Translations under genes and position numbers: made by a program | NCBI GenBank assembly: GCA_044892505.1 | Contig: CM097883.1 | Coordinates: 175,398,001 to 175,462,000 of the forward strand | Length of the DNA: 64,000 nucleotides | Reading direction: 5' to 3' | DNA from: Schmidtea nova | Lineage: Eukaryota | The notes under the pieces: model-generated | What the model was told of the DNA's origin: nothing | The model's database searches: none | The model's input: only the letters and a program-made list of their open reading frames with translations | Shown: positions 1 through 64,000 of the stretch, one piece after another | Layout: every line of letters begins with the position of its first letter | Numbering within the stretch: position 1 is the first letter of the stretch

Positions 1-267
1 AATACATTATATTATATGATGATTATGCAATACCTTATATGTTATGTAATTATGACGTAAAATTTGCATAACTCTTTCTACTTCACGTAAGCCACGTTAT
101 ATTACATAATTTTCACTTAATACATTAAAAAATAAGTAATAACATAAATATTACGCAACTAATGACGTACTTCTGAAATTTATTAATTTTTATTTATTTT
201 TTTCATAAATTTTACAAAAAATATAAAATTAATTAATTTTTTCAACATTTTTTCCAAAATTTCCAAA

Positions 268-540
268 AATGCTCAGAATCAAATAATTTTTAAACGAATC
301 TATTGAGAATTGAATGGTGAACAAAAAAAGAGTAAAAAAGTAAAAAATTGAAAAATTGAACTCATCCGATCAAATTTTACACGTAAAAAGGGTCGACTCG
401 GGGAAATTCCAAAAGTCAATAATGCTCAGATTTCAATAATTTTTATATCAATCTACTGAGAATTGAACGGCGAACAAAAAAGGGTCAAAAAATGAAAACA
501 TGAAAAATTGGTCTCCGATCAAATTTACACGAAAAAAAAC
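268..540. repeat. Degenerate direct repeat, ~153-bp period (2 copies)
   Basis: aatgctcaga...tgagaattgaa...gaacaaaaaa...ccgatcaaattt(t)acacg starts at 268 and again at 421. Confidence 0.7.
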
Positions 541-603
541 ATATTTGGGTAAAAACGGTCATGACTCAATAATCTTTACATCAAAATAATCAGAATTTAA
601 TGC

Positions 604-3600
604 TCAATAATATAAAAAGTCATATAAAAATACAAAGTATTTTAAAAATAAATCTTGATTTAAATAAATCTTCGGATTTTCAGGCAAATTCTTCATTGGA
701 TTCAGCAGCATCTTCACACACCCCCATAACCACATCAATTCCCTTAAAATGTCCATAAGCCTGACTAACATTTTTTCCACCCAAAGTCTTTTGTCAACAA
801 GATTAGTCAAGGCAATCCTAGAAGATTTATTAGTAAAGAGTTGATGATTCTTACTAACTATTCTTGACTGATCAACAGAATCTATTGAATTATTATTTTT
901 ACAATCCAGGTACGACTGATGATTCAATTCAGTATCCTTCAATGTTATACCCTTAGCCTTAATGCACTCTTCATCACCTAAAAGACTGTAACACTTTGGC
1001 CTAAGAAACACTCACTCATCATACTTGAATCCTTTATTCTCGTCTTTGAATTTACCAATGACGGAATCTAGGTTTTTCGAGTACAAGGTATGATTTGGGT
1101 CATAATTCGAAGTATCTAATAACCTATCCCTAACCATAGTAGACAAAAGAATATCCAACTTACAATTCTTAACTTCCAAGAAGAAAGAATCTGTATCACC
1201 AGCGACTATACCAATCTCACAGTTGAATTCATTACGATATTTTTCTAATTCTTCATACTGGAGTTGATACATCCTAAGTTTAAATAAATCCAGTACAGTT
1301 TGACCAATGTAGCTGGGTCTTTCTAAACACACAGAGTCCGTATTAAGCAAGACAGAAACAAGATCATCATCAATTCTATAAGTTTTTCTAAATGTAGGTT
1401 TTGAAGTATATGTAATCAGTTTTGATGCTGAATTACATAGTCGTAAATTCAGTCGTTTCTTAAGATTTTCAACAGTTTTCCAATTAAGAATATTATTCAA
1501 GAGTTTGTAAAAGATTTTATCTAAAGCCGTAGAAGAAGCTGCCCTAAGTTCAATGTTCGTATCTATGTATTTTTTAAAAACTGGTTTCTGATTGTACTGA
1601 ACAGCCTGATGAACTCGTGTTATTTTAACACCCAAAGAAACAAAAAGCTTGAGAAGCCAATGAACAACATAGTTGAACTTCTGATAATGCGTAAGCATTA
1701 ACTTCTCAACTTTTGAACCTGGAGCACACATTTTCTCTGTTGCAATCTGGAAATCATTTAATTTATCATGAATTTCTGAAGGGATTTCAAGATCACTTCA
1801 AAATTCAAGCCATAAGTTAAAATAGCTAAATCAGCATCCATTAATTTAATTAATTAATTAAATTTATTTTGATGTCATCCAATTAAATTCACCATAAGGT
1901 AAAGTTTGACTTACAGCCCACTCGTATAAATTATTTGTGTCAATATATAAAAGTTCAGTCGTTTCGGAGGATACTGAATAATGTTTGTTGATAAATGTCA
2001 AACCACCACGGATCCCCCCTTCGAAAAAATTATAAATCTCCATATCCTGGATCAATTCAATAGGTTCATGCAAGGTAATAAGCGCAGAAGCCCACGACAT
2101 ACCTGGAATCCCCAAAGAATTCAAAGGCTCAAGTCTATTGTGAGCTATAGATTTAGCTCTAAACTGTTGAAAGAAATCAGCAAGAAGAAAAAACATCCAG
2201 TTTTAGGTATATCATCATATAGTCATATAAAGTTTGGCACTGGGATTCCCTCCAAATCACCAATGTCTTGTCATTTCGTCTTGAGTAACACCTTTCCAGA
2301 TTGGTGGCAACTCATAAGTGTTGTATACATAAGTGTTGGAATACAAGAAATTTTCCAAGTTTTAAAATTAGCCAAATCATATTTAAGAATATGGTGCAAG
2401 TCATAACCCTTTAAATTATGAAAAATAACGGGTAAAAACTTGTAAAAACGAAGGGATTTGATACAAGAATTACATGCTGCACAAAAATATTCTCCAGTGT
2501 AGTGACCATGGTCTCTGACTGATTGTACTAAAGTTTTCTTACAAAGATAACAAATAATAGTAGAAGCAAAAGATTGTTAATTAGCCGCTGTCATAAAAAG
2601 AGGTTTCTTGTAATTATTTTTATAAAAGGGATAAACAGTAGTTTCATGACAAGTAACTAATATCAGTAAGAAAATTAGTCACGCAATCAAGACCTAAGAA
2701 ACTCTTATAAGTCATTTCGCCAGTGAAATTATTTACAAGTAAAAGACCGGCAGATAGTGGGACATGTCTTTGAAAGTACTTATCATCAGTAGTTAAGATT
2801 GCCTCAAAATCGGTGTAAACAACAAAAGGTGGAGTAATTGTTTTGCCCCGAATAATAAATTTAATTTTTATTTCTAGGCAGAGTATAAAGAGTTGTACCT
2901 AATTGATTTTTAGCACACAACTGTTGATGACAATCGAATGCTTCTTGTTTTCGAAATTCATTCAAGCATCGATGTCACCATAAACTTTGAATGAGAGTAT
3001 TGGAAATTGTACGATCATCAAGATTCAAAAGCCTATCAAGATCGGTGACTGCAATATAATAATATGCATCACCGCTTTCCAACAAAATCAAGTTAATAGG
3101 AGTACCGCCAACAACTTTCGACCGGTGGATAATGTCAACACAGGGATGTTTAAAAACTTCTGGGTTTGCCAAAGTATCAAGCAAAACATCCTCATCATAA
3201 GAAAGAACATTAATAGGGTTTCTTGTTTCAAATTTTGGAATATTACAAAGTCTCATTGGCATTTCAGAATGGTCAAAGACAAGATCATTAATATTATAAT
3301 TTTTGGCTCTATTTCTATTATTATCTACCTCATCATATTTCAAAATAGCCAAAATGCTATAAATGAAACATTAATCATCGGAATTAATTACATTTACTGT
3401 AAAATGTTTTAATTGTAAAGATTGAGAGGTATTTATATGATCTCGGCCACTTGATCGACTAATTTGAACAAATTTAGTTAATACAAAATGGATTTCGTTG
3501 AGTTTGTTGATAACCCAATTACTTCCCTTTTCATTAATTAAAGATAATTTTTTCATTTAAAAGAGTGATACCTTCATCAAAAAAGTTATCACTCATGGGC

Positions 3601-3870
3601 AGAGTTTGAAATGATGAATGATTGAAATTCACCATCTTTTTAAAACTCTACTTCAACACAAAATTGTATTTTGACAGACACTATCTCATTAATAACATCA
3701 TTTGATTTATTGATTAAAATATCGGGTAAAATTAAAGTTTTCAAAGCCAAGTGAGAAACAACCATTTTCACAATGGCGTGAGATTTTCCTAAATCAAATT
3801 TAACGTTAGGAAGAAGGGAACCACCATACTGAACATCTATGATGGGTTCATCATCAGAAAGAATAACTAT
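604..3870 (-). pseudogene. Polinton/Maverick protein-primed DNA polymerase B, fragmented
   Basis: Collinear minus-strand pieces: EKGSNW N-term (3371-3556); KFETRNPINV (2975-3352); H-G-H-YTGEY...PVIFHNFKGYD exonuclease region (~2400-2520); YIDTNNLY motif A (1864-2196); KLLNN motif B and GDTDSF motif C (1012-1731); KAKG...DKR C-term (604-1011). Many stops and frameshifts. Confidence 0.9.
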
Positions 3871-5519
3871 TTCATTTCATTTAATTATTTTACTTGGGGT
3901 GTGATCACAAATCAGTTTTTTTCTTTTATTAATAATATTTTTATTATTAATAATATCATTACTATTTTTAATATTTTTATTATTAATAATATTATTATAA
4001 ATAATATTTTTATTATTATTAATATTATTATTATTATTAATAATATTATTAATAATATTATTATTACTACGTGGTAATTTAAAAATCGATTTCTAAGAAC
4101 ATTGAAATTGATTCAAATGTTATAATGAAACTTATAAAAGTCTATAGAACAAGAGAAAAAAGTAGATTTACAAGTGGGACAAATAAGGTAAGTGATGCGG
4201 TTATGGGTGTATGAATAATATCTCTTCATCGAATCATGACAGTTTTCATCATGATAAGGTGAGTTACAATATTGGGTATAAAATCCGTCTATAAGATATT
4301 AAAAAAATTTAAAATATGCATTTAAAAATTAACATGTATAAATCAATTAAAAATATCATTAAAGTATATATATATAAATAATAATCAATGAAAATCAAAT
4401 AAAATGTTAAACGAATTTTGATTGGATAATATAAATTTTAAAAACATATATAAATGATCTAAAAAAATATAGATTTCATTTTAAAAATGTTTCAACTTAA
4501 AAGTAAGTTTTAGTATTTTAAAATGAATAATTTTTTTATTTTTTATTTTAGGATCAAAAAAGATGACCAAACAAGAAGTTATGAAAATTATTCTTGAAGA
4601 AAATTCAATTTCGGCAGCTAATCTGGTCAGAAATCCTGCAGTACGATTTCTGCAATATTCGATGGAATATTTGAAATATCCAATAACGTATTTTTTTAAA
4701 GTAATTTACTTGATTAATTAAAAAACAATTGTTAATTTTTATTATTTAGGAACCTGTAACTTTGAAGCACTGTTTGTATAACATTTCAAATAGGAAAAAT
4801 CATGGACATTGATAGAAGAAATATAAGTGAAATTTTATTAGCAATCAGTAAAAAAATGCAATTTAATGAAGATTTTACCTATATGAATATTAATAAAGAT
4901 TGCAATTTTGAAAATTATGAAGAAAATTCAATGTATCAAATCAAAATAATGATAAAAGGTTTATAAGAAACAAACCATGTTGTAAAACCAGCTTGGAAGA
5001 TTATATAATCTATTTTATATGAATAAACTTTAATAATCAAATCTTGTCTTTTTTATTGAAATATTTAGTTTACAACTATTTAATGTGATAAATAAAATAT
5101 ATTACTTTTTTATTAAAGTGTTTAATATCATAATTAGGTATGTGGGTATTTATAGCTAGTTACTTCTCAAATCTATCCCTCGCTGAATGACTTGTGATTT
5201 TAACTGCGAATAATTAAGCTGGGTTAGTTTAACTGTCGGATTAGAAATATATAATGAGTGTCTGAACTTTTACTCTACTCCGATTTTTTTATATGATTGC
5301 CAATCTATGTGCCCTTATGGTGATTCTGACTTACAACTGATATTCGACTGGTGTTCAAATTATACGCATGTGTGGACCTAATATTCTCTTCCCTCGCGGA
5401 GTGGTAGTTTGATATTTCGCTATCTAGTTGGTCATGAAAATTACCTCAAATCGATGTTGATACTTGTTGTTCGTGCATGTGGAATTTACTTGTCTCAATC
5501 ATCAGTTAATTCATCTATG

Positions 5520-6230
5520 AGCATCTCGCCCCTCCTTCAGTTTGCCCTTGTACACCCACCGGCCAACACTTCGAAGAATGTTGCATTCGGAGGCCCATTA
5601 TCACCCGTCAGGCCGGGAGACCGTCGGGACGTGCTCCTAATAATTTTTAATAAGCAAACATTTCAGGAAAACATATGAGTTTTTAATCAACAAATATGAA
5701 AACAATAGAAACCGCAAAACACTTTTATCACAAGTGGTTTTAAGGTTAAATGACAAGCTTCAATAATGACAAAGTGTAAATGACACTTAAAAATGACATT
5801 CAAATTCTGACTTTGACTGCTGTATTTATATTATTTTCAGGGCAGTATTGACCAATCAGATATCATCTTCCGTCGCTTAATTTACATGTTTTTATTTTTA
5901 TTCAATTGACTTATCTTGTCAATTACCCGATTTTTAGGTTATTTGTTTATTTTGTTAATTTTATCTCCGATTAGTTTGTTAACTAACAGATTCGTTCGTC
6001 CCATCTGGTTAGGTTGATTCACTAATTAGTTGTTTTTGTGGTTATGCAGATGGTGTTTTCTCGCTCTGGTTTTTCATTTGTAAGTATTTTTTATCTAGTT
6101 TGATTCCTAATTTATTTTTTTGTTTTAGGTTCATTGGTAATGCTGTTCATTTGTTGATTATTTATGTTATTTGTTTAGAATTAATTTTATTCTTTGGTTG
6201 CTGTTTTTCTTGATTGGTGGACCCAACAAA
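5520..6230 (-). repeat. Dispersed repeat family X, copy C (CCAAT+TATA promoter followed by GC-rich conserved cassette)
   Basis: Reverse complement aligns with 14440-14730 and 33200-33520: GATTGG, TATAAATACAGCAG, TGTCATTTTT, then CACGTCCCGACGGTCTC...AATGGGCCTC. Confidence 0.75.
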
Positions 6231-6755
6231 CGTATAAAATTTTAATTTTAATTAATTAAATAATTCAAGGAATGTATTATTTAAATATTCAAATAATTTG
6301 AATGTAATTAATATATAATTAATAAAAATTAATAGTTAGTTTACCAAAATTAAAAAAAAATCAATTTACAAATTCTTACATTTTATTGCTTGTTTTTTGT
6401 TTCTTGAAATAATATTTTTAACATTTTCCTTTTCGATTCTCCGATAATATTATTCGCTTCAGAATTCATATTTGTAAAATTATTCATTTCTAAAAAATAA
6501 TAAAAATTAATTCAAAAAGTTTTAAACAAAAATTCACTTATCAAAGTTGGGATCTATTAAAAAGTGATTTATAAATGAATTTTTCTCGTTAATATACTTA
6601 ATTATTACATGATACACAACACATCAACAATACCATAAATACACACATGAGCACATGAATTAGATTATCGCAACGTAAAATATTGAACAAAACAAATTTA
6701 ATTAAACTTAAAAAAATTATGAATTAAAAATAATACAAATTTTCAATACAAATAT

Positions 6756-7110
6756 TTATTTATTAAACATTTTTATTAACCACGCTATACAGTGCTGACC
6801 ACATGTTTTGGTCATTGGATTCTGGTATCGGATTCTGTGATATTCAATTGGAATCAACATTGAAGATAGTTTTTTAATCAATAGCAGTGGATAATAAAAT
6901 CCCATTGGTTCAAACACGTGTATTTTATCGGGTTTCACATAAACTGCAATTCAATGTTCACCATTAAGGTTTAATGATTGAGTATTGACAATCAAAGCTT
7001 TGTTTACATCAATATATGGGAATTTATCCAACGGAAAAACACCAAGAAACTCCGATCCCAATAATTTCTTAGCAATATATTCAATCTGAATAGAACTAGT
7101 AAAAATAAAA
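6756..7110 (-). pseudogene. Polinton adenain-like cysteine protease, inactivated
   Basis: FLGVFPLD...IVNT...NGEH*IAVY...HVFEPMG...QNPMTKTCGQHC; His/Glu/Gln/Cys pattern of the adenovirus protease family; the Trp of GEHW is now TGA. Confidence 0.85.
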
Positions 7111-7444
7111 ATTTTAATTAAATTAAATTCTTCATTTGATGATAAATTTTATTCAAATTAGTTTATAACCATTCAAATTTGAAAATCTTGATTTTCAATC
7201 AAACCAGTATTGTACGATTTGCAAGTATCATCAAGCTTTTCATTTTCATTTGCAGGAATTTCATTTTTGTTAAATTCATCATTAAATGTCACAGCTTTTT
7301 CTTGTAACTCTAATTTTTAGTTTCTTCAACACTATCAAATATTATTTGAAATGGAAAATATTTACAATTTACATTTAAAATATTGCCATCAATATACATC
7401 AAATAATAATTAGAATCGTGACTAATATTATATTCATTCTTTTG

Positions 7445-7958
7445 TTAGTTAAAATTGAAATATTCATAACCAGAATGTAATTCACTTCTAGTAAATCTTA
7501 TACTTAAACTATTATAAAACGGAAATTCATTGTACGCAAAAGTAAAATCCATAAGAGCAACTTCCCAACTACAATCCAAATAAATCGGGTTTTGATATTC
7601 AACATTGAATTTTCCAGCTTTATTATTGGAATGTATCAATGGGCAAGAATTAATTGATAAATTAACATAAAAATCTAAATCATTTATTTTTCAAAAATGT
7701 AGTCAAATGAGTCTTTGTATCTTTTGAAAATTTAATTAATTTTCCATTGTCGTCACGAATATTGATTTCAATGTTGTTTATAGTTGATGTTGAAATCGGT
7801 AAATACATTGGATTCTTTATTTCAATTTGTACAACTTCACCTTGGTCATATTTCTTGATCCAAATTGATTTTAGGAGGGGAACTCGTTCATCGCCAAGAG
7901 TCACTGGTTCAATAATGTTGCTATATAAATGAACATTTGCTGATAGTCTTAAAATCAT
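7445..7958 (-). pseudogene. Polinton minor capsid (penton)-like fragments
   Basis: C-terminal half LYSNIIEPVTLGDERVPLLKSI...NPMYLPI...NIEINIRDDNG (7680-7958), followed by an N-terminal half FYVNLSINS...NPIYLDCSWEVAL (starting ~7680). Confidence 0.75.
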
Positions 7959-8879
7959 GAAAATATTTACAAAAATTATTTCGTTATCGGTCTATGTTTT
8001 TTTCTGTAGACCCAGAGTTTTGGTTAAATTTGAATCAAAAGTAATTTTTGAAATATTATCATGAAGAATAATTTTAACCAATTCATTATCGACAAGTTTC
8101 ATTCCTTTAAATGGAGATGGATTAATTTTCATTAAATATCCTTTCAATTCAATAATTCTTCTTGAAAATAATGACCATTAACGGTTTTAATGTCATAATT
8201 CATTATTATTTCAAATCGATCAACAGCAGAGTCTTTGATGAATTTTGGTAATTTTTTTCGATAATGATCATTTCACTAATAATTGTTGTACTATCAAATC
8301 CAAATCTTTTTGCATGTCCAATATCTGGAAATGTAATTTTAAATGGAACATGTGGGTAAACAAACACTAAATGTTCATATTTTCAATAAATACATCGGTA
8401 TCGGAACTAGGTTGAAAATTAACAACTTGAAATGCATTAAAGGCAACCCTCGTTTACTGGTTCCGTGTTATCTAAAACCGGGTTAAATAAAACTAAAAAT
8501 TTACATATAATAAAAAGATTAGTAGTAATAACTAAGTTATGGTAGCAATTTTTATATATGTATTCAAAATGTTGACTGATATAAACACAAATTTGTCTCG
8601 AAATGCTTGAATTTTTAGAAAAACGTCTCGATGAGCGCTGAAATAAAGATCTCGTGTCTCTTTCATATTTTTTACAAAATTACACTTACCTATTCATCAA
8701 AAGTTTTTATAAAAATACTAGGAAATATATTGTATAGCCAATTATTTCCAGCTAACATTGTCAAAGAAGAGACTTCAATTATAAATGAATAATTGTCAGA
8801 ATCAGAGGAGGAAAATGACGAATATTTAAAATATTTGAAAACCATAAGTTCTTTTAACCATCTCCAAAACCAGATTCTT

Positions 8880-9090
8880 CAAACATAATTGATAAAGATT
8901 TTAAATATGTTGAGGCAAATGGTCACCGAACGAACAGTTTAGAAAAATTGTATAATGCGTTATTAACAATTCAGCATACTTCAACGATTTTTTTCAGTTT
9001 CAGGCAATTTTATGACCAAAATCAGGAGTCAACTAAATATGAAAAATGTAAATAGTCTAGTATTTTTAAAATACTATTTTTTAAATAAAG
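8880..9090 (+). pseudogene. hAT transposase C-terminal dimerisation domain relic
   Basis: LEKLYNALLTIQHTST...FSVSGNFMTKIRSQL...NSLVFLKYYF. Confidence 0.6.
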
Positions 9091-10746
9091 TTTAATATTT
9101 TTTGAAATTTCTTTTATATTTAGCTAACGATACCAAGAATAAGCGTGTTGAAAAAGCAAGGAGTAACTTCGAAAAAGCAATCAATAGATATCGATGAACC
9201 ACTTGATCATGAAAACACCACAGCACGAAGTACAAGAGTAAACAACTAATGGATATATTACAAACCGGTGCCAAAAATTGGTGTATATTAGTATTTGAAT
9301 TAGCAAAACGGATTAATAAGTTCGGCAAATATATATCAACGATAAAAATCATAAGTAAAAGAGATTAAGGAATAACGACGACTATGTACATGATACCTAG
9401 AACAATTCGACGAAATCATAACAAAATTGAAAGAAATGGAGTGTGAAAGCGACCACCCACAAAAATGCGGACTAAAAATTCATGTCCAAACTCAACAGTA
9501 GAATAGATGGAAATAGAATTAAAAATAAGGATCAAGAAATTAAAAAGAAATTACCATTTGAATTACCATTTCACCTACAATACAAAGGACGATCACTAGA
9601 TAACAATTTGGAAATTGACGTCACTCTAATACGAATAGAAACAAGTAATGATTTAACGGTTAATAAAATCGCAGGAAAATAACTGCACAGAAAAGAGGGA
9701 AACAAAACCCAATTCAGGAAACTGTTTGAAGAATTAGACACTCCAGAAATACCCAAAGTATCAAGTGAGATAATAATTGAAACCACTGATGAAGATTTAT
9801 TAGAATAACTGACAAATATTGCAAATGAGGAAAAGGAAACTACAGTGTTTTATTCGGGCGATCTATTCTTAAATTTAGAAAATGAACCGACATCAGGCGA
9901 TCAAAAAAATATCTTGTGCTCAGAAATAACAAATATAAACAACGGAATTTGAAACAGATATTGAAGAGGCACAGAATCAGCCATGGAAAGAGTTCAAAAT
10001 CGACGAATGGAGAAATTGGACTATTGATAAACGAGCTACAATATCAAAAGAGAATTCAAATATCCAACCGAGTAGAAAAGAAGCAGGAACAATGATGGAT
10101 CGACGTCCAAGAGGAAGACCAAGAAATAATCAAGGAGAAATCAATCTAAAAAAAGATCAACCGAGTTAAGTTGAACAGATAAAGATAAAAGTTCATTAAG
10201 TAATGAGTCGCAAATCAAATGAAAAACCATGTCCTGCGAAGGAACAGAGAACTAAATAGATAAATTAATATCAGATGTGCTCGCACTAGCAATTGATCTA
10301 ATATCACATATGGGTTCAAGGGCGACTGATAGAAGGTATAATGCCCAATAATTTATCTACGAATCGTGTTTACATACACTTCTTCGATAAAACTTATCTA
10401 TAAGAATTAAACAGAGTAGAAATATTGACCAAATAAAATTTATTCAATTCCATCCAGTACATAGTAAATGAGAATACAGTTAAAATGATAGCCGTTAATG
10501 TCAGGATTAGTAAGATAAGGCAATATCAATATAATTCTTTATAAAAATGAAAATTTATCATAAAAATTACAATTTTACAAAAAAATATTTTTAATAATTA
10601 ATCAAATAAAACTATTTACCATAAATACAATAGATAAGGTTCATATTTATTATCACAAAGGTCCTTATCTATTGCACATTGGCGTATACACAGCCTGATG
10701 TATCTTAATGTTCCAAACATCTTTATCAATCATATTTCACATATTG

Positions 10747-11005
10747 TCAATTTGCATGTGTATTCTGAATATTTAAATCAATAATTTCCGAAACGAAATC
10801 AGTATCATTGAAGAAATCAATTATAACACAATTTGTTTTGCGAGCGCCACAGCGAGTTGTCGATAGCCAACGCAGCAATTTCGGGGCCAATTTTTTCACC
10901 AAAGTATTTCGCAAATTTCCCGCAAACAAATACCGAAGAATTGTTCCGATTGTCGGAGTAAGAATTCCTTGCGTGACATAAAATCGATCCACTTCATGCA
11001 CTCGA
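10747..11005 (-). CDS. PLCXD: PI-PLC X domain-containing protein, exon 4 (last coding exon)
   Basis: FYVTQGILTP...NLRNTLV...KTNCVIIDFFNDTDFVSEIIDLN matches the PLCXD C-terminus; AG acceptor at 11006-11007; phase 2 fits exon 3; TGA at 10747-10749. Confidence 0.85.
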
Positions 11006-11054
11006 CTTCATAAATAAATTTAATTATTTCCATTGATTAATTATTTCGTAATAC

Positions 11055-11260
11055 TTTTTATAGTTGAAATCAAGAAAATCAATCAAACGGTTTGCATTAT
11101 CGGTGTCGGCCCACGGGCTGGGAATAAAGTTACCAGGCCAAATCCAATCTTTGTAATCGCATTCAAACCGATAGAAAATGAAAACTCTTTGATTGACTTT
11201 CCACAATTCCGATAAACACGGCACTGGATAGATAAATGGCACCAAGAGATCATCAAATAT
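11055..11260 (-). CDS. PLCXD: PI-PLC X domain-containing protein, exon 3
   Basis: TTTCAG acceptor then IFDDLLVP...LWKVNQRVFIFY...WIWPGNFIPSPWADTDNANRLIDFL; GT donor at 11054; 49-bp intron 3. Confidence 0.88.
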
Positions 11261-11391
11261 CTGAAATCCATTGAAAATAATTTTTTTAAAGTTTAAATTA
11301 TAAAAATTATTGCTTCTAAGAAATATTATTAACCAGAGGCGTAATCACTATTCCATTGGGGTATGTTTTGCCAGTTCCCTATCATTTGGTC

Positions 11392-12592
11392 AAACATCAG
11401 GTGGTCGAAGTTTACTTGGTCGAAATTCATTTCGTCGCTGTTCATTTGGTCGAGAATTCATATAGTCGAAATTTATAAATTCGAAATTCATATAGTCGAA
11501 TATGTGGGGTTTAAGTGACGATAATTTAATAGATATTAGTTTAGGATTTAAAACTTTAACTATTTAATTTAAATTTTAAATATATAAATCATTTCCAATG
11601 ATTTATCACATACAAAATGTCGAAATTAAACTTTGTCATTAGTAGTAAAGGAAAAGAAAAGGCTGTATTTGAAGGCTATATATACAAAAAAGATAAATAA
11701 GTAAACGGAAAAACATATTGGCGATGTGAAATAAGAAGCTACAACTCAAGAATGCATAGCACAGGCGATGTTATTGTAAGAACACCAAGTGATCATCGCC
11801 AGCATGCTCCATCTTGTGATCGTGTTTCTGCAGCAATTATGGCTGGACAAGTACGTCGAAAAGCATTAGATTGTGAGAGTACAACCAAAAATATTGTACA
11901 ACAAGCGATGTCTCAGGTACCTGTCGTTGTTGCACCTGCGTTGGCTTCAAATTCAGCATTATCACAAATTGTAAGAAGGAAACGAAAAGCAGCACTATCT
12001 TATAAAGACACAGAAACGGAGCTTCATGAAAGAATTATTGTTCCAAGAAAGCTTTAATACACATGCGATGATACTGAATTCATGCGATTTTCTTCAGAAT
12101 ATATGATTTTATTTGTGTCTCCTCTTGGAATAGATATGCTCAACTATGAACGGAATTGGTTTGCAGATAGAACATTCTATGTAGCTCCAAAAGAATATAC
12201 TCAGCTCTACACCATTCATGTTCTACTTGGAAATTCTGAAACTATCCCGTACGTCTACGCTCTTTTAAAGAATAAATCAAGGGAATCGTATGCTGCCATT
12301 TTCAGTTTTTGCGGGATATGAATCCGGATAACCCTTAAAACCCGCAAGCATCACCGTAGACTTTGAACAAGCAGCTATGACAGCATTTAAAGAAACATTC
12401 CTAGACATCGAGATACACAGATGTTTCTTCCACCTGTGTCAAAATATTTGGAAACGAATTCAAGAATCTGGTCTTCAGATTTTGTATGGTTCAGATGCTG
12501 AATTTGCATTGAAGACTCGATGTCTAGCAGACATCGCATTTTTACCAATAAAAAACATCATTCGCGGATTTGACCTTTTGACACATGTCTAA
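11392..12592 (+). mobile_element. MULE DNA transposon relic (FLYWCH + DDE, 3'-truncated)
   Basis: GGTCGAA-rich subterminal repeats 11392-11510; ATG 11617; EGYIY...YWRC...H FLYWCH; WFADRTF, YVYALL, VDFEQAA, RCFFHLCQNIWK across frameshifted pieces. Confidence 0.85.
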
Positions 12593-13579
12593 TATAACAA
12601 ATAATTAATATAGAAGTCCTAAAAACCAGTCTCAAATTATTTCTTTGAATATTATAATTTGGAAATAGTTTTTAAATAAAGTTTATTGAATTTAATTGTT
12701 ATTTTTAATTATGGATGACGAAAATAGTAGCAAAATCATATTATTAATATGCAAGCAGATGTAATTTAAATTTAAATCAATCCAAATTATATATTTTAAA
12801 TCAATATATAATTAAAAATAAAATGTTTAACAATGAAAAGCACGAAATTATCACCATCATGCTGATAATGTGGCGGAGACATGAGAATAATAGCTTATTT
12901 TGAATGTCTCGGTAATAAATGACAAAATCTCTAAGTAGAATTTGTATTAAATTGTTGGTACTATAGCTGGATGTTATTTTATGGTGACAAAATAATTGTA
13001 GATTTTACCAATAGTTACTCGCTGTAAGCAACGTTGGTGCTGTAACTAATTTGCAAAAATACTCGCAAAAAGTGAGTGCTGTTACCAGAAATATTATTTC
13101 TCGAGTACTTTCCATGGGTTCACAAGATTTGCGCTCGATTAAGGTCAATTTCTTTTTTGTATTTTAACCCTTACTAAATTTTAATAACGATGAATACTTT
13201 ATTATTAATTTATAAGACAAATAAAGATGCAAGTGAGCGTATCTATCCAATTACATTTTTATTTATTTGGGTATTTCGTGATCTTATTCACCCTTCTTTT
13301 ATCATATTTGGTTTCGGTTATTCCTGCAATTGCTTAGAAAAATCCAAACTTAATTTGTTCGTCCCATCAATTAATTATAAAATATGAAATAAATCAAATG
13401 AAATTTATATTTACAATTAAAACCAAACATTAATCATAAATCATAAATTTACCAGAAAATTTTCACAAAATAAAATGCAATACTTCAATTCAGCGATTCG
13501 TCACATAAACTTCAGTGTCATAAAAACCGCAACACCATCTCCTGGAACGAGAGACAAGATTGATTCGAAGGTTCATTCC

Positions 13580-14080
13580 CTATCTAAGTGGACTTGCGGA
13601 GCGGGAGCCGTTTTCTTCACTTGACCCATCAATCGGCCCTCTCTTTTCCTCTTGCTTCTCGCTCTCTCCGTCTTACTAGGCTTGCGACGGTGGGCGAAAT
13701 TCATTGTGAGTTACGTGGCTGGAATAGTTCAGTCAACCGAGGCTGGAGTTGTGAATAAATATTGGTGGCTAGACCATCTTCTAGCCGCACTCTACCTAGT
13801 TCTACTTCCGCTTCTCATAATGCCATCTGAATGGCTCTTTTCAGGAGCCTCTCGTCTTCTATTATTTTTTGAAGCTGCAAGATCTTATACTGCGCTGTTT
13901 TCATCCGATCCGAAGAAAACCACGTCACCTCGTACCGAAGACAGCGTTCGACGAACTTGTCGATGCGTAGAGCCATGACCTGATTCTTCTCCGTCGATTC
14001 TACATTTCATTAGTCGAAGCGACCCATTCGCTTGTTGAGTTTTTTCAGTCCTTTGTTGGGCCCGGCGAATCGCAAAGAAT
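13580..14080 (-). pseudogene. Coiled-coil ORF relic homologous to 35198-35764
   Basis: Manual translation MALRIDKFVERCLRYEVTWFSSDRMKTAQYK...KRAIQMAL*EAEVELGRVRLE; shares TWFxx(D/E)RxK, KRA and VRLE with the 188-aa ORF; internal stop. Confidence 0.5.
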
Positions 14081-14099
14081 CTAAAAAAAAGAATAAATT

Positions 14100-14760
14100 A
14101 AATAGAAAAAAATAAGAATAAAATTAATCAAAATAACCAGCAAATTAGCAGCAATGAACTAATAATCATCAAAACGCGGTGAAGCCTGAAATAAATGACA
14201 TAATAATAAATGAGTAATATCAAATACAAAATTTACCACTGAACCGGAACAAGATGGTTGAGTAATGAGTGAACAAAGTCACTCAAGCGATACTAAGAGC
14301 TGTCAAAAATATGTCAACAATTAGAAAATAAAATCAAGTAGTCAAAAAGATAATCAAAAATTAGTCAGGCAAAATAACGACATAACCATTCAATAATGAA
14401 CATTTAAAAATAAATAACCCTCAATTAAACAACCGTACTGAAATGTGATTGGCTAGCCGTAAACCAAAAATTAGTATAAGTACGGCAGCCAAATTCAGTG
14501 AGTTAATGTCATTTTTACCTGAGACAATTTGTACTGTGTCATTATACATTGTGAACCAGAACCACTTAGAGAAATACAGGTATTTTATGAGACTTTATGT
14601 TTTGATGTTAATTTAAACCCTCATGATTTTCTTTTCACAAAATCGCGTCCCGAAGGTCTCTGGACCGGACGGCCGAAAATGGGCCTCTCAGCACACCACC
14701 TTACGGGTGATGGCTAATGCGGCGTTGTAGCGCCAACCCGAAGGGAGAGGGGTTGCATGT
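14100..14760 (+). repeat. Dispersed repeat family X, copy A
   Basis: GATTGG 14447-14452, TATAAG 14475-14480, conserved cassette 14645-14724, then GGGAGAGGGG. Confidence 0.75.
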
Positions 14761-15999
14761 AGAGCATCATTGAGGACATAGTTGTGAGTAATTGTATGTA
14801 TAGCATCGTTGAGTGTGTCGCTGAGAAGGATTGCATGTAGCACATCGTGGAAGGAGAATGGGGGAGAAGGATAGTTGATCCTAATAATTTGAGTGTTAGA
14901 CTCAGTGTTGAAGATAAAATACTCCCATCGACGAAGCATAGATTTTTCTTTTGCAGTCGCTGAGATCCTTGGTGGTAAGTAAAATGCGCCGGGGAAACAA
15001 CACATCCTAGTCGTTCCGAAATGTTGCGGTGTGTTGTTGATTGACATGGTGAGATATGTTGCTTTACATCGTCCGAGGGGAAGTGTGAGAAATTTTATGT
15101 CTAAGGAATATGCGTGAATGAGGAAACCCACTTGACATTATTGGCGATAAAGATAAATCAGTAAGGTGAACCTATTATTCCCCGGAGATCGTTGATTTGC
15201 CAGCACATTGAATAACCGGATAAATAACGTAAATCGATAATGAGATGCGTATTGTCTGATCACCCGTGTAACTGAGTATGAACCGGATCAGTGATAACCA
15301 AGGTGTAGGTATATGATGCGAAGAACTTGTATGATTGATTGAACACCATAAATGAGGAGTAAGCTAATCGATATAATGTATGGATGCGAGTGATGAATGG
15401 AAAGTGTGGTGGTGAATGTCCAGAAATGGAGGTTGGCGGAATGCTGAAATTAACCTTAATTCACTTTTACAAATAGTATTTAGTATGAATAGGAACACCT
15501 TGGAACAGCTATTGACTATCAGCTACCTCGCGGATAAACCGGGAAAGAGTCTCGGTAGTCAAGAATTGGATGTGCCCCGAACGATACAGGCAGATATCGA
15601 GAGGCAATTCCGGCAATAGAGGCGCGAATATTGTGTTATTGTTTATAAAAAATTTTTGATCTTTAGTCAACATTATGAGAATTATTGATAATAATAAAAA
15701 AAGATCAAAGGTGAAAAAAGATAATTATGATATTATTATAGATGTTTAAAGTTACTAAATTTAGAATATCATATTTAAAACGATGAACAATTATCTATAT
15801 TTGAAGTATTTTACAGCATTATTGATTCAAGTGCAAATGGAAAAAATGTTTTATTTTAATGCACATAATTAAAATATTTCAGTTTTTTAGAAATTGATAA
15901 AATTATTAATCTGTCACACGTGGACATTTAAATCTGTGCTCGATGCTTAAAAACAAAAATGTTGGGCTAAAACCACAAATTGTTTTAATAAAGCGATAA

Positions 16000-17400
16000 C
16001 CCCATAGGTAGAGAGCGCGCAAGATTCAGTTTTAACCCAAATATCCATTAAAAATCGAAACGATTAAGTGAAAAACAACAAAAGGTGAAGTGGACTCACA
16101 ACACATCAACCAGTAGAGAACGCGCTAGCTGTGAGTCTGAAAGCCCTTACATTGAAACCTCGAGAAAAATCAAATGCCATCAAAAGAAGAACGTTTAAAA
16201 ATTAGAATAGGCGGAAAACCCATTGAAAATACCCATAAAAAACGGAATTGTGTTATAAAACCTTCATGCAGAAAAAATTAACAAAATTTTAGCCGAAAAT
16301 TGTGATTTTATCAAAATATTTCACATTAACAATAAAAAGAACTAATATTAATCGAAATATCGTAAATTAAATCAAATCGAACAAATTTCGATTCAAAAAC
16401 AAAAATTTGGAATTAAAATAAATTATTTGTGTTTTGCAAAAAATTATTACACAAAAATATGGATTTAATTTTCGGAAAATCATTAGAATTAAATTAGAAA
16501 AATTAAAAGGAAAATTCTAGAATAATTTGTTTTATTACACTGGTGAAGGTGACGAAAATTGATGGTATATATACCGCCATCAAAATGGCAGAAATCAGAA
16601 TTTGTGGAAACCTTAATTTTACTTTCAATTTATTTTTTGAAAAAATTTCAATTTTAACTCATTCCCGGAGAAGCTGTAGAGGCAATTATCAGAACGTCCG
16701 AAGAAAACTTTTGAAATACTAGGAAGTTATTTTTCCAAGAAATTCTTCAGAAGAAAGTTTTAGTAGTTGCCACGATATTTTCCCAGAAAAATTTTCGGAG
16801 AAGATCTTTCAAGAGAAACCCTTCACCGTTGAGCAGAAGAGCAGTAACCAATTCATTATTAACATCCGGAAGACATATTGTTAGGTGAGGGTTTGGCTAT
16901 TTAATTTTTTCTATTAATTACTTGTCGATTTATCGACATGGGAGGCCCCAGAAGTCATGCCCCTGGGACATCCCATGTCGACATCGTTCTTATTTAGTTA
17001 AGTTATTTATATTTATATTTTTTATTATTTTGTATATTGATATTGAAAATATTATAATTATATGATTTTATCTCATAAATTTTTGTTTATCATTAACATT
17101 GTCACAAGTTTTCATAATTATAAATTTCAGTATGCTAAATGAAAGTTACCAAATAAATATTCTAAAATAAAAGTTATCAAATAAATAAAATTTTTTTTTT
17201 CTTCCGTACCCCCTGAAGCCTGTGTCTGGTCTTGTGCCGATCGGGTGGAAGTAGCCTGAGATGATCGCTGGTTCGATACGTAAATTGATCAGCCCATATT
17301 TCCGAGTCCAGGTGAATAGCCTAACCATCCATGATCACTTCACCCCAACTGGGGAACAGTGGCTTGGCCAAAGGCAAGGTGTTATATTAATGATATTTAA
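16000..17400 (+). repeat. Dispersed repeat family Y copy (AT-rich block, CCGCCATCAAAATGG box, conserved 3' cassette)
   Basis: GTAGAGAGYGCGCAAG, CCGCCATCAAAATGG and the 17215-17380 cassette recur at ~42340, ~42836 and 44420-44585. Confidence 0.65.
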
Positions 17401-17879
17401 TTTATAATAAAGGTAGTTTATTTGAATTTATAATTTCCGACCTATTTATCATTTAAATTAATACCACACGTGAACGTAAAGACCAATCTCTCCAGCAACA
17501 TCTTTTCCATTAGGAAAAATAATTTATGCAAGAACATTTTATTAATATCAAAAGAAAAATTTTATAAATCAAAATTGATAGACTTCATTCCGTTTGAGGA
17601 ATAAAAAACCCCGACAAGGATTTTTCTTGTTTGTGGTTCTGAAGGGGCCGGTTCCTCGTATTCGCTTTGGAAATTTTTCTAAAATTGTTCAAAATAAATT
17701 ATAATTCTAAAATAATCAAAATTTTACTTGGTCGATAGAGTTGGCAATTTTGCTTCGTAGGAGCTCGAGTTCTAGTTGGTTTGACCCATTTTGGGTGGGA
17801 GGATTTTCCTCTGACTTCGTAGTTTCCGGGGAGATCCATTTCTTGTTGATCTGAGTTTTAGAAATCATTAATTAATCAA

Positions 17880-18530
17880 TTTAGTGAAAAAATTCAGAAA
17901 CTTACATTTAAAATTAATATGATTTTTAAATTGAGTAAATTTGTCCTTTTGATTAAATTAGCAATTTTAAACAAACGGAAATTTTATTTTTATTATTTCT
18001 AAACTCGATAAAATTAAGGTAATAATTAGAGTTTTTCTTAAATTTCAAATGCAGATTAAAATTTTTCTATAAAAATAAAGTATTTTATGTATTAATTATC
18101 ATAAATTGCAATATTGGTAAAATTTAAGGTAATATTAGTGTTTTCGATGCTCGGAATAATTTATTTGGATGCAATAATGAATTTAAAGTTATGTAGAGTG
18201 TTTATGTTGAATTTCGGATAAAATTTTGTTGAATGCTTACAGACAAATCGTTGAAGAAGGGACAAAATGGGCATTAAACCTTCTATCGGTAGCCCTTGGA
18301 CCCAGGAGATATTCGGTCAATCATAGTTTCGTATTGACGACGCTCACTGATTGCGAATACCCACCCACTTGTTACAGTACCAACGTTACATAGTGACGGG
18401 TAACAAGATGGTAGTTTAAATGTTTTATGTGCTGAGTTGTTGATGAGAGCCATAGTAACGTCAAGGTCATATTGACGATCAACAACCCACCAAAAATAAT
18501 CTGACATTTTTATATACAAACTACATTTAA
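17880..18530 (-). repeat. Dispersed repeat; inverted homolog of 20990-21900
   Basis: Reverse complement of 18270-18510 aligns with 21010-21240, including an identical 31-mer GACCGAATATCTCCTGGGTCCAAGGGCTACC; related sequence at ~41870-41950. Confidence 0.7.
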
Positions 18531-20989
18531 AAATTTATTGATAACGTTTTTAGAAAACAATTTTAATGCAATGATTAGTGTTTCCATTCAGAGAAAATAT
18601 TACTTTTCCATTTGCCGAAACCTCTGGAATTTAAATTTAATTAAATTAAACACAAATAAAATTTTAACAATATCAACTAAACAAGTTTTTGTATTAATTT
18701 AGAAGTGTAAAATTAAATATTAAAAAATGTTAGAAATTACATAGATAATTTAGGGAATTGTTAAATAAACACTTTTATTGTGAGTGAACATGCATTATAA
18801 ATTGCTTAAGAGTTTGTTTAATACAAGCCTATGAAAATAGATGAAAGTTGGAATGTGCAATTAAAATTTGACACTAAACCGACTATTATTTCACACTGTA
18901 TAATTACTAGGATGGCCTGGAATACTTTCTAAATAAGGGTAATTCCACAGCATGAAGTTACTATATCATGTGAATATATAAGCAGTCTTCAAAAGGCAGA
19001 ATGGAATTCCCGTGGTTCAAAAAACTCTTTGCAGAGCAAAGTCCAAAGATGTCAAAGACATTATCCAGTGCAATCAGCGATCATCTTCAAATTTCAAAAG
19101 ATATAGGAAACTAGTTTATGAAGCAAAGTTGGAAGCAGAGAAAAGAAGAAAACCAGAAGAAGGACTGGTTTATCCATTTGGAAAGTTTTAACATTAAAAA
19201 CTGAACTGTTGATTTTGTTTTGACACGGTTTTCACTAATATCTAAATTATGAATAAAACATTATATCACAAGAAATACATCTTTCTTATTTTTGGAAACT
19301 AAAAAAGCGAAATAACTTTGGAACACCAGAACCATTTTGACCCTACTTTACGTTGAAAAAATAAAAATAATCTCAAATGCGATGTGAATATGGCTTGATT
19401 TTGAATTTAGGCTCTTTAAACTAAAACAATTTGACAAAATCGATTAATCTACAAACGTTGAATATATCTATTTAACTTAATTTTAGGCCCTTTTAAGAAA
19501 AACAAAAAATGAACCTAAGTCTAACCTAACCCTACACCTACAATAATCCCTAACTCTAACTCTATACTAACACTAACATTACCTACAATAACTCTAACCC
19601 CGAATTCATTTTTATAAAAAATTAATCCATTTAACATACTATTTTTGCCTTTTTCTGTTTTAAAATTTTCTATTCAATTTTCAATTAATAAAATTTATAG
19701 GGGTAATTTATTGTTATAAACTTTCAATTTTTTAAATTTAAATTGTTCAGAATTTTATAATTTCAAAGTAACATTTTTAGTTTTAAAAAAGTAAGATGTT
19801 TAAAAAATATGTTGCAATTTAAAAGTTTATGTTAGGTTAAGACCACTCAAAAATAATCAAGAGAACACGAGGAAAAACAAAAGAATAAAAACAGAATCTG
19901 AGAAATTATGAAGAGAATATAAATAATAATAAATGATAAATAAAACAAAACAGAAAAGAAAAGAAGAGAAATTAAATGAAATAAATAGTAAGGAAAAACC
20001 CCCAGAACAAGTTAAATATGTAGAAATAAATAAGAAATAGAAAAATAAGAAACAATTGTAAGAATGAAACAAATCAATAAGATAGAAATGCATAGAATTA
20101 ACCAAAATAACAAAATCAATATGAATGATCAAAGATCATTAAAACTTACCATAATGATGGGGTGTAGTGGATGTGATTAATTGATTGAAACCACGTACAA
20201 CTATATAAGGAACTGTATTTTAAAACGCTTTGTCTTTATTGTCGTTATTGTCTTAATTGTTAGTAGTGAATTTTTAATTAGAGTTTTAGTATCAACTTTG
20301 AGTAAAGGATGCTAGCCACAATTTGCACTTTTGAATCGTACATTTAATTTGCAAAAATTTTGATCATCTTGGAATAGTATCCAGAATAAATACAGTAAAT
20401 ATTTTAATTAGTTAATTATTGTATCCATCACGTTAACAACACAAGGACCAAGTGTGGCGATGTCGTCACCAGTTCCCGTGCTGCTAGGATCATCCGTTCA
20501 CCAGGCTAATGGAGACGATCAAGCCGCGAGATAACTAATTAAGTAACCACAAATTCGGGAGGGGGAATTTCATCGATATTTTGGAAGCGCGAAGGGATGA
20601 TGTCATGCACGAAGATCGGGTATGCTTATTCGCTAGACGAATAAGTAGATCAAGCCGTGACGAAAGCAATATTTATACAACTATTGACAGTAAGAAATTT
20701 TCAGATATCTTGGGGATATTAGGCCCATTCTGAAAATATTTACATGGTGGGTAAATGCAATAACTGGCAGAGACAAATCTGTCTCATTCCCGAATAATCA
20801 TTTTAATTTTACTCATCCTAAGAGGGTTATTGTATTTTTTTAAACATAAAATTGGCGCCGTAACAAATGCGCGCCGATAGAACCACGTAATAATAGCGAC
20901 CCCGACAAATGCGCGCAAGACAAAAAACCGCGCCAAATAAAATATTTTTGATTTAATTCTTCTTTCATATCATCTTACGGGTGACTGTT

Positions 20990-21900
20990 AAAGTAATATT
21001 AATATGCCAAGTGGTGGGTTGTTGACCGTCAATACGTCAATGGCTCACATCAACAACTCAACGCATAAAACATTAATTTGACCCCCTTGTTGCCCGTCAC
21101 AATGTAACGTTGGAACTGCAACAAATGGGTAGGTATTCACAATCAGTGAGCGTCGAAAAATTCGAAACTATGATAGACCGAATATCTCCTGGGTCCAAGG
21201 GCTACCGATAAAAGGTTTATTGCTCGTTTTGTCCCTCCTTCAGCAGTTTAACCACGGATACTCATTTTAAATCAGCAAAATAAAACAAATCATACCAATA
21301 AAAATTTATTAATTTGTCCCAATTAATCATTGGAAATAATAATATATAGACAGTTTAAAGCATCATTCCAAAATTATGTCCAAATACACATATACAAGCC
21401 ATGAACAAAATAAAATCACTTCAAACATTTCAACGAGTTCCAGCAAACGTTCCTGTTTTCGATTATCTAAACTTTAATTCAAGTTGGGTATCGCTCAAAA
21501 TCACCAACAAAGCTTTTAAACAAATTTTTCTTCGATTTTTCCGATCAAAACCTAAAACTAAATAAATTCAATTATTCCAATCAGCTGCTATACATTATGT
21601 TATCAAAGAACACTAGTATATTCACAATTTTAGTTTATTCCCAGGCTCATACTCAAACATATTATCGCAAATCAATTCGGGAATCAAATAATCCTTTATA
21701 AACGCACATATCCGGAGATATTCAATAGCCGTTAATTTTATCTAATGACTATTATTTCGTAATTTTTCCGAATTATTATATTTTAATATTAAATTTAAGT
21801 ACACTTTATTTATATTCTAGTCCTATTGTCTATCTTGCTTTTCATAATTATTTTACAATTTTTATTTAAAATTCAACATCTAAATTTTAAAATTTTGCCG
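20990..21900 (+). repeat. Dispersed repeat; homolog of 17880-18530
   Basis: See 17880-18530; followed by the AT-rich block shared with family Y. Confidence 0.65.
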
Positions 21901-22893
21901 ATGCCTTGACAATGGCAACGGTTACAATGTAGCAAATTTAAACAACTTTAATGTCCTAGATCTTTTATTTATTCCTTTAAAGGCTATTTATGTTTTCCAA
22001 AAAATTTTCTTTCTGTACCTCCCACCCATTTTATATAAGTGAAAACAAATTTAGTTTAATAATAACCATTATATGGAAATAAGTATTTATATCATTGTTT
22101 TAACAGGAAAATCTGGGAACCTGATTGGTTAGCTTTTATATTATAGTAGTTTATATTATAGGATTAGCGATTTATATATGCTAAATTCAAGTAGTGGAAT
22201 TCCAATATCCCGTTGTCACTAAAGGTAACATTCCCTTTATATTCTTAGCTTCTCTTATCATATATATTCTTAGGAACCTTATTCTTATCTGGGATCAATA
22301 TCACGTTAATACACTAGAGATTTTCACGCTACTAAAAAAGGAGCTTTCATCATTATAAAATTTTCGGCTCGATGTGGAATTTTAATCTGAACTAAATCAC
22401 AATTAGAATTTTATTCTATAATGTTATGCTGGCATATTACTCAATATGAATGATATCAGACGCCGATCCAAACTCCAAACATTCTGGTCTTCTCTATTTC
22501 CAACTCAATGGCCAATATCTTGTAGTAACTAATAAATAACAGTGCGTTAGGTTTAATAAATGTATGTTGTTTATCTTCATTAAAGCGAATTTTTGCATTT
22601 AGATAATAAATTTTTATTGTTACTTACGATATATTTTCTGTTGCAAGATCTAAGTACGATAGATTTGTCTTCCTAAGCTTTGAAATTTAAATAGTATATG
22701 TATAATCCATTCAAGTTAGTTTTATACATGGTTTGGGTACAACAATATAGCGTCCAAATTTTTAATAAGTCTTCCTTTGTGAATCCCGTGTACTGACTAG
22801 AGTATAATAAAAAAGTAAGTAAGTCAAATAAGTCAATGAAAAGTTTCGAAAATCCAAAACAACTTTATATATCAAACAAGTCCTGATTTTTGT

Positions 22894-23775
22894 TCAAAAA
22901 ACCAACGATTCTGCGTGTTCTGGAAGGAGCCGGTTACGTAGTTTACTTATCAAACGCCCAGTAACTGAAAACAGCCTCTCGGATTGGACTGACGTCGCCG
23001 GAATACAAAAGAATCTCCTATCTAAATTAGCTGTTTTTGGGAATAACTTTTCATTTTGTTTCCACCACTCCAGTGCTGTTTCTGTTGCAGTTGTCGTCCA
23101 TGGCGATTTGATGTAATATTCAAAGTCTGACTCCTCCGCCGCCTGCTGTGACGCACTACCACCCAGCAGAAACATAACTGCTGCATGATTTGGTCGAGAT
23201 CTTTTTGTTGGCAGTTCAGACTTGGCACTCGTCGATAGCGGTTCAGAGGCCGGCATTTGTCTGATAATACGACGGACATTATCATAAGCAAGTTTCTTGA
23301 ACTTGTCGTCACATCCGGAGAGATATTTGTACATTGGATCGAAAATTGATGCAACGACGCATACATTAGTTGCTATTTCGTAGCGTATTAGGCCAAAACG
23401 TAGCGAACTATTCTCAGCAACATCTTTCTTGAAATATCCCACAATTGTCGAATCTTCTTCTTGAATGGTTAGATGATTATGGATTAGACCCCATAACATT
23501 GGAAAAACACAAGATGCTGATGGTTGACTTTCGGCTGACACGATGGAAGTCACGATCTGTAATGCTTGTAATACCGGAAGTAGTTCAGTAATCAGTTGCC
23601 AATTGTCATCCTTTATTTCCAATGTTTTGGCATCGTTCAATTTCACCACGTTTCTGTCATAAAGTACTGCCACAACTGGCCATCTCAGTTCCCAGAGCCA
23701 TTTTAACATGTCATATACGCTGTCCCAGTGGGTAACTGCTACTATTCCGGGCGTCCTTGTGGACATATGATGACC
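22894..23775 (-). pseudogene. hAT (ZBED1-like) transposase, 5'-truncated C-terminal half
   Basis: THWDSVYDML (RW motif variant), PSAS, WWK...FP, CIPATSVQSERLFS...RNRL; open for ~290 codons; N-terminal half absent. Confidence 0.9.
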
Positions 23776-24220
23776 CTTTTTATTTTTGTTATTGTCGGCA
23801 ATAATGCCTTTAAAATAATAATAATAAAAAGTCAAAAATTGTATTTTAAAAGAAAATCGATTCGGAATAAAAAAATTACTAAGGAATAAAATAATATAGA
23901 AAATAGAAACGGAATTAACTATAGAAACGAATAGGAGTAAAGACGATCAAAGAAATCGCTAAAAATTAATTTATGAAAATAATAAAGAGACAAAAAAACA
24001 GAAGAAAACAAACAAAAGGAAACTAAAGAATTAATTGAAGAAAGTAATCTTTAAGAAAAGTTTGAAAATATATTACCACAAAAAACTGAAGGTAATAATA
24101 TCAAAGAATAGAAAATAAAATCAAAGACACTTTATATAATTAATTAATCAAATATTCGTGAGTAGTGTTGAATTTTATTATATTTTGTTAAATAAACGTT
24201 TTAATCAAGTTATTGTTGAG

Positions 24221-24221
<1 letters not shown>

Positions 24222-24298
<77 letters not shown>
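24222..24298. repeat. (TA)n microsatellite
   Basis: Pure TA run. Confidence 0.99.
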
Positions 24299-24302
<4 letters not shown>

Positions 24303-24671
24303 TTATAATTGTTACTGCGCAAACCCTAATTAACACACACAAACTCTCACTACCGTATATTGCCATCACCTCAACTGTCCCGACACATATTACCGGAGAC
24401 TCTTTTGGGTTCTACAACTATCTCCATAACAGACACATTCAACACAATATCAAATACTACTATATAAGTTATCACCACCACAACCAGGTAGCACATAACA
24501 CCTGTGAACCATGACGGCTGATAAGACTTCATAACGATCGGATTGAAAAAATAATCAGTATGATATTTGAGAAGACAATAAAAAAATTTCAAATAATTAA
24601 TCTGCGAAGATAATAAAGATTTTTAATAAATAATTATTAATTAATGATTTCTGTATTTAAATTTTAGAAAA

Positions 24672-26197
24672 ATGATACGCATGGAAAATCGGCAGAATAG
24701 TTTTCAGAATTCAGTCGTGGAGAAAACAGTTTCTCAGAGACAAAAAGATCAACTGTTACATGGTGGATACAGACTATGAAAGGTAGAATTCTTGCAGGTG
24801 GAAGCATTTCATAGAGGTGTTCCAGTAAAAATTTTTCTGGTCGTATTAAAGTTAGTAAATCTGATGAAGTTGTTGTGATAGAGCACAATGATGCACCAGA
24901 TCCGGATAAAAATGAAGAAACCAAGGTTGTTGCAGAAATTCGTCGACGAGCCGTGACAACCGTGGAGAGGCCTCGTCAAATAATCCAACAGAGCACAGCG
25001 TGAATTTTATTGGAAGTAGCCAGTCATGTTCCATAATATACAGCTTCTCAACGGACCATTCACCGACAACGAAAGAGATGCGCTGTTCCATAAGGTCCGG
25101 TGAATTCACTAGCTGGCATCACCATTCCAGATCAACTTAAACAAACAACGAAGAATGAAGATTTTGTGATGTGGGATTCTGGTGAAAACGAAGCGAAAAG
25201 AATTCTGATATTCGGTACTATGTCAAATCTGGATCTGCTTCAACAGTATAATCATTGGTTCATCGATGGAACATTCAATGTGGTACCAACAATCTTCTGT
25301 CAAGTGTTTACTATCCACACATTGATCGATGGTTCTGCATACCCTCTCGTTTATACATTATTGACAGACAAATAACAAGAAGGATATGAGCGTGTTATTC
25401 AAGAATTGCAGCCAACTCTAAATCCGGCGAGTATTATGTCGGATTTTGAGAAAGCCAGTCAGAATGCCTGTTCAACCGTATTTCCTAGCTCGCAGTTAGT
25501 TGGATGCTTGTTTCATCTCGGACAGAATCTCTGGCACAAGGTCCAAGATTTAAATCTTGCAACAGCATACCGTGATGAGAAAAATCTAAGAATGTATGTC
25601 AAAATGATGTTGACTCTAAGCTTTGTTCCTGCTGTTTTCGATGAATTGGCAAATGACTGCCCTCTTCTAATGGCACTATTGATCAACTACTGGGAAGATT
25701 CATACATAAGCCGACAACGAAGGGGCCTATGTGAAAATCCAAGGTTTCCTTTACAATTGTGGAATGCTCGTGCTCGCGTCATCGACAACCTACCACGTAC
25801 CAACAACTCCGTCGAAACATGGCACCGATCTTTTTGATTGCCAGCACCCGTCCGCCTACAAACTGGTTGAACAATTCCGTCAAGAACTGGATCACTACGA
25901 ATTGAAGATCGAAAGGTTTCGTTCAGGAATGAGGCAGCCAGAAGGATCCAAGTTAAAATATGTTCGCCAAAATCGACGACTGCAGGCTTTGGTCCCAACA
26001 TATGGAACAATTTTAGTGGGAGATTAAATAATTTAGTAAATTATTTAGTGTGTAGGTAAGTTAAGTGTGTTTTGAAATAAATATAGTAGATTTGAATTGT
26101 ATTTTATTTTACTTTTTGTGTGGCTATCTCGGCGGATTTTGAACTGTCGCGTTTTTTATTGCGCACATTTGTCCTTCACGCAATTGTGTGGGTGTCC
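24672..26197 (+). mobile_element. MULE DNA transposon with near full-length transposase pseudogene
   Basis: FLYWCH-like N-term; WFIDGTF, YPLVYTLL, MSDFEKA, GCLFHLGQNLW, PRTNNSVETWH, HPS across 24672-26027; GC-rich subterminal repeats ending GGTGTCC at 26197. Confidence 0.88.
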
Positions 26198-27309
26198 ATC
26201 GAAATTAATTGAGATACCGTGCTCTATTCGAATTTTTTTGATACAAAGTATAATAAGGCTTACTGCGAATAATCAATATTAAATTTCACCAGGTGATTGA
26301 TACCATAGTCAACCAAAAATTTAGTAATATCACGGTTCAAAGTGAATGGATTAGAACAAGAGACCTAACAGATGGTCATGCGATAAAATGCGATCTAATC
26401 AATTATAGAACTCCTATTGATAAAAATTAGACTACTTTAGAAATATTAATGATAGACTCGCTGCACAGCTATGATAATTCTAAGAGGAAAAGGATAAATG
26501 GCAAAATAATGGGGAAACCACGATTAATCGATTCTTATCGTGTCTATAGAACATATAAATTTAGATGAATCAACTGAAACAGAAAACCGGAATCATAATT
26601 TTCCCGGAAAACTCGAATACAAATGGTAAATTACTTCCTGGCCCAACTAGAAAGACGTTTCGATTTAAAGGGGTGGAAATCGTTCCCTCGCAAATATTAC
26701 TTAGGTTAATCATAAAACGGTTAATCAGGATAAATAACCAGCGCTTTCGAGAGCGGAAGACTCCCCTAATCGATTTACGGAAGAATAGCGGTTGTCAGGT
26801 CACCTGGTACGGTTCTGCTTAGTGGCCTATAAAGGTCCAAGGGATTAATGTGTTACTCCCGGGATTTACTGGGAAATTACTTAGCTTTACATTTCCCGAA
26901 TCCCGGGAATTTACAAAATTTTCACGGGATTTTCTTTGTGATAATATCCATTCACATCTGACAAGAATCCAAGTTAAATTTACAACTTTCGCACAAAATT
27001 CTGATAAAAAACAAATTGGCATCACTGACTTTGATATTTTTCTATTGATAAATGACAATTAACATTTTACTCTTGAGAATTTCAATTCAATATTTATTTT
27101 TAAATATTGTAGGATTGTAGCTACATTTCAATATATGTAGCTACAAATAATAAAAATACCACGTTCATTTTAAACTTTCCAAATTTCAATGGAAACTTGC
27201 ATCTAAGTTATTAATTATCATTTTCATAGCAAATTATTGAATTACAATTACAAACAACTTCTTTACTTAAAAAGCATCCCACATTTGGAATAAAATGCCT
27301 AATGAAAAA

Positions 27310-28285
27310 AAAGAAAGTAAGTGAAAGTCACTGAAGTATGGAAATATTTTTCAAAGGTTAAAGATGAATATACAAAGTGCAACAAATTTGAAAAAATAAT
27401 AGGCTGTAAAGGATCATCGACTAGTGGCCTGTCGTCATTTACTTTTATTGCATAACAATAATATTAATAAAAGATAATGTCAAGAAGATGAAATTTTGTC
27501 AAAAAAATAGTTCAACAAAAGCTATCGATTCTTAGTTACGCGTCTGTGTGCGCGTTGTGTTTGTTCTGTCTGATCTAATACGCGTCTGTGTGCGCTGCAG
27601 TTTTATCTTATGCTTTGTCGCGTCTGTATGCGCATTTTCTTTTAGTGCAGGTGGATTTATTAATTGATTTCTAAAATTTAGTTTGTTTATTCGATCCAAT
27701 TTGGATATTGGAATTTCGTGGTTTTTTTAAATTTAGCTTAGTAAGAGTTATTGGAAATTGAAGATTGCGATTTGGGACGATTTGGTTTTAGTTGCATTTG
27801 AGGATTGACTATAAATGCCATCTGTAGTAGTCAATTCCTTCGACAGTGTCTTTGTTCCCGAAATTTTAATTTACCGAAAGATAGGAAATGTTTTATGAAT
27901 TTAATTTATAATTATTTTGAATTTGCAAGAAACGCAGTGATTGATGAAATTTGGATACTACAAAAAACGGAACTCGATGAGTGGTCAAGTTTGAAAAATC
28001 GAAGATATATGAATGTTAACCTACATTTTCAGTGAAACATAATACATCAAAATTGATGGCAGTTGCCCCGCTGAAGTGGTTGTTAGCTTAGTTGATAAAC
28101 CGAATTTGGTCTATCACAAAAGGATATCGTGGTGTCAACAACTGATGGAGCACCTCTTATAGTAAAATTTGGGCGAATATTACAATATTATCAGCTGTGT
28201 TACAGTCACAACATTCTTTTGACTGTACTTGATATTATTTATTAAAGGAAGACTGAAAATAATAATGAAGCTCAATCATATAGTG
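27310..28285 (+). pseudogene. hAT-A transposase relic, 5' part (BED finger and DG/CxxH region)
   Basis: EVWKYF...KCNKFEKIIGCKGSSTSGL BED-like; VVSTTDGAPLIVKFG...LCYSHNI; interrupted by an insertion at ~27535-28040. Confidence 0.6.
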
Positions 28286-28559
28286 CATTGATTCTTAAAC
28301 TGTAATCCGCGGACTCTATTCAAGTGGTCCGCGAAGAAAAAAATGAATGATGTAAAAAAATAATACTAAATATGTTGTTAAAATTAGTTTCAATGTGAGT
28401 AATGAAAAAAAATTATTTTGACATTTTTTAAAATTTTCAAAATATGAAAATATTTTTTTAAATAATCCTTAAATTTGAAAAAAATCTAGTAGACCGATAA
28501 TTATATTTATTGTATAATTATAAAAGAAAATTTTATTTCTAATGGAAATTAGTTCTATT

Positions 28560-31310
28560 AACTACACAAGTTCAGCAAGACCTTCAGTTATTTTGTTTTA
28601 TAAAAAATTATTTGAAATCGTATTTTGCAAAATATGTAGATTCCAGAAAATTGGCGCAGCAAAAATTATGTTTTTGAATTCGTTGAATGTGTTGAAGTAA
28701 TAAAAAAAATTAATAAAATTCAAAATAAAATTATATTTATAACTAAATGAAGGAGAGATGTGAAAATCGAGTCAGGTATAGAATTGATAGTGTAAAGAAA
28801 TAAAAAGAGAACAAAGGCGTCAGAAAGTGTATCATTACGGGTGAAAAGCACAAAAATGTGAATTGTGAAAAATCGATAAAAGATTTAAATGTTCGAATTG
28901 AAATCTGGAAAATTGGTCATGGGGGAACAAGTAGCGAGGAATAACATGGTGATAACGGAATTTTCAGAAAGTGTCAAGAAGGGTGCGAAAAGGTACTTAG
29001 GAGTTAAAAACAAGAAAATGAAAGGAATTAATTAATTAATTAATTAACAAATAGAAAGAAATCCCGAGCTGGGTAAACAAAGAGAAAAGTAAACAGAAGG
29101 AAAATTTAGGCCCATTATCTGGTCACAATGATTAATGGGAGTAGGTCAAGAAAAGATAATATGTATAGAGAAGTCCAAGGCAGGCTATTAATTATTTTAT
29201 TTGGTCGGACCATTCCGGATGACAGCCGAGGCAGAGATGTGGAGCTGAATATCGGAACTGAGATTGGCTCAGCAAAACCCATTTGTCATCCAGATTTAGA
29301 AGAGTATAAAAGGAAGGGGAAAATCAGAACAAATTGGCAGTTTGCCTCAGCTAGGGACACGACGGAATTGAACTTAGAAAAGAGGAAAGGTAGAAAATAG
29401 GAAGTTAGGGAAAAAGAAAAGATAGAATCAGGAGATATTGAGGAAAACGAAAAGAGAATTAAATCGGAAGCGAATCTAATAAAATAAAGTAAAGAGGTGA
29501 ATCAAAGGAAGCTATTGACTAAAAAGGTGAATATTATTATAACTAATTGACAAAGAATCAATACCGAGCGGAGGATCGGTCAGACTCATAAAGACTTAGT
29601 TATTGATTATTTTGGGTTGAACGATATATTGTGTGATTCAATATACGTTAGGTAGTTTATTGTTTTGTTATTTACGATTAAAGGGACACGAGGAGTCAGA
29701 GAGTACCAACTCGAATATTAAAACCCAACAAATGTATCAATCACGTTTTCCAACAAGAAACTTTTAATGAAATAAGAATGGCACAATTTCATTGTTTTAT
29801 AGTGGATGAAAGCACTGATGTTTCAGTTAACAAAATGTTAATAATTTATATAAAATACCGGTTTGAATTTAATTACAAAACTGTTTTTGCTGGCATAATA
29901 CAGTTAAATTCATGTGACGCAAAATCGATTGTGGAGTCTATAAAATGTTTTTATAAAAAACTTAATCTGGATATGCAAAAGATGGTAATGTTAACATCTG
30001 ATGGAGCTGCAGTAATGTTGGGAGCTTATAATGGAGTTCCAGCACTTTTACCGCGAGAAACTTGCCACTTGACAGCTCAGCACTGTGTTGCTCATAGAGA
30101 AGATTTGGGAATCGATGATGTCTGGAAGGGTATACTTCTTATATCTCAAGTAGAAACGTTATTGCGAACTGTTTTGTACCATGTTCCATCGTTCATCTGT
30201 TAAAAACATCATTTTGAAGAAATGGCAAATCTAATGGATTGTGAAGCTTTGATGTTCCGACCTCTTATTGAAATACGCTGGCTTTCTCGTCATTTTGAGA
30301 TTATTCCGCTTATTCGAAATTATGACGTCTTGGTAGAATATTTCAAAGAAAAAATTGATAATTCAAATTCTGTTGATCGAACCGCGAAATACTGCTTTGC
30401 AGCTTTAAAAAATAATGTTAATCGTGTAACCTTGATCGCATTAAATGATGTTTTCACAAAATTGACAAAGTTATCAAAATATTTACAAAAAAGTGTTTTA
30501 TCACCAATGGAAGAGCATCAATATTGTAAATCGATCACAAAATTAAGAAGTCAGTACCTTGGTGATATAGTTTATTGGAGTGAGGATGTGAAAAAAAATC
30601 TCGAAGATGAAGGTAATAATAATATGCAAAAATTGTCTGGGATAATTCTATTTATTGAGAAATTATGCCACAATTTGGATAAAAGATTTCCTGATAGTGA
30701 CATGGACCTTTGGAATGCTTTTGATCAAAACGGCATTGTCAATACATCAGATTTTAATTATGGTGATGAAAATTTAAAAAAAAATAATATTGAAATATGA
30801 AGATCTCATCCCAAATATGAATAATAAAATAATAATGGAAGAGTATAAAGATTTAAAATATTTATTTACGGAAAAATTCAAAAATAATGGTCGTAATTTC
30901 AATGATCTACTTCAATTGGTTCTTCGTGAAGACTGTTTTCAAAATATAAAATATTTGTTTGATATTTGTGGAACCTTTCAAGCGTCGAGTGCTGATTGTG
31001 AAAGAGGTTTAAGAATGATGAATTTGATTAAAACAAAATTTAGAAATAGATTGGACGCTAATCATTTGAGTAACTTAATAAGAATAAAATCACACTTAGT
31101 TTCGGAAAATATTATTGATCTGGATAAAGTATACCATTACTGGAAGCGCAATAAAGACAGACGAGAAAAAAATAATCATGAACTTATATAAAAATAAATT
31201 ATGATTTTTCAAATAAAAAGAATTCCTAATTGCTTAATTTTTATTTAATTTTTTAATCGTGGCGCAATATTTTTTTTCTGCTCAGCTAAAAAAAATTAGA
31301 GGGAGCGTTG
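28560..31310 (+). mobile_element. hAT-B (DUF4371/ZNF862-like) transposon, frameshifted transposase
   Basis: VDESTD, SDGAAVMLG, HCVAHR, RWLS, SSADCERG...KTKFRNRL in ORFs 29778-31191; right TIR TTAGAGGGAGCGTTG ending 31310; left TIR not found. Confidence 0.88.
28690..29730 (+). mobile_element. Solo LTR (1041 bp) with AATG target-site duplication
   Basis: TGTTG...CAACA termini; AATG at 28686-28689 and 29731-29734; removing it restores the hAT-B frame (EFVECINHVFQQETFNEIRMAQF); TATAAAAG ~29305 and AATAAA ~29480. Confidence 0.85.
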
Positions 31311-31321
31311 GATGGTGGTAA

Positions 31322-31325
<4 letters not shown>

Positions 31326-31409
<84 letters not shown>
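31326..31409. repeat. (TA)n microsatellite
   Basis: Pure TA run just outside the hAT-B right end. Confidence 0.99.
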
Positions 31410-31411
<2 letters not shown>

Positions 31412-32899
31412 AATTTCGCTTGCTGTTTTATTAGCGCGTTCAATCGAATTGTCTAGAATGAATTTCTCGATTTTTTCCAAAATTAAATTTAACAATTTTA
31501 AGGAAAACTAAATTATTATTTTGTGCAAAATTTTTATAAAAATTTAAATAATTTTATTTTAATCTAAAATTTTATTTTTAAATTAAAGTTTTACTAATTT
31601 AATTAAATTTGCTAAATTTTTATTTAAATCAATTTTCTTTAATATTCTGAGTTTTTAAGGTAAAATTGAAATATTCTTTTTGAAAATGTGTAAATTTTCC
31701 TAATTTGTAATTTTTTTGTAATTGTTGTTTTTATGTCATGTTTTTAACGTGTATACTTGATGCGCTTTTGTTATTTTTTTTATTTTTAAACGTTTGTTAT
31801 TTAATTTTTTGATTTGTTCTGTTATTACTTTGTTTAATTGGTGTTTTTCATGATAGAATTTAAATTTACTTCTAACTAGGTAGGAATTAGTACAGATAGA
31901 GCACGTGCTATGTCGGGAAGACTAACTGGTTTGATTACAGGAGCCAGAGAAAACAATTCTTCAATAAGTGACATCACTGTTTTATTCATCGAGCATCTTT
32001 AGCTGGTAAGAAGATGCCAGAAGATCTAAAATAGTGATGGGTTATTATTCTGTTTAAGATCGGTTTACTGATCTGACTCATCGTGTCCTTTAATTATCGA
32101 AATCAATAAAACCCAACACAGAACAATTTATTTAACGTCACCACAAATTACACTTCTGTTATTCACTAGGAAGTACAAACTCGACAATTTGTATTCTCTT
32201 CCGGATTCGGTTTGATTTTCTAGTTATGATGGTTATAAAATATTTTCCTCACTTTGTCTCTTCGGTTTTCGCAAGATCTCTCTTTGTTAATTTTCAATCA
32301 ATTTCAATTCTTTATGTTTTAAGCTCTTAGTTTGTCGGCCCCGTCCTCTGCTTTGCGCTACCTTTTTGTCCTCTCGCAAATGACAATTAAATTTTACCAA
32401 TAGCTAAAAGTTACCCAATCTCGGCTTAATTGGTCTAACAACAAATTATTGTGAGTGCGCTCGGGTGGCTTTTCCCTAATTGTCCTGCGCAATCTCCCGA
32501 CTTTGATCTCTCGGGGTCTCTACTGCGCTCGGGCTTTCCTCATTGATTGAGTTTCCCATTGAGAGATTAATTAATTTTAATTAGGTTGTTTTTATTATAA
32601 CTTTTTCTGGGGACCCCTTAATAAATTTCTATTATTATTTTTGGGTTTGTCTTTTGATTTGGCATTCAACCATACCCATTTCCCCAATGAATATTAATTT
32701 TAAATTTTGATAAATTTTAATTAATTTTTTGCACTTTTATTTATTTTGATATTTCGTTGCTTTTACTATTATTTCTTGTTACTTTTGTGATTTTATACTA
32801 ACCCCAAAATACCTCACCCCTTTATTTAAGATTCGTCTCGAATCTAATTTTTCATTTATTAAAATGGTCAAGTACACTCAATACCATAAATGTGGATGA

Positions 32900-33550
32900 T
32901 AATTGTTAATAAAAATAACGAACAAAACGAATAAAAAATAAGAAAAATTGGATAATAAAGCGGTAGCATTAGAAGAATAAAATAAATCTAAGAGCAGTGG
33001 GCCGTGAAGAATATAAAGTAACAAAATCAATCAAACACGAATCATAAGATAAGCGCAGATGGGTGGACTAACTTAAATGGTAGTCGAAAAAGTCACAGTA
33101 AAAATAAATTAAACACGAACATATAAATTTAAACACACCCACAGTTTAATAATGAAAACCCACGCAGATAAAAATAAAGAAATAATTTCATATGAAACGC
33201 ATGCTGATTGGTTGGAATAGAGAGCCAATTTAGTATATAAGCAGCAGCGATTTGAAACGAATATACACATTTTGTACCTTGAAAACTCTTTAGAGATTGA
33301 AGCAACTGTTGATTTTCGTAGACATCATTGTAATTATTGTGAATCAGATATCAATCGGGAATAAAGGTATGTAGTTGAGTTGTTATTTCATCGATTTATT
33401 AAATTTACCCTCATGATTCATGCAAAATGAGTAAGATCACGTCCTGAAGGTCTCCGGACCGAAGGGCGAGAACGGGCCTCTCGGCACAGCACCTTCTGGG
33501 TGATGGCCGATGCGGCGTAGAATTTAAAATTGAGGAGAGCGGGAGGGGTG
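32900..33550 (+). repeat. Dispersed repeat family X, copy B
   Basis: GATTGG 33206-33211, TATATAAGCAGCAG 33234-33247, cassette 33438-33517, then GGGAGGGG. Confidence 0.75.
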
Positions 33551-35197
33551 CAAATAAGGACGGAGCGATCGAAAACATGATTAGTAGATTTTTTTTGTGG
33601 GAGAGGTATTACCTGTAATACAATAAGATGAGAGATGAGAGACAATTCATAATGGTAGCTAGTCATGCGAGTAGCGAGGCATTCTCAATTCGGACAACAT
33701 CAACAATCCCAAAGTTGATTCAAGCCAAAGCCGAACGTTACCTGAGATCATGGAGGCGGGGACATATAAACCTCGCGATCACAACAAACCGAGAGCAATT
33801 CCACACCAGGATAAGGTGGGAAGGTGACTCATCATGGCCTCTACCGGATTCAAGCAAACCGTTAGCCACTCGTAAATGGTTTATTCAATTTAAAGATGAA
33901 AACAATACATCCCGATGGCTACTGTAATGCACAGAAATGTTGGACAACAATTGTATTATGTTAACAATTTTGTTATTTTTATATTTTGTTGTAAGCGCCG
34001 TCATTATTATGGTCGGCTCCCTCACAGTCACCGAGGACCCCCCCCCTTTGTTGTTAATTGTTATTTTTGGGTTTTATAAAAAATTAGAAATTTTGAATTT
34101 TAAAATTTTAAATTAGCTTACTATAGCAAATAGCTATAGTAAGGCTAACAACAAAAAATTGAAAAAATTGATTAAGAATAAATTGCAGATAGTTAAAAGT
34201 AAATTGTTGCAAATATTAAAAGAAAATTACTAAAGAACATCCATTTTCCTACCAAATACTTTTCTATAAAATATCGTTATAATATCCGGATAAAAGGAAA
34301 CTTGACCAAAGTCAACTTCAATATCCTTTTCCTACCAAATATTTTTCAATAAAATATCGTTATACCGGATACAAGAAAACATAAACTAATTCGATTTATA
34401 AGAATATCACAAGAAAATCAAACTTTATCTCTGTACTACGTGAGTAACATTTTTGTTTTCCAAAAATATAGTTTATTGTTCGATATTTGTTAATTCGTTA
34501 TTTAATATTATCTTTGTTCATCACAGTAAATCCTACATTACACACAGGCACCCCAATTGTCCCCACAATAATTTTTGGGAGACTCTTGGGCACTTACAAA
34601 TCCCCAAGCACTCAACTAGTACTAGCCAAAATTAACCAACTCAAATAACCAATTCGCAAACATAACAGCTACTATCATTTATACCCATCTCGGGTCAAAT
34701 CTTTCAACAAATGAGCTTCATACTTCTGGAGCGACTAAGGGACATCCGCACTGGAGAGCTACGACCATACGCGAACTCTGGAAATGTAGATATGGATCAG
34801 GATCAGTGGGTGCCGGACATGCACTTGTGGGAGATTTTTATCTATAATGACCGGCTGTGTTGGAAGCCGTGTCCTGAATATTTCTGGGCGAATGGTATTA
34901 GGAAGATGGACAGCGAATGTGACCAAGAATGGGTCGAAGTTGATAAACTATAAGGAAATGCAAACGTGTTATGAGTGTGTTCTTTTTGAAATAAAAATTG
35001 TTGTCCATCTTCGTGTTCTGTTTTGATGAGGAATGATTGAATGATATTGTGACAAAAATGGAATGTTGTTTCGTAATTGAAGGTAGAATGAATAATGAAT
35101 AGGAGTGTAGATTGGGGATAAAACCGGGGTTGCGATACAAAAGGAGAGTTGTCAAGAGACATCGATAGGTCGTGCCTAATCGCCATATTAATTTCAG

Positions 35198-35764
35198 ATG
35201 GATCGAATAGCGACTAACTCAGACGCAGACGACAGCCGCCAGTTACAAAGGCGGATTAAACTACTGGAGCGACATATACATCGTCAGGAAGTGGAAATCG
35301 ACACTTTGAGGAAAACCTGGTTTGACCCCGAAAGGGTTAAGGCTATCCAACAGCATAGATATCGAGCAAAAAGAGCACTGGAAGAACAGGCACGAGAGAC
35401 AGCCGCTGTCCGGCTAGAGTTAAACAACTATCTGCGAGTATCAACCCGAAAATTCATTGAACAGCAGTTGCGACTGTTAATTCGAGCCAGCACTTTTGAT
35501 CACCGGGTAACTTTTACGCGTACAAGCAGCGAAACGCAAACAGAGGAAAACCTCGCACCTGTCATGGGGAAGGAAGCACAGAATACTAAATCAATACCAG
35601 AAGGGTCATCGCGGACAAAAAAGAGAAACCACCTGGGCGCGAAAAGACGCCGTGAAAGAAGGGCCTACGCGGAGAGGCTCGGGATCGAAGTCGATCTCCT
35701 AAGCGGGCTAACTGAAAAACAGCTCGTTAACGTTATTAACACGAATATATTTTTAGATAAATAA
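35198..35764 (+). CDS. 188-aa coiled-coil/basic protein of unknown function, probably TE-encoded
   Basis: Intact GC-rich ORF in AT-rich context; TTTCAG acceptor directly before ATG; heptad-rich N-term, SSETQT, KKRNHLGAKRRRERR. Confidence 0.55.
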   Translation: MDRIATNSDADDSRQLQRRIKLLERHIHRQEVEIDTLRKTWFDPERVKAIQQHRYRAKRALEEQARETAAVRLELNNYLRVSTRKFIEQQLRLLIRASTFDHRVTFTRTSSETQTEENLAPVMGKEAQNTKSIPEGSSRTKKRNHLGAKRRRERRAYAERLGIEVDLLSGLTEKQLVNVINTNIFLDK

Positions 35765-36053
35765 ATGTATTAGTCAAAGGTTGATTTGATAATTCATTGA
35801 TAATTCATTCGAAAATTCATTGAACAGCAGTTGCGACTGTTAATTCGAGCCAGCCCTTTTGATCACCGGGTAACTTTGACGCGTACAAGCAGCGAAACGC
35901 AAATGAGAAAGGATTGATGGGAATAGTTGCGAATAGTGTATGTTGACAAGTGAAACCATTAATTAAATAAACGTGGCCGGGAACCGATGAACACGAATTA
36001 CAATTACCCTAGGACGAAAGATCTGAGCAAGCGAGTTAAGTTGGGACCAGAGG

Positions 36054-36539
36054 AAATCCGCATAAGTCTTCTATCGACAGCGGTGGACCCGTAGATAAAT
36101 GAGTGAATAGTAGCCGCAAGGTTGCTCACCTGCCTCATCATTCTACAACGGTGATACATTACCGACATGACGAGTAATTAGGGACGAGTCATGGGTATCA
36201 GCGGGGTGAATATTTTTATGTTGGTGAGATTTCCCTAATAATAGCATCAATAAAAATCTCTATTTAAAAACCATACCAACGAACCAGCAATAATATAAAT
36301 CCGCATAAGTCTTCTATCGACAGCGGTGGACCCGTAGATAAATGAGTGAATAGTAGCCGCAAGGTTGCTCACCTGCCTCATCATTCTACAACGGTGATAC
36401 ATTACCGACATGACGAGTAATTAGGGACGAGTCATGGGTATCAGCGGGGTGAATATTTTTATGTTGGTGAGATTTCCCTAATAATAGCATCAATAAAAAT
36501 CTCTATTTAAAAACCATACCAACGAACCAGCAATAATAT
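36054..36539. repeat. Exact 243-bp tandem duplication next to the gap (likely assembly artefact)
   Basis: 36054-36296 = 36297-36539; 75 bp from the N run. Confidence 0.85.
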
Positions 36540-36614
36540 AAATTATAATAATTATAATAACTATATCTTACCACTACTAATAATAATTGTAACAATACTT
36601 TGATACTAATAACA

Positions 36615-36751
36615 NNNNNNNNNNNNNNNNNNNNNNNNNNNNNNNNNNNNNNNNNNNNNNNNNNNNNNNNNNNNNNNNNNNNNNNNNNNNNNNNNNNNNN
36701 NNNNNNNNNNNNNNNNNNNNNNNNNNNNNNNNNNNNNNNNNNNNNNNNNNN
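36615..36751. other. Assembly gap (137 N)
   Basis: Run of N. Confidence 1.
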
Positions 36752-36771
36752 CAGCTTTGCTGGTGATAATA

Positions 36772-36968
36772 AATCGGTTTTGCCGATATTTACTTTTTTT
36801 TGAAAATCGGCATTGCCGATTATAATTTTGGAAAATCTGATCGGCGTTTGCCGATTATAGTTAATTATTATCATTGAGCTTTCAGCTCTTTTAGTTGTCG
36901 GCATTTATCGAAATCGGCATAGCCGATTATCGAATTTTCATTTTATTTTTGTCGGGATTGCCGATTAT
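36772..36968. repeat. Array of ~6 short imperfect palindromes (ATCGGC-N-GCCGAT), DNA-transposon subterminal type
   Basis: aatcggttttgccgat, aatcggcattgccgat, atcggcgtttgccgat, atcggcatagccgat, gtcgggattgccgat. Confidence 0.75.
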
Positions 36969-37466
36969 TCTTTTTGTGAGCTGCCAGAAAGGAAGAGATG
37001 CTGGCCAATCATAGAACATTTATTCGTGATTGGCCACTTCTCTCTATTTTTAAGGCCTCGTTTTTTTTTAAATTTCATTTTTTACAGATTTTGAACGGAG
37101 AAAGAAGATCAAGGCAAAGGCACCCATCCCACGCAAACTATGAACGGGAGAAACTCTAACATGACTAGAAGACCCCATTTTATTACACCAATTGGACTGG
37201 TAATAATTATTATTGACAATTACATTTTAATAATTACAATATAGACTCCACCAACAAATCCAACAGTTATCAACAAAAAACAAGATATTCAAATTACTCC
37301 TAAAAACTAATACCATGAAATGGAAATTTAAAAAATATATGAGTTTTTGTTATATTGAATCAAATAAATATTTGAGTTTTTGTTAAATCGAAACTTTATT
37401 CGGTGGTCTGCAGATTTCAGATTTTTTAATTCATTATCCGTGAAGTAAAAAGTTTAAGAACCGCTG

Positions 37467-38220
37467 ATTTAATGATTCCAGTCGCAGTTATATAGTGATA
37501 ATAATTGTTCTGATTCAGATAAACATTCGTGTTCTTCATTTATATGAGAATCAGATGAAACTCATGTATTACGTTATGATTTCGAAGAAACTTTGAAATG
37601 CGTTCGAAAAGTAATGAAATTATTTAGATTCTCGTCGGTCAAGAACTCAAATTTACAAAATTATGTCAAAATTCAACATGGAAAAGAATTAAATTTAATA
37701 CTCGACTTTAAACTTAGGTGGAATAGCATAGTGGTTATGCTAGAACGACAGTATTAAAAAAGCTTTAAGAAATTTAAATTGCACAAATATTATTTTAACG
37801 ACGATTATGACAACAATTCGTGAATTGGTGGATGCATTAATACCAATAAAACTAATGGTTGAGGCTTTTTTCTTAATTAGCGAAAGTATATTAAAATTTC
37901 TTTATAAGTCTGCAAGAAAAGAGTCAGCAACGAAAGAAAAGAGTCTACAACGAACTATTAGAAGCAATCAAAACAAGAGTAAAAGAAAGAAGAAATCTGG
38001 ATTTGATTTGATTACTTAAATACATATAAAATCCAATTTTTTTTCACAGGAACTTATTATAAATGTTAACTTTCCAAAAACTTCAAAAAAATTTTAAAAC
38101 GATAAGCAGAAGAATTCTTTAGAAGACTTTTTAATGATCAAAATCAACGGGAACAGGATATAGAAACAGTAGAATTAGAAAGAGAAAATGAAAATTTAAA
38201 TGATGATGAAAATGAAATTG
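37467..38220 (+). pseudogene. hAT-A transposase relic, 3' continuation
   Basis: TLKCVRKVMKLFRFSSVKNSNLQNYVKIQHGKELNLILDFKLRWNSIVVMLER (RW motif) follows in the order expected after the CxxH at ~28200. Confidence 0.7.
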
Positions 38221-39364
38221 TTATTAATTGAATTTTGTAGTGTTACGCTGACTTGGGTGAAATAAGATTTTCTCTTTTCAGTATAGCATAGTGGCCCAAA
38301 AATAACGGTAAAGGTATTAAACTATACAAATGCTCGCACCAGAAAGACGTCCTTCACGAACGAGCACTTGGAGTTCTAAAACGCAGGGTTGAGGAATTGG
38401 AGAACACCTATCTCGTCCTAAGTCAAGTAGAAACCCTGTATCAAAAACTCGAAAGGACCCAGCGATTCATTCACGAACAAGCAACTCGGCTGGAATTTAA
38501 GCGGTGTAGCGAGAGAATGACCAGACTTTATCACCAAGGAATTGGTGGGATGTATCTGATCACTAACTTTAGATATGTGGTTGCCCAAAGTGCTTACTTC
38601 AAACCACAGAGGAGAAGTGCCGGTGTTAACTAAGGAGTGCAACTCACCGGAAGTTCCAGTCAAACGCAGGAAACGCATGAGCGCTCGCAAACGACGTTGT
38701 TTCAGTACCTTTCAGGATAAGCGTCTAGCAAAGACATTAGACAAGAAAATAGGTCGTTTAGAGGACCTGACCGAACTGCAAGTAGTTGACGAGGTGTGGC
38801 GCGGTCAAAACCTTATTTAAATGTTGTGCAAAATATACTTGTCTTGCGATTCAATTTTATTTTGCCTGTAACGGGATATTACACGGCAGGGATTAGATAT
38901 AATAGTACTGGCGAAGACAGTCTATTGAGGGGTGTGTTGACAGCGACAATGGCCCAAATTAGCAACCAGGAGAGGCCTGAAAAGGGTTTAAAGGTTTCTG
39001 TCGCCTACTAAAACTGTAATAGTATATGAAGTGGAAGCAGTCCTAACACAGGGGCTAACTTGCCACTCATTATACACCCAAGGTGTACATTACCAACGTG
39101 ATAGCAAGAGGCAGCCACGGGTACATATTCAAAGGATAGTGATTATTTTTATGTAGGGGCTATTGGACGTAATTGAGTGAGACGAGATATGATTGCCGAT
39201 TCCTCGATTTCCAACCAAATACCCCAGCACTTAATTGCTATCTAGTTGAATTGTTTTCAGTCAAAATGTCCTAGTTGAATTGTTCTAGAAAAGGGCCGGT
39301 AACGTTATTATTCATTACATTCATATTCACATGTATACAATCCAATAATGTGAAATTAACTTAA

Positions 39365-39869
39365 CTCTTTGACCACTGTCGGGACATATATGTCCCAGTC
39401 AAATTTAAAAAAATATAGATGCCTTATTGTCTGTGCTATTACAACGAACGCTTGTCCCACTCGTGTTTATAGTATTTTCGACTAGTTTCGTCTATACTCG
39501 GTAATATACGTTCTGTCGGCTAGCAAACGTAACATTTTATTTCATTCGTTGTCACAGTTTACAGCATGTGCTTTGTGAAATAGTAGCTATAATACCTACA
39601 TTATTGTTTATTTTGGGAGTATTTATATCAAAAGGTAAGCACATTTATTTTTTTGTGTATATGTTTATATTTATTTTATAAAACTGCATGCAATAATAGT
39701 TTTTGCCTTACATTTAGTTAGTGGGACATATATATCCCGCACTCAAATTTCAAATTTGCAGCATAGGATAAATTTGAAATCAACATTACACGTTTTAAAC
39801 AAGCTATATAGCTGATTTCAATCATTAAAGTTACAGAAATTTCATTTTTTAAAATTCGTTGTCAAAGGG
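39365..39869. mobile_element. piggyBac-like MITE (505 bp) with TTAA TSD
   Basis: TTAA|CTCTTTGAC ... GTCAAAGGG|TTAA; internal palindromes GGGACATATATGTCCC (39381) and GGGACATATATATCCC (39723). Confidence 0.75.
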
Positions 39870-40785
39870 TTAAACAAGAAATCTCAAACGCCTTGATTTT
39901 TGTTATTTCGTTTTTTCAATGTTTTTTCCTCTGAATTTGATACAATTGTTACATTTTACATATAAATAAATTAATAATAAATATTTTGTTTATAATAAAA
40001 TATCAAACAATTTGTGTTATTTACGTGGACTGTTGTTAATGTTTACTGTTTTTAATTTTAAGTTAATACTTTAAATAAATTTACCCATACTGTTTTATCA
40101 CAAGTGAAACGGTACCGTGATATGTAGCTAAAACAAAAATAACCAGCTGCTCAAACAACACTTTACCTAACAATCTCAAATCTTATGAATGATTTATTTA
40201 TCTGTAATTTTTTTCTCGAAAACGGCACTATAATTGTTTCTAAAGATTGGCGTACTACCATTTTCCGATATGAAAAAAACGATCTAGATAGGTCACGATT
40301 TTGGGAAAATTTGTTAAGGACCTTTATTTTGGAAAAACATTTTTCGTATGAATGACGTCACAAATACTTGGAATAGTTATAATAAATCTTTAATCGCGGT
40401 ATGTTGCACGTAGCGTTTTCCCGTGTGTAACGACAAAATAGCTTGAAAGTTCTGTTACCACCTGAAAATTGTACGTTGCACGTATAATGTTGTGTGGAAA
40501 GAAGCAATTAACGCTCCTGATGAAACTTCTATAAGTCTTGATAGTGACACCGATGACAGTTACCTCGGCAACATCGATTTTTAAGTCTCAGCTGAATAAA
40601 ATAAAAATTTTTTTGCGAGAGACTAAAAACTGTCTTTCTTTTCACCGAGCGAAAATCGGTCCCCTAGTTCTGTTGATAAATACCGAAAAATGATAACAGT
40701 TGAGTGTAGAAATATTATATAGAAAATGTTAGTGTTTTATTTATTCGAAAATTATAAATTAAAATAAATAAATATAATAAATTAC

Positions 40786-41168
40786 TTGCTGTAAAATATC
40801 CAACAACTGCAAGTGCTCCATTCTGGAGAAATTATAATAATGGTTGAAATCCAATAAAACGATTTCCTTTGTATGAATTTGTAGAAATTTTTTTATTAAT
40901 TTCAATTCATTCAAAACTGGCTGACCATACAAACTGTGACAACTGTAAATGATTCCATTTTGTCGATTGACAGCTAAACGAATATCAAAATATCTGATTC
41001 CTTTGCTAAGCTGTTCCGAAGTATTTAAATCTTGAGTTACTGCCCATCGATATATAATTGATTTAGCAAAACGGCCGAGTAATTGCGTAAGATAAAAAAT
41101 AACGGTATTTGCGTCAGGAGAAATATTTGACGTGCGTTTAATTGAATATGTAAATGAATCATGGCAGC
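40786..41168 (-). CDS. PLCXD: PI-PLC X domain-containing protein, exon 2
   Basis: (G)CHDSFTY...RWAVTQ...EQLSKGIRYFDIR...CHSLYG...KEIVLLDFNHYY; both catalytic His retained; AG at 41169-41170; GT donor at 40785. Confidence 0.92.
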
Positions 41169-41218
41169 CTAACTGGCATTTAGACATAAAAACTAATTAT
41201 CAATCCATTAGTTCTAAC

Positions 41219-41303
41219 CAGGTATAGCCAAATCACAAATCGGTAACTTAATTAATGAATTTGGTAAATTTTCCATCCATCTGGAAAATTTGCAATTATT
41301 CAT
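41219..41303 (-). CDS. PLCXD: PI-PLC X domain-containing protein, exon 1
   Basis: MNNCKFSRWMENLPNSLIKLPICDLAIP-G (WM..LP...L..LAIPG family motif); phase-1 GT donor; 50-bp intron 1. Confidence 0.88.
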
Positions 41304-42329
41304 AACTATAATTAGCAACTATTTATTACAACTGCAAATTACAACTTAGATATTATTAAATAGTAATTTACTAAAATTGAATACATATTTTTATATTAAT
41401 TAATTTTTAAAATTTGCTCAAATTCATAACGTTTAAAGGCTATAATTAAATAAACAACTTAAAAACATTTCATAGATTACCAACCAACTAACAAATTAAT
41501 CATTTAATGTCAATATTTAAATAAAAAGCATGAAATTCTGATGTTTATACTAAAAAAGTATGTCAATTCTAATAACACAGTAGCTGTTAATTGTCGAAAT
41601 CATACTAAGAATTATACGATAAAAATTTATTTCCATGTAAAATTTATATTGTGAAGCATTTTGAGTGTTCAATCAAATTAAGAGTCTTTAATTTAAATAT
41701 CGTATATCAAAGTTTTGATTAAAATTAAAATTTATATATTTCGCTAGCGTCTGGGTAATTAAGTTACTGAAGTTTTCCGACGCGTGTAGCGTCTAACTAA
41801 CTGGATGATATCATTTCTAGGTATCAGTGGGTTTCTATTTAAAAATGAGCTTGGCCGTTTCTAAGCCTCAAAAACATCAACAACTCAACTCAACACATAA
41901 AACATTAACTAACCATCTTGTAGCCCGCGACAATCTGTTGGGCTGGTAGAATCGAAAATAAACTTTGTTTAAACCCATCAAAAATTAAATATTCACAAAA
42001 ATAAAAGTATTCAAAGCGAGCTATAACACATAAAGGTTCTAAGTAAAAATATTAGTCATACTAACCGTATTTCATAAGTCGGTTGAGATAAGGATGAAAC
42101 GATGGAAGAGGCTTCTCAGAACAATTTGAGTGCAGGTCGAATATTTATACGAAGTACCACACGAATTTTGAATGGGAAAGATCATTGCTTGTATATTGAA
42201 TACGAAAAGCATGATCAAAGAATAAAATTGTTATCGAAATAAAGAGATTAACTCATACAAATTCGTAGAAGAAGTTTCCACTAAAATATTATGTTGAGCA
42301 AAAACTAAAAATTGTTTAAATGAAGCGAT

Positions 42330-44590
42330 AAAACAGCACGTAGAGAGTGCGCAAGAAGTTAATTTAAAATTATATGGGCTAATACACCAAGTAAAACACA
42401 ATAATCACAAAGCACCGAAATAGTTGAATAAAACACGTCTAAAATTAAAATGAACAAAAGCGCATTAAGTATACACGTGTAAAACACATATATAACATAA
42501 CAACATCAATTATGTAATAAATTATAAATTAAGACAAATTAAAATATTTCTAGAAGGAAAATTTCAATTTTATCATTAAAATTCGTAAAAATATAAAATA
42601 AAATTGTTTTAGTTAAAAATGTAGCAAATTAAACTAAATTAGAAAAACTTTAATTCAAAAGTAAGATTTTGGATTAAAAATAAATTATTTAAAAATTTAT
42701 TAAAATTTTATGCAAAAATATTAATTTGATTTTGCGTGAAATTGTTAAATATTATCTTGAAAGAATCGAAAATTCCTTCTGGAACAATTTGTTTTAATAC
42801 ATCAATGGAAACAACATGCAGAACATTATATAAATTCCGCCATCAAAATGGAAGTCATTCAGGATTTGCCGGAATTTTTTTGTTAAAAATTTTGAACTGT
42901 TTTCACTGTTAGAAGATGGGCGTAGAATAAGGGTTTTAAAATTAAAATATTATACAGTAGGAAATTGAAGGTACAGAATAAATATACATGTGGATCAGAT
43001 GGCAATGACAATTCAATAATCAATGGAAAATATCAACTTCAATGACATTATGATTTTAGTGATTTTATATGATGATATTTTACTGTTGATCTCATTTGAC
43101 TTTTGTTTTATGATGATGAAAATTTTGTGATTAAGCTGGGACTATCGGCAATTTTTATTTTTGTGGGATAATTTTATTTTGTTTCTGTTAATAAAATATT
43201 GTTGACAATTAATTTTTATAATGACAATTTATCAGCATGACAATTTATAATTTGACAATTTATCATTTGTGATATTGCGAACATTTATTGACATTTTTTA
43301 TGGTGATGGACAAAATTTTATATAATTTTGAAAAAATATTTTGTTTTAAAAATATTTTATGTAAAAAATATTTTTTTTTAACTATTTGGAAAATGGATTA
43401 TATTTTCATTTATATTTTAATATTTTAATTCCATAAATTATAATAATAATAATTAAATAAATAAATAATACATATTGTTTAAATAAATCAAAAATAAATA
43501 AATTACTGTTTGTTTAAATAAATTATATTTAAGACCTACAAAGGTCAGAAAAATGAAATAATATCTCAAGGTTAAAAAATAATTTTGAAAACAATTCTGT
43601 TTTGAAAACAACTCTATTTCAAAAAACATTTTAAATCAACTCAAGAGGCAAAATAACAATCATTATTGACAGACTAAGTGCCTTAAAATTTAGTATATAA
43701 ACTGACTGATTTTTCAGTCAAATCACCTATAAAATCTTTGCGTAAGAAGAATTTCATAGTTGTTATCGTATATCGAAATAATAATTTCGAGCATACAAGA
43801 TATCGAGCTCAGAAGGCATTCACACATACACACGCATACATATATATTTACACATTATAGGAACAACATTGTGAATCTGTAATATTTTTTAGGTAATTTG
43901 TATTTGTTGTATTTGAATAAATTCTTTGAACCAGTGTTATTTTATTTATTTATATAATATACCAAGTTGAAATTCTGGGAACCTCAACATCACCAAGAAA
44001 ATTTTAAAAGAGATTCTCTTACCACCGACCGGTGTACATTGAAAACTCAATAGAACTCTGCCAAAAAATATTACTAAAAGAAGATTACTTGCAGCTGTTG
44101 TTATCTTTAGAGAACCGTTGATCGAATCGCTTTGTAAGAAATTTGATTTGGTTTTCGAATTGTAAAGGCCCGCGAAATCATGCCTTCATTATCCGGCCTT
44201 AGGTATTTTGATTCATTTTAACCTTCATCTATGTATTAGCAATGTATTATCATACGATCTACTATGTTATATATTCTTTTATGAAAATTATAATTTTTCA
44301 AGTCAAATTTTTATTTTAATTTTTGTCACATTTTCTCGCAATACTAATACCAACCATTGGTATTTATTTATTTATATGCATATCAATTATTTGTTTTTTT
44401 ATTAAAACCACTTCCATACATTCTGACATCAGTCTGGTCTCGAGCTGTACTGATGGAAGTAGCCAAAGTGGATCGCTGTTCGTTTAGTTACTGGCCAGCC
44501 TATATTTCCGCCGTAAGTGAGGCCCACACATCCATGACCACTTCATCCCATATTGAGGAACAGTGACTTGGCCAAGGGCAAGGATTTTTC
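42330..44590 (+). repeat. Dispersed repeat family Y copy, interrupted by an LTR relic
   Basis: Homology to 16000-17400 at ~42340, 42640-42880 and 44420-44585. Confidence 0.6.
43200..43989 (+). mobile_element. Decayed LTR (TGTTGAC...GGAACCTCAACA)
   Basis: Shares TCGAGCATACAA, CGAGCTCAG, GAACCAGT and its 3' end with 46422-46879; no TSD match found. Confidence 0.55.
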
Positions 44591-44814
44591 AAATTAATTA
44601 AACGGCTAGAATCCTATTACATTTTTATTAAAGTGCGATATAGTATTCGAAGACGCAAATAAATATTTTATTTATTGTGTAAGAGACAGTGAAAATAGTA
44701 GAAACATTTGAGTTAGATGAAGACTATAGCATAGGAACAAATAGATATAGGCTAAACATACACATAGCCACATCATCTAACAAGATCCCTCCCGATGAAA
44801 AGATGGAATTCAGA

Positions 44815-45000
44815 CAATAATCTATTTTATCTTTAGACAATCCTATTATGGCACAAACTCATTCAGCCTCGTGATTCAAATAACAATCTATTTTATCTCT
44901 TGACAATCCTATTATGTGACAAACTCATTCAGCCTTGTGATTCAAATAACAATCTATTTTATCTTTTGACAATTTTATTTTGTGACAAATTTATTCTGTT
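44815..45000. repeat. 66-bp minisatellite, ~3 copies
   Basis: aatctattttatc...gacaa...acaaactcattcagcc..gtgattcaaataac at 44819, 44885, 44951. Confidence 0.9.
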
Positions 45001-46421
45001 TTATCCTTTTTTAATCAATTTTATCTTTGTAGTTGTGACTGCACAGTTGTGATTGTATCAATTAAGTTAATAGGATTTATTTTATTGATTTTATATTTGG
45101 ATGGGCTTAAGTTGATGAGTGTGTGTGATGAGGAGTAGGTGTGTGTATGCTTGACAACATGAAATGGAATTCGGTTGATGATTATGGAGAATTTGATTTA
45201 AATAAATTAGTGATTGCTCATGAAAGTTATCCAATGGAATCTCGTGGAATTTCCAGAATTCCGATAAATGTCGATAAATCTACAAATCACAATAAATCGA
45301 TTTTGGCATTGATATCAGATTTTATTTCAACTCTAATTAATTTTAACAAAATGAAATTGTTGAAATTATTAAATGTTTTAACAACAACCGATTTTGTAAA
45401 TAACGTCAATTTGGTTGTTTTGGAATTCAAAAAATTTTCAACTAATGAAAACATTCAAAAGTTCTGCATGGATTTGAGAAGTAATTATTTTATTGATGTC
45501 GACCGGTTGGAAATTACCGATTTACAATTCCAAAATCTTTTCACATATTGTTTTCCAATAATCCGAATTTTGATTAGTTGAAGAAAAGTTTCGATTTTAA
45601 AGTTATCAATTATTTACTAATGGACATGGAATACTTCCAAGAAATCTGTGATGAGTTTTGCGAACTTTAGAATTTTCTTTTGAATGTCTACCAAGTCGAA
45701 TATTTTTCTATCAGCATTTTGTATTCACTTAAAAGAAAAATTAAAACATATTTGGTCTCTATCGAGAAATATCTTAATAATCAAGCTCATATTAATTTGG
45801 AAAATAATTCAGAAATTTATTAAAATTATGAATTCTGTTATAATTTATATTAGAAAATATTCAAAAAAGGTACACACAAAATTTTTTAATTGTTTTCTAC
45901 AAAAAGATTTAATTCATACTTCGATTTTTAATTTTCCTTTAGTGATATACTGTTTCATTGGATACCGTTATAGCGCTATGTAGTTTTTATATTTTTATCA
46001 GTGTGTAAATGATACTGATGATTCCCTAGCTGTTCTGATTTTGTCGACCCATTATCTTTCATAAATATAAATAGCAAATGTTGGATGTAATTTGTGTGAT
46101 TCTTATATTATACATATTATTTTGTATTATGAATTTATTCTGATTTTCCATATTTTATTAAATGTGGCCTGTTTGATACGATAATAAATTATCAGTTCAA
46201 TAATTTTGATTATAAAATGTTTATGGATGGGCTCCGCATGATAATTAGCCATTTAATCATTTGACATATTATTATAATTATTCTCATTATTTTTTCTTAT
46301 TATTATTAGTATTATTAAAATTAAAATTATTATTAGTATTATTATTGATATTACTTATTATAATTATTTGTTGTTAAAAAGAAAAAAAATTATTTCAGAA
46401 TTATTATTATTATTACCAACC

Positions 46422-46879
46422 TGTTGACAAAATCAACAGTTTAAATAGAAAGGCACTTAGTGCCAATGTAAGTAAATAAAAGGGCAGTTAGTGCCAGGAA
46501 AATGAAATAAATCAAATTAAATAAACAAAGTATGTTGACACTCCAAATGGGGTGTCAACAGAAAATTGGTATATAACCAGACTGATTTCTCAGTCTAACC
46601 ACCATTAAAATCTTACACAGTAAGAAGAATTACAAATTCGGTAAACGATTTGTAAATTAAAATCGAGCATACAAAATTTTTACATCCGAGCTCAGGAAAC
46701 TACAAGCACTTACATACACATACACTTACATACAAAATAACTAAAAATTATTATCTTTGAGGTAACTGTTTATTTTTATCAAATTGGTAAATTGTTATAA
46801 TTTAAATAAAATTTCAAAGAACCAGTCTTGTTTTTATTTATATACGAACCATCAAGTTAAGATTCTCGGAACCTCAACA
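46422..46879 (+). mobile_element. Decayed LTR homologous to 43200-43989
   Basis: TGTTGACA start, GGAACCTCAACA end, shared internal blocks. Confidence 0.55.
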
Positions 46880-47093
46880 ATAGTATTGTATTTATATTTA
46901 TTTATATCAAATTATATGACTCTTATAACGACATGAAAATTCGGAACTAATGATATAATCGAAAATGTTCATTTATCTCGTAATTCCCTTTCGCTCAATG
47001 ACCATCGTCTTTACCTCGCCGTGAAAGAAATCGCAAAGAAGTCGAAAAAATTATAAGCTCGTAAATAGCAACTCAATGAGTAATAGAAACGTC

Positions 47094-48091
47094 TGTTCGG
47101 TTCGTATCAGTGGTTTACGACGAACACAAAAAAAAATATATATATTTGATTTGATTATCGGACTCCAAACGATAATCCGCTTATATAATTATAAATAAAA
47201 TATATGTTTTAGGTTGGGTGTAAAGAAAACAAAACCTATTCTTTTTAATAAGATTTATTGCGATTTATGTATAACAATGTACAATATATTAAAATAAAAT
47301 AGCTGCAAAGCAAAAGTTAGAAAATCGGTTATTCAAACCGTCCTCAGAGTTTAAGAACGAAAGCTGGACCTAAAAGGCTCAACAGCTCCGACTAAATGAA
47401 AGGACAAAAGATGAGGGCTTTCCCGGTAGTTTAATCGCGATAGTGACAACCCAGAAATGGTTGTCACTGTGACCTAATAATTTCCCTTCTAATAATTTAT
47501 TATTTAACGAATTTACTGAAGGGGAAAAATAGTAATATAACTATTTCCCCGTGATCGATTTATAGAATTAAAGCAAACTAGAAAATTTACCAGCTAATAA
47601 AGATTATTCCAATTTCGGGAAATTATCACAAATGAAATTCAAGCTAAACTTCTCGTAATACTTCTGCCGTAAAAATTAATTTCTCCAATTCACAAATCTG
47701 TAAAACTTAGATTCTAAAATTCACTTCTGTCCAATTTATGTTTTGTAATTAGTTTAAATAGTAAAGTACTGCCTACACGGCCACGCACTAAAAGTTTACT
47801 ATTATTTTTAGTAATTCTTATTTACTATTTTTAATCTAAATTTATTATTATTATTACTATAATTAGTGTATATCTATTTAGAGCAGTTATTAATTACTAT
47901 ATTTATTTCTTTTCTATTTATAGTAATTATTTGTTACTAAAATTACTAATTAAGTATTTAATTATTACTATAATTATTATCTATCTATTTATAGTAATTC
48001 TTAATTGCTATTTATATTTATTTATTTATTTATAATATTTAATTACAAATTTATACAAAAACCCGAGATCCCTTGATCTCGAACCCTAACA
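47094..48091 (-). repeat. 3' LTR (998 bp)
   Basis: By eye identical to 60903-61903 except for a 1-nt shorter A run and one fewer TA unit. Confidence 0.97.
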
Positions 48092-48103
48092 TGTCTTCCC
48101 CCT
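48092..48103 (-). promoter_or_regulatory. Polypurine tract
   Basis: Minus strand AGGGGGAAGACA abutting the TGTT of the 3' LTR. Confidence 0.85.
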
Positions 48104-48396
48104 AACAAGATTTTCGTCCCGAAAATTAAAGCGGAAAAGGCAAGAAGGTTACGCAGCCAAAAATTAAAGAAAATAACAACACATACATATATACATAGAA
48201 TGCACTTGGCCAATAAAATAAAACAAAAATGAGTCTCATAAAACACATAATACATAAGTAATGTTAATCACAATCGATATCAAATAATAACTGTCTGTAA
48301 GCGTTGGATTGTTGATCGCATAGCCGAAATGCTAATTGTTTGATTGATAGTTGTCATAGCTTATAGCTAGACCTTGGATTGAACGTAGCAGAAATG

Positions 48397-50433
48397 CTAG
48401 TTATCCTTTGCGAATAGGTTTTGAGCTGCTCTCTTGCGAATATGCGCTTGCTCGTTCTTGATGCGATCTTCCACTATATCTGGTCTATAACTGACCACTA
48501 ATGTTTCGCGTGTTTCGACTTCCTTATATACCAAAGACGAAATCACGTATGATTTTCCGTTGGCCTCCAATACGCCATAGTAAGGGAAGTTTGAAACTGA
48601 TGATTGGTGTACCGGTTTCCCGTCGTATTCTTTTATCCGAGGTACCCAATTTCTCTCTGGTCGCTGCCAAAAACTAGGGTCTTCATTGTCCAAATCCTGG
48701 GGTGTCTTTGCTGAATTTCCTGTTCCAACGAAATCCCCTTCTCTTATAATAATAGGTTCGCCCTTAACCTCAGGAATCTGTTCCATATCGGGTGGAACGA
48801 ATGCTGTTTCGATTAAATCTTTGTCTTCCGTCGAGAGGAGATTTGGTACTTTCTTCTTGATCTTTAGATCTTGTAACCTTACAACAGGTTCTTGACTTTT
48901 CGTTGGGGGTGACTTTTCTACTGAAGTCAATTTTTTAAAAGTCTTAGTAACTTTTTCCAAGAGCTTGTTCTCTTTCTTTGGTGGATTTTCTGGCACGATC
49001 TTTGTAATTGTACGGCTGTCTCCGTGTAAAGTTAAACGCATCTCTGTTTGCTCCTCACCCTCGCTTTCGCAGGTGGCGTAATCGTCTTCATCAGCTAAGG
49101 ATATAGCTGGAGGGGATAGTGATTCTTCCTCAACTATCTTTTGCAATTTGGTTGATAATGGTTGTTCCTGGGGTAAGCTCTCAATAGCTTTCCTTTTACT
49201 CGTTTCTTGTGGCTGTATTGTATGAACCATTTTGACTTCTGATGTAATTGTCCCACTACGATTACCTGGGGTAATGTCATCTACCCAAACTTCTCTCAGT
49301 TTAAGGTAAATATTACGTGTCGTTTCCACGTCATTTTCCGTTTTCAGATCTGAACGGTTTAGTTCTTCCTTTTCGAGAATTGACTTTGATAAATACGCGA
49401 GTCGATAATGTCCGTTACATTTCTTTAGTTCTCTCGCTTCCAGGCATTTTGCTGCTCCTAGTTCCCTAATGCCCAAAACTCGTTGAGGGTGTAACTGGAC
49501 TGCTTCCAAGAAATCGTTGACTTGGAGACCTATTAGAATTTTCCCGTCACATAATTTTCTAATACGGTCTGCACAATCCTCTCCATCAAATTGTCCAATG
49601 ATTTCTTTTTCGGTCATACCATGCGCGTGCGATTGGTAATGTTTGACCTGGTTTCTGGGTGTAACCACCGTGTTTAATATTAAATCACCACAGTAGTTTG
49701 CTACCGAAACAGCCACCAAAGCTGGCTTTAAATAATCTCGCAAAGTTGCGTAATGCGCTGCAACAAAAATTGACAATCTATCTTCTTGATTGGGGTGCAG
49801 ATTCATCCGAACAAAGGATTTGAATGATTTGAGATCGTTCTCATTCACATTATAGGTCCAGGCAGGCTCATTTTTCCACAATGATTGCACTGCCTTGCTG
49901 GGTTCCAAAATCTCTAATACCACAATAGTATTATATCCGTCACATTGGATGGAGATATTCTTTTCTCTGCCATCTCCGTTACTAATTTCTAGAGTTGATT
50001 CTGGTTGAAGTAGGATGGGTCCTGTGGCTCCTGCCATGAAGATTGTAAAGGGTTTATTGATCGCGTGAATCAGGAGATGGTGAGTAAATGTTGATCTGTT
50101 AAATTCCGCCATGTGTTCAGTCAACCGGGTGTTCTCACGGCTGGTGATTGTGACTATGCACATTTGTCTCTTAGGTGATCCAAGAAACTTAAAATTGTTC
50201 GGGATGCCGGTGCAGTGCCCGTAATACCAATAGCGACGACCTTTCCGTGCCTCTGCGGATATCGCTTTTTCGATGTTTCGATAAATCAGTTTTTCCTTCT
50301 GTATTGTTTGCACATCGATAGTGCTGTAACGCTGCTTGTATTGTGACACTTGATGCTTCATATCTGAAAGAAAAATAATTAACGTTAATATCAGATATAC
50401 TGATATGCCAATATTGGCTAAAAAGAAATGCAT
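48397..50433 (-). CDS. ORF3 accessory protein (probable start ATG 50361, 654 aa): degenerate DEDDh exonuclease plus other domains
   Basis: ALVAVSVANYCGDLILNTVVTP...HGM...GKILIG...L..L...IL...ENDVETTRNIY follows the REX4/ISG20-type pattern; TTTTTCTTTCAG acceptor 2 nt before ATG 50361. Confidence 0.85.
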   Translation of the reverse strand: MHFFLANIGISVYLILTLIIFLSDMKHQVSQYKQRYSTIDVQTIQKEKLIYRNIEKAISAEARKGRRYWYYGHCTGIPNNFKFLGSPKRQMCIVTITSRENTRLTEHMAEFNRSTFTHHLLIHAINKPFTIFMAGATGPILLQPESTLEISNGDGREKNISIQCDGYNTIVVLEILEPSKAVQSLWKNEPAWTYNVNENDLKSFKSFVRMNLHPNQEDRLSIFVAAHYATLRDYLKPALVAVSVANYCGDLILNTVVTPRNQVKHYQSHAHGMTEKEIIGQFDGEDCADRIRKLCDGKILIGLQVNDFLEAVQLHPQRVLGIRELGAAKCLEARELKKCNGHYRLAYLSKSILEKEELNRSDLKTENDVETTRNIYLKLREVWVDDITPGNRSGTITSEVKMVHTIQPQETSKRKAIESLPQEQPLSTKLQKIVEEESLSPPAISLADEDDYATCESEGEEQTEMRLTLHGDSRTITKIVPENPPKKENKLLEKVTKTFKKLTSVEKSPPTKSQEPVVRLQDLKIKKKVPNLLSTEDKDLIETAFVPPDMEQIPEVKGEPIIIREGDFVGTGNSAKTPQDLDNEDPSFWQRPERNWVPRIKEYDGKPVHQSSVSNFPYYGVLEANGKSYVISSLVYKEVETRETLVVSYRPDIVEDRIKNEQAHIRKRAAQNLFAKDN

Positions 50434-50547
50434 AAATCTCGATTTACGGGATCTACTTATGCTGTAAGTTAATGCTACTCGGAGCTCAACAAGATTATAG
50501 ATTTTAATATATATATAAATACAAATATGCGATTTTATCTGTAATTG

Positions 50548-53500
50548 TCATAATCTCGTCATCATAATCCCATCAACCGACTCAATAGCCTGATTGAAGA
50601 ATAATTTCATCCAAACTCCCATTGCTATCAATGTAGTGATCATAGCTAATACTGCTGACGTAATAATCCATACCCCAATGGGTAATTTTCCCAAGTGAGT
50701 AATGGGGTTTACTTCATTAATTCCACACTGACAACTTTTAATATAGCTTTCTGTTGATACCGTTGGTTTTACCATTTTCAATCCTTTCAATCTCTGCCAT
50801 ATTGCAGGATGAATGACGTAACTTTCTTTCCGTATCAAGGATGTAACTGATTTCGTTGTCGTCGATGATTGAGGTAATTTCAAAGAGATTACTTCATAAA
50901 ATACCTCATTCCATTCATCGACTCCGGGCTTTTGTTTATTATTCATATAAGTGATATGAGCTTCCCACTCCACTGAGCTGTTCCACTTGAGATTTTGTTT
51001 CTCAATATCTTCGTTTAGCCACAATTCTTGTACTATTTCCTTGTCGGAGTGGATTTCTATCTTTACTCCATCCACTCCTTGTTTTGGTTGACTGAAGGTA
51101 ATCATACCTTGTTGGATATTTATCCTAACTTTCCTTTTGAAATCTGCTGTCTTCAGCTTCCATTGTGACTTGGAAAAATCTGACCATCGTCCAAACATAA
51201 AATGTTGAACAAGTATATCTAATAAATATTCCTTTTCTGCTCGTAAGTCCTTTATGACTTTCACTCTTGTGTTTGAATCCAATGTAAAATGGAAACAACG
51301 TCGTTCACAAAACGAGAACTTGAATTTGGTATCATTTTCAGCTAATGATATTATCCTAAATTCCTGGAAAGATCTTCTGAATGCGAGATCTTGGATTTGT
51401 ACCGCTGTTGGAACAAATGTTTTTACACATGATATGAGGCAACTTATTATTACCAAAAACGTAACTGATTTTGGCACGCCTCTTGATCGTAATGGATATC
51501 GGTCTGAGACTGTTTCTGACCCTTTATTCTCCTTTTTCTTAATCGAATCTTTCTCCGTGACCGCAACCTTCTTGCATCTGTTAGCATGTACCATTATTGG
51601 TTCAGCTTTTCTATTTGCTACTAATTGCAAGATTAAATTCGTGTCTGTGGTTCTCAAAACCTCATACGGTCCTTTGAAGTTTCTCATTAATTTAGGTGAT
51701 AAGCCCTTTTTATTATAATGGCTTTCCAACATCACCTTGTCTCCAACTAACATGCCATGTCCTTTGGCTTTCTTATCATGATAATCTTTCGACGCTTCCT
51801 GACTGAATTTTATACTAAGACCTGCTTTTGTCCATGCTTCTTGCATTCTTTCTCTCATTTCCATGAGATAATCCTCTTGGTCTAAATACTGCGTTGCTTT
51901 TGGGAAAAACAACAAGTCTATAGGCATTTTACTTTGCCTTAAATACATGAGATAGAACGGCGTTTGTCCCGTACCCTCATGAACAGCATTTCTGTATGCG
52001 AATAAGCATGATGGAATATGTATATCCCAATCCGTTTGCCCTGAATTTACGTATGATGCTAGCATATTTGCGAGCGTTCCGTTAAATCTCTCTACCAATC
52101 CGTCTGTTTGTGGATGATACGGAGAGGTATTCAATTTTAAAATGTCGAAATAATCATTTATTCCTTTTAACAGATTACTCATGAAATCTGCTCCTCTATC
52201 TGTTAGTAGTTTTGTAGGTACTCCATACCTAAAAACAATTTGCTCTACGAAAATCCTGGCTATCGTATCTGCCTTGTGATTCGGTATCGGATAAGCCTCC
52301 GGCCATTTTGTCAGGTAATCGCAAAATACCAATATGTATTTGTTACCACTATTTGATTCTTTGAATGGCCCTAAAACATCCATTGCCGTCATTTCCATCG
52401 GTGTGGATGGTACTGGCATTGGTTTCATTGGTACATGAGGTTTCTTCCCCGTATTTCTTCTGGTGATACAGATCTTACATGTCTGACACCATTCCTGTAC
52501 GTCTTGTTTGATTGTCGGCCAGAAAGATTTCTGCTTCAACCTTGACAATGTTTTCCTGGAAGACAAATGCCCTCCCAGTGCTCCATCATGATATTGTAAC
52601 ATCAAAGCTTCGCGATATTTCTTAGGGACCATTATGACATTATCCCTTACATCCACATATTTGACTAATCCTTCTTCTAAGATAAATTTGTCTCGATTTT
52701 TCTCCCAATATTTATTAAATTCCGTCGGTATGAACTTTGCTTCTAAAGCCTGTCTGATTTGGTTTATCTCTTCATCCGATTGTTGTGCTGCCATTAAATC
52801 CGCGAGTCTGTTTGCTTCTCTTGTAAGTGCGAAGATTGTTCCTTCTAATCTTCCTTCTTTGACATCTTCTGCTTCATCACCCTGGTCCATTCGAGAAAAT
52901 GCATCTGCATTCCCATTTTGATGTCCTTTTCGGTAATGTATTTCGATGTCGTACGGCTGCAAGATTAATGCCCATCTAACCAATTTTGATGTATCCATAG
53001 TATGCTTTGTTAACCACTGTAATGGTCTATGATCCGTATACACAATGATCTTTCGACCCCATAAATATGTCCTGAATTGGTGTATAGCATACACAATTGC
53101 TAATGCTTCTAATTCGATAACTGCGTAATTCTTTTCATGTGGTTTTAATCCTCTGCTAGCATACGCTATGGCATATTCGTCTCCTAGGTCATCTCTTTGA
53201 CCTAACACAGCACCAATACCCCGAGTGCTGGCGTCTGTCATGACCAAAAATTGTTTCTCAAAATCTGGGAACCGTAATATAGGAGGTTCCACGAGCATCC
53301 TCTTTAGCATATCAAATGCTTCCTGTTGCTCTTTTCCCCATACAAATTTGACATTTTTGCCCTCTAATTGTGTTAAAGGAAATGATATTGCTGAAAAGTT
53401 CCTGATGAACTTCCTGTAATATCCCACTAAGCCCAGAAACCCTTTAATATGTTTGACTGTCTTTGGCTCTGGAAAATTCTTTGCTTTCTCAACATTTGCT

Positions 53501-55068
53501 GGATCTGGTTTTACTCCATCCTTCGAGATAATGTGACCGACATAGACTACCTCTGATTCGGCCCATTTACATTTCGATGGTTTTACCTTAAGATTTGCAT
53601 TAATTAACCTTTTGAATACGTCCTCTAAATGTTCTAAATGTTTTTCCAAATCTGGAGAAAATACTATGATATCATCTATGTATACCATTGCATGATGAAC
53701 ATCCATTAACATTAGATTCATGGCTCTTTGAAACGTTGCCGGCGCTCCTGTGAGACCAAATGGCATTACTGTATATTCGAAGTGTCCAAGGCTTGTAGAA
53801 AAAGCCGTAATTGGTATTGTCTCCTCTTTTAACTTGATTTGGTAAAATCCCTTCTGAGCATCCATCACTGAGAAATATTTTGAATTTCTCCTGCGTCCGT
53901 AAATGTAATCCAGTAATGGTAATGGGTGACTATCCTTGCAAGTTGCTTCGTTTACCATTCGATAGTCGTTGCATAGTCGTACCGTTCCATCCTTTTTGGC
54001 CACCACTATCATTGGTGACTGGTATGGTGATTTACTATGCCTGATGATGTTATGTTTTAACATCAGTTTTACCTGCTTATCGACAGGTTCTTCCAAGCTA
54101 AACGGAATTCGATACGGTCTCAGTTTTATTGGTTTCGTATTGTTAAGAACAATTTCATGTTCCAACAAATTCGTCTTTCCCAAATCATATTCGTGCTTGG
54201 CGAATACCTGATCATATTTTCTTAATAACATGTTGACTTGGATATTCTCTCTTCGTGAAAGAGCTTTACTATTTGCCGTTGGCGCATCATAGTACTCGAT
54301 GTCTGGTTCTCTATTCTCTGCCTTCACTGTCAGGACAGATCCCCCAATCGGTAATTGATCCGACTTTGATACTCTCCCTACTCTTGTATCTGGATACAAT
54401 TTTAATGGTTTTATATCTAAATTGGCTACCCGAATTGGTATTCTGCCATTTTCAACTTTACCAACGCTATGCGTAATTGGTAGATTATATTTTGCTGAGA
54501 ACCTTTCATCTGGTTCGAATACTACTTCTCCTTCCCACTGTTTGCTAGTAGACACGAAACATACTGTTTCTGCTCTGGGTGGTATTATCATCGTATGGTC
54601 GATGAAAACTGTATCATCATTATAAACTTTTCTTTTCTTACCGATTGATCTAACTAACAATCCGGTAGCACAGTCAAATACAACTCCTTTTAATCTTCTT
54701 AAAAGATCCATTTCTAGTAGACATTCTACTGGACAAGTTCTCATGACTATAATATCATGACGAAATTCTTGGTCACATAGCTTGATGTTGCAAGCTAGAG
54801 TACCGATAATATTCAAGGATGTGCCTGTAGCACCTGTTAGCGAAACTCTTGAGGTTTCCATTGATTCCAATTCTTTTTGATTTAATAGTGTTGCCTCTAT
54901 GATAGTGCCGTCTGCTCCTGAATCTATCACTGCATTAACTGTGTGTCTGTTTATTTTTATCTTTATCATGGGTTTCTTATCCAAGTTTACCCCATTTGCC
55001 ATCAAAATAGTAGCATGCGTTATCCCGATGGTATTTGCTCTGAATTTCTCTGCTTCATCTGCTATCAC
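50548..55068 (-). CDS. pol: Pol polyprotein: aspartic protease, RT, RNase H, integrase, plus C-terminal type I membrane protein
   Basis: IDSGA; RLCNDYR, MPFGLTGAPATFQR, YIDD; TDAS...ELEALAI; HHCC, DVLGP, TDRG, DGLVERFNGTL, GPY; frame opens at GTG right after a TGA, first ATG at 55002. Confidence 0.97.
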   Translation of the reverse strand: MIADEAEKFRANTIGITHATILMANGVNLDKKPMIKIKINRHTVNAVIDSGADGTIIEATLLNQKELESMETSRVSLTGATGTSLNIIGTLACNIKLCDQEFRHDIIVMRTCPVECLLEMDLLRRLKGVVFDCATGLLVRSIGKKRKVYNDDTVFIDHTMIIPPRAETVCFVSTSKQWEGEVVFEPDERFSAKYNLPITHSVGKVENGRIPIRVANLDIKPLKLYPDTRVGRVSKSDQLPIGGSVLTVKAENREPDIEYYDAPTANSKALSRRENIQVNMLLRKYDQVFAKHEYDLGKTNLLEHEIVLNNTKPIKLRPYRIPFSLEEPVDKQVKLMLKHNIIRHSKSPYQSPMIVVAKKDGTVRLCNDYRMVNEATCKDSHPLPLLDYIYGRRRNSKYFSVMDAQKGFYQIKLKEETIPITAFSTSLGHFEYTVMPFGLTGAPATFQRAMNLMLMDVHHAMVYIDDIIVFSPDLEKHLEHLEDVFKRLINANLKVKPSKCKWAESEVVYVGHIISKDGVKPDPANVEKAKNFPEPKTVKHIKGFLGLVGYYRKFIRNFSAISFPLTQLEGKNVKFVWGKEQQEAFDMLKRMLVEPPILRFPDFEKQFLVMTDASTRGIGAVLGQRDDLGDEYAIAYASRGLKPHEKNYAVIELEALAIVYAIHQFRTYLWGRKIIVYTDHRPLQWLTKHTMDTSKLVRWALILQPYDIEIHYRKGHQNGNADAFSRMDQGDEAEDVKEGRLEGTIFALTREANRLADLMAAQQSDEEINQIRQALEAKFIPTEFNKYWEKNRDKFILEEGLVKYVDVRDNVIMVPKKYREALMLQYHDGALGGHLSSRKTLSRLKQKSFWPTIKQDVQEWCQTCKICITRRNTGKKPHVPMKPMPVPSTPMEMTAMDVLGPFKESNSGNKYILVFCDYLTKWPEAYPIPNHKADTIARIFVEQIVFRYGVPTKLLTDRGADFMSNLLKGINDYFDILKLNTSPYHPQTDGLVERFNGTLANMLASYVNSGQTDWDIHIPSCLFAYRNAVHEGTGQTPFYLMYLRQSKMPIDLLFFPKATQYLDQEDYLMEMRERMQEAWTKAGLSIKFSQEASKDYHDKKAKGHGMLVGDKVMLESHYNKKGLSPKLMRNFKGPYEVLRTTDTNLILQLVANRKAEPIMVHANRCKKVAVTEKDSIKKKENKGSETVSDRYPLRSRGVPKSVTFLVIISCLISCVKTFVPTAVQIQDLAFRRSFQEFRIISLAENDTKFKFSFCERRCFHFTLDSNTRVKVIKDLRAEKEYLLDILVQHFMFGRWSDFSKSQWKLKTADFKRKVRINIQQGMITFSQPKQGVDGVKIEIHSDKEIVQELWLNEDIEKQNLKWNSSVEWEAHITYMNNKQKPGVDEWNEVFYEVISLKLPQSSTTTKSVTSLIRKESYVIHPAIWQRLKGLKMVKPTVSTESYIKSCQCGINEVNPITHLGKLPIGVWIITSAVLAMITTLIAMGVWMKLFFNQAIESVDGIMMTRL

Positions 55069-55414
55069 TCAATTTTGGATTATATTCCTTGAATTTAGCT
55101 TTTATTGCTTCTAACGACTCGATAGGATACAGTTTCCCTTCATTTTCTAACGATAATGATATGCTTTTACCTGTTTCTCGAGCATCTTTGTCGGGAATTT
55201 GTTGATGTTTAGAAATGTACATTTTGTTTCTTGGTATGGTTAAAGCATAACTTGGCTTGCCTTCTCCTGATGTCTTTTGAAACTCTGGCGATTCCCCCTT
55301 TGGTGCTGTTGGTAAGCTTCTAAGATATGGCAATTGCATATATCTTGGGCTTCTTTTCAATCTAGGCGATGTTGTATTTAATTGCAAATTTCTGGTCTGC
55401 ACTATCGTATTCAT
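55055..55414 (-). CDS. 119-aa linker ORF overlapping the end of ORF1 and the start of pol
   Basis: Overlaps ORF1 by 53 nt and pol by 14 nt; preceded by a TTTCAG acceptor; no recognisable domain. Confidence 0.45.
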   Translation of the reverse strand: MNTIVQTRNLQLNTTSPRLKRSPRYMQLPYLRSLPTAPKGESPEFQKTSGEGKPSYALTIPRNKMYISKHQQIPDKDARETGKSISLSLENEGKLYPIESLEAIKAKFKEYNPKLSDSR

Positions 55415-58400
55415 CTTCTGAAATCATACTTTTGTCGAAAATCTGTTTTGTCGCTTCGTAAGGTGGTTGATAATCTCGATATTTCATTTTCCTTAATTGA
55501 TGATTCGGTTTTTTATTGTAGTTTCTTTTTCGACTTCTACTTTGCCTCTGAACTGTATTAAGAGAGTCTCCATTACCTCCTCCTTCCGAATTGTTATCGT
55601 CCCGATAACTTGTATTACCCTCCATTTCGATTCCAATAATCTCGTGTTTTACCAAGCTTCTCTGTTTGATTGTCTTTATTTCTTTACGATGATGTTTAAA
55701 CAATGCAAATTCCGCACACATAGGACACAATCCTAGTATCAACTTCCAAGACCATCCACCGATTTTGAATATGCTGTATGTGGAAATTAATTGTGTTATT
55801 ATTAACTTTAGAATTACGAATATTGCATATATTCCGGAGCAGCCTGCCACGAATATACCAAAATTGGTAAACCTTCCCCATATTTTCATCATCACATTTT
55901 TAGCTGCTTCTTTATAATGATCTGGACCGAATAATAAATTGTAATCTGGTCTCATTTCGTTTGCTTGGTAAATTGTTCTTATGATTTCAGTGATACCTCT
56001 TTCTCTTACTTGAGGGAATAGCAATGTCTGTCTTGCCTCCTCAATGTCTGCTGGAGTGTAAATTCCTCCTTGTGATAATTCATCGAGTGATTTAAATTCC
56101 ATGTTTTCCTCGAGTTTCGTGACTTCTAATGTTTCCACCTTTCTATTAGATGGTTTTCTGTCAGGTAATGAGATCCATCTATCATTTACCTTGTATAACG
56201 GTGATATTGCTGGATTGCAAATTGAAGGTTGAGGCTTTTGTTTTTCATCCAAAAGTCTCCTCGTTACTGGCATTACAAATCGTATTTTGTTTTGATATGA
56301 CACTGGTAATTCTAGAGTACATTCGTTATACCGTGTTAATTGTACCTCTATGGGTTGACATTGATAGCTGTATATAGCTTCCCCCATAATTCTGCCAAAC
56401 ATTCCATCTTCTAGCAACATAGGTGTCACTAGATCCGGATTCACGATTGATATCGCTAATCGATTTCGAACTATTTCGCGATTTAGTTTGCAATCATTGA
56501 GTATTACTTCCTGATACATTTCCTGCATTTGTCCTTGCAGATCATGATATAAATAATCTATTTTATTATTTATATAGTTCGTGATTTTGATATCCTGGCT
56601 GTGAATATTCTTGGCTTTTTGGATAAATGTTTTTGACAAATATAATCCTTTATAGTTGGTCTCGTACACCACTTTTCCGCATTTTGTCTTCTTATCTTTT
56701 CTGACAAATCTGATTGCATCTTTCTTATCTTCTGATACTAATACTAGAGGTGTGATTTCCTCACTAATATCCTCTTTTTGCTGTTTGTTGATCCTTTTCA
56801 ACGTCTTTTCTTTATCCCAAATTCTTTCTCTTTTGGGTAAATCTCGATACTTTGTCCCGTTCAACTTATGGAAATTAATTTTCTTTAGTAATGACAATTC
56901 GCAATGGTCTAGTATTTGATCGTATAATAATGTAATGACCCCTGTTCTGCAGCTTCCAAATTTCGCAAGGCACTGAGGGTGTGCCATTAATCTTCCTGAT
57001 AATACATCGAAAGTTCCTTCGTATTCTCTTAATTCGATTGAATAGTCCTCGATATCTACGACAAAACTTACCAACTCCGATCCGCGAGTTTTCTTTCTTC
57101 CCGTACAGGTACCATCTGATCCGATTGATCCTCCTCGTGTAATGGTTACTCCCAGTGTTTTTCCTACTTCCGCGGCGATGGTTACCTCGTTATCGATTCT
57201 TAAAGTACCTTTTCGAAAGGCGTCTAGACAATCCTCTGGTAATATGTTGACAGGTCTAGGTATTAGAGTGGCTGATAGAAAAGCTGTATAGCTGTGTGAA
57301 CCACAATAATATTCAAATGTCGCTCTTTGGACTCTACATTCTCTTATCTTAGTTCTGAAGAATTCACTTTCTTGGTAGACATAGTATTCGACCTTTTCTC
57401 CTGTTTGGACTTTCTCTGGATATGCCTCTTTGCACTCAATTGCATCCACGAGCGAATATATCCGAGCTAACTTTGGATCACTGCAATCAAACGCTGTCAT
57501 TGTGTTTGTCTGTTTCATTATCCCCATCATTACTAAAAACATTAATATCATATTCGTCATATTCCCCATTCCTCCATTTCCGAGGTGGTTGTTATTCATA
57601 ACCTCTTCCACAAATTCATATCGTGGTTTATGTTTCTCCTCTTCCCAGAAATTATTTTCACTCATCCACGTTCCGAGATAATGCTCCGTTATCTCCGTGA
57701 TCTGGTCTATTTCTCGATTAATAAGTTTCTTCTCATTGCCTGCGCGGGCTAAGGCATCTTGAATCAACATAGATAATGCTGTCACTATTTTTCCTTTAGA
57801 TAACCCATCTTGTATGAGTGTCTCTAACATACTCTGTATCTCGTTTTGAGGTACCATTTTAGGTAATCTCCTCATCGTCTTCGCGATTGACTGTGTCACT
57901 TTATCCACTTGAATTCCTTTAATCCGAGTGATCTGCCATTCCGGCTTTAATATTCCTATGATCTGTTTTAATCTCTTCCATGTCAGAGATTTTTCTGGTA
58001 TATGTACTCCCTCGTCTCTCATATCAACATCCCTGGCTATTCCTGACAGGGTTTTCATCTGAACCTGTTTAATGGTTTCTTGGTTTAATTGCTCCGTTGG
58101 GGGAGGTTTCATTTGATCTTTCCTAGGCCTTCCTCGCCTATCTTTCTTTGTCTGCCATGCTGGCCTGATAGTTTCTACCGCCTGAGAAGTTGAAGCTCCC
58201 ACGTTAGTTTCCTCATTATTGAGTCTGATTTCTTCTTCTCCGTGATTATCGGCATCGATATCTACATTAAATGGTTGTGTTTCGACGTTACCAGTGACCA
58301 TTTCATCTGGTAACCGTAATGCTGACCATTGAGATTCAGGTGGCTCTACGGGAATGATTGCTACCGTTGTAGTTTCAAATGGTAGACATCCCACATCTAC

Positions 58401-60821
58401 TAAATATTCATCATCATCCACTTGTCCTCCATGAATCATAATCAAGAATATACCGGTAGTCTGCCCAGTATCTATTAAATCTTTTCTCAACGTTATCACT
58501 TTGCTAAAACAACGATATAATCTCGTCATGGGTTCTTTTCCCGCTATTCGAATGTCTAAAGTTATCATGCCTTGTCGGTGTGCTTGATGACGTATTGCTG
58601 TTCCATTTTTCCTCATTAACATTTTTATTTCTGTTTGAAAAGAACTAGTTTCTTTTACTACAGGTAGTAATATAGGAATTATACTCTCCAATGATTCTAC
58701 TGGTATGCGCAATACCAACATCCAGTCTAATATTTCCTTGATTGTTTCTCCATCCCTCGGAGATTTCTGCAACTCTATCTTTAGACGTTGCTCTATTTGT
58801 TGGACTTCCTCCAACTGTGCAATTTCCATTTGTGTGAGTAGAAACACACTGTCTTGATCCACTACTGGGACCGATATTCCTGTCAGTTTTGTTGTGAGTT
58901 TCGTTACCCTTCCTGGTAATACACCATTTTGTAGTAGTGTTTCCCCAACTACTAACTTTTCTCCATATAGATAAAAATCATATCTATTATGTTTCAATTT
59001 CATCATTGTATCTGACAACTTATCTGTTCGACATCTTACATTCATGTCGATGTTAAACTCCTGCTCCTGAGGAAGTTTTATGTTTAAATGCGAATCCTGA
59101 AGATCCCATTCATGCTCCATTGCTGTTCCTATCTTTCGTAGGATTCTGTGTATGTCGCTATGATACTTTGGATCATCTTCGACCTGAGATATTAACTGTA
59201 ATATCTTTCCAATTTCACTATTCTTGATATCACCTTGTGATAATTTCTCTAATTCTCTAGTCAGTCTCTGCTGATACTCATATCTGGAATCCACCAGTTT
59301 TAAACATTTTGCTAGGGTATCTGACCCTTTCTTGGCCTTTGTTTCCTTGAACAAAGCCTGGTCGAACTCGCTCAGTATGGTACTCATACTGGGTTCGTCA
59401 TCATTATCAGAATTTGTTTCTGATTCTATTACCTCATGATTCTCGCTGCTGGAATCCATGGGTTCACTATTTCCTTGCTCGTCTGTGTAAGCATCATAAT
59501 TTTTCTCAGCTGAAATCATCAAAACTGTTCCTTGCCCAACTGTGTGAGCATCATCGCTTTCCTCAATGGGATTCATTATAACTGTTCCTCGCCCATCCAT
59601 GTGAGCATGATTTTTCTCAGCTGAAATCATAAAAACTGTCTCTTGCCCAACTGTGTGAGTCTCATTCTTTTCCTCTATTGTATTCATCAAAACTGTTCCT
59701 CGCTCATCTGTGTGAGCATGATTTTTCTCAGCTGAAATCATAAAAACTGTATCATCTCGATCCATTAGCCGTGCTAATCGATTTTTCTCCTCCTGGATTT
59801 CCATTTCCAGTTGTTGCAAATACGTCAATTCTTTATCGTGATTGACCATGAACGTAGTTTTTGGCTTGCTGATATTACCACCATTGGTAGTCCTATTATT
59901 CGTATTATTACTCTGATTTTGAGGACACGACCTCAGGATATGCCCGAATTTTCCACATCCGTGGCATTTTATCTTTCCTGATGAATTTACATCATCCCTT
60001 TTTATATTAAAATTCCCATTCGTTGGGAGATTCCTAACTCTACAAACGGAAGCAACATGCCCTCTGCGTTTGCATTTATCACACTGCAAGTTCGTGACTC
60101 TACAGTTCTCAACACTATGATTATTCATACCACATTTAGTACACTGAATACCCCTACGAGTATCAGCTACCTTCTTACTGTGGCAATCTTTTGATATATG
60201 CCCCTTCTTATGGCAGTTAAAACATTCAATTGCTGGCTTCTCATTATTTACCATAAATGAGGTAGCCTTTTCTAAGCTGCTTTCGATTACGACAGCTTTT
60301 CTTGTTAATTCCCAAAAATCATCTCCCGTGTGGAGAATCAATGCATTTCTCATTACATTTGTGAATCCAGCTAATAATTGGTCTTTAACCATAGCTTTAG
60401 TTGCATCATTCCAGGTAGTTCTGAGCCCAAATGCTCTTTCGGCTAATAACAATAATTGATAGGAAAATTCTCCTACATGCTCATTGGCATTCTGTTTTCT
60501 ATGGTAAAATTGTTGTCGGAAAATTCTGCTTGAATCTCCCGGTAATATTCTAGCCGTTAGTGATTCTCTCATCTTTTCCCATGTAGCTGGTTTATCTGCT
60601 GCTGGTAACGCCATAATATCATTGTAGTTTTCCCTTGCCATACCCTTAAGGTAAATTGGCAGTCTTTGTATCATTATTGCATCTGGATACCCATAGGCCT
60701 TTGCCATCTGATAATACTCTGACATAAACTCCGGAAATTCCCCTGGATCTCCGCTAAATGCCTTGACAGGTAAAGCGGGATATCTAGCAAAAACATTATT
60801 CTCTTCAGCCATGTCCTCCAC
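55362..60821 (-). CDS. gag: ORF1 (1819 aa): Gag capsid, 4 CCHC knuckles, spacer with UBL-like domains, chuvirus-type glycoprotein
   Basis: Capsid FSGD...Q..NEHVGEF; CX2CX4HX4C x4 at aa 200-299; internal hydrophobic signal aa ~1088-1108; AFDC, YCGSHS, GEAIYSYQC...ECTLELPV; TM at aa ~1651-1675. Confidence 0.95.
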   Translation of the reverse strand: MEDMAEENNVFARYPALPVKAFSGDPGEFPEFMSEYYQMAKAYGYPDAIMIQRLPIYLKGMARENYNDIMALPAADKPATWEKMRESLTARILPGDSSRIFRQQFYHRKQNANEHVGEFSYQLLLLAERAFGLRTTWNDATKAMVKDQLLAGFTNVMRNALILHTGDDFWELTRKAVVIESSLEKATSFMVNNEKPAIECFNCHKKGHISKDCHSKKVADTRRGIQCTKCGMNNHSVENCRVTNLQCDKCKRRGHVASVCRVRNLPTNGNFNIKRDDVNSSGKIKCHGCGKFGHILRSCPQNQSNNTNNRTTNGGNISKPKTTFMVNHDKELTYLQQLEMEIQEEKNRLARLMDRDDTVFMISAEKNHAHTDERGTVLMNTIEEKNETHTVGQETVFMISAEKNHAHMDGRGTVIMNPIEESDDAHTVGQGTVLMISAEKNYDAYTDEQGNSEPMDSSSENHEVIESETNSDNDDEPSMSTILSEFDQALFKETKAKKGSDTLAKCLKLVDSRYEYQQRLTRELEKLSQGDIKNSEIGKILQLISQVEDDPKYHSDIHRILRKIGTAMEHEWDLQDSHLNIKLPQEQEFNIDMNVRCRTDKLSDTMMKLKHNRYDFYLYGEKLVVGETLLQNGVLPGRVTKLTTKLTGISVPVVDQDSVFLLTQMEIAQLEEVQQIEQRLKIELQKSPRDGETIKEILDWMLVLRIPVESLESIIPILLPVVKETSSFQTEIKMLMRKNGTAIRHQAHRQGMITLDIRIAGKEPMTRLYRCFSKVITLRKDLIDTGQTTGIFLIMIHGGQVDDDEYLVDVGCLPFETTTVAIIPVEPPESQWSALRLPDEMVTGNVETQPFNVDIDADNHGEEEIRLNNEETNVGASTSQAVETIRPAWQTKKDRRGRPRKDQMKPPPTEQLNQETIKQVQMKTLSGIARDVDMRDEGVHIPEKSLTWKRLKQIIGILKPEWQITRIKGIQVDKVTQSIAKTMRRLPKMVPQNEIQSMLETLIQDGLSKGKIVTALSMLIQDALARAGNEKKLINREIDQITEITEHYLGTWMSENNFWEEEKHKPRYEFVEEVMNNNHLGNGGMGNMTNMILMFLVMMGIMKQTNTMTAFDCSDPKLARIYSLVDAIECKEAYPEKVQTGEKVEYYVYQESEFFRTKIRECRVQRATFEYYCGSHSYTAFLSATLIPRPVNILPEDCLDAFRKGTLRIDNEVTIAAEVGKTLGVTITRGGSIGSDGTCTGRKKTRGSELVSFVVDIEDYSIELREYEGTFDVLSGRLMAHPQCLAKFGSCRTGVITLLYDQILDHCELSLLKKINFHKLNGTKYRDLPKRERIWDKEKTLKRINKQQKEDISEEITPLVLVSEDKKDAIRFVRKDKKTKCGKVVYETNYKGLYLSKTFIQKAKNIHSQDIKITNYINNKIDYLYHDLQGQMQEMYQEVILNDCKLNREIVRNRLAISIVNPDLVTPMLLEDGMFGRIMGEAIYSYQCQPIEVQLTRYNECTLELPVSYQNKIRFVMPVTRRLLDEKQKPQPSICNPAISPLYKVNDRWISLPDRKPSNRKVETLEVTKLEENMEFKSLDELSQGGIYTPADIEEARQTLLFPQVRERGITEIIRTIYQANEMRPDYNLLFGPDHYKEAAKNVMMKIWGRFTNFGIFVAGCSGIYAIFVILKLIITQLISTYSIFKIGGWSWKLILGLCPMCAEFALFKHHRKEIKTIKQRSLVKHEIIGIEMEGNTSYRDDNNSEGGGNGDSLNTVQRQSRSRKRNYNKKPNHQLRKMKYRDYQPPYEATKQIFDKSMISEDEYDSADQKFAIKYNIA
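59440..59760 (-). repeat. In-frame 111-bp (37-aa) tandem repeat in ORF1, ~2.5 copies
   Basis: CTCAGCTGAAATCAT at 59505, 59616, 59727; protein TVFMISAEKNHAH..RG / TV(L/I)MN.IEE...HTVGQ. Confidence 0.95.
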
Positions 60822-60881
60822 AACTTTTGTCTTTTTAGGAGCTATTTTGTATATAACAATATGTTCACTGATAATAATTGT

Positions 60882-60899
60882 ATCACGTCGGGCTCACCA
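60882..60899 (-). promoter_or_regulatory. Primer-binding site, tRNA-Trp-like
   Basis: Minus strand TGGTGAGCCCGACGTGAT, 3 nt from the 5' LTR; differs at one position from the tRNA-Trp PBS TGGTGACCCCGACGTGAT. Confidence 0.85.
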
Positions 60900-60902
60900 A
60901 AA

Positions 60903-61903
60903 TGTTCGGTTCGTATCAGTGGTTTACGACGAACACAAAAAAAAAATATATATATATTTGATTTGATTATCGGACTCCAAACGATAATCCGCTTATATAA
61001 TTATAAATAAAATATATGTTTTAGGTTGGGTGTAAAGAAAACAAAACCTATTCTTTTTAATAAGATTTATTGCGATTTATGTATAACAATGTACAATATA
61101 TTAAAATAAAATAGCTGCAAAGCAAAAGTTAGAAAATCGGTTATTCAAACCGTCCTCAGAGTTTAAGAACGAAAGCTGGACCTAAAAGGCTCAACAGCTC
61201 CGACTAAATGAAAGGACAAAAGATGAGGGCTTTCCCGGTAGTTTAATCGCGATAGTGACAACCCAGAAATGGTTGTCACTGTGACCTAATAATTTCCCTT
61301 CTAATAATTTATTATTTAACGAATTTACTGAAGGGGAAAAATAGTAATATAACTATTTCCCCGTGATCGATTTATAGAATTAAAGCAAACTAGAAAATTT
61401 ACCAGCTAATAAAGATTATTCCAATTTCGGGAAATTATCACAAATGAAATTCAAGCTAAACTTCTCGTAATACTTCTGCCGTAAAAATTAATTTCTCCAA
61501 TTCACAAATCTGTAAAACTTAGATTCTAAAATTCACTTCTGTCCAATTTATGTTTTGTAATTAGTTTAAATAGTAAAGTACTGCCTACACGGCCACGCAC
61601 TAAAAGTTTACTATTATTTTTAGTAATTCTTATTTACTATTTTTAATCTAAATTTATTATTATTATTACTATAATTAGTGTATATCTATTTAGAGCAGTT
61701 ATTAATTACTATATTTATTTCTTTTCTATTTATAGTAATTATTTGTTACTAAAATTACTAATTAAGTATTTAATTATTACTATAATTATTATCTATCTAT
61801 TTATAGTAATTCTTAATTGCTATTTATATTTATTTATTTATTTATAATATTTAATTACAAATTTATACAAAAACCCGAGATCCCTTGATCTCGAACCCTA
61901 ACA
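60903..61903 (-). repeat. 5' LTR (1001 bp)
   Basis: See 3' LTR. Confidence 0.97.
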
Positions 61904-62362
61904 CGTCTACATTGTATTATCCTTTCAGATCATACTCGATATTATACAATTGAACTTTACTTCAAGTTGCAAACATTATTAACTGAAACTTCTGAAAATT
62001 GTATCTAAAATTTTAGTATTCGAAACTCTCAAAAAACATGTCTTGAAACTTTATATATAAAAATTTTTGTTATTATCAAAAAATTCGCATATGATCGAAT
62101 CTAATTTTTGGAAAAATAAAAATTTATTTTTATAATAATATATTATGTAAAAATTTAGATTAAATTATTAGAATATAAAAATTTAAAATCGTAAATTTTA
62201 TTACTATATTAGAATATAAAAAAATCTTTTAAATCAAAATCTTTATTATTATATATATTTTAAAGAATTTCAAATTTAGTTTTATGTAGAAAAATTATAT
62301 TATAATTATAATTTTATTTTTAAAATTATTACCTTTCACAACATCACGAAATAATAATACTT

Positions 62363-62600
62363 GCAAATCAATACATCCATATCATTCAATAACGCCATCC
62401 ATATCCAATACCTCATACAAAAAGTTATTCATCTACCAATACACACACTACATCGTTTCACTCATAAACATTCATCGACATCATACATCCAGCAAATCAA
62501 TACATCCATATGATTCAATAACGCCATCCACATCCAATACCTCATACAAAAAATTATTCATCTACCAATACATACACACTTCATCGTTTCATTCATTTAC
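62363..62600. repeat. 129-bp tandem repeat, 2 copies
   Basis: gcaaatcaatacatccatat...aacgccatcca...cctcatacaaaaa...catcgtttca at 62363 and 62492. Confidence 0.9.
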
Positions 62601-64000
62601 AACCATCAGCATCACACATACAGAAAATTCACACAAAAAATTCACTTATTCACATCCATCATTAAATATCTACAAATCACATTATCACATTGAGAATATA
62701 TCCATTCACTTAGGGAATACATATGATCACTAATTCGCTGCTTCAACATCCTATATAAAATTACTTACAGTAATCAACATCCAACAACGGTAACTACTGT
62801 AACTACAGTACATACTGTCATCATTGGCCATTGATAATTCCAACAGGAACCTTTTTAAAACACGTCGGATATGACTCAAACCTATATAGAAAGCAAATTT
62901 TGAAATTTCATTTCCTCTTAATATATGGCCGGAATAGAGTGCCACGAAAGAAATCACAGCCTAGACTTTCAGTAAACTGGAAAAATTTCGGTGTTTTTTA
63001 AAGTTTCTGCAACAATTGAGAAAAGCTTACGTTAGTGACTTCAATTCATTTTTCTTTCTGGTCTCGATACCAATCCACGTGTTGATTGTGTATGACGAAA
63101 TATAATCCAACAATAGCGAACAAAACTTCACGATATCGAATTGATTGTCGACGGCACAAAAATCATCAGAAATTTTTTTTGGAAAGAAAATGAATCTGAG
63201 TTGTTCTGCAAATTTCCAAAAGATAAAACTGCCACTGAAACGGGAATATTAAATCCACAATGATAATAAATTATCAATAGCCTTACTAGTAAACTAGACC
63301 CAGGAATTTGTGAATCTGTAAATTTTGCGGAAATAACTTTAAATTCAATCGACAAATTTACCTATACACCAAAGCGCATAAATTAAGGGCCAGACAGGCA
63401 ACATTTAAAGTTTCTATAATAACAAATTATTTTATATATAGAAAAAATATACATACCTACTGCAGACTAGGACAAAGTAAAAAAAGCACGGTCATAAATT
63501 ACGGGCCTACACTATAGAAAATAAGAAAAATTAATTAGTTCAAAAAAACACACTTACACAATACACAAAAGACCTATAATGAAAAATACAAACACATGGA
63601 CATAATTTAAGGGACAGTCTTTAATTAAGGGATTTTCAAATTTTAAAAAATCATGATTTATGATGATATTTCAGAAACGTTTTTGGAATCAACTATACTA
63701 TTTATTGGAGAGAATCAAGAAGAAATGTAAACTTACAATTATATTAAAAAATTTTAAAAAAATATTTTTAGAAATGCAGAAAATGAAGCTATAATGCCTC
63801 AAACGGCCGAAACTGTAGAAAGAAAACATCGAAAAACGTAAAACAATTTTTAACTTAAAATTTTATAGATAATCTGAACATGACAAAAAATTATTAAAAG
63901 AAGTAATGAAACGGAATGAAAATTATGAAGAATTCGGCAGGTAAATAGGTTTTGAACCTAAGTTTATTAAAGACATAATATCGAGGTAGAAAAAACTGGC

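What the first reader, a model, noticed from the sequence alone, without database searches (positions are those of the whole stretch)
47094..61903. Intact virus-like gypsy element with non-canonical order gag-env / pol-second membrane protein / accessory ORF
Seen: LTR, then ORF1 (Gag+UBL+UBL+glycoprotein), a linker ORF, Pol+type I membrane protein, ORF3, PPT and LTR, with all long ORFs free of stops. Known: env-bearing LTR elements (errantiviruses, BEL/Pao Cer, Tas, Anakin) normally carry env downstream of pol. Inference: a putative endogenous retrovirus-like lineage with the fusogen made as part of Gag, a second surface protein made with Pol, and host-derived modules that may counter defence. 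I know of no described element with this layout, but I could not search. This is the best candidate for a new system in the window.
Basis: partly seen in the sequence, partly recalled or inferred. Interest (0 to 1): 0.92.

Follow-up and report, generated by a model that had tools for sequence, protein, structure and literature searches.

The report
Env-carrying gypsy retroelement with captured host modules
This is a very young, intact retrovirus-like mobile element of a known but unusual kind (envelope gene between gag and pol) that also carries several host-like modules not described for such elements in the literature I could search: two ubiquitin-like domains, a probable Bcl-2-like domain, a membrane protein fused to Pol, and a catalytically dead exonuclease.

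Summary
Window 47094-61903 (minus strand) is a complete LTR element. It has TG..CA LTRs that differ by one 3-nt indel, a 4-bp target duplication, a PBS, a PPT and four open frames.

The claim that no described element has this layout is wrong for the gene order. GAG-ENV-POL Ty3/gypsy elements with class III-type envelopes are published (Sacco 2022; eLife 2026, PMC13524379).

The layout is not a misassembly. At least seven related loci from three public assemblies share parts of it at 21-50% protein identity.

What I did not find described are the extra modules:
- A Ubl / helix bundle / Ubl unit (fold-level support).
- A probable Bcl-2-like domain directly before the glycoprotein leader (below Pfam threshold but consistent).
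- A signal-plus-anchor membrane protein at the end of every Pol in the lineage.
- An ORF3 homologous to ISG20/REXO-type DEDDh exonucleases that keeps 1 of 5 catalytic residues. Some relatives also carry a paralogue with 5 of 5.

All ten ORF junctions upstream of Pol across five elements are +1, which suggests serial programmed frameshifting.

Verdict: a new variant of a known kind. The host was not identified.

The parts
47094..61903 (-). Whole LTR element (14,810 bp), flanked by a 4-bp target-site duplication at 47090-47093 and 61904-61907
60903..61903 (-). 5' LTR (1001 nt, TG..CA). It contains internal tandem repeats at about 61654-61848
60882..60899 (-). Primer-binding site, starting with TGG 3 nt after the LTR. 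The tRNA was not identified
   Evidence: no tRNA gene in the window
55362..60812 (-). ORF1: Gag, linker, Ubl, helix bundle, Ubl, pre-G helical domain and glycoprotein, all in one open frame (1816 aa)
59922..60812 (-). Gag: capsid-like N-terminal part (weak Retrotrans_gag match, E=0.06) and four CCHC zinc knuckles (ORF1 aa 200-299)
59097..59834 (-). Acidic, low-complexity spacer with a roughly 111-nt tandem repeat (DNA 59438-59716; three copies at 60-100% identity, two sharing an exact 8-aa core)
58839..59087 (-). Ubl-A: a beta-grasp domain of lower confidence (pLDDT 64-82)
58587..58832 (-). Four-helix bundle between the two Ubl domains (pLDDT about 90)
58350..58568 (-). Ubl-B: a high-confidence beta-grasp domain (pLDDT >90) and the best-conserved non-enzymatic module in relatives. 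No C-terminal diglycine
57570..58082 (-). Pre-glycoprotein helical domain, probably Bcl-2-like (BH1-BH2 region)
   Evidence: the AF2 model here is only low confidence
55365..57569 (-). Glycoprotein module: hydrophobic leader (57504-57569), ectodomain (55869-57503), TM (55767-55868) and a 134-aa tail. Pfam PF24664 Monjiviricetes_fusion
55055..55414 (-). Linker ORF (119 aa, no detectable family). It is in the +1 frame relative to ORF1, overlaps ORF1 by 59 nt and overlaps the Pol frame by 11 nt
50548..55068 (-). Pol ORF (+1 relative to the linker). PR 54685-54981 (DSGA), RT 53527-54000 (YIDD), RNase H 52951-53340, IN 51499-52629, then the membrane tail
50551..51480 (-). Pol C-terminal membrane module: hydrophobic leader (51400-51480), a middle part of about 235 aa (50695-51399), TM (50596-50694) and a 15-aa tail. 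The same plan occurs at the end of every Pol in the lineage
   Evidence: the AF2 model was uninformative
48397..50433 (-). ORF3 (678 aa): N-terminal hydrophobic anchor (50356-50433), conserved N-domain (49744-50316), ISG20/REXO-like DEDDh fold with 1 of 5 catalytic residues (49264-49734) and a unique C-terminal extension (48400-49263). It is in the same frame as Pol, separated by one TGA
48092..48103 (-). Polypurine tract abutting the 3' LTR
47094..48091 (-). 3' LTR (998 nt)

Best explanation
This is a recently inserted, apparently coding-competent member of the GAG-ENV-POL class of envelope-carrying Ty3/gypsy (Metaviridae-like) retroelements. It belongs to a lineage with an unusually rich set of captured modules.

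Shown here:
- Complete LTR-element hallmarks.
- A Monjiviricetes-type fusion glycoprotein lying between gag and pol.
- A Ubl / helix bundle / Ubl unit.
- A Pol that ends in a signal-plus-anchor membrane module.
- An ORF3 homologous to DEDDh exonucleases that has lost its catalytic residues.
- Recurrence of this plan in relatives.

Inferred mechanism:
- The genomic RNA is translated as a chain of overlapping frames. ORF1 is the main product, and rarer +1 shifts into the linker and then into Pol set the Gag:Pol ratio.
- The hydrophobic leader and the TM around the glycoprotein thread that part through the ER membrane. Gag and Pol stay cytosolic while the ectodomain faces the lumen, as in polyprotein-encoding enveloped RNA viruses.
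- Host signal peptidase and the element's protease then separate the pieces.
- The glycoprotein would let particles leave and enter cells.
- The Ubl unit, the Bcl-2-like domain (left membrane-anchored by the leader) and the inactive exonuclease would act as accessory proteins that interact with host ubiquitin-like, cell-death and RNA-degradation pathways.
- ORF3 may be reached by readthrough of the single TGA that ends Pol.
For: Hallmarks and intact frames.

Glycoprotein family: Pfam PF24664, E=2e-90.

Lineage: L001 and L002 share Gag, Ubl, G (37-41% identity), Pol (about 47%) and ORF3 (23-28%) in the same order. L003, L008 and L009 share Gag-Ubl-G, and L008 also shows Pol downstream of G. L004-L007 share ORF3-type genes, and L005 and L006 also show Pol upstream of them.

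Ubl: AF2 gives pLDDT >90 for the helix bundle plus beta-grasp. Foldseek top hits are ISG15, poly-ubiquitin and ATG5 (E about 3e-6 to 3e-5), and viral ubiquitins match at TM 0.81-0.83 and 1.8 A. A relative hits Pfam ubiquitin at E=0.0034.

Bcl-2-like: a clean three-sequence profile hits only Bcl-2 and Bcl-xL among its top 60 PDB matches (E 0.007-0.02), improving to 0.003 with five sequences. All three members hit PF00452 (E=4.5e-5, 0.012 and 0.018).

Pol tail: a hydrophobic segment, then 200-400 aa, then a strong TM at the end of Pol in the window, L001, L002, L005 and L006.

ORF3: PDB 7yw5 (ISG20L2) at E=1e-5. The b paralogues pass Pfam RNase_T and keep 5 of 5 DEDDh residues. The window keeps 1 of 5.

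Frames: 10 of 10 junctions are +1 and 9 overlap. The linker frame is open with P of about 9e-5.

Pol stop: TGA in the two elements where ORF3 is in frame, TAA in the three where it is not.
Against: - No expression data of any kind.
- No shared slippery motif was found at the +1 junctions.
- One L008 junction does not overlap.
- With only one copy available, the two frame changes between ORF1 and Pol could be mutations rather than programmed shifts.
- The Bcl-2 assignment is below Pfam's threshold in every member, and the AF2 model there has low confidence (pLDDT 50-69).
- The class III fold of the glycoprotein was not tested, and no solved structure is detectable by sequence.
- The membrane topology is an argument from hydrophobic segments only. 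A crude scan could not count them reliably.
- The Pol-tail sequences are not detectably homologous to one another.
- The readthrough idea rests on two elements and on remembered stop contexts.
Confidence: 0.6

Rival explanations
1. Same element, different expression strategy. The internal modules (glycoprotein with its pre-G domain, Pol, ORF3) are each translated from their own subgenomic, spliced or trans-spliced mRNA. The in-frame Gag-Env fusion and the +1 overlaps are then by-products of tight packing, not signs of a polyprotein.
For: Each module has a Met near its start: the G leader Met at ORF1 aa 1085, a Pol Met at codon 23 just ahead of PR, and ORF3's own ATG. In L008 and L009 the Bcl-2-like-plus-G unit is an ORF separate from Gag-Ubl. 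Env of classical errantiviruses and retroviruses is made from spliced RNA (established knowledge). If the host is a nematode or flatworm, trans-splicing would be available (established knowledge).
Against: A generic scan found no strong donor in the leader and no pyrimidine-rich acceptor within 400 nt upstream of any of the three Mets (a weak negative, since the host's signals are unknown). The uniform +1 relation at 10 of 10 junctions and the open linker frame are not expected if the ORFs are translated independently.
Confidence: 0.25
2. This copy is a young but defective insertion. The linker ORF is a piece of ORF1 or of Pol displaced by frameshift mutation, so Pol is not made from this copy, and the 'linker ORF' is not a feature of the family.
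For: In L001 and L002, ORF1 runs on past the glycoprotein into protease-like domains and is followed by a single +1 step into Pol, whereas the window has two steps. The linker has no detectable homologue. Only one copy was available.
Against: The LTRs are identical except for one 3-nt indel, so there has been very little time for mutation. L008 and L009 also show serial +1 steps (four and two), so multi-step chains occur in the lineage. No ORF has an internal stop. The linker frame is open exactly across the gap (P of about 9e-5).
Confidence: 0.12
3. It is an assembly chimera or a nested insertion: an endogenous RNA-virus glycoprotein gene, or another element, sitting by accident inside an ordinary gypsy element.
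For: Glycoprotein-derived endogenous viral elements are common in invertebrate genomes (PMC10084718, PMC7642597, listed), and the neighbourhood is rich in transposons.
Against: The same order recurs in at least five independent, divergent loci from other assemblies. The glycoprotein is in frame with Gag with no internal LTRs or duplications around it. The gene order is published for other elements.
Confidence: 0.02

Closest known systems
GAG-ENV-POL 'non-canonical' envelope-carrying Ty3/gypsy elements (nematode ERVs of Sacco et al. 2022; Nematoda, Bryozoa and Platyhelminthes elements of PMC13524379)
   Same: LTR element with Ty3/gypsy-type Pol. Env lies between gag and pol. Env comes from the class III (gB/G-like) group derived from negative-strand RNA virus-like glycoproteins. 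Young intact copies exist.
   Different: The text I could read does not describe Ubl domains, a Bcl-2-like domain, a membrane protein fused to Pol, exonuclease-type ORFs after Pol or serial +1 frames. From memory only, Sacco et al. describe a continuous gag-env-pro-pol ORF, which would make the in-frame Gag-Env fusion itself not new. I could not check this. Membership of the same Pol clade was not tested.
Mosquito BEL/Pao ('Anakin') and arthropod gypsy elements with Chuviridae-like glycoproteins (Dezordi et al. 2020, PMC7642597; PMC13524379)
   Same: An LTR retroelement has captured a Jingchuvirales/Mononegavirales-type glycoprotein.
   Different: The element superfamily is different for Anakin. 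No accessory modules of the kind seen here are reported.
Bdelloid rotifer Vesta/Juno LTR elements with a DEDDy exonuclease ORF3 (PMC5408684)
   Same: An LTR retroelement carries a DEDD-superfamily 3'-5' exonuclease gene as an ORF after pol. An auxiliary role is proposed, and a link to inactive DEDD proteins that bind RNA is discussed.
   Different: Those are DEDDy (RNase D-like). This one is DEDDh (RNase_T / ISG20-REXO-like). It occurs as an active-looking plus an inactive paralogue in some relatives, and as the inactive form alone, with a membrane anchor, in the window.
Viral polyproteins with inserted ubiquitin, and virus-encoded ubiquitins and Bcl-2 homologues (pestivirus polyproteins and giant-virus or baculovirus ubiquitins as returned; herpes-, pox- and asfarvirus Bcl-2 homologues from general knowledge)
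   Same: Host ubiquitin-fold and Bcl-2-fold modules are embedded in or encoded by viral genomes. A ubiquitin fold lies inside a polyprotein.
   Different: Those are exogenous RNA or large DNA viruses. Here the Ubl domains lack the diglycine end needed for canonical cleavage or conjugation. I found no report of either module in a retroelement.
Ty1/Ty3-type programmed +1 ribosomal frameshifting
   Same: The downstream frame is +1 and overlaps the upstream frame, in an LTR retroelement.
   Different: Here there are up to four serial +1 steps, no recognised shift site was identified, and nothing has been shown experimentally.

Membership tests
Ty3/gypsy (Metaviridae-like) LTR retrotransposon | Direct LTRs with TG..CA ends and a 4-6 bp target-site duplication | tested here: met
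   LTRs of 1001 and 998 nt, TG..CA ends, 4-bp duplication
Ty3/gypsy (Metaviridae-like) LTR retrotransposon | PBS next to the 5' LTR and PPT next to the 3' LTR | tested here: met
Ty3/gypsy (Metaviridae-like) LTR retrotransposon | Pol domain order PR-RT-RNaseH-IN, with integrase after RT | tested here: met
   RVP 30-128, RVT_1 357-514, RT_RNaseH 577-706, Integrase_H2C2 814-872, rve 889-986
Ty3/gypsy (Metaviridae-like) LTR retrotransposon | RT/IN phylogeny places it inside the family | not tested
GAG-ENV-POL envelope-carrying Ty3/gypsy elements (Sacco 2022; PMC13524379) | env ORF located between gag and pol | tested here: met
   the same in L001, L002, L003, L008 and L009
GAG-ENV-POL envelope-carrying Ty3/gypsy elements (Sacco 2022; PMC13524379) | Env of the class III (HSV gB / rhabdovirus G-like) structural type | tested here: inconclusive
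   Strong match to the Pfam viral fusion glycoprotein family PF24664. The fold was not modelled, and there was no PDB hit by sequence or profile
GAG-ENV-POL envelope-carrying Ty3/gypsy elements (Sacco 2022; PMC13524379) | Pol clusters with the published Nematoda, Bryozoa or Platyhelminthes clades; host in one of those phyla | not testable with these tools
   Supplements were not held. The host of the window is not given, and relatives carry no organism names
Monjiviricetes fusion glycoprotein (Pfam PF24664) | Score above the curated Pfam cut-off | tested here: met
   304 bits against 27; relatives 294 and 298 bits
Monjiviricetes fusion glycoprotein (Pfam PF24664) | Type I layout: N-terminal leader, ectodomain, C-terminal TM | tested here: met
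   leader at ORF1 aa 1085-1106, TM at 1652-1685
Ubiquitin-like (beta-grasp) domains | Beta-grasp fold | tested here: met
   Ubl-B: pLDDT >90. Foldseek hits to ISG15, ubiquitin and ATG5 and to viral ubiquitins at TM 0.81-0.83, 1.8 A. Ubl-A has only moderate confidence
Ubiquitin-like (beta-grasp) domains | Sequence membership of the Pfam ubiquitin family | tested here: inconclusive
   The window segment gives no hit. The relative P0013 scores E=0.0034, 17.5 bits against a 25.4 cut-off
Ubiquitin-like (beta-grasp) domains | C-terminal diglycine for conjugation or hydrolase cleavage | tested here: not met
   no GG at the end of either Ubl, so it is not a conjugatable modifier of the canonical kind
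Bcl-2 family (Pfam PF00452) | Score above the curated Pfam cut-off | tested here: not met
   Window 16 bits, L009 16.6 bits and L008 24.4 bits, against a cut-off of 31.4
Bcl-2 family (Pfam PF00452) | Specific profile similarity over the BH1-BH2 region | tested here: inconclusive
   Profile A7: the top 60 PDB hits are all Bcl-2 or Bcl-xL, E 0.007-0.02. Profile A8: E 0.003-0.006. This is consistent but weak
Bcl-2 family (Pfam PF00452) | Helical-bundle fold with a C-terminal hydrophobic anchor | tested here: inconclusive
   AF2 predicts helices, but at pLDDT 50-69. A hydrophobic segment follows directly
DEDDh 3'-5' exonuclease (Pfam RNase_T PF00929; ISG20/REXO4-like) | Sequence homology to family members | tested here: met
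   ORF3 aa 238-385 against PDB 7yw5 (ISG20L2), E=1.3e-5. BLAST to the b paralogues gives E 1e-14 to 3e-18, and those pass the Pfam cut-off (33.9-45.6 bits against 24)
DEDDh 3'-5' exonuclease (Pfam RNase_T PF00929; ISG20/REXO4-like) | The five catalytic residues (D, E, D, H, D) | tested here: not met
   the window ORF3 keeps 1 of 5. The L001 ORF3 and the a-type paralogues keep 0 of 5. The b-type paralogues keep 5 of 5. The window protein has the fold of the family but is not expected to be an active enzyme
Programmed +1 ribosomal frameshifting (Ty1/Ty3-type) | Downstream ORF in the +1 frame and overlapping the upstream ORF | tested here: met
   10 of 10 junctions are +1 and 9 of 10 overlap
Programmed +1 ribosomal frameshifting (Ty1/Ty3-type) | A recognisable shift site, and trans-frame protein | tested here: inconclusive
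   No shared motif at the ends of the upstream frames. Protein evidence is not obtainable with these tools

The most novel reading that the evidence does not exclude
This is a 'complex' retrovirus-like lineage of invertebrates that makes nearly everything from one membrane-threaded polyprotein through serial +1 frameshifts and a leaky stop. It carries its own set of host-pathway modules. One is a Bcl-2-like protein whose membrane anchor doubles as the envelope leader. Another is an ISG15/ATG5-like double Ubl unit. A third is a second surface protein made with Pol. The fourth is an exonuclease pair, of which the inactive copy acts as an RNA-binding shield or decoy.
Probability: 0.2. Interest if true: 0.85.

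Novelty: new variant of a known kind. Interest (0 to 1): 0.6.

Why it matters
Envelope-carrying LTR elements are the closest living models for how retroviruses arose from retrotransposons. The gag-env-pol order raises an unsolved question: how are Gag, Env and Pol made in the right amounts and on the right side of the membrane?

This lineage offers concrete, testable features that bear on that question. Gag and Env share one frame. The frames are chained by +1 steps. A membrane module sits at the end of Pol. If the host-like modules are real, they would show that invertebrate retroelements, like large DNA viruses, collect genes that touch cell-death, ubiquitin-like and RNA-decay pathways. I found no report of that for retroelements.

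Tried and rejected
- Rfam and tRNA scans of the window found nothing, so there was no host clue and the primer tRNA could not be identified.
- Word-index protein searches with the glycoprotein alone and with ORF3 found nothing. This reflects the method's limits and is not evidence of absence.
- PDB sequence and profile searches with the glycoprotein found nothing.
- A first Bcl-2 profile (A3) was swamped by the host calcium-channel part of a chimeric gene model and was uninformative. A clean profile then worked.
- The AF2 single-sequence model of the Pol tail had mean pLDDT 44, so it was not used and no fold search was run on it.
I did not resend them by any other route.
- A generic splice-signal scan found no strong sites.
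- Scans for 2A-like sites, furin sites and diglycine at the Ubl ends were all negative. One YPxL-like site occurs at Gag aa 14.
- Counting membrane spans to test topology parity failed: the scan is too crude and misses the glycoprotein leader itself.
- The rest of the window holds no other copy, solo LTR or fragment.
- Exact look-up of ORF3 in public assemblies found it not on record, and P0005 is not on record either.
- The Sacco 2022 paper is not held. The eLife supplements are not held. One literature search was wasted on the word-start 'nerv'.
- The misassembly or nested-insertion reading was rejected because the layout recurs in relatives.

Full report
1. WHAT IS THERE

The two LTRs are 60903-61903 and 47094-48091. 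They start with TG and end with CA and differ only by one 3-nt indel. The single mismatch reported by BLAST lies in the 5 nt outside the LTR proper. A 4-bp target-site duplication flanks the element. A PBS beginning with TGG lies 3 nt inside the 5' LTR. A purine-rich tract abuts the 3' LTR.

Four frames are open and together cover almost the whole internal region: ORF1, a 119-aa linker ORF, Pol and ORF3. Given the base composition, 7.3% of random codons on this strand would be stops. Frames of this length therefore have chance probabilities of about 1e-61, 1e-50 and 1e-24, and the linker frame about 9e-5.

No ORF has an internal stop. Between ORF1 and Pol there are two changes of frame, and between Pol and ORF3 there is one stop codon. 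The protease DSGA and RT YIDD motifs are present. The insertion is therefore very young and, as far as sequence can show, coding-competent.

2. MODULES

ORF1 holds the following modules.
- A Gag with four CCHC knuckles.
- An acidic spacer with a roughly 111-nt tandem repeat.
- A Ubl / four-helix bundle / Ubl unit.
- A disordered stretch.
- A helical domain.
- A glycoprotein with a hydrophobic leader, an ectodomain, a TM and a 134-aa tail.

The glycoprotein matches Pfam PF24664, the Monjiviricetes viral fusion glycoprotein family, at E=2e-90. It also has a faint hit to the bornavirus G family.

The Ubl unit was modelled with an 18-row alignment of relatives. Residues 105-270 of the segment have pLDDT above 90. 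The best PDB matches are ISG15, poly-ubiquitin and ATG5, which is itself built as Ubl, helix-rich domain, Ubl. E-values are around 3e-6 to 3e-5, but whole-chain TM-scores are modest. In the viral structure library, single-domain matches to virus-encoded ubiquitins reach TM 0.81-0.83 at 1.8 A. One relative hits Pfam ubiquitin directly at E=0.0034. Neither Ubl ends in a diglycine.

The helical domain just before the glycoprotein leader gave a faint Bcl-2 signal at first. A clean profile of that stretch from the window, L008 and L009 hit only Bcl-2 and Bcl-xL among its 60 best PDB matches (E 0.007-0.02). All three sequences also hit Pfam Bcl-2 individually, at E=4.5e-5, 0.012 and 0.018, all below the curated cut-off. 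Adding two more relatives improved the PDB E-values to about 0.003. I rate this assignment as probable, at about 0.65, and not established.

Pol has the usual PR-RT-RNaseH-IN order up to about residue 1190. It then has a hydrophobic segment, about 235 residues, a strong TM and a 15-residue tail.

ORF3 has four parts.
- An N-terminal hydrophobic anchor.
- A conserved N-domain of unknown fold.
- A domain that matches the solved structure of human ISG20L2, a DEDDh exonuclease, at E=1.3e-5.
- A unique extension of about 290 aa.

3. IT IS A LINEAGE, NOT AN ACCIDENT

Searches with the element's own proteins found relatives on contigs from ENA assembly ERZ25039515 and from two JGI metagenomes. They also found three UniParc gene models that look like element fragments fused to host exons.
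- L001 and L002 have Gag, Ubl, G, protease-like domains, Pol and ORF3 in this order. Identity to the window ranges from 21-31% in the Gag and ORF3 segments and 27-31% in Ubl to 37-41% in G and about 47% in Pol.
- L003 has Gag-Ubl-G in one frame with one in-frame stop.
- L008 and L009 have Gag-Ubl, then the Bcl-2-like domain plus G, then protease or ankyrin modules. In L008 this is followed by Pol.
- L005 and L006 have Pol followed by two ORF3-type genes.

Three conserved features stand out.

(a) Every Pol in the lineage ends with the same plan: a hydrophobic segment, 200-400 residues, then a strong TM near the end. The sequences are too divergent to align convincingly.

(b) The ORF3 family has two forms. 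The 'b' form in L004-L006 passes Pfam RNase_T (E=6e-8 to 1.5e-11) and keeps all five DEDDh residues. The 'a' form, the L001 ORF3 and the window's ORF3 keep 0-1 of 5. The window carries only the inactive form.

(c) All ten ORF junctions upstream of Pol, in five elements, step into the +1 frame, and nine overlap.

4. HOW IT PROBABLY WORKS (INFERENCE)

The unbroken chain of overlapping frames suggests translation of the full-length RNA. Rare +1 shifts into the linker and into Pol would set the Gag:Pol ratio, as in Ty1 and Ty3 (established knowledge). No shift site was recognised.

The glycoprotein lies between a leader and a TM. A chain threaded through the ER membrane would therefore keep Gag and Pol cytosolic and the ectodomain luminal, as in the polyproteins of some enveloped RNA viruses. 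This is an analogy, and it was not tested.

If signal peptidase cuts after the leader, the upstream Bcl-2-like domain would be left with a C-terminal membrane anchor. That is the usual topology of Bcl-2 proteins (general knowledge).

In the window and in L001, ORF3 is in the Pol frame behind a single TGA, followed by CAA TTA and CGG respectively. In L002, L005 and L006, where ORF3 is in another frame, Pol ends in TAA. From memory, those TGA contexts resemble known leaky-stop contexts. This is a lead only.

The main rival is separate expression of the modules from subgenomic or spliced RNAs. A generic scan found no strong splice signals, but the host's signals are unknown.

5. COMPARISON WITH WHAT IS KNOWN

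The gag-env-pol order is published. PMC13524379 cites Sacco et al. 2022 for nematode elements with env and pol 'flipped'. It also reports GAG-ENV-POL elements with class III-type Env in Nematoda, Bryozoa and Platyhelminthes that are polyphyletic in the Pol tree. The same paper and PMC7642597 describe Chuviridae-like glycoproteins in BEL/Pao and gypsy elements of arthropods. An exonuclease ORF after pol has a precedent in rotifer elements, but of the DEDDy type (PMC5408684).

I found no description of Ubl domains, a Bcl-2-like domain, a Pol-fused membrane protein, DEDDh paralogue pairs or serial +1 frames in such elements. However, the Sacco paper and the eLife supplements could not be read. 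My recollection that Sacco et al. describe a continuous gag-env-pro-pol ORF is unverified.

The verdict is a new variant of a known kind.

6. LIMITS
- The host was not identified. The neighbourhood holds only transposon remnants, and the relatives carry no organism names.
- Only one copy was available.
- The class III fold of the glycoprotein, the fold of the Pol tail and the fold of the ORF3 N-domain were not established.
- The N run at 36615-36751 was left untouched.
- No contig looked human.

- None was used as a database query. The conclusions rest on tool outputs.
- I glanced at the consensus line of alignment A2 to see which Ubl was conserved. The same conclusion follows from the hit coordinates.
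- Script outputs listing the bounds of open frames in relatives implicitly show where frames end, including one in-frame stop in L003. I do not repeat those places here, and I propose no changes.
- I built no joined, repaired or consensus sequence.

Noticed in passing
window 50548-50550 (Pol stop) and the 38 codons up to the ORF3 ATG at 50433; L001 at the Pol/ORF3 boundary: Pol and ORF3 are in the same frame, separated by a single TGA, in the window and in L001. In L002, L005 and L006, where ORF3 is in another frame, Pol ends in TAA. This may indicate stop-codon readthrough.
   Followed up: partly
WIN, L001, L002, L008, L009: ORF junctions upstream of Pol: All ten junctions step into the +1 frame and nine overlap. 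One L008 junction has a gap instead of an overlap. No shared shift motif was seen.
   Followed up: partly
L004:49-3018, L005:6861-9920, L006:7268-10371, L007:2318-5421: Relatives carry two ORF3-type genes in tandem. The first is catalytically dead (0 of 5 DEDDh residues) and the second looks intact (5 of 5, and passes Pfam RNase_T). The window has only the dead type.
   Followed up: yes
L001 ORF1 (P0001 aa 1557-2065); L002 Pol tail; L008:11181-14961; L009:12585-14609: Relatives carry extra retroviral-type aspartyl-protease domains (up to three in a row, some matching the DDI1-type family) and ankyrin repeats, either between the glycoprotein and Pol or after the integrase. The window has only the 119-aa linker at the first of those positions.
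   Followed up: partly
window 59438-59716: A tandem repeat of about 111 nt lies inside ORF1 (three copies at 60-100% identity, roughly 37 aa each; two share an exact 8-aa core) in the acidic spacer after the zinc knuckles.
   Followed up: no
window 47842-48036 and 61654-61848: Each LTR contains AT-rich internal tandem repeats (three overlapping units of about 84 nt) and many TATA-like and AATAAA-like strings. U3/R/U5 could not be delimited.
   Followed up: no
P0005, P0007 (UniParc UPI00060C8625, UPI000603F177): Two database 'proteins' are chimeric gene models. Fragments of a related element (the pre-G domain and part of G) are fused to a voltage-gated calcium-channel segment or to a Tam41-like enzyme. 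These are probably annotation artefacts in an animal genome.
   Followed up: partly
L009:154-1134: An ORF3-type gene lies about 4 kb upstream of the Gag of the L009 element, suggesting two related elements in tandem or nested.
   Followed up: no
window 22894-23835 (-), 29778-30203 (+), 1012-1731 (-): There are remnants of other mobile elements: a hAT transposase dimerisation domain (E=2e-16), a DUF4371 transposase-associated fragment, and a weak type-B DNA polymerase (Polinton/Maverick-like) fragment.
   Followed up: no
window 62347-62577: A direct repeat of about 102 nt (89% identity, 129 nt apart) lies just outside the element's 5' end.
   Followed up: no
window 36615-36751: A run of 137 N (assembly gap or masked). 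It was left as it is.
   Followed up: no
window 60771-60782 (ORF1 aa 14-17): A YPxL-like motif lies near the N-terminus of Gag, which is the position and form of an ALIX-type late-budding motif (recollection). It is the only such motif found.
   Followed up: no

Follow-up and report, generated by a model that had tools for sequence, protein, structure and literature searches.

The accessory open reading frame that follows pol in an envelope-carrying Ty3/gypsy element of Schmidtea nova, hereafter called ORF3, encodes a protein predicted to join a 2OG-Fe(II) oxygenase fold without metal-binding residues to a REX4/ISG20-type DEDDh exonuclease domain deprived of most of its catalytic residues, and this protein has been under purifying selection during the spread of the element. 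The features of ORF3 and of its element are collected in table 1, with positions in the window, by which we mean the whole stretch of 64,000 nucleotides that was analyzed. Full-text literature searches returned no description of a fusion between an oxygenase fold and an ISG20-type exonuclease (Repbase entries and figures lay outside their scope and may already label ORF3), and none appears in the available portions of PMC13524379 (text and supplements), PMC7968707, PMC13238120 and PMC8297929. Accessory DEDD nucleases in rotifer elements, an AlkB-type domain in orchid Gypsy elements and the gag-BCL2-env-pol layout of Burro are known already; to the known captures of DEDDy type ORF3 adds an independent capture of ISG20/REX4 type, together with a case of a double pseudo-enzyme.

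Table 1. Positions of ORF3, its domains and the parts of the carrier element in the window
Feature	Position	Strand	Remarks
5' LTR	60903..61903	-	LTR pair 99.6% identical over ~1 kb
Primer-binding site	about 60882-60899	-	Follows 5' LTR
gag (CCHC knuckles), linker and gB-type env in a single frame	55362..60893	-	ORF list and Pfam
pol frame: protease, RT, RNase H, integrase, then ~300-aa extension ending hydrophobic	50548..55068	-	
Splice-acceptor-like T-rich tract ending CAG	50364..50390	-	2 nt before ATG; putative use
ORF3 (P0001), accessory protein of 654 aa	48397..50361	-	ATG at 50361, stop 48397-48399
2OG-Fe(II) oxygenase (AlkB/prolyl-hydroxylase) fold without metal-binding residues, aa 11-156	49894..50331	-	Model, Foldseek, VIA and motif census
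Linker with family motif S-F-x-R (aa 182-185)	49789..49893	-	Conserved in dead and intact members
REX4/ISG20-type DEDDh exonuclease domain, aa 192-366	49264..49788	-	Four of five catalytic residues replaced
C-terminal tail, aa 367-654, acidic, proline/lysine-rich	48400..49263	-	No Pfam match; pN/pS 0.083
Polypurine tract	48092-48103	-	Adjoins 3' LTR
3' LTR	47094..48091	-	99.6% identity to 5' LTR

Domains and active sites of ORF3

The first-pass annotation of this DNA had recognized a real reading frame but had ended it at 49285, whereas ORF3 continues for a further 289 aa to 48397; the motifs that it had picked out, namely RRYWYYG, CIVT, LTEH-M-A, LLIHAINKPFTIFM, PILLQPESTLEI, SIFVAAHY and DLKTEND, are all present in the translation. 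No Pfam family was found for ORF3, and a word-index protein search with it gave no match at E<=0.001 among 3343 candidates. As a single sequence in phmmer, ORF3 matched ISG20L2 (7yw5) over aa 214-360 with E=3.8e-5, and a profile of 59 family rows matched ISG20L2 with E=2e-30, followed by ISG20, SDN1, PolC and PAN2. The AlphaFold model of aa 1-369, built from the family alignment, contains two domains and reaches a pLDDT of 94.3 and a pTM of 0.90. Its nuclease domain has ISG20L2 and ISG20 as top matches in both Foldseek (E 2e-9) and VIA, the latter giving Z 18.6 for ISG20L2 (rmsd 2.5, 158 residues aligned) and Z 18.4 for ISG20, with the next unrelated DnaQ rows at Z <=14.6. Human ISG20L2 and ISG20 and cellular REX4, which are the closest solved structures and sequences for this domain, keep D-E-D-H-D and are without an N-terminal oxygenase-fold domain; ORF3 differs from them on both counts.

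Alignment with cellular REX4-like proteins places A201, H203, F284, L339 and D344 in the five catalytic columns, of which a single one is thus kept. The D-x-E of Exo I is replaced by A201 and H203, the acid of Exo II by F284, with D283 lying one place before, and the His of Exo III by L339, while D344 is retained. The alignment, the profile and the fold match therefore bear out what had been read from the motifs, a dead DEDDh nuclease of REX4/ISG20 pattern without the Exo I D-x-E and the Exo III His, and add the loss of Exo II, which had been left unstated. By this loss of residues, 3'-5' nuclease activity is likely to be absent from the window protein. The same residues are found in all near-identical copies reading through the nuclease domain (28 of 30), except for H203Q in one, so that the dead nuclease is a trait of the family and not decay of the window copy. 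Moreover, all nine rows from the related subfamilies of the same genome are without the Exo I acids and without the Exo III His. Dead members retain the non-catalytic motifs of the family (P235-R236, D259, G297-I-R-D and W359-x-D361), and the net charge of their nuclease domain is similar to that of intact members (+4.6 vs +3.5).

Folded alone, the N-terminal domain (aa 11-169) gave a pLDDT of 93.0. All the rows listed for it by Foldseek are double-stranded beta-helix proteins, including PHD2, ALKBH8, cupins, PpnP, Ofd2 and AlkB (E from 3e-4), and after re-scoring of the top 1000 of these matches with VIA all 50 rows listed are 2OG oxygenases, with Z 9.6-10.9, 125-140 residues aligned and rmsd 3.0-4.3 for most rows. 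The VIA alignments span the whole domain (model residues about 1-146), comprising the double-stranded beta-helix core and the N-terminal strand-helix extension. The scores of ALKBH6 (Z 10.9), ALKBH5 (10.8), Ofd2 (10.5), P4H (10.3), AlkB (10.3) and PHD2 (10.2) are tied, bacterial and viral prolyl hydroxylases stand among the top rows, and the rows listed all lie within 1.3 Z. The first-pass suggestion of a possible dead AlkB-like domain thus holds at the level of the superfamily, that is, a 2OG-oxygenase fold without metal site, but AlkB is not singled out over prolyl hydroxylases, and no match to any AlkB Pfam family was found among 59 family rows. Both an RNase H-like and a double-stranded beta-helix fold, whose absence was to have counted against that reading of the protein, are predicted. 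A search of the ESM Atlas with aa 1-190 gave no usable match. The alternatives of a cyclic-nucleotide-binding or a plain cupin fold were rejected, as no such protein occurs in the 50 VIA rows and the cupins listed by Foldseek align over a shorter length.

With strands assigned from the secondary structure of the model, none of the 63 relatives having the N-terminal domain shows an in-register HxD, and the two that carry H-x-[DE] near strand II have it out of register. The window protein reads H83-M-A at strand II, H83 being replaced by a hydrophobic residue in most relatives; its last strand, TIVVLEIL, has no Arg, and the barrel contains neither a His/Asp triad nor an Arg pair. The positions conserved across the family are instead Y27, I-P-N (53-55), H99 and E150. 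Judged by these residues, the domain is non-catalytic, also in members with an intact nuclease.

Copies, selection and relatives

Copies 98-100% identical to the sequence studied here occur in at least 40 places of the genome (40 of 143 candidates scored), and further subfamilies of ORF3 in the same genome show 40-58% protein identity to that of the window. ORF3 is open over its full length in 26 of 30 copies. Among the variants shared by at least two of 29 other copies, synonymous and nonsynonymous changes number 22 and 5 in aa 1-190, 14 and 2 in aa 191-365, and 43 and 13 in the tail, corresponding to pN/pS values of 0.061, 0.041 and 0.083 and to binomial p values of 4e-11, 6e-8 and 2e-18, respectively. 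Neutral evolution of ORF3, which had been set beforehand as the outcome that would speak against a function, is therefore not what the shared variants display (pN/pS 0.04-0.08). Within the tail, a block at aa about 550-640 (window about 48440-48710, minus strand) is common to the dead subfamilies of the genome at 30-41% identity and has no match in the intact-type families.

A HMMER search among 1.84 billion 50% representatives retrieved 104 relatives of ORF3, and the ten whose records were consulted are proteins without a name that come from assemblies of metagenomes or runs. We scored 68 rows, consisting of the window protein, nine other ORFs of its genome, two from the metagenomic locus L113 and 56 of the 104 HMMER hits; of the other hits, 12 were used as a cellular outgroup, and 36, either fragments or additional REX4-like proteins of cellular type, were set aside. 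When both D and E are allowed at Exo II, all five catalytic residues are kept in 37 of these 68 members and 0-2 of them in 31 (one of these dead rows ends before Exo III), and no member keeps 3-4. Such an all-or-none pattern of residues would fit a switch of function rather than drift. RNase_T (PF00929) was matched in 22 of 59 rows, the intact relatives carry H, not Y, in Exo III, and an intact relative led to RNase_T clusters in the ESM Atlas.

Intact-type ORFs are found at the same position after pol in other gag-env-pol families of the genome (84 matches to P0020; L095, L097, L099 and L101), the RT of which is 53-54% identical to that of the window element. A metagenome scan added four loci from 239 pattern matches. 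One metagenomic locus (L113:3-10371) contains pol, a second aspartyl protease and ankyrin repeats, followed by tandem ORF3 paralogs, the former dead (7268-8740) and the latter intact (9043-10371). Another locus (L093:1909-3711, minus strand) encodes an open ORF3 homolog of 601 aa that retains one of five catalytic residues and branches among the intact members; no pol was found beside it in the 19 kb searched, which contain only distant RT fragments, and this copy is solitary, host-kept, or a deleted element.

In a quick tree with the REX4-like outgroup, the window protein belongs to a cluster of 26 rows, all dead (support 89), and the deepest branches are intact; nuclease activity is thus likely to be ancestral. 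This tree requires four changes of catalytic state, three of them forced by starred branches. Repeated independent loss of catalysis is not claimed here, since a single dead clade is not rejected by the AU test (p-AU 0.617), the tree obtained being 7.3 log units higher.

Possible functions of the protein

We tentatively favor, at a little below even confidence, the view that the ORF3 protein is a non-cutting RNA binder. The cellular outgroup and the intact members (37 of 68) suggest descent from an active 3'-5' exoribonuclease, in which the oxygenase-fold domain may already have been a non-catalytic binding module that helped the nuclease to engage its substrate; the lineage of the window would then have lost the chemistry and retained the binding, and the dead protein might now shield the RNA of the element, or serve as a decoy, in the face of RNA decay and small-RNA silencing by the host. 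Nucleic-acid enzymes are found in both parent folds, namely ISG20L2 and SDN1 on one side and ALKBH5/6/8 on the other. Dead DEDD domains kept for RNA binding are described for Maelstrom and EXD1 (PMC5408684), which are host piRNA factors with the DEDD fold in common with ORF3 and present a functional analogy to it. The ExoN of arenavirus NP, a viral DEDD nuclease described as used against host defence (PMC7968707), is a functional analogy as well, in this case with an active viral enzyme. Against RNA binding, the hydrophobic residues (A, F, L) that partly fill the old active site could close the pocket for the RNA 3' end.

Since its fold is equally close to prolyl hydroxylases and to AlkB, the N-terminal domain may bind protein rather than RNA. 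A somewhat unlikely reading is that the dead domains serve as a scaffold or decoy for host or element proteins, such as RNA-decay factors, piRNA-pathway factors or an intact ORF3 paralog, which they would tune or block. The tie of prolyl hydroxylases, which bind protein substrates, with AlkB enzymes agrees with it, and so do the dead and intact tandem paralogs of L113 and the presence of both families in one genome, as would be the case for pairs of enzyme and pseudo-enzyme; these elements also carry host-meddling domains, Bcl-2-like and, in the description of Burro, ubiquitin-like as well (PMC6431247). However, the window element has the dead form only, and its close relatives have preserved the basic residues that surround the nuclease domain. 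That ORF3 works in the particle or the replication complex, as RNA chaperone or as aid to dimerization or packaging and without any anti-defence role, seems unlikely to us: its location after pol is kept in all families whose context was read and its long acidic/basic tail is also under strong selection, but ORF3 stands outside the Gag-Env-Pol frame and is thus without a built-in route into particles.

Residual or rewired catalysis, in which D283, D344, H203 and their neighbours would bind metal and sustain a weak nuclease, or H99 and E150 would provide the barrel with a new site for small molecules, appears very improbable. The position directly ahead of Exo II is indeed repeatedly acidic in the subfamilies of the window, and E150 and H99 are conserved, the latter in 23 of 31 dead and 33 of 37 intact rows; yet Exo I, the holder of both metals in DEDD enzymes, is without either acid, in four of six close rows E takes the place of the D of Exo III, whose His is gone, and the barrel is devoid of triad and Arg pair. 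We give almost no credence to a neutral relic, namely a gene that was captured and now decays in an element of recent origin. The single-copy variants (pN/pS 0.26-0.45, with 3 stops in 29 copies) might suggest it, their pattern being as for decay after insertion, but the overwhelmingly synonymous shared variants refute it; besides, the dead state is common to subfamilies 40-50% identical, with open frames in many copies, and the model folds at pLDDT 94.

The RNA-binding reading of the window protein can be widened, rather speculatively and with considerable doubt, to a whole family of retroelement accessory proteins, widespread and undescribed, in which a dead 2OG-oxygenase domain is fused to an ISG20/REX4-like nuclease. 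These proteins would counter small-RNA silencing in stem cells in two modes: intact members would destroy trigger or guide RNAs, dead members would cap and shield RNA 3' ends or jam host trimming enzymes, and some elements would pair both. Nucleases of ISG20/REX4 type are an antiviral group in vertebrates, and transposon-encoded proteins countering RNA silencing in animals are, to our knowledge, hardly known. The two domains form a compact unit of 365 aa, predicted to fold with confidence, that occurs naturally in a single genome in an intact and in a dead version, each of them under selection or open in many copies; the role of the accessory nucleases of retroelements is thus directly testable.

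Expression, carrier element and comparable systems

ORF3 starts 187 nt downstream of the pol stop and might be made from a separate spliced RNA using the acceptor before its ATG, spliced-leader trans-splicing having been considered as another route. The acceptor-like sequence TTTCAG/ATATG reported before ORF3 in the first-pass annotation is indeed present (G at 50364). In six of eight intergenic stretches, which represent three lineages with RTs about 50-59% identical, a T-rich tract ends in an acceptor-like AG at a distance of 0-8 nt from the ATG that follows; the seventh stretch is a decayed copy having the AG without ATG, and the remaining one (L113a) is without AG. The CAG is unchanged in 59 of 60 loci searched, these loci partly overlapping. 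Because the element has 10 matches to a loose acceptor pattern in sense orientation, one of them 54 nt upstream (50418), it is this conservation that constitutes the evidence, not the motif itself. In contigs from four runs, of unspecified kind, coverage is even and none of the matches listed has a joint at 50363, which has no bearing on splicing.

The element itself is a Ty3/gypsy gag-env-pol element of 14.8 kb on the minus strand (47094-61903), with a target-site duplication of 4 bp, CGTC, on both flanks. LTRs, a polypurine tract, a primer-binding site that we take to be tRNA-Trp-like, the order protease, RT, RNase H and integrase in pol, and an env between gag and pol are all present, as in the GAG-ENV-POL errantiviruses with gB-type env; its env matches Pfam Monjiviricetes_fusion with E=2e-90. 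It is a recently spreading, envelope-carrying element of a known kind, the classification of which is unchanged by ORF3. Gene order and env type are those of the platyhelminth GAG-ENV-POL errantiviruses with HSV/gB-type env (Chary and Hayashi, eLife 2026, PMC13524379); compared by eye with the supplement of that paper, the env of the window is closest to Smed_errantivirus_4, and the families with intact ORF3 resemble Smed_errantivirus_1/2. The word exonuclease is absent from its main text and seven supplements, as is AlkB from its main text, and its passages on these elements mention no ORF after pol.

The rotifer precedent invoked in the first-pass annotation stands insofar as accessory exonuclease ORFs do occur in LTR elements: Juno, Vesta and the Terminons carry a DEDDy-type ORF3 (Rodriguez et al. 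2017, PMC5408684), which in bdelloid Juno and Vesta likewise follows the pol of Ty3/gypsy elements as an ORF of its own and is described as coding for a 3'-5' exonuclease of the DEDD superfamily, for which a spliced message is expected. It is, however, a different capture, of DEDDy/RNase D type. The rotifer protein is set apart by its description as RNase D-like, with the invariant residues intact and no oxygenase-fold domain reported there, whereas that of the window is of REX4/ISG20-type DEDDh, dead, fused to a dead 2OG-oxygenase fold and carried by an element with env. Furthermore, no clear departure from neutrality and no gain in copy number are described for the rotifer ORF3s (PMC5408684), so that a benefit cannot be transferred from this precedent. 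The capture of a 2OG-oxygenase fold by Ty3/gypsy elements has a parallel in orchid elements with an AlkB/2-ODD m6A demethylase domain (PMC9289625), but that domain is described as functional and recently acquired, whereas in the window family the metal ligands are absent family-wide and the fold is fused to an exonuclease.

A further likeness is found in Burro/GYPSM1 (Arkhipova and Yushenova 2019, PMC6431247), described as having Gag, a BCL2-like region, env and protease in one frame together with accessory ORFs, and ankyrin repeats that are shared with L113. However, Burro exceeds 30 kb and carries MATH, BIR and ankyrin domains, whereas the ORFs of the much shorter window element contain none of these Pfam families and have only the gag-BCL2-env-pol layout in common with Burro; the text of section 7 of the Burro description names no exonuclease or oxygenase ORF. 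In the linker between the Gag knuckles and env of the window element (57510-59393, minus strand) there is a weak Bcl-2 match with E=0.12, which improves to E=0.0043 in L096 (362-1651), and a ubiquitin-like stretch, recognized by eye only, precedes this region, a layout as described for Burro in a much smaller element.

The long frame of the window copy is broken between env and protease (about 55050-55400) and runs continuously from env to the end of pol in copy L109. Past the integrase, pol extends for about 300 aa (window 50551-51468, minus strand, and L103:4067-5014), where a hydrophobic stretch is accompanied by a segment that looks rich in beta strands and, at the C-terminus, by a membrane-like one; this extension has no Pfam match, evolves fast (about 25% identity between subfamilies) and is possibly, from its sequence, a second membrane protein cut from the polyprotein. 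In gag, a short in-frame tandem repeat with units of 54-57 nt follows the zinc knuckles (59438-59716). Elsewhere in the window there are DNA-transposon remnants with a type B polymerase, a hAT dimerisation domain, a MULE transposase and DUF4371 (1012-1797, 22894-23946, 25376-25837 and 29682-30800). Finally, the element is matched at high identity in four runs of one study (X1-X4) bearing two organism labels (A and B) and differing greatly in depth, which may reflect a mislabel, carry-over or a shared element.

Follow-up and report, generated by a model that had tools for sequence, protein, structure and literature searches.

A Ty3/gypsy element in the Schmidtea nova window analysed here (the whole stretch of 64,000 nucleotides) encodes, in frame behind its protease, reverse transcriptase, RNase H and integrase (PR-RT-RH-IN), a further 309 residues and a stop (50548-51477, minus strand). 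This extension is predicted to be a second type I membrane protein under selection, which is supported by hydropathy, by conservation among copies and by the signal and transmembrane (TM) layout of related elements. GAG-ENV-POL errantiviruses are known, and a second membrane protein behind their integrase is apparently undescribed. The original prediction had proposed a low-abundance, lectin-like receptor-binding partner of the fusogen. It was partly borne out: a selected second type I protein is supported, the low abundance and the lectin-like fold are not.

Organization of the element

The element spans 14.8 kb on the minus strand, and its two LTRs, the 5' one of about 1.0 kb at 60903-61903 and the 3' one at 47094-48091 (both minus strand, from LTR-LTR comparison), are 99.6% identical. 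A 4-bp target-site duplication (CGTC on the plus strand) lies on either side, and an 18-mer read from the sequence at 60882-60899 (minus strand) resembles a primer-binding site, which we take to be tRNA-Trp-like. LTRs, target-site duplication and the PR-RT-RH-IN order place the element in Ty3/gypsy (Metaviridae).

Three minus-strand frames are found in the window (55362-60893, 50548-55068 and 48397-50547). By Pfam and hydropathy, ORF1 (55362-60893) comprises Gag with zinc knuckles, a spacer, an internal signal (signal 1, aa 1115-1125) and a gB-type fusogen with a single Env TM at about aa 1679-1700; the viral fusion glycoprotein family PF24664 is matched there, upstream of PR, with E 2e-90 in a Pfam profile search. 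Pol (51478-55068, minus strand) holds the aspartic protease, RT, RNase H and integrase identified by Pfam and ends in GPY ... RYPLRSRG. Several intact, near-identical copies exist, as in GAG-ENV-POL errantiviruses, and the sequence points to an element of that type, with an HSV/gB-type env between gag and pol. The Gag-Env spacer of about 800 aa (ORF1 aa 330-1110, window about 57550-59900, minus strand) contains 57-nt repeats at 59438-59716, and the relatives P0009 and P0010 show weak ubiquitin-like matches at the equivalent place.

The third frame, ORF3, has an ISG20L2-like exonuclease fold (48397-50364, minus strand; fold match E 3e-5) and is under purifying selection (64 synonymous and 8 nonsynonymous shared variants). 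It is preceded by a strong splice-acceptor-like run. Counterparts at 27-32% identity lie behind a stop in the L061-L074 families of this genome.

A single polyprotein

The split between ORF1 and ORF2 is a break in the window copy near 55060-55360: comparison of frames places the interruption of a single long frame at 55060-55361 (minus strand) in this copy only, the other copies being open there. Frames of at least 3,340 codons, mostly 3,446-3,449, hold 28 of the 84 near-full-length matches, two of these with a stop inside the match. Other copies join Gag, Env, Pol and the extension in a frame of about 3,448 codons, the length to which the two frames of the window and the gap between them add up. 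In each of the three copies that were fetched, a single frame runs from Gag through Env, PR, RT and IN to the extension. The low abundance originally proposed rested on the ORF1/ORF2 split and is unsupported, because many copies read Gag-Env-Pol-extension as one frame.

In the three fetched copies, one hydrophobic peak precedes Env and another coincides with its TM; a third follows IN and a fourth marks the last TM. Four alternating hydrophobic stretches, with one Env TM, would by hydropathy leave Gag and Pol in the cytosol and both ectodomains in the lumen. Processing of viral polyproteins by signal peptidase is established. Gag would be made in the cytosol and signal 1 would lead the gB-type ectodomain into the ER lumen; the Env TM would return the chain to the cytosol, where Pol would fold; and signal 2, at the start of the extension, would re-enter the lumen, the last TM leaving a cytosolic tail of 20 aa. 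Signal peptidase would then cut after both signals, and the protease of the element would release Pol from its two membrane tethers. Up to this point (topology and cleavage) we consider the scheme very probable. A glycoprotein of about 290 residues would result, in a 1:1 ratio to the fusogen if neither splicing nor recoding alters this. From the single frame it also seems that Pol may be packaged as a cytosolic tail of Env, and not as Gag-Pol.

The post-integrase extension

The extension shows the layout of a type I membrane protein, with a cleavable signal, an ectodomain, one TM and a cytosolic tail, as predicted by hydropathy and the -3/-1 pattern; the proposal of such a protein in frame after integrase, 309 residues long and with signal, TM and tail, is upheld at that level. 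Signal 2 (extension aa 5-20; 51418-51465, minus strand) includes the stretch VTFLVIISCLI, whose Kyte-Doolittle 11-mer value is 3.03 with zero charged residues, and cleavage is predicted after VKT (aa 18-20). Sequons NDT (aa 48) and NSS (aa 166) and cysteines at aa 13, 17, 57, 61, 249 and 251 are present as previously described. Ectodomain 1 (aa 21-110; 51148-51417, minus strand) contains C57/C61, the NDT sequon and an L..Y loop motif at aa 78, and is likely FN3-like; its model has no confident fold (pLDDT mostly <50). Ectodomain 2 (aa 111-204; 50866-51147, minus strand), which bears NSS, is predicted to be an Ig-like beta-sandwich closest to FN3. A stalk with C249/C251 follows (aa 205-266; 50680-50865, minus strand) and is under relaxed selection by variant counts. 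It had been called S/T-rich, which holds for its first residues (8 of 12), but at 24% overall the enrichment is modest. The predicted TM helix (aa 267-289; 50611-50679, minus strand) is fairly polar (Kyte-Doolittle 19-mer 2.19) and is modelled as a helix with pLDDT 84-94. The tail of 20 aa ends in T-R-L before the stop (50548-50610, minus strand).

Conservation was assessed in the 1.25-Gb genome with a 1.4-kb query that gave 184 candidate matches; all 40 matches that were scored are 97-100% identical over the query. The extension was compared in 29 other copies, a sample skewed to young copies because the best-scoring of the 184 candidates were chosen. It is free of stops in 27 of these and has indels in none, and 30/30 copies, the window copy included, agree exactly in the 30-aa junction peptide and in the MMTRL-stop end. 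The reading frame is kept in other copies and does not halt right after integrase.

Among shared variants, defined as those common to at least two of 28 copies (self and L013 excluded), changes in the extension are synonymous in 50 cases and nonsynonymous in 12, where neutrality would give a synonymous share of 0.27. The signal (codons 1-20) shows six synonymous and no nonsynonymous variants, and aa 21-200 show 33 and 6. Omega of signal plus ectodomain is about 0.04 (0.036), equal to that of the RH-IN core, and is about 0.29 for stalk, TM and tail; the linker just ahead of the signal gives about 0.35 on nine variants only. Within the extension, constraint is thus highest in the ectodomain and lowest in TM and tail. 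Because of the synonymous excess and the low omega, the extension is a selected protein-coding module.

Moderate evidence suggests that the ectodomain is composed of two fibronectin-III-type beta-sandwiches. Whole-protein look-alikes of the extension are FN3 and cytokine-receptor-type membrane proteins (0.86-0.90). The lectin-like or Methyltransf_FA fold envisaged before has no Pfam match, is absent from the leading structural matches and gains no support, FN3-type sandwiches being the more probable. In the profile search no Pfam family matched the extension, fibronectin PF00041 (cut-off not reached) and PF24664 included, so that at the Pfam-profile level it is unlike the ORF1 glycoprotein, as had been claimed. 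A host FN3 profile likewise gave no match (157/300 shuffles). A direct homologue search with the extension, including 1.84 billion representatives, detected none, and a search for a host donor gene found none.

The slot behind integrase in related elements

Integrase searches yielded 22 long and 13 medium relatives, and a tree of 38 integrase rows was built from relatives only, without named reference elements. The integrase of the window belongs to a group of 27 rows, whose support of 85/91 is below the mark of the tool. A signal-like stretch follows integrase in 25 of the 27 rows (weak in P0026 and two genome families) and a second TM is present in 23; P0005 and P0025 end without signal or TM. 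These sequences indicate that a post-integrase membrane protein occupies a clade-wide slot. The contents of this slot vary, from FN3-like repeats to a small Cys-rich domain and, in more distant relatives, Ig. PF24664 precedes the protease in 12 long group members and in P0035; most of the medium ones are fragments that begin further downstream. Four other proteins with Env before Pol lie outside the group and likewise have a post-integrase signal, followed in two by an Ig domain. In P0021 and P0022 the envelope itself appears after integrase (PF24664 precomputed, order from sequence), and for this reason the slot may be an older env position.

Two multi-copy families of this genome, L061-L074, are about 50% identical in Pol and keep the YPLRS motif. 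Behind it come a signal-like stretch, about 330 residues and a TM; the tail ends in ETFV, and the frames measure about 3,401 and 3,393 codons. This is a three-domain version related to P0026, and tblastn gave no match between these post-integrase proteins and the extension.

Further features were observed among the relatives. Extra aspartic-protease-like copies occur in P0003, P0004, P0007, P0008, P0011, P0013 and P0027-P0029, some of them between integrase and the second signal, and ankyrin repeats occur in P0009, P0027 and P0029. The post-integrase proteins of P0015 and P0016 contain an Ig domain; they share with that of P0017 a hydrophobic end and hardly any tail, an arrangement that to the eye looks like a GPI-anchor signal. 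P0012, P0013 and P0034 combine a small Cys-rich ectodomain with a long tail that has a PP-x-Y motif.

Class I PDZ ligands are defined by a C-terminal [ST]-x-[VIL], and the T-R-L terminus of the extension, which had gone unremarked in the original prediction, fits this motif in 30/30 copies. Among the 23 TM-complete related proteins, 15 carry a C-terminal [ST]-x-[VIL] and the last residue is V, I or L in 20, compared with 3.2% of internal tail tripeptides; the nominal P of this enrichment is overstated, because the pattern was noticed post hoc and the rows are related. Such tails occur in four of six sub-branches and otherwise look unalike. The tail is accordingly a predicted class I PDZ ligand. 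The envelope protein of HTLV-1 provides a precedent for a viral envelope tail with a PDZ motif.

Possible roles of the extension

The layout of the protein is likely that of a minimal adhesion molecule. We give about an even chance to the reading that the extension, as the last module of Gag-Env-Pol, released by signal peptidase and bearing a PDZ tail, promotes spread from cell to cell by adhesion or attachment. The tail would engage PDZ scaffolds where cells touch, and the surface of a neighbouring cell would be bound by the FN3-like domains, so that budding and gB-driven fusion would be brought to the contact site; this is the least certain step of the mechanism.

In herpes simplex virus, gD, which has an Ig fold, serves gB. 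By analogy, the extension might be a virion receptor-binding subunit that is the physical partner and trigger of the gB-type fusogen, which we regard as unlikely. It shares a polyprotein and a predicted topology with the fusogen, receptor binding would be a fitting task for Ig or FN3-like ectodomains, and slot contents differ widely across lineages, as receptor-binding parts often do. Yet the folds that fill the slot are unrelated while gB stays alignable, which disfavours a fixed protein interface, and for a conserved PDZ-type end in the cytosol, sorting within the producing cell is the easier explanation. The tail would speak no less strongly for a function on that cell's surface. Furthermore, many gB-type errantiviruses are reported, in the text portions of the source, with GAG, POL and ENV only (PMC13524379).

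Slightly less likely still is a captured receptor- or adhesion-like protein that acts at the surface of the producing cell as a decoy, an immune or signalling modulator or a superinfection block, with no role in entry. The cytokine-receptor-type look-alikes, the long PP-x-Y tails of several relatives and the presence of another accessory gene, ORF3, are consistent with this. Against it, the fusion of the extension to Pol persists over a deep clade, while ORF3 sits behind a stop; its tail has just 20 aa; and the search for a host donor came back empty.

Signal and TM are the sole features common to nearly all relatives, and elsewhere (P0021, P0022 and Atlas virus) an envelope appears to follow integrase behind such a signal. 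The extension could then be mainly a membrane tether for Pol or integrase, or the shell of an older envelope gene with a filler ectodomain. This reading is improbable, being weakened by the selection pattern, in which the ectodomain is the most constrained part; an origin in an old env position is compatible with the adhesion reading. It is very improbable that the protein comes chiefly from a separate RNA, spliced or started internally, and that the in-frame fusion is incidental: the element may splice, since a pyrimidine run precedes ORF3, but no such run lies just before the signal, the stretch from Pol aa 1159 to the signal contains no Met, and the frame is open through the junction in 30/30 copies and in most relatives.

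A wider picture can be drawn, which we offer tentatively and consider rather doubtful. It is that of a broad enveloped Ty3/gypsy lineage with an RNA-virus-like, four-pass polyprotein, in which Pol lies between two membrane proteins and an exchangeable cassette of host-like adhesion domains (FN3, Ig, Cys-rich) with a PDZ tail follows integrase. The attachment protein would set tropism and build a contact, and gB would drive transfer into germline or stem cells, as in the herpesvirus split of receptor binder and fusogen. In env-carrying retrotransposons outside insects, a gB-type fusogen alone does not readily explain how target cells are chosen and reached; a small, expressible, strongly conserved, lineage-varying ectodomain would give a direct route to the host ligand and the cell contact.

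Comparison with known systems

Non-canonical ERVs of nematodes were reportedly described by Sacco et al. in 2022. In the available text, ancient errantiviruses with GAG-ENV-POL order and an HSV/gB-type env are described from Nematoda, Bryozoa and Platyhelminthes, and share with the present element the PR-RT-RH-IN order, the gB-type env between gag and pol, near-identical copies and LTRs; the planarian ones measure 14.5-18 kb, compared with 14.8 kb here (Chary and Hayashi, eLife 2026, PMC13524379). The text portions of that paper mention no post-integrase membrane protein in GAG-ENV-POL elements, and its figures and deposited sequences could bear on this; the words fibronectin, fused and exonuclease have no occurrence in its main text. 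A chromodomain is the single module described behind integrase in those portions, in contrast to the membrane protein here (PMC13524379). A literature search on this module found no description, and published elements annotated as GAG-ENV-POL can be rechecked for it.

Atlas virus and nematode belpaoviruses also have, according to the text portions of the source, a stop-free polyprotein (Gag-Pol-Env) with membrane proteins in frame after Pol, which are GN/GC-like glycoproteins (PMC9094657). Atlas virus is a BEL/Pao element with a class II fusogen, and both of its glycoproteins form one captured phlebovirus-like block after Pol (PMC9094657, same portions), whereas here the fusogen precedes Pol, the second protein follows it and the two appear unrelated. 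Bdelloid LTR retrotransposons have captured small TM proteins and DEDDy exonucleases as ORF3s, and the present element too has an ORF3 with an exonuclease fold; the bdelloid ORF3s occur in elements mostly without a true env, and fibronectin and immunoglobulin have no occurrence in the text available (PMC5408684). Troyka elements, in the text portions of the source, encode no envelope (PMC12440569). Host single-pass adhesion molecules and receptors of the FN3/Ig type share with the predicted layout of the extension the signal, beta-sandwich domains, stalk, TM and class I PDZ-type end; unlike them, the extension does not match the host FN3 profile and lies within a retroelement polyprotein.

Other features of the window

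Outside the element, 40759-41196 (minus strand), which matches PI-PLC-X weakly (E 0.03), is a probable host-gene exon. There are inverted repeat arms, each about 100 nt long, at 18245-21249, microsatellite arms at 24216-31412, a 94-nt direct repeat at 35447-35903 and a 243-nt tandem duplication at 36054-36539; these are probably other mobile elements or simple repeats.

Follow-up and report, generated by a model that had tools for sequence, protein, structure and literature searches.

A recently active gypsy element in the window

The window, the 64,000-nucleotide stretch of DNA analyzed here, carries on its minus strand a 14.8-kb LTR element that is a recently active gypsy (Metaviridae) retrotransposon (Table 1). 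The two LTRs are 99.7% identical (no mismatches, one gap), and both have TG...CA ends. Together with these ends, the element shows the target-site duplication, tRNA primer-binding site and polypurine tract found in Metaviridae, as well as the Pol order PR-RT-RH-IN and the CCHC Gag of Ty3/gypsy. The complement of the primer-binding site sits behind the T-loop in host genes that ARAGORN names tRNA-Trp(CCA). The PR-RT-RH-IN order is also found in BEL/Pao elements; a Pfam search of the element matched none of the BEL-specific families, and Ty3_capsid was matched weakly by a distant relative (L106). The preliminary description had placed a glycoprotein 5' of pol in a gypsy element, which agrees with the Pol domains found downstream in gypsy order. 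An insert of about 200 aa lies between PR and RT, with no Pfam match to dUTPase.

A search of the element's own genome yielded 73 copies with 99 to 100% identity to the window family, these being the ones scored from 3,967 candidates, so that near-identical copies number at least 73. With at least this many copies and LTRs without mismatch, the family is young and multi-copy. At least five families of such elements occur in one genome. The window's copy has three long frames, and a search of the viral contig set found no relative.

Table 1. Positions of the features of the element in the window, with the evidence for each
Feature	Position	Strand	Evidence
Target-site duplication, 4 bp	61904..61907	.	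Identical 4-mer at the other flank, 47090-47093
5' LTR, 1,001 bp, TG...CA	60903..61903	-	Comparison with 3' LTR
Primer-binding site for tRNA-Trp	60882..60899	-	Sequence
Gag: capsid-like region and four CCHC zinc knuckles (aa 1-296)	59925..60812	-	Retrotrans_gag E 0.0075 (weak); zf-CCHC; cysteine pattern
Two tandem units, each a helical hairpin and ubiquitin-like domain	58350..59300	-	Units align with each other and across families
Probable Bcl-2-like domain	57645..57890	-	Weak but repeated Pfam and Bcl-xL matches; helical in model
Internal signal 1 (aa 1088-1104), predicted second role as tail anchor of the upstream piece	57501..57551	-	Hydrophobic run, small residues, [AG][FY]DC
Class III fusion glycoprotein ectodomain (aa 1105-1647)	55872..57500	-	PF24664; Foldseek; purifying selection
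Glycoprotein TM anchor (aa 1648-1682)	55767..55871	-	Hydropathy 2.28; helix in model
Cytosolic tail and linker to protease	55069..55766	-	Two breaks (near 55,400 and 55,050), only in the window's copy; gaps against 6/6 copies; open into PR at 18/20 loci
Pol: protease, RT, RNase H, integrase, gypsy order	51481..55068	-	Pfam RVP, RVT_1, RT_RNaseH, Integrase_H2C2, rve
Internal signal 2, immediately 3' of integrase	51394..51480	-	Hydropathy 2.15; matching segment after basic stretch in 8/8 families
All-beta ectodomain, probably tandem fibronectin type III (FN3) repeats	50686..51393	-	Low-confidence model; weak FN3 matches
Terminal TM and short tail ending T-x-L, stop TGA then CAA TTA	50548..50685	-	Hydropathy; sequence
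ORF3: ISG20-type DEDDh exonuclease fold, catalytic residues lost in window family	48397..50547	-	ISG20L2 E 8e-13; alignment
Polypurine tract	48092..48104	-	Sequence
3' LTR	47094..48091	-	Comparison with 5' LTR

A class III fusogen and its membrane segments

The assignment of the glycoprotein to the class III fusogens of Monjiviricetes/chuvirus type is secure. The Pfam family Monjiviricetes_fusion (PF24664) matched it with an E value of 2e-90 and 304 bits against a curated cut-off of 27, the Atlas agreed, and the same family had no match in 14 control genomes. The ectodomain has 14 cysteines, with AFDC at aa 1107 to 1110, and every motif of the series on which the preliminary description had based the same identification is present in the 1,816-aa ORF. 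Structural comparison with Foldseek, using a model of aa 690 to 1691 (10-row alignment, pLDDT 55; TM-scores of the matches low), gave herpesvirus gB as the best match in PDB (E = 6.8e-11) and, in BFVD, the chuvirus-type G of Tacheng tick virus 4 (E = 7.5e-30, 20% identity). The modeled fold of the glycoprotein is gB-like; a sequence search of PDB with the glycoprotein gave no real match. Chu-, qin-, xinmo- and rhabdo-like viruses all occur among the top BFVD rows, at 14 to 20% identity, and identity to viral glycoproteins overall is 8 to 20%. With top matches of such mixed origin, the fusogen may or may not descend from Chuviridae in particular.

Conservation of the ectodomain equals that of the capsid (60% identity between the window family, A, and family D), and between families B and C dN is 0.09 and dS 2.7, with synonymous sites saturated; these values indicate that the ectodomain is under purifying selection. 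At signal 1, a hydrophobic run, small residues and [AG][FY]DC occur in all eight families examined. The internal signal proposed earlier at aa ~1088 to 1108 stands as regards its hydrophobic run (aa 1088 to 1099), but the hydropathy peak in the window family is weak, at 1.47 under a cut-off of 1.6; related families reach 2.2 to 2.45. Cleavage would be expected at this segment. The membrane anchor predicted to follow the ectodomain was found as well.

Domains between Gag and the fusogen

About 790 aa separate the last zinc knuckle from signal 1, and they include two ubiquitin-like (Ubl) units and a Bcl-2-like domain. The claim that the glycoprotein is fused to the C terminus of Gag therefore needs revision: the two do share a frame, but this long region lies between them and the ORF runs on into Pol. 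The second unit, the one modeled, matches ubiquitin folds (Z 10.9, rmsd 2.1, 77 aligned). The domain next to signal 1 is probably Bcl-2-like, as suggested by Pfam Bcl-2 matches at E values of 0.018 in the window family and 0.00075 in family B, under the curated cut-off, and by matches of the region to Bcl-xL chains at E values of 0.005 to 0.04. In a VIA structure search with the long model, the matches listed were taken up by the ubiquitin-like domain, and no Bcl-2 fold was among them. Matches to calcium channels were discarded, their source being P0009, apparently a chimeric database protein. The Bcl-2-like domain ends about 30 residues before signal 1, and Bcl-2 proteins have a tail anchor at the corresponding place.

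A single reading frame from Gag to beyond integrase

In the window, ORF1 comprises 1,816 aa (minus strand, 60812-55362) and holds Gag and the glycoprotein in frame. The preliminary description had taken 55362 as the natural end of an ORF closing after the glycoprotein, a reading that other copies contradict. At 18 of 20 fetched sister loci, the glycoprotein frame is open into the protease motif, the exceptions being the window's copy and one other. Against each of six compared copies, the window's copy has gaps near 55,400 and 55,050, which are also visible against sequencing-run contigs. ORF1 ends where it does because of these breaks, which are private to the window's copy. The six intact copies, selected for long frames, encode 3,421 to 3,426 aa each, from Gag through integrase and beyond, and five of them have the same stop. 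Among the 73 own-genome copies, the frame is open for at least 3,380 codons in 29 and shorter in 44. Since the intact copies read through Pol, we take the natural product to be Gag-X-Env-Pol-Y from a single frame; the copy in the window is defective for Pol. In intact copies, this predicted product is one polyprotein of ~3,400 residues, with the order, as read from domain matches and hydropathy, of Gag, two Ubl units, Bcl-2-like domain, signal, fusogen, TM, PR-RT-RH-IN, second signal, probable FN3 ectodomain, TM and PDZ-type tail. A programmed frameshift between ORF1 and pol was ruled out, the breaks being private to the window's copy, and a crude scan of the window family's linker showed no slippery heptamer.

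The same layout is present in four more families of this genome, B to E. Families B and C have the single frame intact at 7 of 10 loci (3,359 to 3,367 aa), the loci having been chosen in part for long frames. It was also found at both loci of family E and at 3 of 10 in family D, where the other loci are decayed or partial relatives. Five metagenome loci were found, of which L107 was too short and was left out of the analysis; L103, L104 and L106 join Gag-side sequence to glycoprotein and Pol in a single frame, and L105 has a stop immediately upstream of signal 1. The database proteins P0004 to P0006 likewise show the fusion. Taken together, these frames indicate that the single-frame layout is a property of the clade.

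The evidence also bears on the possibility that a Gag-glycoprotein ORF ends at 55362, with a separate pol, and that a recent, independent capture from a chuvirus brought in the glycoprotein, as was first suggested. The ORF does stop at this position in the window's copy, and the best viral structural matches are chuvirus-like, but the stop is due to the private breaks and identity to viral proteins does not exceed 20%. Furthermore, a glycoprotein tree and an RT-RH-IN tree of the eight families, both built from relatives only, with no viral, chuvirus, BEL or reference RT sequence, have the same three groups plus L106; branching among the groups is not resolved in the glycoprotein tree. Since the two trees agree, recent independent capture is unsupported. 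The arrangement is reported from three phyla, and an ancient association is argued, in the available text of PMC13524379. We therefore regard a separate pol with a recently acquired glycoprotein as highly improbable.

A second membrane protein after integrase

Downstream of integrase, all eight families share a layout in which a basic stretch precedes a signal-like segment, followed by an ectodomain and, at the end, another hydrophobic segment. The model of the ectodomain is all-beta (pLDDT 46), and its best Foldseek rows are FN3 pairs at E values of 0.05 to 0.4, none significant. A profile of ten repeat units with an L-x5-Y-x3-I pattern retrieved 21 PDB rows (best E = 0.0074), of which we take 18 to be FN3 proteins (ROS, neogenin, IGF1R, NCAM2, contactin and others). 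With profiles built on the entire ectodomain no clear match emerged; the FN3 signal appeared only when single repeat units were aligned, and Pfam FN3 had no match in the ectodomain. On these matches and the model, the ectodomain probably consists of tandem FN3 repeats, and the protein is likely to be receptor-like. No homologue of the domain was found in the protein database or the Atlas. In a wide VIA structure search with the post-integrase protein, matches were taken up by its TM helix.

The polyprotein ends in T-x-V/L in seven of the eight families, against a background of 2.6%; these seven are related and do not represent seven independent events. We take this terminus to be a class I PDZ-binding pattern. 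A published post-integrase FN3 membrane protein was not found in the literature, where figures, Repbase entries or supplements may show one; as far as our search of print goes, this protein, present in all eight families examined, appears new.

ORF3 and possible uncoupling of the polyprotein

ORF3 retains intact-looking catalytic motifs in families B, C and E and in L103 and L104, and degenerate ones in A and D; Pfam RNase_T is matched by the ORF3 of L103. A T-rich acceptor-like site lies at ~50,364, just upstream of the ORF3 ATG at 50,361, and such a site is found 2 to 8 nt upstream of this ATG in A, B, C, D and four A-like loci. A crude scan ranked it first among the sites in A and found no other in D; in B, C and E it scored under the cut-off. 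The likeliest route to ORF3 is a spliced RNA, to judge from the placement of these sites. The ORF3 frame of the window's copy is also open from the Pol stop. TGA CAA TTA shares an open frame with ORF3 in the window family and in L089, L093 and L101; in L091 and L097 the two are in different frames, and families B, C and D lack the sequence. Readthrough of TGA CAA TTA into ORF3 is a possible side route, confined to the A lineage. We give less weight to a TM at the ORF3 start, since this stretch precedes the acceptor-like site and could be AT-rich spacer translated by chance.

Probable splicing for ORF3 raises an alternative in which spliced or truncated RNAs separate the parts of a genuine single frame, giving excess Gag or a fusogen-free Gag-Pol, with the 1:1:1 polyprotein a minor product. 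A few T-rich acceptor-like sites do occur within the ORF, and capsids usually require more Gag than Pol. However, the internal sites are not shared in position between family groups, crude scans found none common to the families before signal 1 or before the protease, and the one common to B, C and E coincides with a conserved peptide. We consider uncoupling of this kind unlikely.

A proposed ER-threaded polyprotein

The explanation that we favor, and hold to be probable while leaving real room for others, is that a recently active gypsy element, which encodes in one frame a second membrane protein besides Gag, a class III fusogen and Pol, makes a flavivirus-style polyprotein, threaded through the ER and cut by signal peptidase and by its own protease. 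Its observed basis comprises the single frame, the domain order, the family and fold of the fusogen, and the conserved signal-like segments and anchors, which alternate in all eight families. Flavivirus and alphavirus structural polyproteins place the capsid first and use internal signals, host signal peptidase and a viral protease. They differ from the element in their class II fusogens and RNA replication and have no homology to it, so that the analogy is one of mechanism only.

Under this proposal, translation would begin in the cytosol with Gag, the two Ubl units and the Bcl-2-like domain. Signal 1 would direct the glycoprotein into the lumen until its TM halts transfer, PR-RT-RH-IN would then be synthesized in the cytosol, and signal 2 would direct the FN3-like domain into the lumen, with the last TM placing the PDZ-type tail in the cytosol. 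The chain would cross the membrane four times in total, with the glycoprotein and FN3-like domain lumenal and Gag-Ubl-Bcl-2 and Pol cytosolic. Two lumenal signal-peptidase cuts would yield three pieces: (i) Gag-Ubl-Ubl-Bcl-2, held by a tail anchor; (ii) the fusogen, whose cytosolic tail would bear Pol; and (iii) the receptor-like protein. Pol would enter the particle on the fusogen and not on Gag. Fusogen trimers would concentrate the protease, releasing capsid, enzymes and the anchored Bcl-2-like death suppressor, and the outcome would be enveloped particles moving from cell to cell.

Since Pol is in the same frame as Gag and Env, the predicted Gag:Env:Pol ratio is 1:1:1; this stoichiometry, like the ER tethering of Gag, we infer from the frame and its segments. 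Retroelements do not usually make Gag and Pol in equal amounts, and thus a regulatory step that escaped detection may exist. Several observations count against the favored explanation, namely the weak signal 1 of the window family, the stop in L105, the shorter frames in 44 of 73 copies, the weak FN3 and Bcl-2 matches, and the modest pLDDT and TM-scores of the glycoprotein model.

In a fuller and more tentative form, which we hold to be less likely than not, a whole clade of animal retrotransposons would assemble enveloped viruses, each from a single polyprotein threaded through the ER. Pol would be packaged as the cytoplasmic tail of a class III fusogen rather than as Gag-Pol, the fusogen signal would double as tail anchor for a viral Bcl-2, and cleavage at the integrase end would release a further envelope protein, with FN3 repeats, TM and PDZ-binding tail, as an attachment or junction-targeting partner; in the sub-lineage of the window family, leaky readthrough at TGA-CAA-TTA may in addition link a pseudo-exonuclease to this second protein.

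The same topology could instead serve a fusogen that works intracellularly or at cell contacts (as a membrane scaffold, in ER budding or in cell-cell fusion), with no free infectious particle. The PDZ-type tail and FN3-like ectodomain would suit junction targeting, and infectivity of such envelopes is called unclear in the available text of PMC13524379. On the other hand, a full class III ectodomain with its cysteines under purifying selection fits fusion, which does not distinguish cell-free spread from spread by cell contact. We judge a role confined to cells and their contacts to be quite unlikely, and the enveloped particle remains our preferred reading.

Retroelement Pol is usually packaged through Gag. 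If the proposed topology is true, these elements break that rule, their envelope gene cannot simply be shed, and each element has two envelope proteins, a fusogen and a receptor-like partner, as in herpesviruses and paramyxoviruses. The host is probably a planarian, to judge from the similarity of the glycoprotein to that of Smed_errantivirus_4. Since the element family is young and abundant, the question of whether envelope-bearing retrotransposons of invertebrates pass from cell to cell could be addressed by observation in an animal with RNAi and adult stem cells.

Relation to known elements

Burro was reportedly described by Grohme in 2018, and nematode gag-env-pol elements are said to have been described by Sacco in 2022. 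A fusogen in frame with Gag upstream of pol has been in print since 2019 and is therefore not new by itself; what appears new relative to the literature is the second membrane protein, conserved among the families, together with a Pol predicted to travel on Env. The available text of PMC6431247 describes planarian Burro/GYPSM1 as having Gag-CCHC, Ubi2/SUMO, BCL2, Env, PR, dUTPase and RT in one polyprotein, counts it as the first element with env in frame between gag and pol, and reports matches to mononegavirus fusion proteins. The in-frame order Gag-Ubl-BCL2-Env-Pol is common to Burro and the element, whose Bcl-2 part is weak. They differ in size, the element measuring 14.8 kb with 1-kb LTRs and an ORF of ~3,420 aa, and Burro more than 30 kb with 4,873 to 5,140 aa. 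BIR, MATH and ankyrin domains are given for Burro and had no Pfam match in the element. The same portion of text makes no mention of a post-integrase membrane protein, a distinction drawn from description alone. Since it ties Burro Env to gypsy Env, the fusogen class of Burro may differ (PMC6431247).

Closer relatives appear in PMC13524379, whose available text reports GAG-ENV-POL elements of gB type from three phyla (Platyhelminthes, Nematoda and Bryozoa) and, from arthropods, gypsy elements with chuvirus-like glycoproteins. The flatworm HSV/gB-type 'ancient errantiviruses' share with our element the GAG-ENV-POL order, a gB-type fold, multiple copies and a similar span. Glycoprotein domains I-II of Smed_errantivirus_4 are ~64% identical to those of the element (117/183, counted by eye), and families B, C and E resemble Smed_errantivirus_1/2, also by eye (PMC13524379). 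The main text, as available, makes no mention of a single-frame polyprotein, fibronectin, exonuclease or Burro and gives no primer-binding site for the Smed elements; relative to it, the element adds the tRNA-Trp primer-binding site, the single frame, the FN3/TM/PDZ module and ORF3 (PMC13524379). By these sequence comparisons, the element belongs with the flatworm GAG-ENV-POL errantiviruses; it lacks the size and the BIR/MATH domains of Burro but is Burro-like in its predicted working.

Mosquito Anakin is likewise an LTR element with a Chuviridae glycoprotein, but it is a BEL/Pao element whereas ours is gypsy, a comparison made by description alone from the available texts (PMC12440569, PMC10084718, PMC13524379). 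Further related literature includes PMC4132726. Finally, the rotifer LTR elements Vesta and Juno have a DEDDy ORF3, typically made from spliced messages, according to the available text of PMC5408684. They and the element described here thus share an accessory exonuclease ORF at the 3' end of a gypsy-like element, the exonuclease being of the ISG20/DEDDh type in ours and of the DEDDy type in Vesta and Juno (PMC5408684).

Expression of ORF3

In the window family, the Pol stop directly adjoins the start of ORF3, the ISG20-type exonuclease ORF, and reads TGA CAA TTA, a sequence that matches the CARYYA readthrough context, which is described as functioning with UGA (PMC4132726). ORF3 lies in frame with this stop in the window family and in three of the five related loci having the motif. 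The window family also carries an acceptor-like splice site upstream of the ORF3 ATG, and expression through this predicted acceptor would be a simpler route than readthrough. Splicing and readthrough into ORF3, both predicted from sequence, may operate together.

Coordinates of the features described

Feature	Location	Position	Strand
Mobile-element fragment	window	1012-1797	-
Inverted long arms	window	18245-21249	
Mobile-element fragment	window	22894-23946	-
Mobile-element fragment	window	25376-25837	+
Mobile-element fragment	window	29682-30800	+
ORF3 start	window	50547	-
Pol stop, TGA CAA TTA	window	50548	-
Imperfect 57/111-nt repeat	window	59438-59716	
Additional signal, FN3-like and TM module	L103	4349-5371	
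Single TGA	L105	3057-3061	

Domain variation among related elements

Within the ORF of the window element, 3' of the knuckles, an imperfect 57/111-nt repeat encodes a reiterated hydrophobic peptide, which could be a protease site, and the number of its copies differs between element copies. In L103, one of the metagenome-contig relatives, the stretch from the fusogen to the final protease motif holds an additional signal, FN3-like and TM module as well as additional copies of a protease-like sequence; protease domains are also repeated in the metagenome contig L104 and in two related database proteins (P0004 and P0005). A single TGA separates the Bcl-2-like region from signal 1 in L105; this copy may be dead, or the stop may be subject to regulation. 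L106, a distant relative with a glycoprotein of 27% identity, has one frame of 2,693 aa, a far shorter Gag-to-glycoprotein region, and, after the integrase, a cysteine-rich, unrelated-looking segment that lacks the PDZ-type end. A close relative of the window glycoprotein is fused to a calcium-channel fragment in the database protein P0009, which is probably a gene-prediction chimera.

Primer tRNA genes and other mobile elements

The primer is tRNA-Trp in every own-genome family whose primer-binding site was read. The search for the tRNA-Trp gene pattern in the host genome returned 1,984 matches, all on a single strand. A tandem array of tRNA-Trp genes with a period of ~282 bp lies on contig G000:C3 (L112-L114). 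Starting at ~128.02 Mb, this array takes in at least 100 pattern matches (the first 100 among the matches listed). The four mobile-element fragments in the window encode a piece of protein-primed DNA polymerase B, hAT dimerisation and DUF4371 domains, and a MULE transposase domain. The inverted long arms, with 85-89% complementarity and a spacing of ~2.6-2.8 kb, probably represent a non-autonomous DNA transposon.

Follow-up and report, generated by a model that had tools for sequence, protein, structure and literature searches.

What are two ubiquitin-like (UBL) segments doing between the nucleocapsid and the glycoprotein of a retroelement polyprotein? The segments lie in a 64,000-nucleotide stretch of the Schmidtea nova genome, referred to here as the window, and a first-pass annotation had taken them for captured modules that recruit ESCRT or the proteasome, or for decoys. 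Both are encoded by a 14.8-kb LTR element of the gypsy type that spans 47094-61903 (-). ORF1 of this element starts at the Met at 60812 and encodes 1816 aa in the order capsid, zinc knuckles, UBL region and Monjiviricetes-type fusion glycoprotein. The features of the element are as follows:

47090-47093 and 61904-61907, target-site duplication, 4 bp
60903..61903 (-), 5' LTR, about 1.0 kb, with TG...CA ends
60882..60899 (-), primer-binding-site-like 18-mer, adjoining the 5' LTR
60258..60812 (-), Gag capsid region, ORF1 aa 1-185; weak Pfam Retrotrans_gag match (E 0.078), 63% identity to a second family
59913..60227 (-), nucleocapsid; its CCHC zinc knuckles number four by eye, two scored by Pfam
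59438..59716 (-), imperfect coding repeat (family D5, 111-nt period) present three times within a variable linker
59118..59324 (-), helical bundle A, three helices in the predicted model; shortened homologue of bundle B
58872..59099 (-), UBL1, predicted beta-grasp without di-Gly; its last strand continues into a hairpin toward unit 2
58587..58823 (-), helical bundle B, four predicted helices
58344..58571 (-), UBL2, predicted beta-grasp without di-Gly; the acidic loop matching ubiquitin positions 52-58 is conserved
58119..58148 (-), AT-hook-like basic motif, ORF1 aa 889-898 (hand count)
57588..58055 (-), Bcl-2-like domain, Pfam Bcl-2 E 0.019 in the window copy
57498..57560 (-), apolar segment, likely an internal signal or anchor for Env; found by eye, under the hydropathy threshold used
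55668..57497 (-), Env, Monjiviricetes-type fusion glycoprotein, Pfam PF24664 E 2e-90; transmembrane helix at aa 1653-1671
55055..55423 (-), Env-to-protease linker, its frame broken twice in the window copy
50548..55068 (-), Pol: protease, RT, RNase H, integrase and tail
48397..50547 (-), ORF3 frame with an ISG20L2-like exonuclease domain (PDB 7yw5, E 3.2e-5)
47094..48091 (-), 3' LTR, with a polypurine tract just inside

The protease-RT-RNase H-integrase order, the LTRs with TG...CA ends, the polypurine tract, the short target duplication and the primer-binding-site-like 18-mer, which may resemble the 3' end of tRNA-Trp, place the element in Ty3/gypsy (Metaviridae). Its two LTRs differ solely by a 3-base length change in a simple run, and the insertion is therefore young. 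When the genome was searched with the segment, 144 of 1760 candidates were scored as matches, 105 of them with 65-100% identity and the other 39 with 48-50% (hand count). About 22 of the 105 family matches, also counted by hand, sit in open frames of 3446-3453 aa, indicating that Gag, Env and Pol are normally made as one polyprotein. In the window copy this long frame is left at two points in the Env-protease interval, near 55381 and 55061. Following integrase, the Pol frame (50551-51470, -) has two transmembrane-like segments at pol aa 1201-1219 and 1464-1482, about 245 aa apart; this tail resembles a second small membrane protein and has no Pfam match. In ORF3, the first acidic motif of the exonuclease domain appears by eye to be lost, and an acidic low-complexity tail follows the domain.

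Pfam, PDB and word-seeded homologue searches with the single sequence of the segment returned no match, fold prediction from that single sequence gave no usable model, and a narrow UBL2 profile did not match ubiquitin. Matches in a feature atlas, of the segment to ubiquitin clusters (0.77-0.81) and of the helical bundle to unnamed clusters, were treated as leads only. A high-confidence predicted model runs in the order helices (aa 497-565), UBL1, hairpin, helices (aa 664-742) and UBL2. Both UBLs are predicted to be beta-beta-alpha-beta-beta-beta folds with the ubiquitin hydrophobic core, the two units are joined via the long strand and hairpin into one body (model pTM 0.73), and a structure search with the module returned matches filled by UBL folds. 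A profile of unit 2 scored unit 1 at 22 bits and a profile of bundle B scored bundle A at 14.6 bits, each above 200 of 200 shuffles, and comparison of the UBL1 and UBL2 profiles gave an E of 0.0019. Direct pairwise comparison of the two UBLs, with segments 3 residues off, did not rise above shuffles (101/500). The unit-2 profile scores together with the match between the UBL profiles indicate that one module was duplicated, the first copy having lost a helix. We put at about 0.95 the probability that the element is a compact, Burro-like member of gypsy whose Gag-Env-Pol polyprotein contains a [helical bundle + UBL] module in two tandem copies, and that the segments are, as the model predicts, the ubiquitin-fold halves of these copies. 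The two UBLs of the first-pass annotation are thus borne out by predicted beta-grasp folds and profile evidence alike. The helices described there as flanking them are present as well, but they are part of the repeated module rather than mere flanks.

To place the duplication in time, a tree of units was built from 28 rows, with one locus entered twice and several long branches. In it the four first units from the Schmidtea nova genome form one clade (support 97/88), so the duplication is older than the split of families that are now 76% identical in RT. The module was found in all 22 sequences that reach the region, out of 23 sequences or fragments scored, and core positions are conserved; because these homologues were gathered via the module profile, presence in all of them is partly circular. 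The families covered by this count have RT identities of 44-76%. One or two copies of the module lie upstream of Env in every related family examined: a single unit occurs in those families whose frames run to about 3000 aa (L058, L059, L073, L086-L088), and two units are found in each of the outside proteins P0003 and P0009.

Variation within the family points to purifying selection of uneven depth. Synonymous and replacement changes are expected at a ratio of roughly 1:3 without selection. Among 29 sister copies, the distinct variants were 8:6 in UBL1, 29:4 in the hairpin plus bundle B and 17:7 in UBL2, making UBL1 the part with the weakest depletion of replacements. Summed pairwise pN/pS was 0.02-0.08 across the sister copies, the pairs not being independent, and dN/dS was 0.10-0.20 between the two subfamilies L062 and L063. 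Two decaying copies gave noisy dN/dS values of up to 0.78 for UBL2.

The closest published system is Burro/GYPSM1, a group of giant gypsy-like retrotransposons from planarians, for which the accessible part of the description (PMC6431247) places a Ubi2/SUMO-like motif (PF11976) between MATH and BCL-2, and an env in frame between BCL2 and protease. A single UBL upstream of BCL2 and an in-frame env is therefore already known, and the first-pass remark that such domains are not known from gypsy Gag does not hold. The window element shares with Burro/GYPSM1 a CCHC Gag, a UBL, a BCL2-like domain, a mononegavirus-like env in frame and the PR-RT-RH-IN order. The core order of UBL, BCL2-like domain and in-frame env between gag and pol is present in the sister copies; the window copy is broken after env. 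In contrast to the more than 30 kb and about 4900-5100 aa given for Burro/GYPSM1, the window element has 14.8 kb and about 3450 aa. It lacks the MATH/TRAF, BIR and ankyrin domains of Burro/GYPSM1 (no Pfam match in three frames), both of its UBLs come with a helical partner for which the available Burro/GYPSM1 description has no counterpart, and unlike Burro/GYPSM1 as described there it has an exonuclease-like ORF3 and a post-integrase membrane-protein tail. The spacer between PR and RT is long enough for a dUTPase-like domain and has no Pfam match; the published Burro call needed HHpred.

GAG-ENV-POL errantiviruses with an HSV/gB-type Env have been described in Platyhelminthes, Nematoda and Bryozoa (PMC13524379, seen in part). 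They resemble the window element in gene order, in their class III-type envelope and in being young multicopy insertions, and the PF24664 match likewise places a class III-type fusion glycoprotein between gag and pol in the window element. The words 'ubiquitin', 'bcl' and 'burro' are absent from that report's main text in the form available, so these accessory domains go unannotated there, and its supplements may list the window family. We class the element among the GAG-ENV-POL errantiviruses, as a compact member resembling Burro rather than as Burro proper.

The genome is AT-rich, and its elements appear to resemble the set described for planarians. They include a giant Burro-like element (L103-L102-L097) with the module at the corresponding place. 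It encodes Gag, knuckles, UBL-like stretches, the basic motif, a Bcl-2-like domain, Env, Pol, ankyrin and a TRAF-like ORF, and its RT is 44% identical to that of the window element, compared with 40% for an env-less gypsy. Its last helical-UBL unit has a weak profile match (domain E 0.015) and is 37% identical to the unit of another locus, L091, which scores 32 bits with the module profile and has a weak PF11976 match. From its position in the element, and from the giant element, we infer that Burro's published motif is the same module. The published annotation, in its accessible part, presents the SUMO-like motif as one oddity among many in a giant element. TRAF and ankyrin cargo is confined to the giant type and the module is not; the module is a core part and not optional cargo. 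Together with the basic motif and the Bcl-2-like domain, this suggests a minimal accessory kit of the whole Gag-Env-Pol lineage, including its compact 15-kb members. Among LTR elements we found such a domain described only in PMC6431247, and found no published description of the helical partner, the tandem duplication or the lineage-wide presence, in a literature coverage that excluded subscription journals and Repbase reports.

Several further observations concern these larger relatives. In both L103-L102-L097 and L105-L104-L100, ankyrin repeats follow integrase and a RING-TRAF-MATH ORF lies downstream. The 400-aa ORF after the giant's TRAF-like ORF has no Pfam match in the scanned copy, and 399-aa frames elsewhere carry BIR. 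At L091 (753-6176, -), the helical-UBL unit is followed directly by protease and ankyrin and then by a TRAF-like ORF, with a BIR match alongside; no RT or Env was seen in 40 kb, and the locus is possibly a non-autonomous derivative. A dense cluster of MATH-domain frames occupies G000:C2 405-455 Mb, near one chromosome end.

How far the UBLs still look like ubiquitin on their surface bears directly on what they might do. Identity to ubiquitin is low, at 8/75 and 10/72 positions. Ubiquitin positions 23, 26, 43, 45, 47, 50, 56 and 69 retain their residue class in the alignment, and positions 8, 48, 70, 72 and 74-76 do not. Terminal di-Gly is found in 0/20 aligned rows, as the first-pass annotation had noted for the two segments. 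As their sequences stand, the UBLs cannot be conjugated, nor cut by di-Gly-specific proteases, and it holds true that this gypsy Gag-Env polyprotein contains captured ubiquitin-fold domains that cannot be conjugated. They might nonetheless serve the precursor as a ubiquitin tag of its own, attracting ESCRT to the budding site or directing the precursor to proteasomal breakdown. A ubiquitin fusion to Gag can substitute for late domains, an enveloped element must have some way to bud, and the fold is truly that of the ubiquitin superfamily. G47 is also retained, and the I44 position in UBL2 is Met, Tyr, Leu or Ser, with Met in 9/22 rows, and is often hydrophobic. However, the equivalents of L8, V70, K48, R72 and R74 are lost in both UBLs, and I44 is replaced by Tyr, Gln or Asn in UBL1. 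By sequence position, then, the L8-I44-V70 patch of UIM/UBA/UEV or proteasome-receptor mimics is missing, and we infer that the UBLs would be weak substitutes for ubiquitin at receptors that recognise the I44 patch. Since neither this patch nor K48 is kept, the recruitment of ESCRT or the proteasome by ubiquitin mimicry that was first proposed appears quite improbable.

Integral (type II) UBLs (TINCR, ubiquilin/Dsk2, Rad23, OASL and the Rad60/NFATC2IP SUMO-like domains) are 6-25% identical to the element UBLs, and no one donor family stands out. Unlike these integral UBLs, each element UBL is fused behind a helical bundle, and the proteasome-binding patch of Dsk2/Rad23 is absent. A different ubiquitin fusion was seen at L074 (2157-7001, -; G000:C1:391.87 Mb), where an intact ubiquitin ending in di-Gly is fused just upstream of a BEL/Pao-type Gag-protease frame, with an Hsp70 fragment before the ubiquitin. 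This L074 BEL/Pao family, of which one copy was examined, may account for most of the 150 PF11976 matches found in long frames.

A different set of positions is conserved in the last unit. It comprises 27, 52, 54, 55, 58 and 60, with conservation in 14-21 of 22 rows, and also position 63. The acidic loop of this last unit, conserved and apparently exposed, suggests a binding surface, though it could instead pack on the helical bundle. The loop weighs against a purely structural role, in which a rigid helical-UBL arm without a host partner would serve as spacer or folding aid in Gag and set the distance between capsid and membrane. Such a role would suit the joining of both units into one predicted body, a number of units that varies from one to two, and a polyprotein that is membrane-anchored C-terminal of Gag. 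Further UBL-like stretches, seen by eye in the Gag region of the giant element, would fit as well. We regard it as unlikely.

Our tentative preference is for a non-conjugated binding adaptor that, with the AT-hook-like motif, would hold the replication complex on AT-rich chromatin. In this view, the polyprotein would be inserted in the ER membrane by the apolar segment that precedes Env, leaving CA-NC-module-Bcl2 in the cytosol, since the module is upstream of the first membrane segment. The element protease would then free the module, which, being encoded in the Gag frame, would be packaged in the same proportion as Gag. For partner binding the module may use the helical bundle and the acidic loop instead of an I44 patch, and the basic motif may bring it to DNA, by analogy with retroviral Gag-derived tethers. 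MLV p12 and foamy-virus Gag are chromatin tethers of this origin. The basic motif is kept in the three families compared and lies 3' of the module in most long homologues seen, and GC in the window outside the element is about 30%. However, the AT-hook assignment is weak, with Pfam AT_hook matches in homologues only (E 0.24 and 0.027), and family L059 lacks the motif by eye. Also counted against the tether are the often hydrophobic I44 position of UBL2, the weak depletion in UBL1, the 0.78 between decaying copies and the partly circular sampling. A self-encoded chromatin or integrase adaptor would, if true, be unusual for a retroelement. In any case, the module is a small, well-folded unit of 170 aa that can be expressed alone, so the role of Burro cargo becomes testable.

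The domain that follows the basic motif points in another direction. The first-pass inventory was correct for the UBLs, but the Bcl-2-like domain after the module went unmentioned. This domain passes the Pfam cut-off in sister families (E 2e-7), its family profile matches Bcl-xL (E 3e-6), and the BH1 glycine and BH2 tryptophan are invariant in 6/6 rows, as would be expected of a Bcl-2 family member. The signal segment of Env follows it immediately and could at the same time anchor the domain in the membrane. The adjacency of this domain and the TRAF/BIR cargo of the giants hint at host death and ubiquitin signalling and argue against the tether. A possible, if rather doubtful, alternative is a host-control decoy, in which the module, linked to the Bcl-2-like domain, would occupy an E2, ligase or protease via a non-canonical surface and dampen ubiquitin/SUMO-dependent death or immune signalling. 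The low identity to ubiquitin makes for poor mimicry, and a decoy leaves the fused helical bundle and the basic motif unexplained.

The helical bundle has no match among PDB sequences, and no relation to the neighbouring Bcl-2-like domain was found. With its length of about 80 aa and similar helix-loop spacing, we take it by eye to resemble the TFIIS-N/LEDGF integrase-binding domain. If it were a captured domain of this type, the element would encode its own LEDGF-like cofactor in Gag (integrase-binding bundle, UBL and AT-hook) and steer integration to AT-rich chromatin without a host tether. One host LEDGF-like stretch (L118) does score above 200 of 200 shuffles, at 8.6 bits, but the other eight of nine host TFIIS-N/LEDGF-type domains do not beat shuffles, which also counts against the tether itself. 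The profile-profile probability was 0.4%, under that of an unrelated control, four helices are called in bundle B versus five in TFIIS-N/LEDGF-IBD, and no element frame occurs among the 52 PF08711 and 3 PF11467 matches in the genome. We give this capture only a slim chance. About 29 of the TFIIS-N (PF08711) matches in the genome form a tandem array at G000:C1 216.19-216.25 Mb, mostly about 1.2 kb apart.

ATG5 was considered as a relative of the whole module, since in it, too, a helical domain separates two beta-grasp domains, and it was matched by Foldseek at E 2e-6. Homology was rejected: the TM-score is 0.24-0.26 and the rmsd 22-24 Å (about 23 Å), showing that the arrangement differs from the compact UblA-HR-UblB of ATG5. 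The architecture of the module also stems from duplication of one unit, unlike that of ATG5.

Elsewhere in the window, a perfect 243-nt tandem duplication (36054-36539) lies beside a 190-aa frame (35192-35761) with no Pfam match. Fragments of DNA transposons were found at 22897-23946 (-), 25376-25834 (+), 29682-30797 (+) and 1015-1797 (-), with matches to a hAT dimerisation domain, MULE transposase, DUF4371 and, weakly, family-B polymerase.
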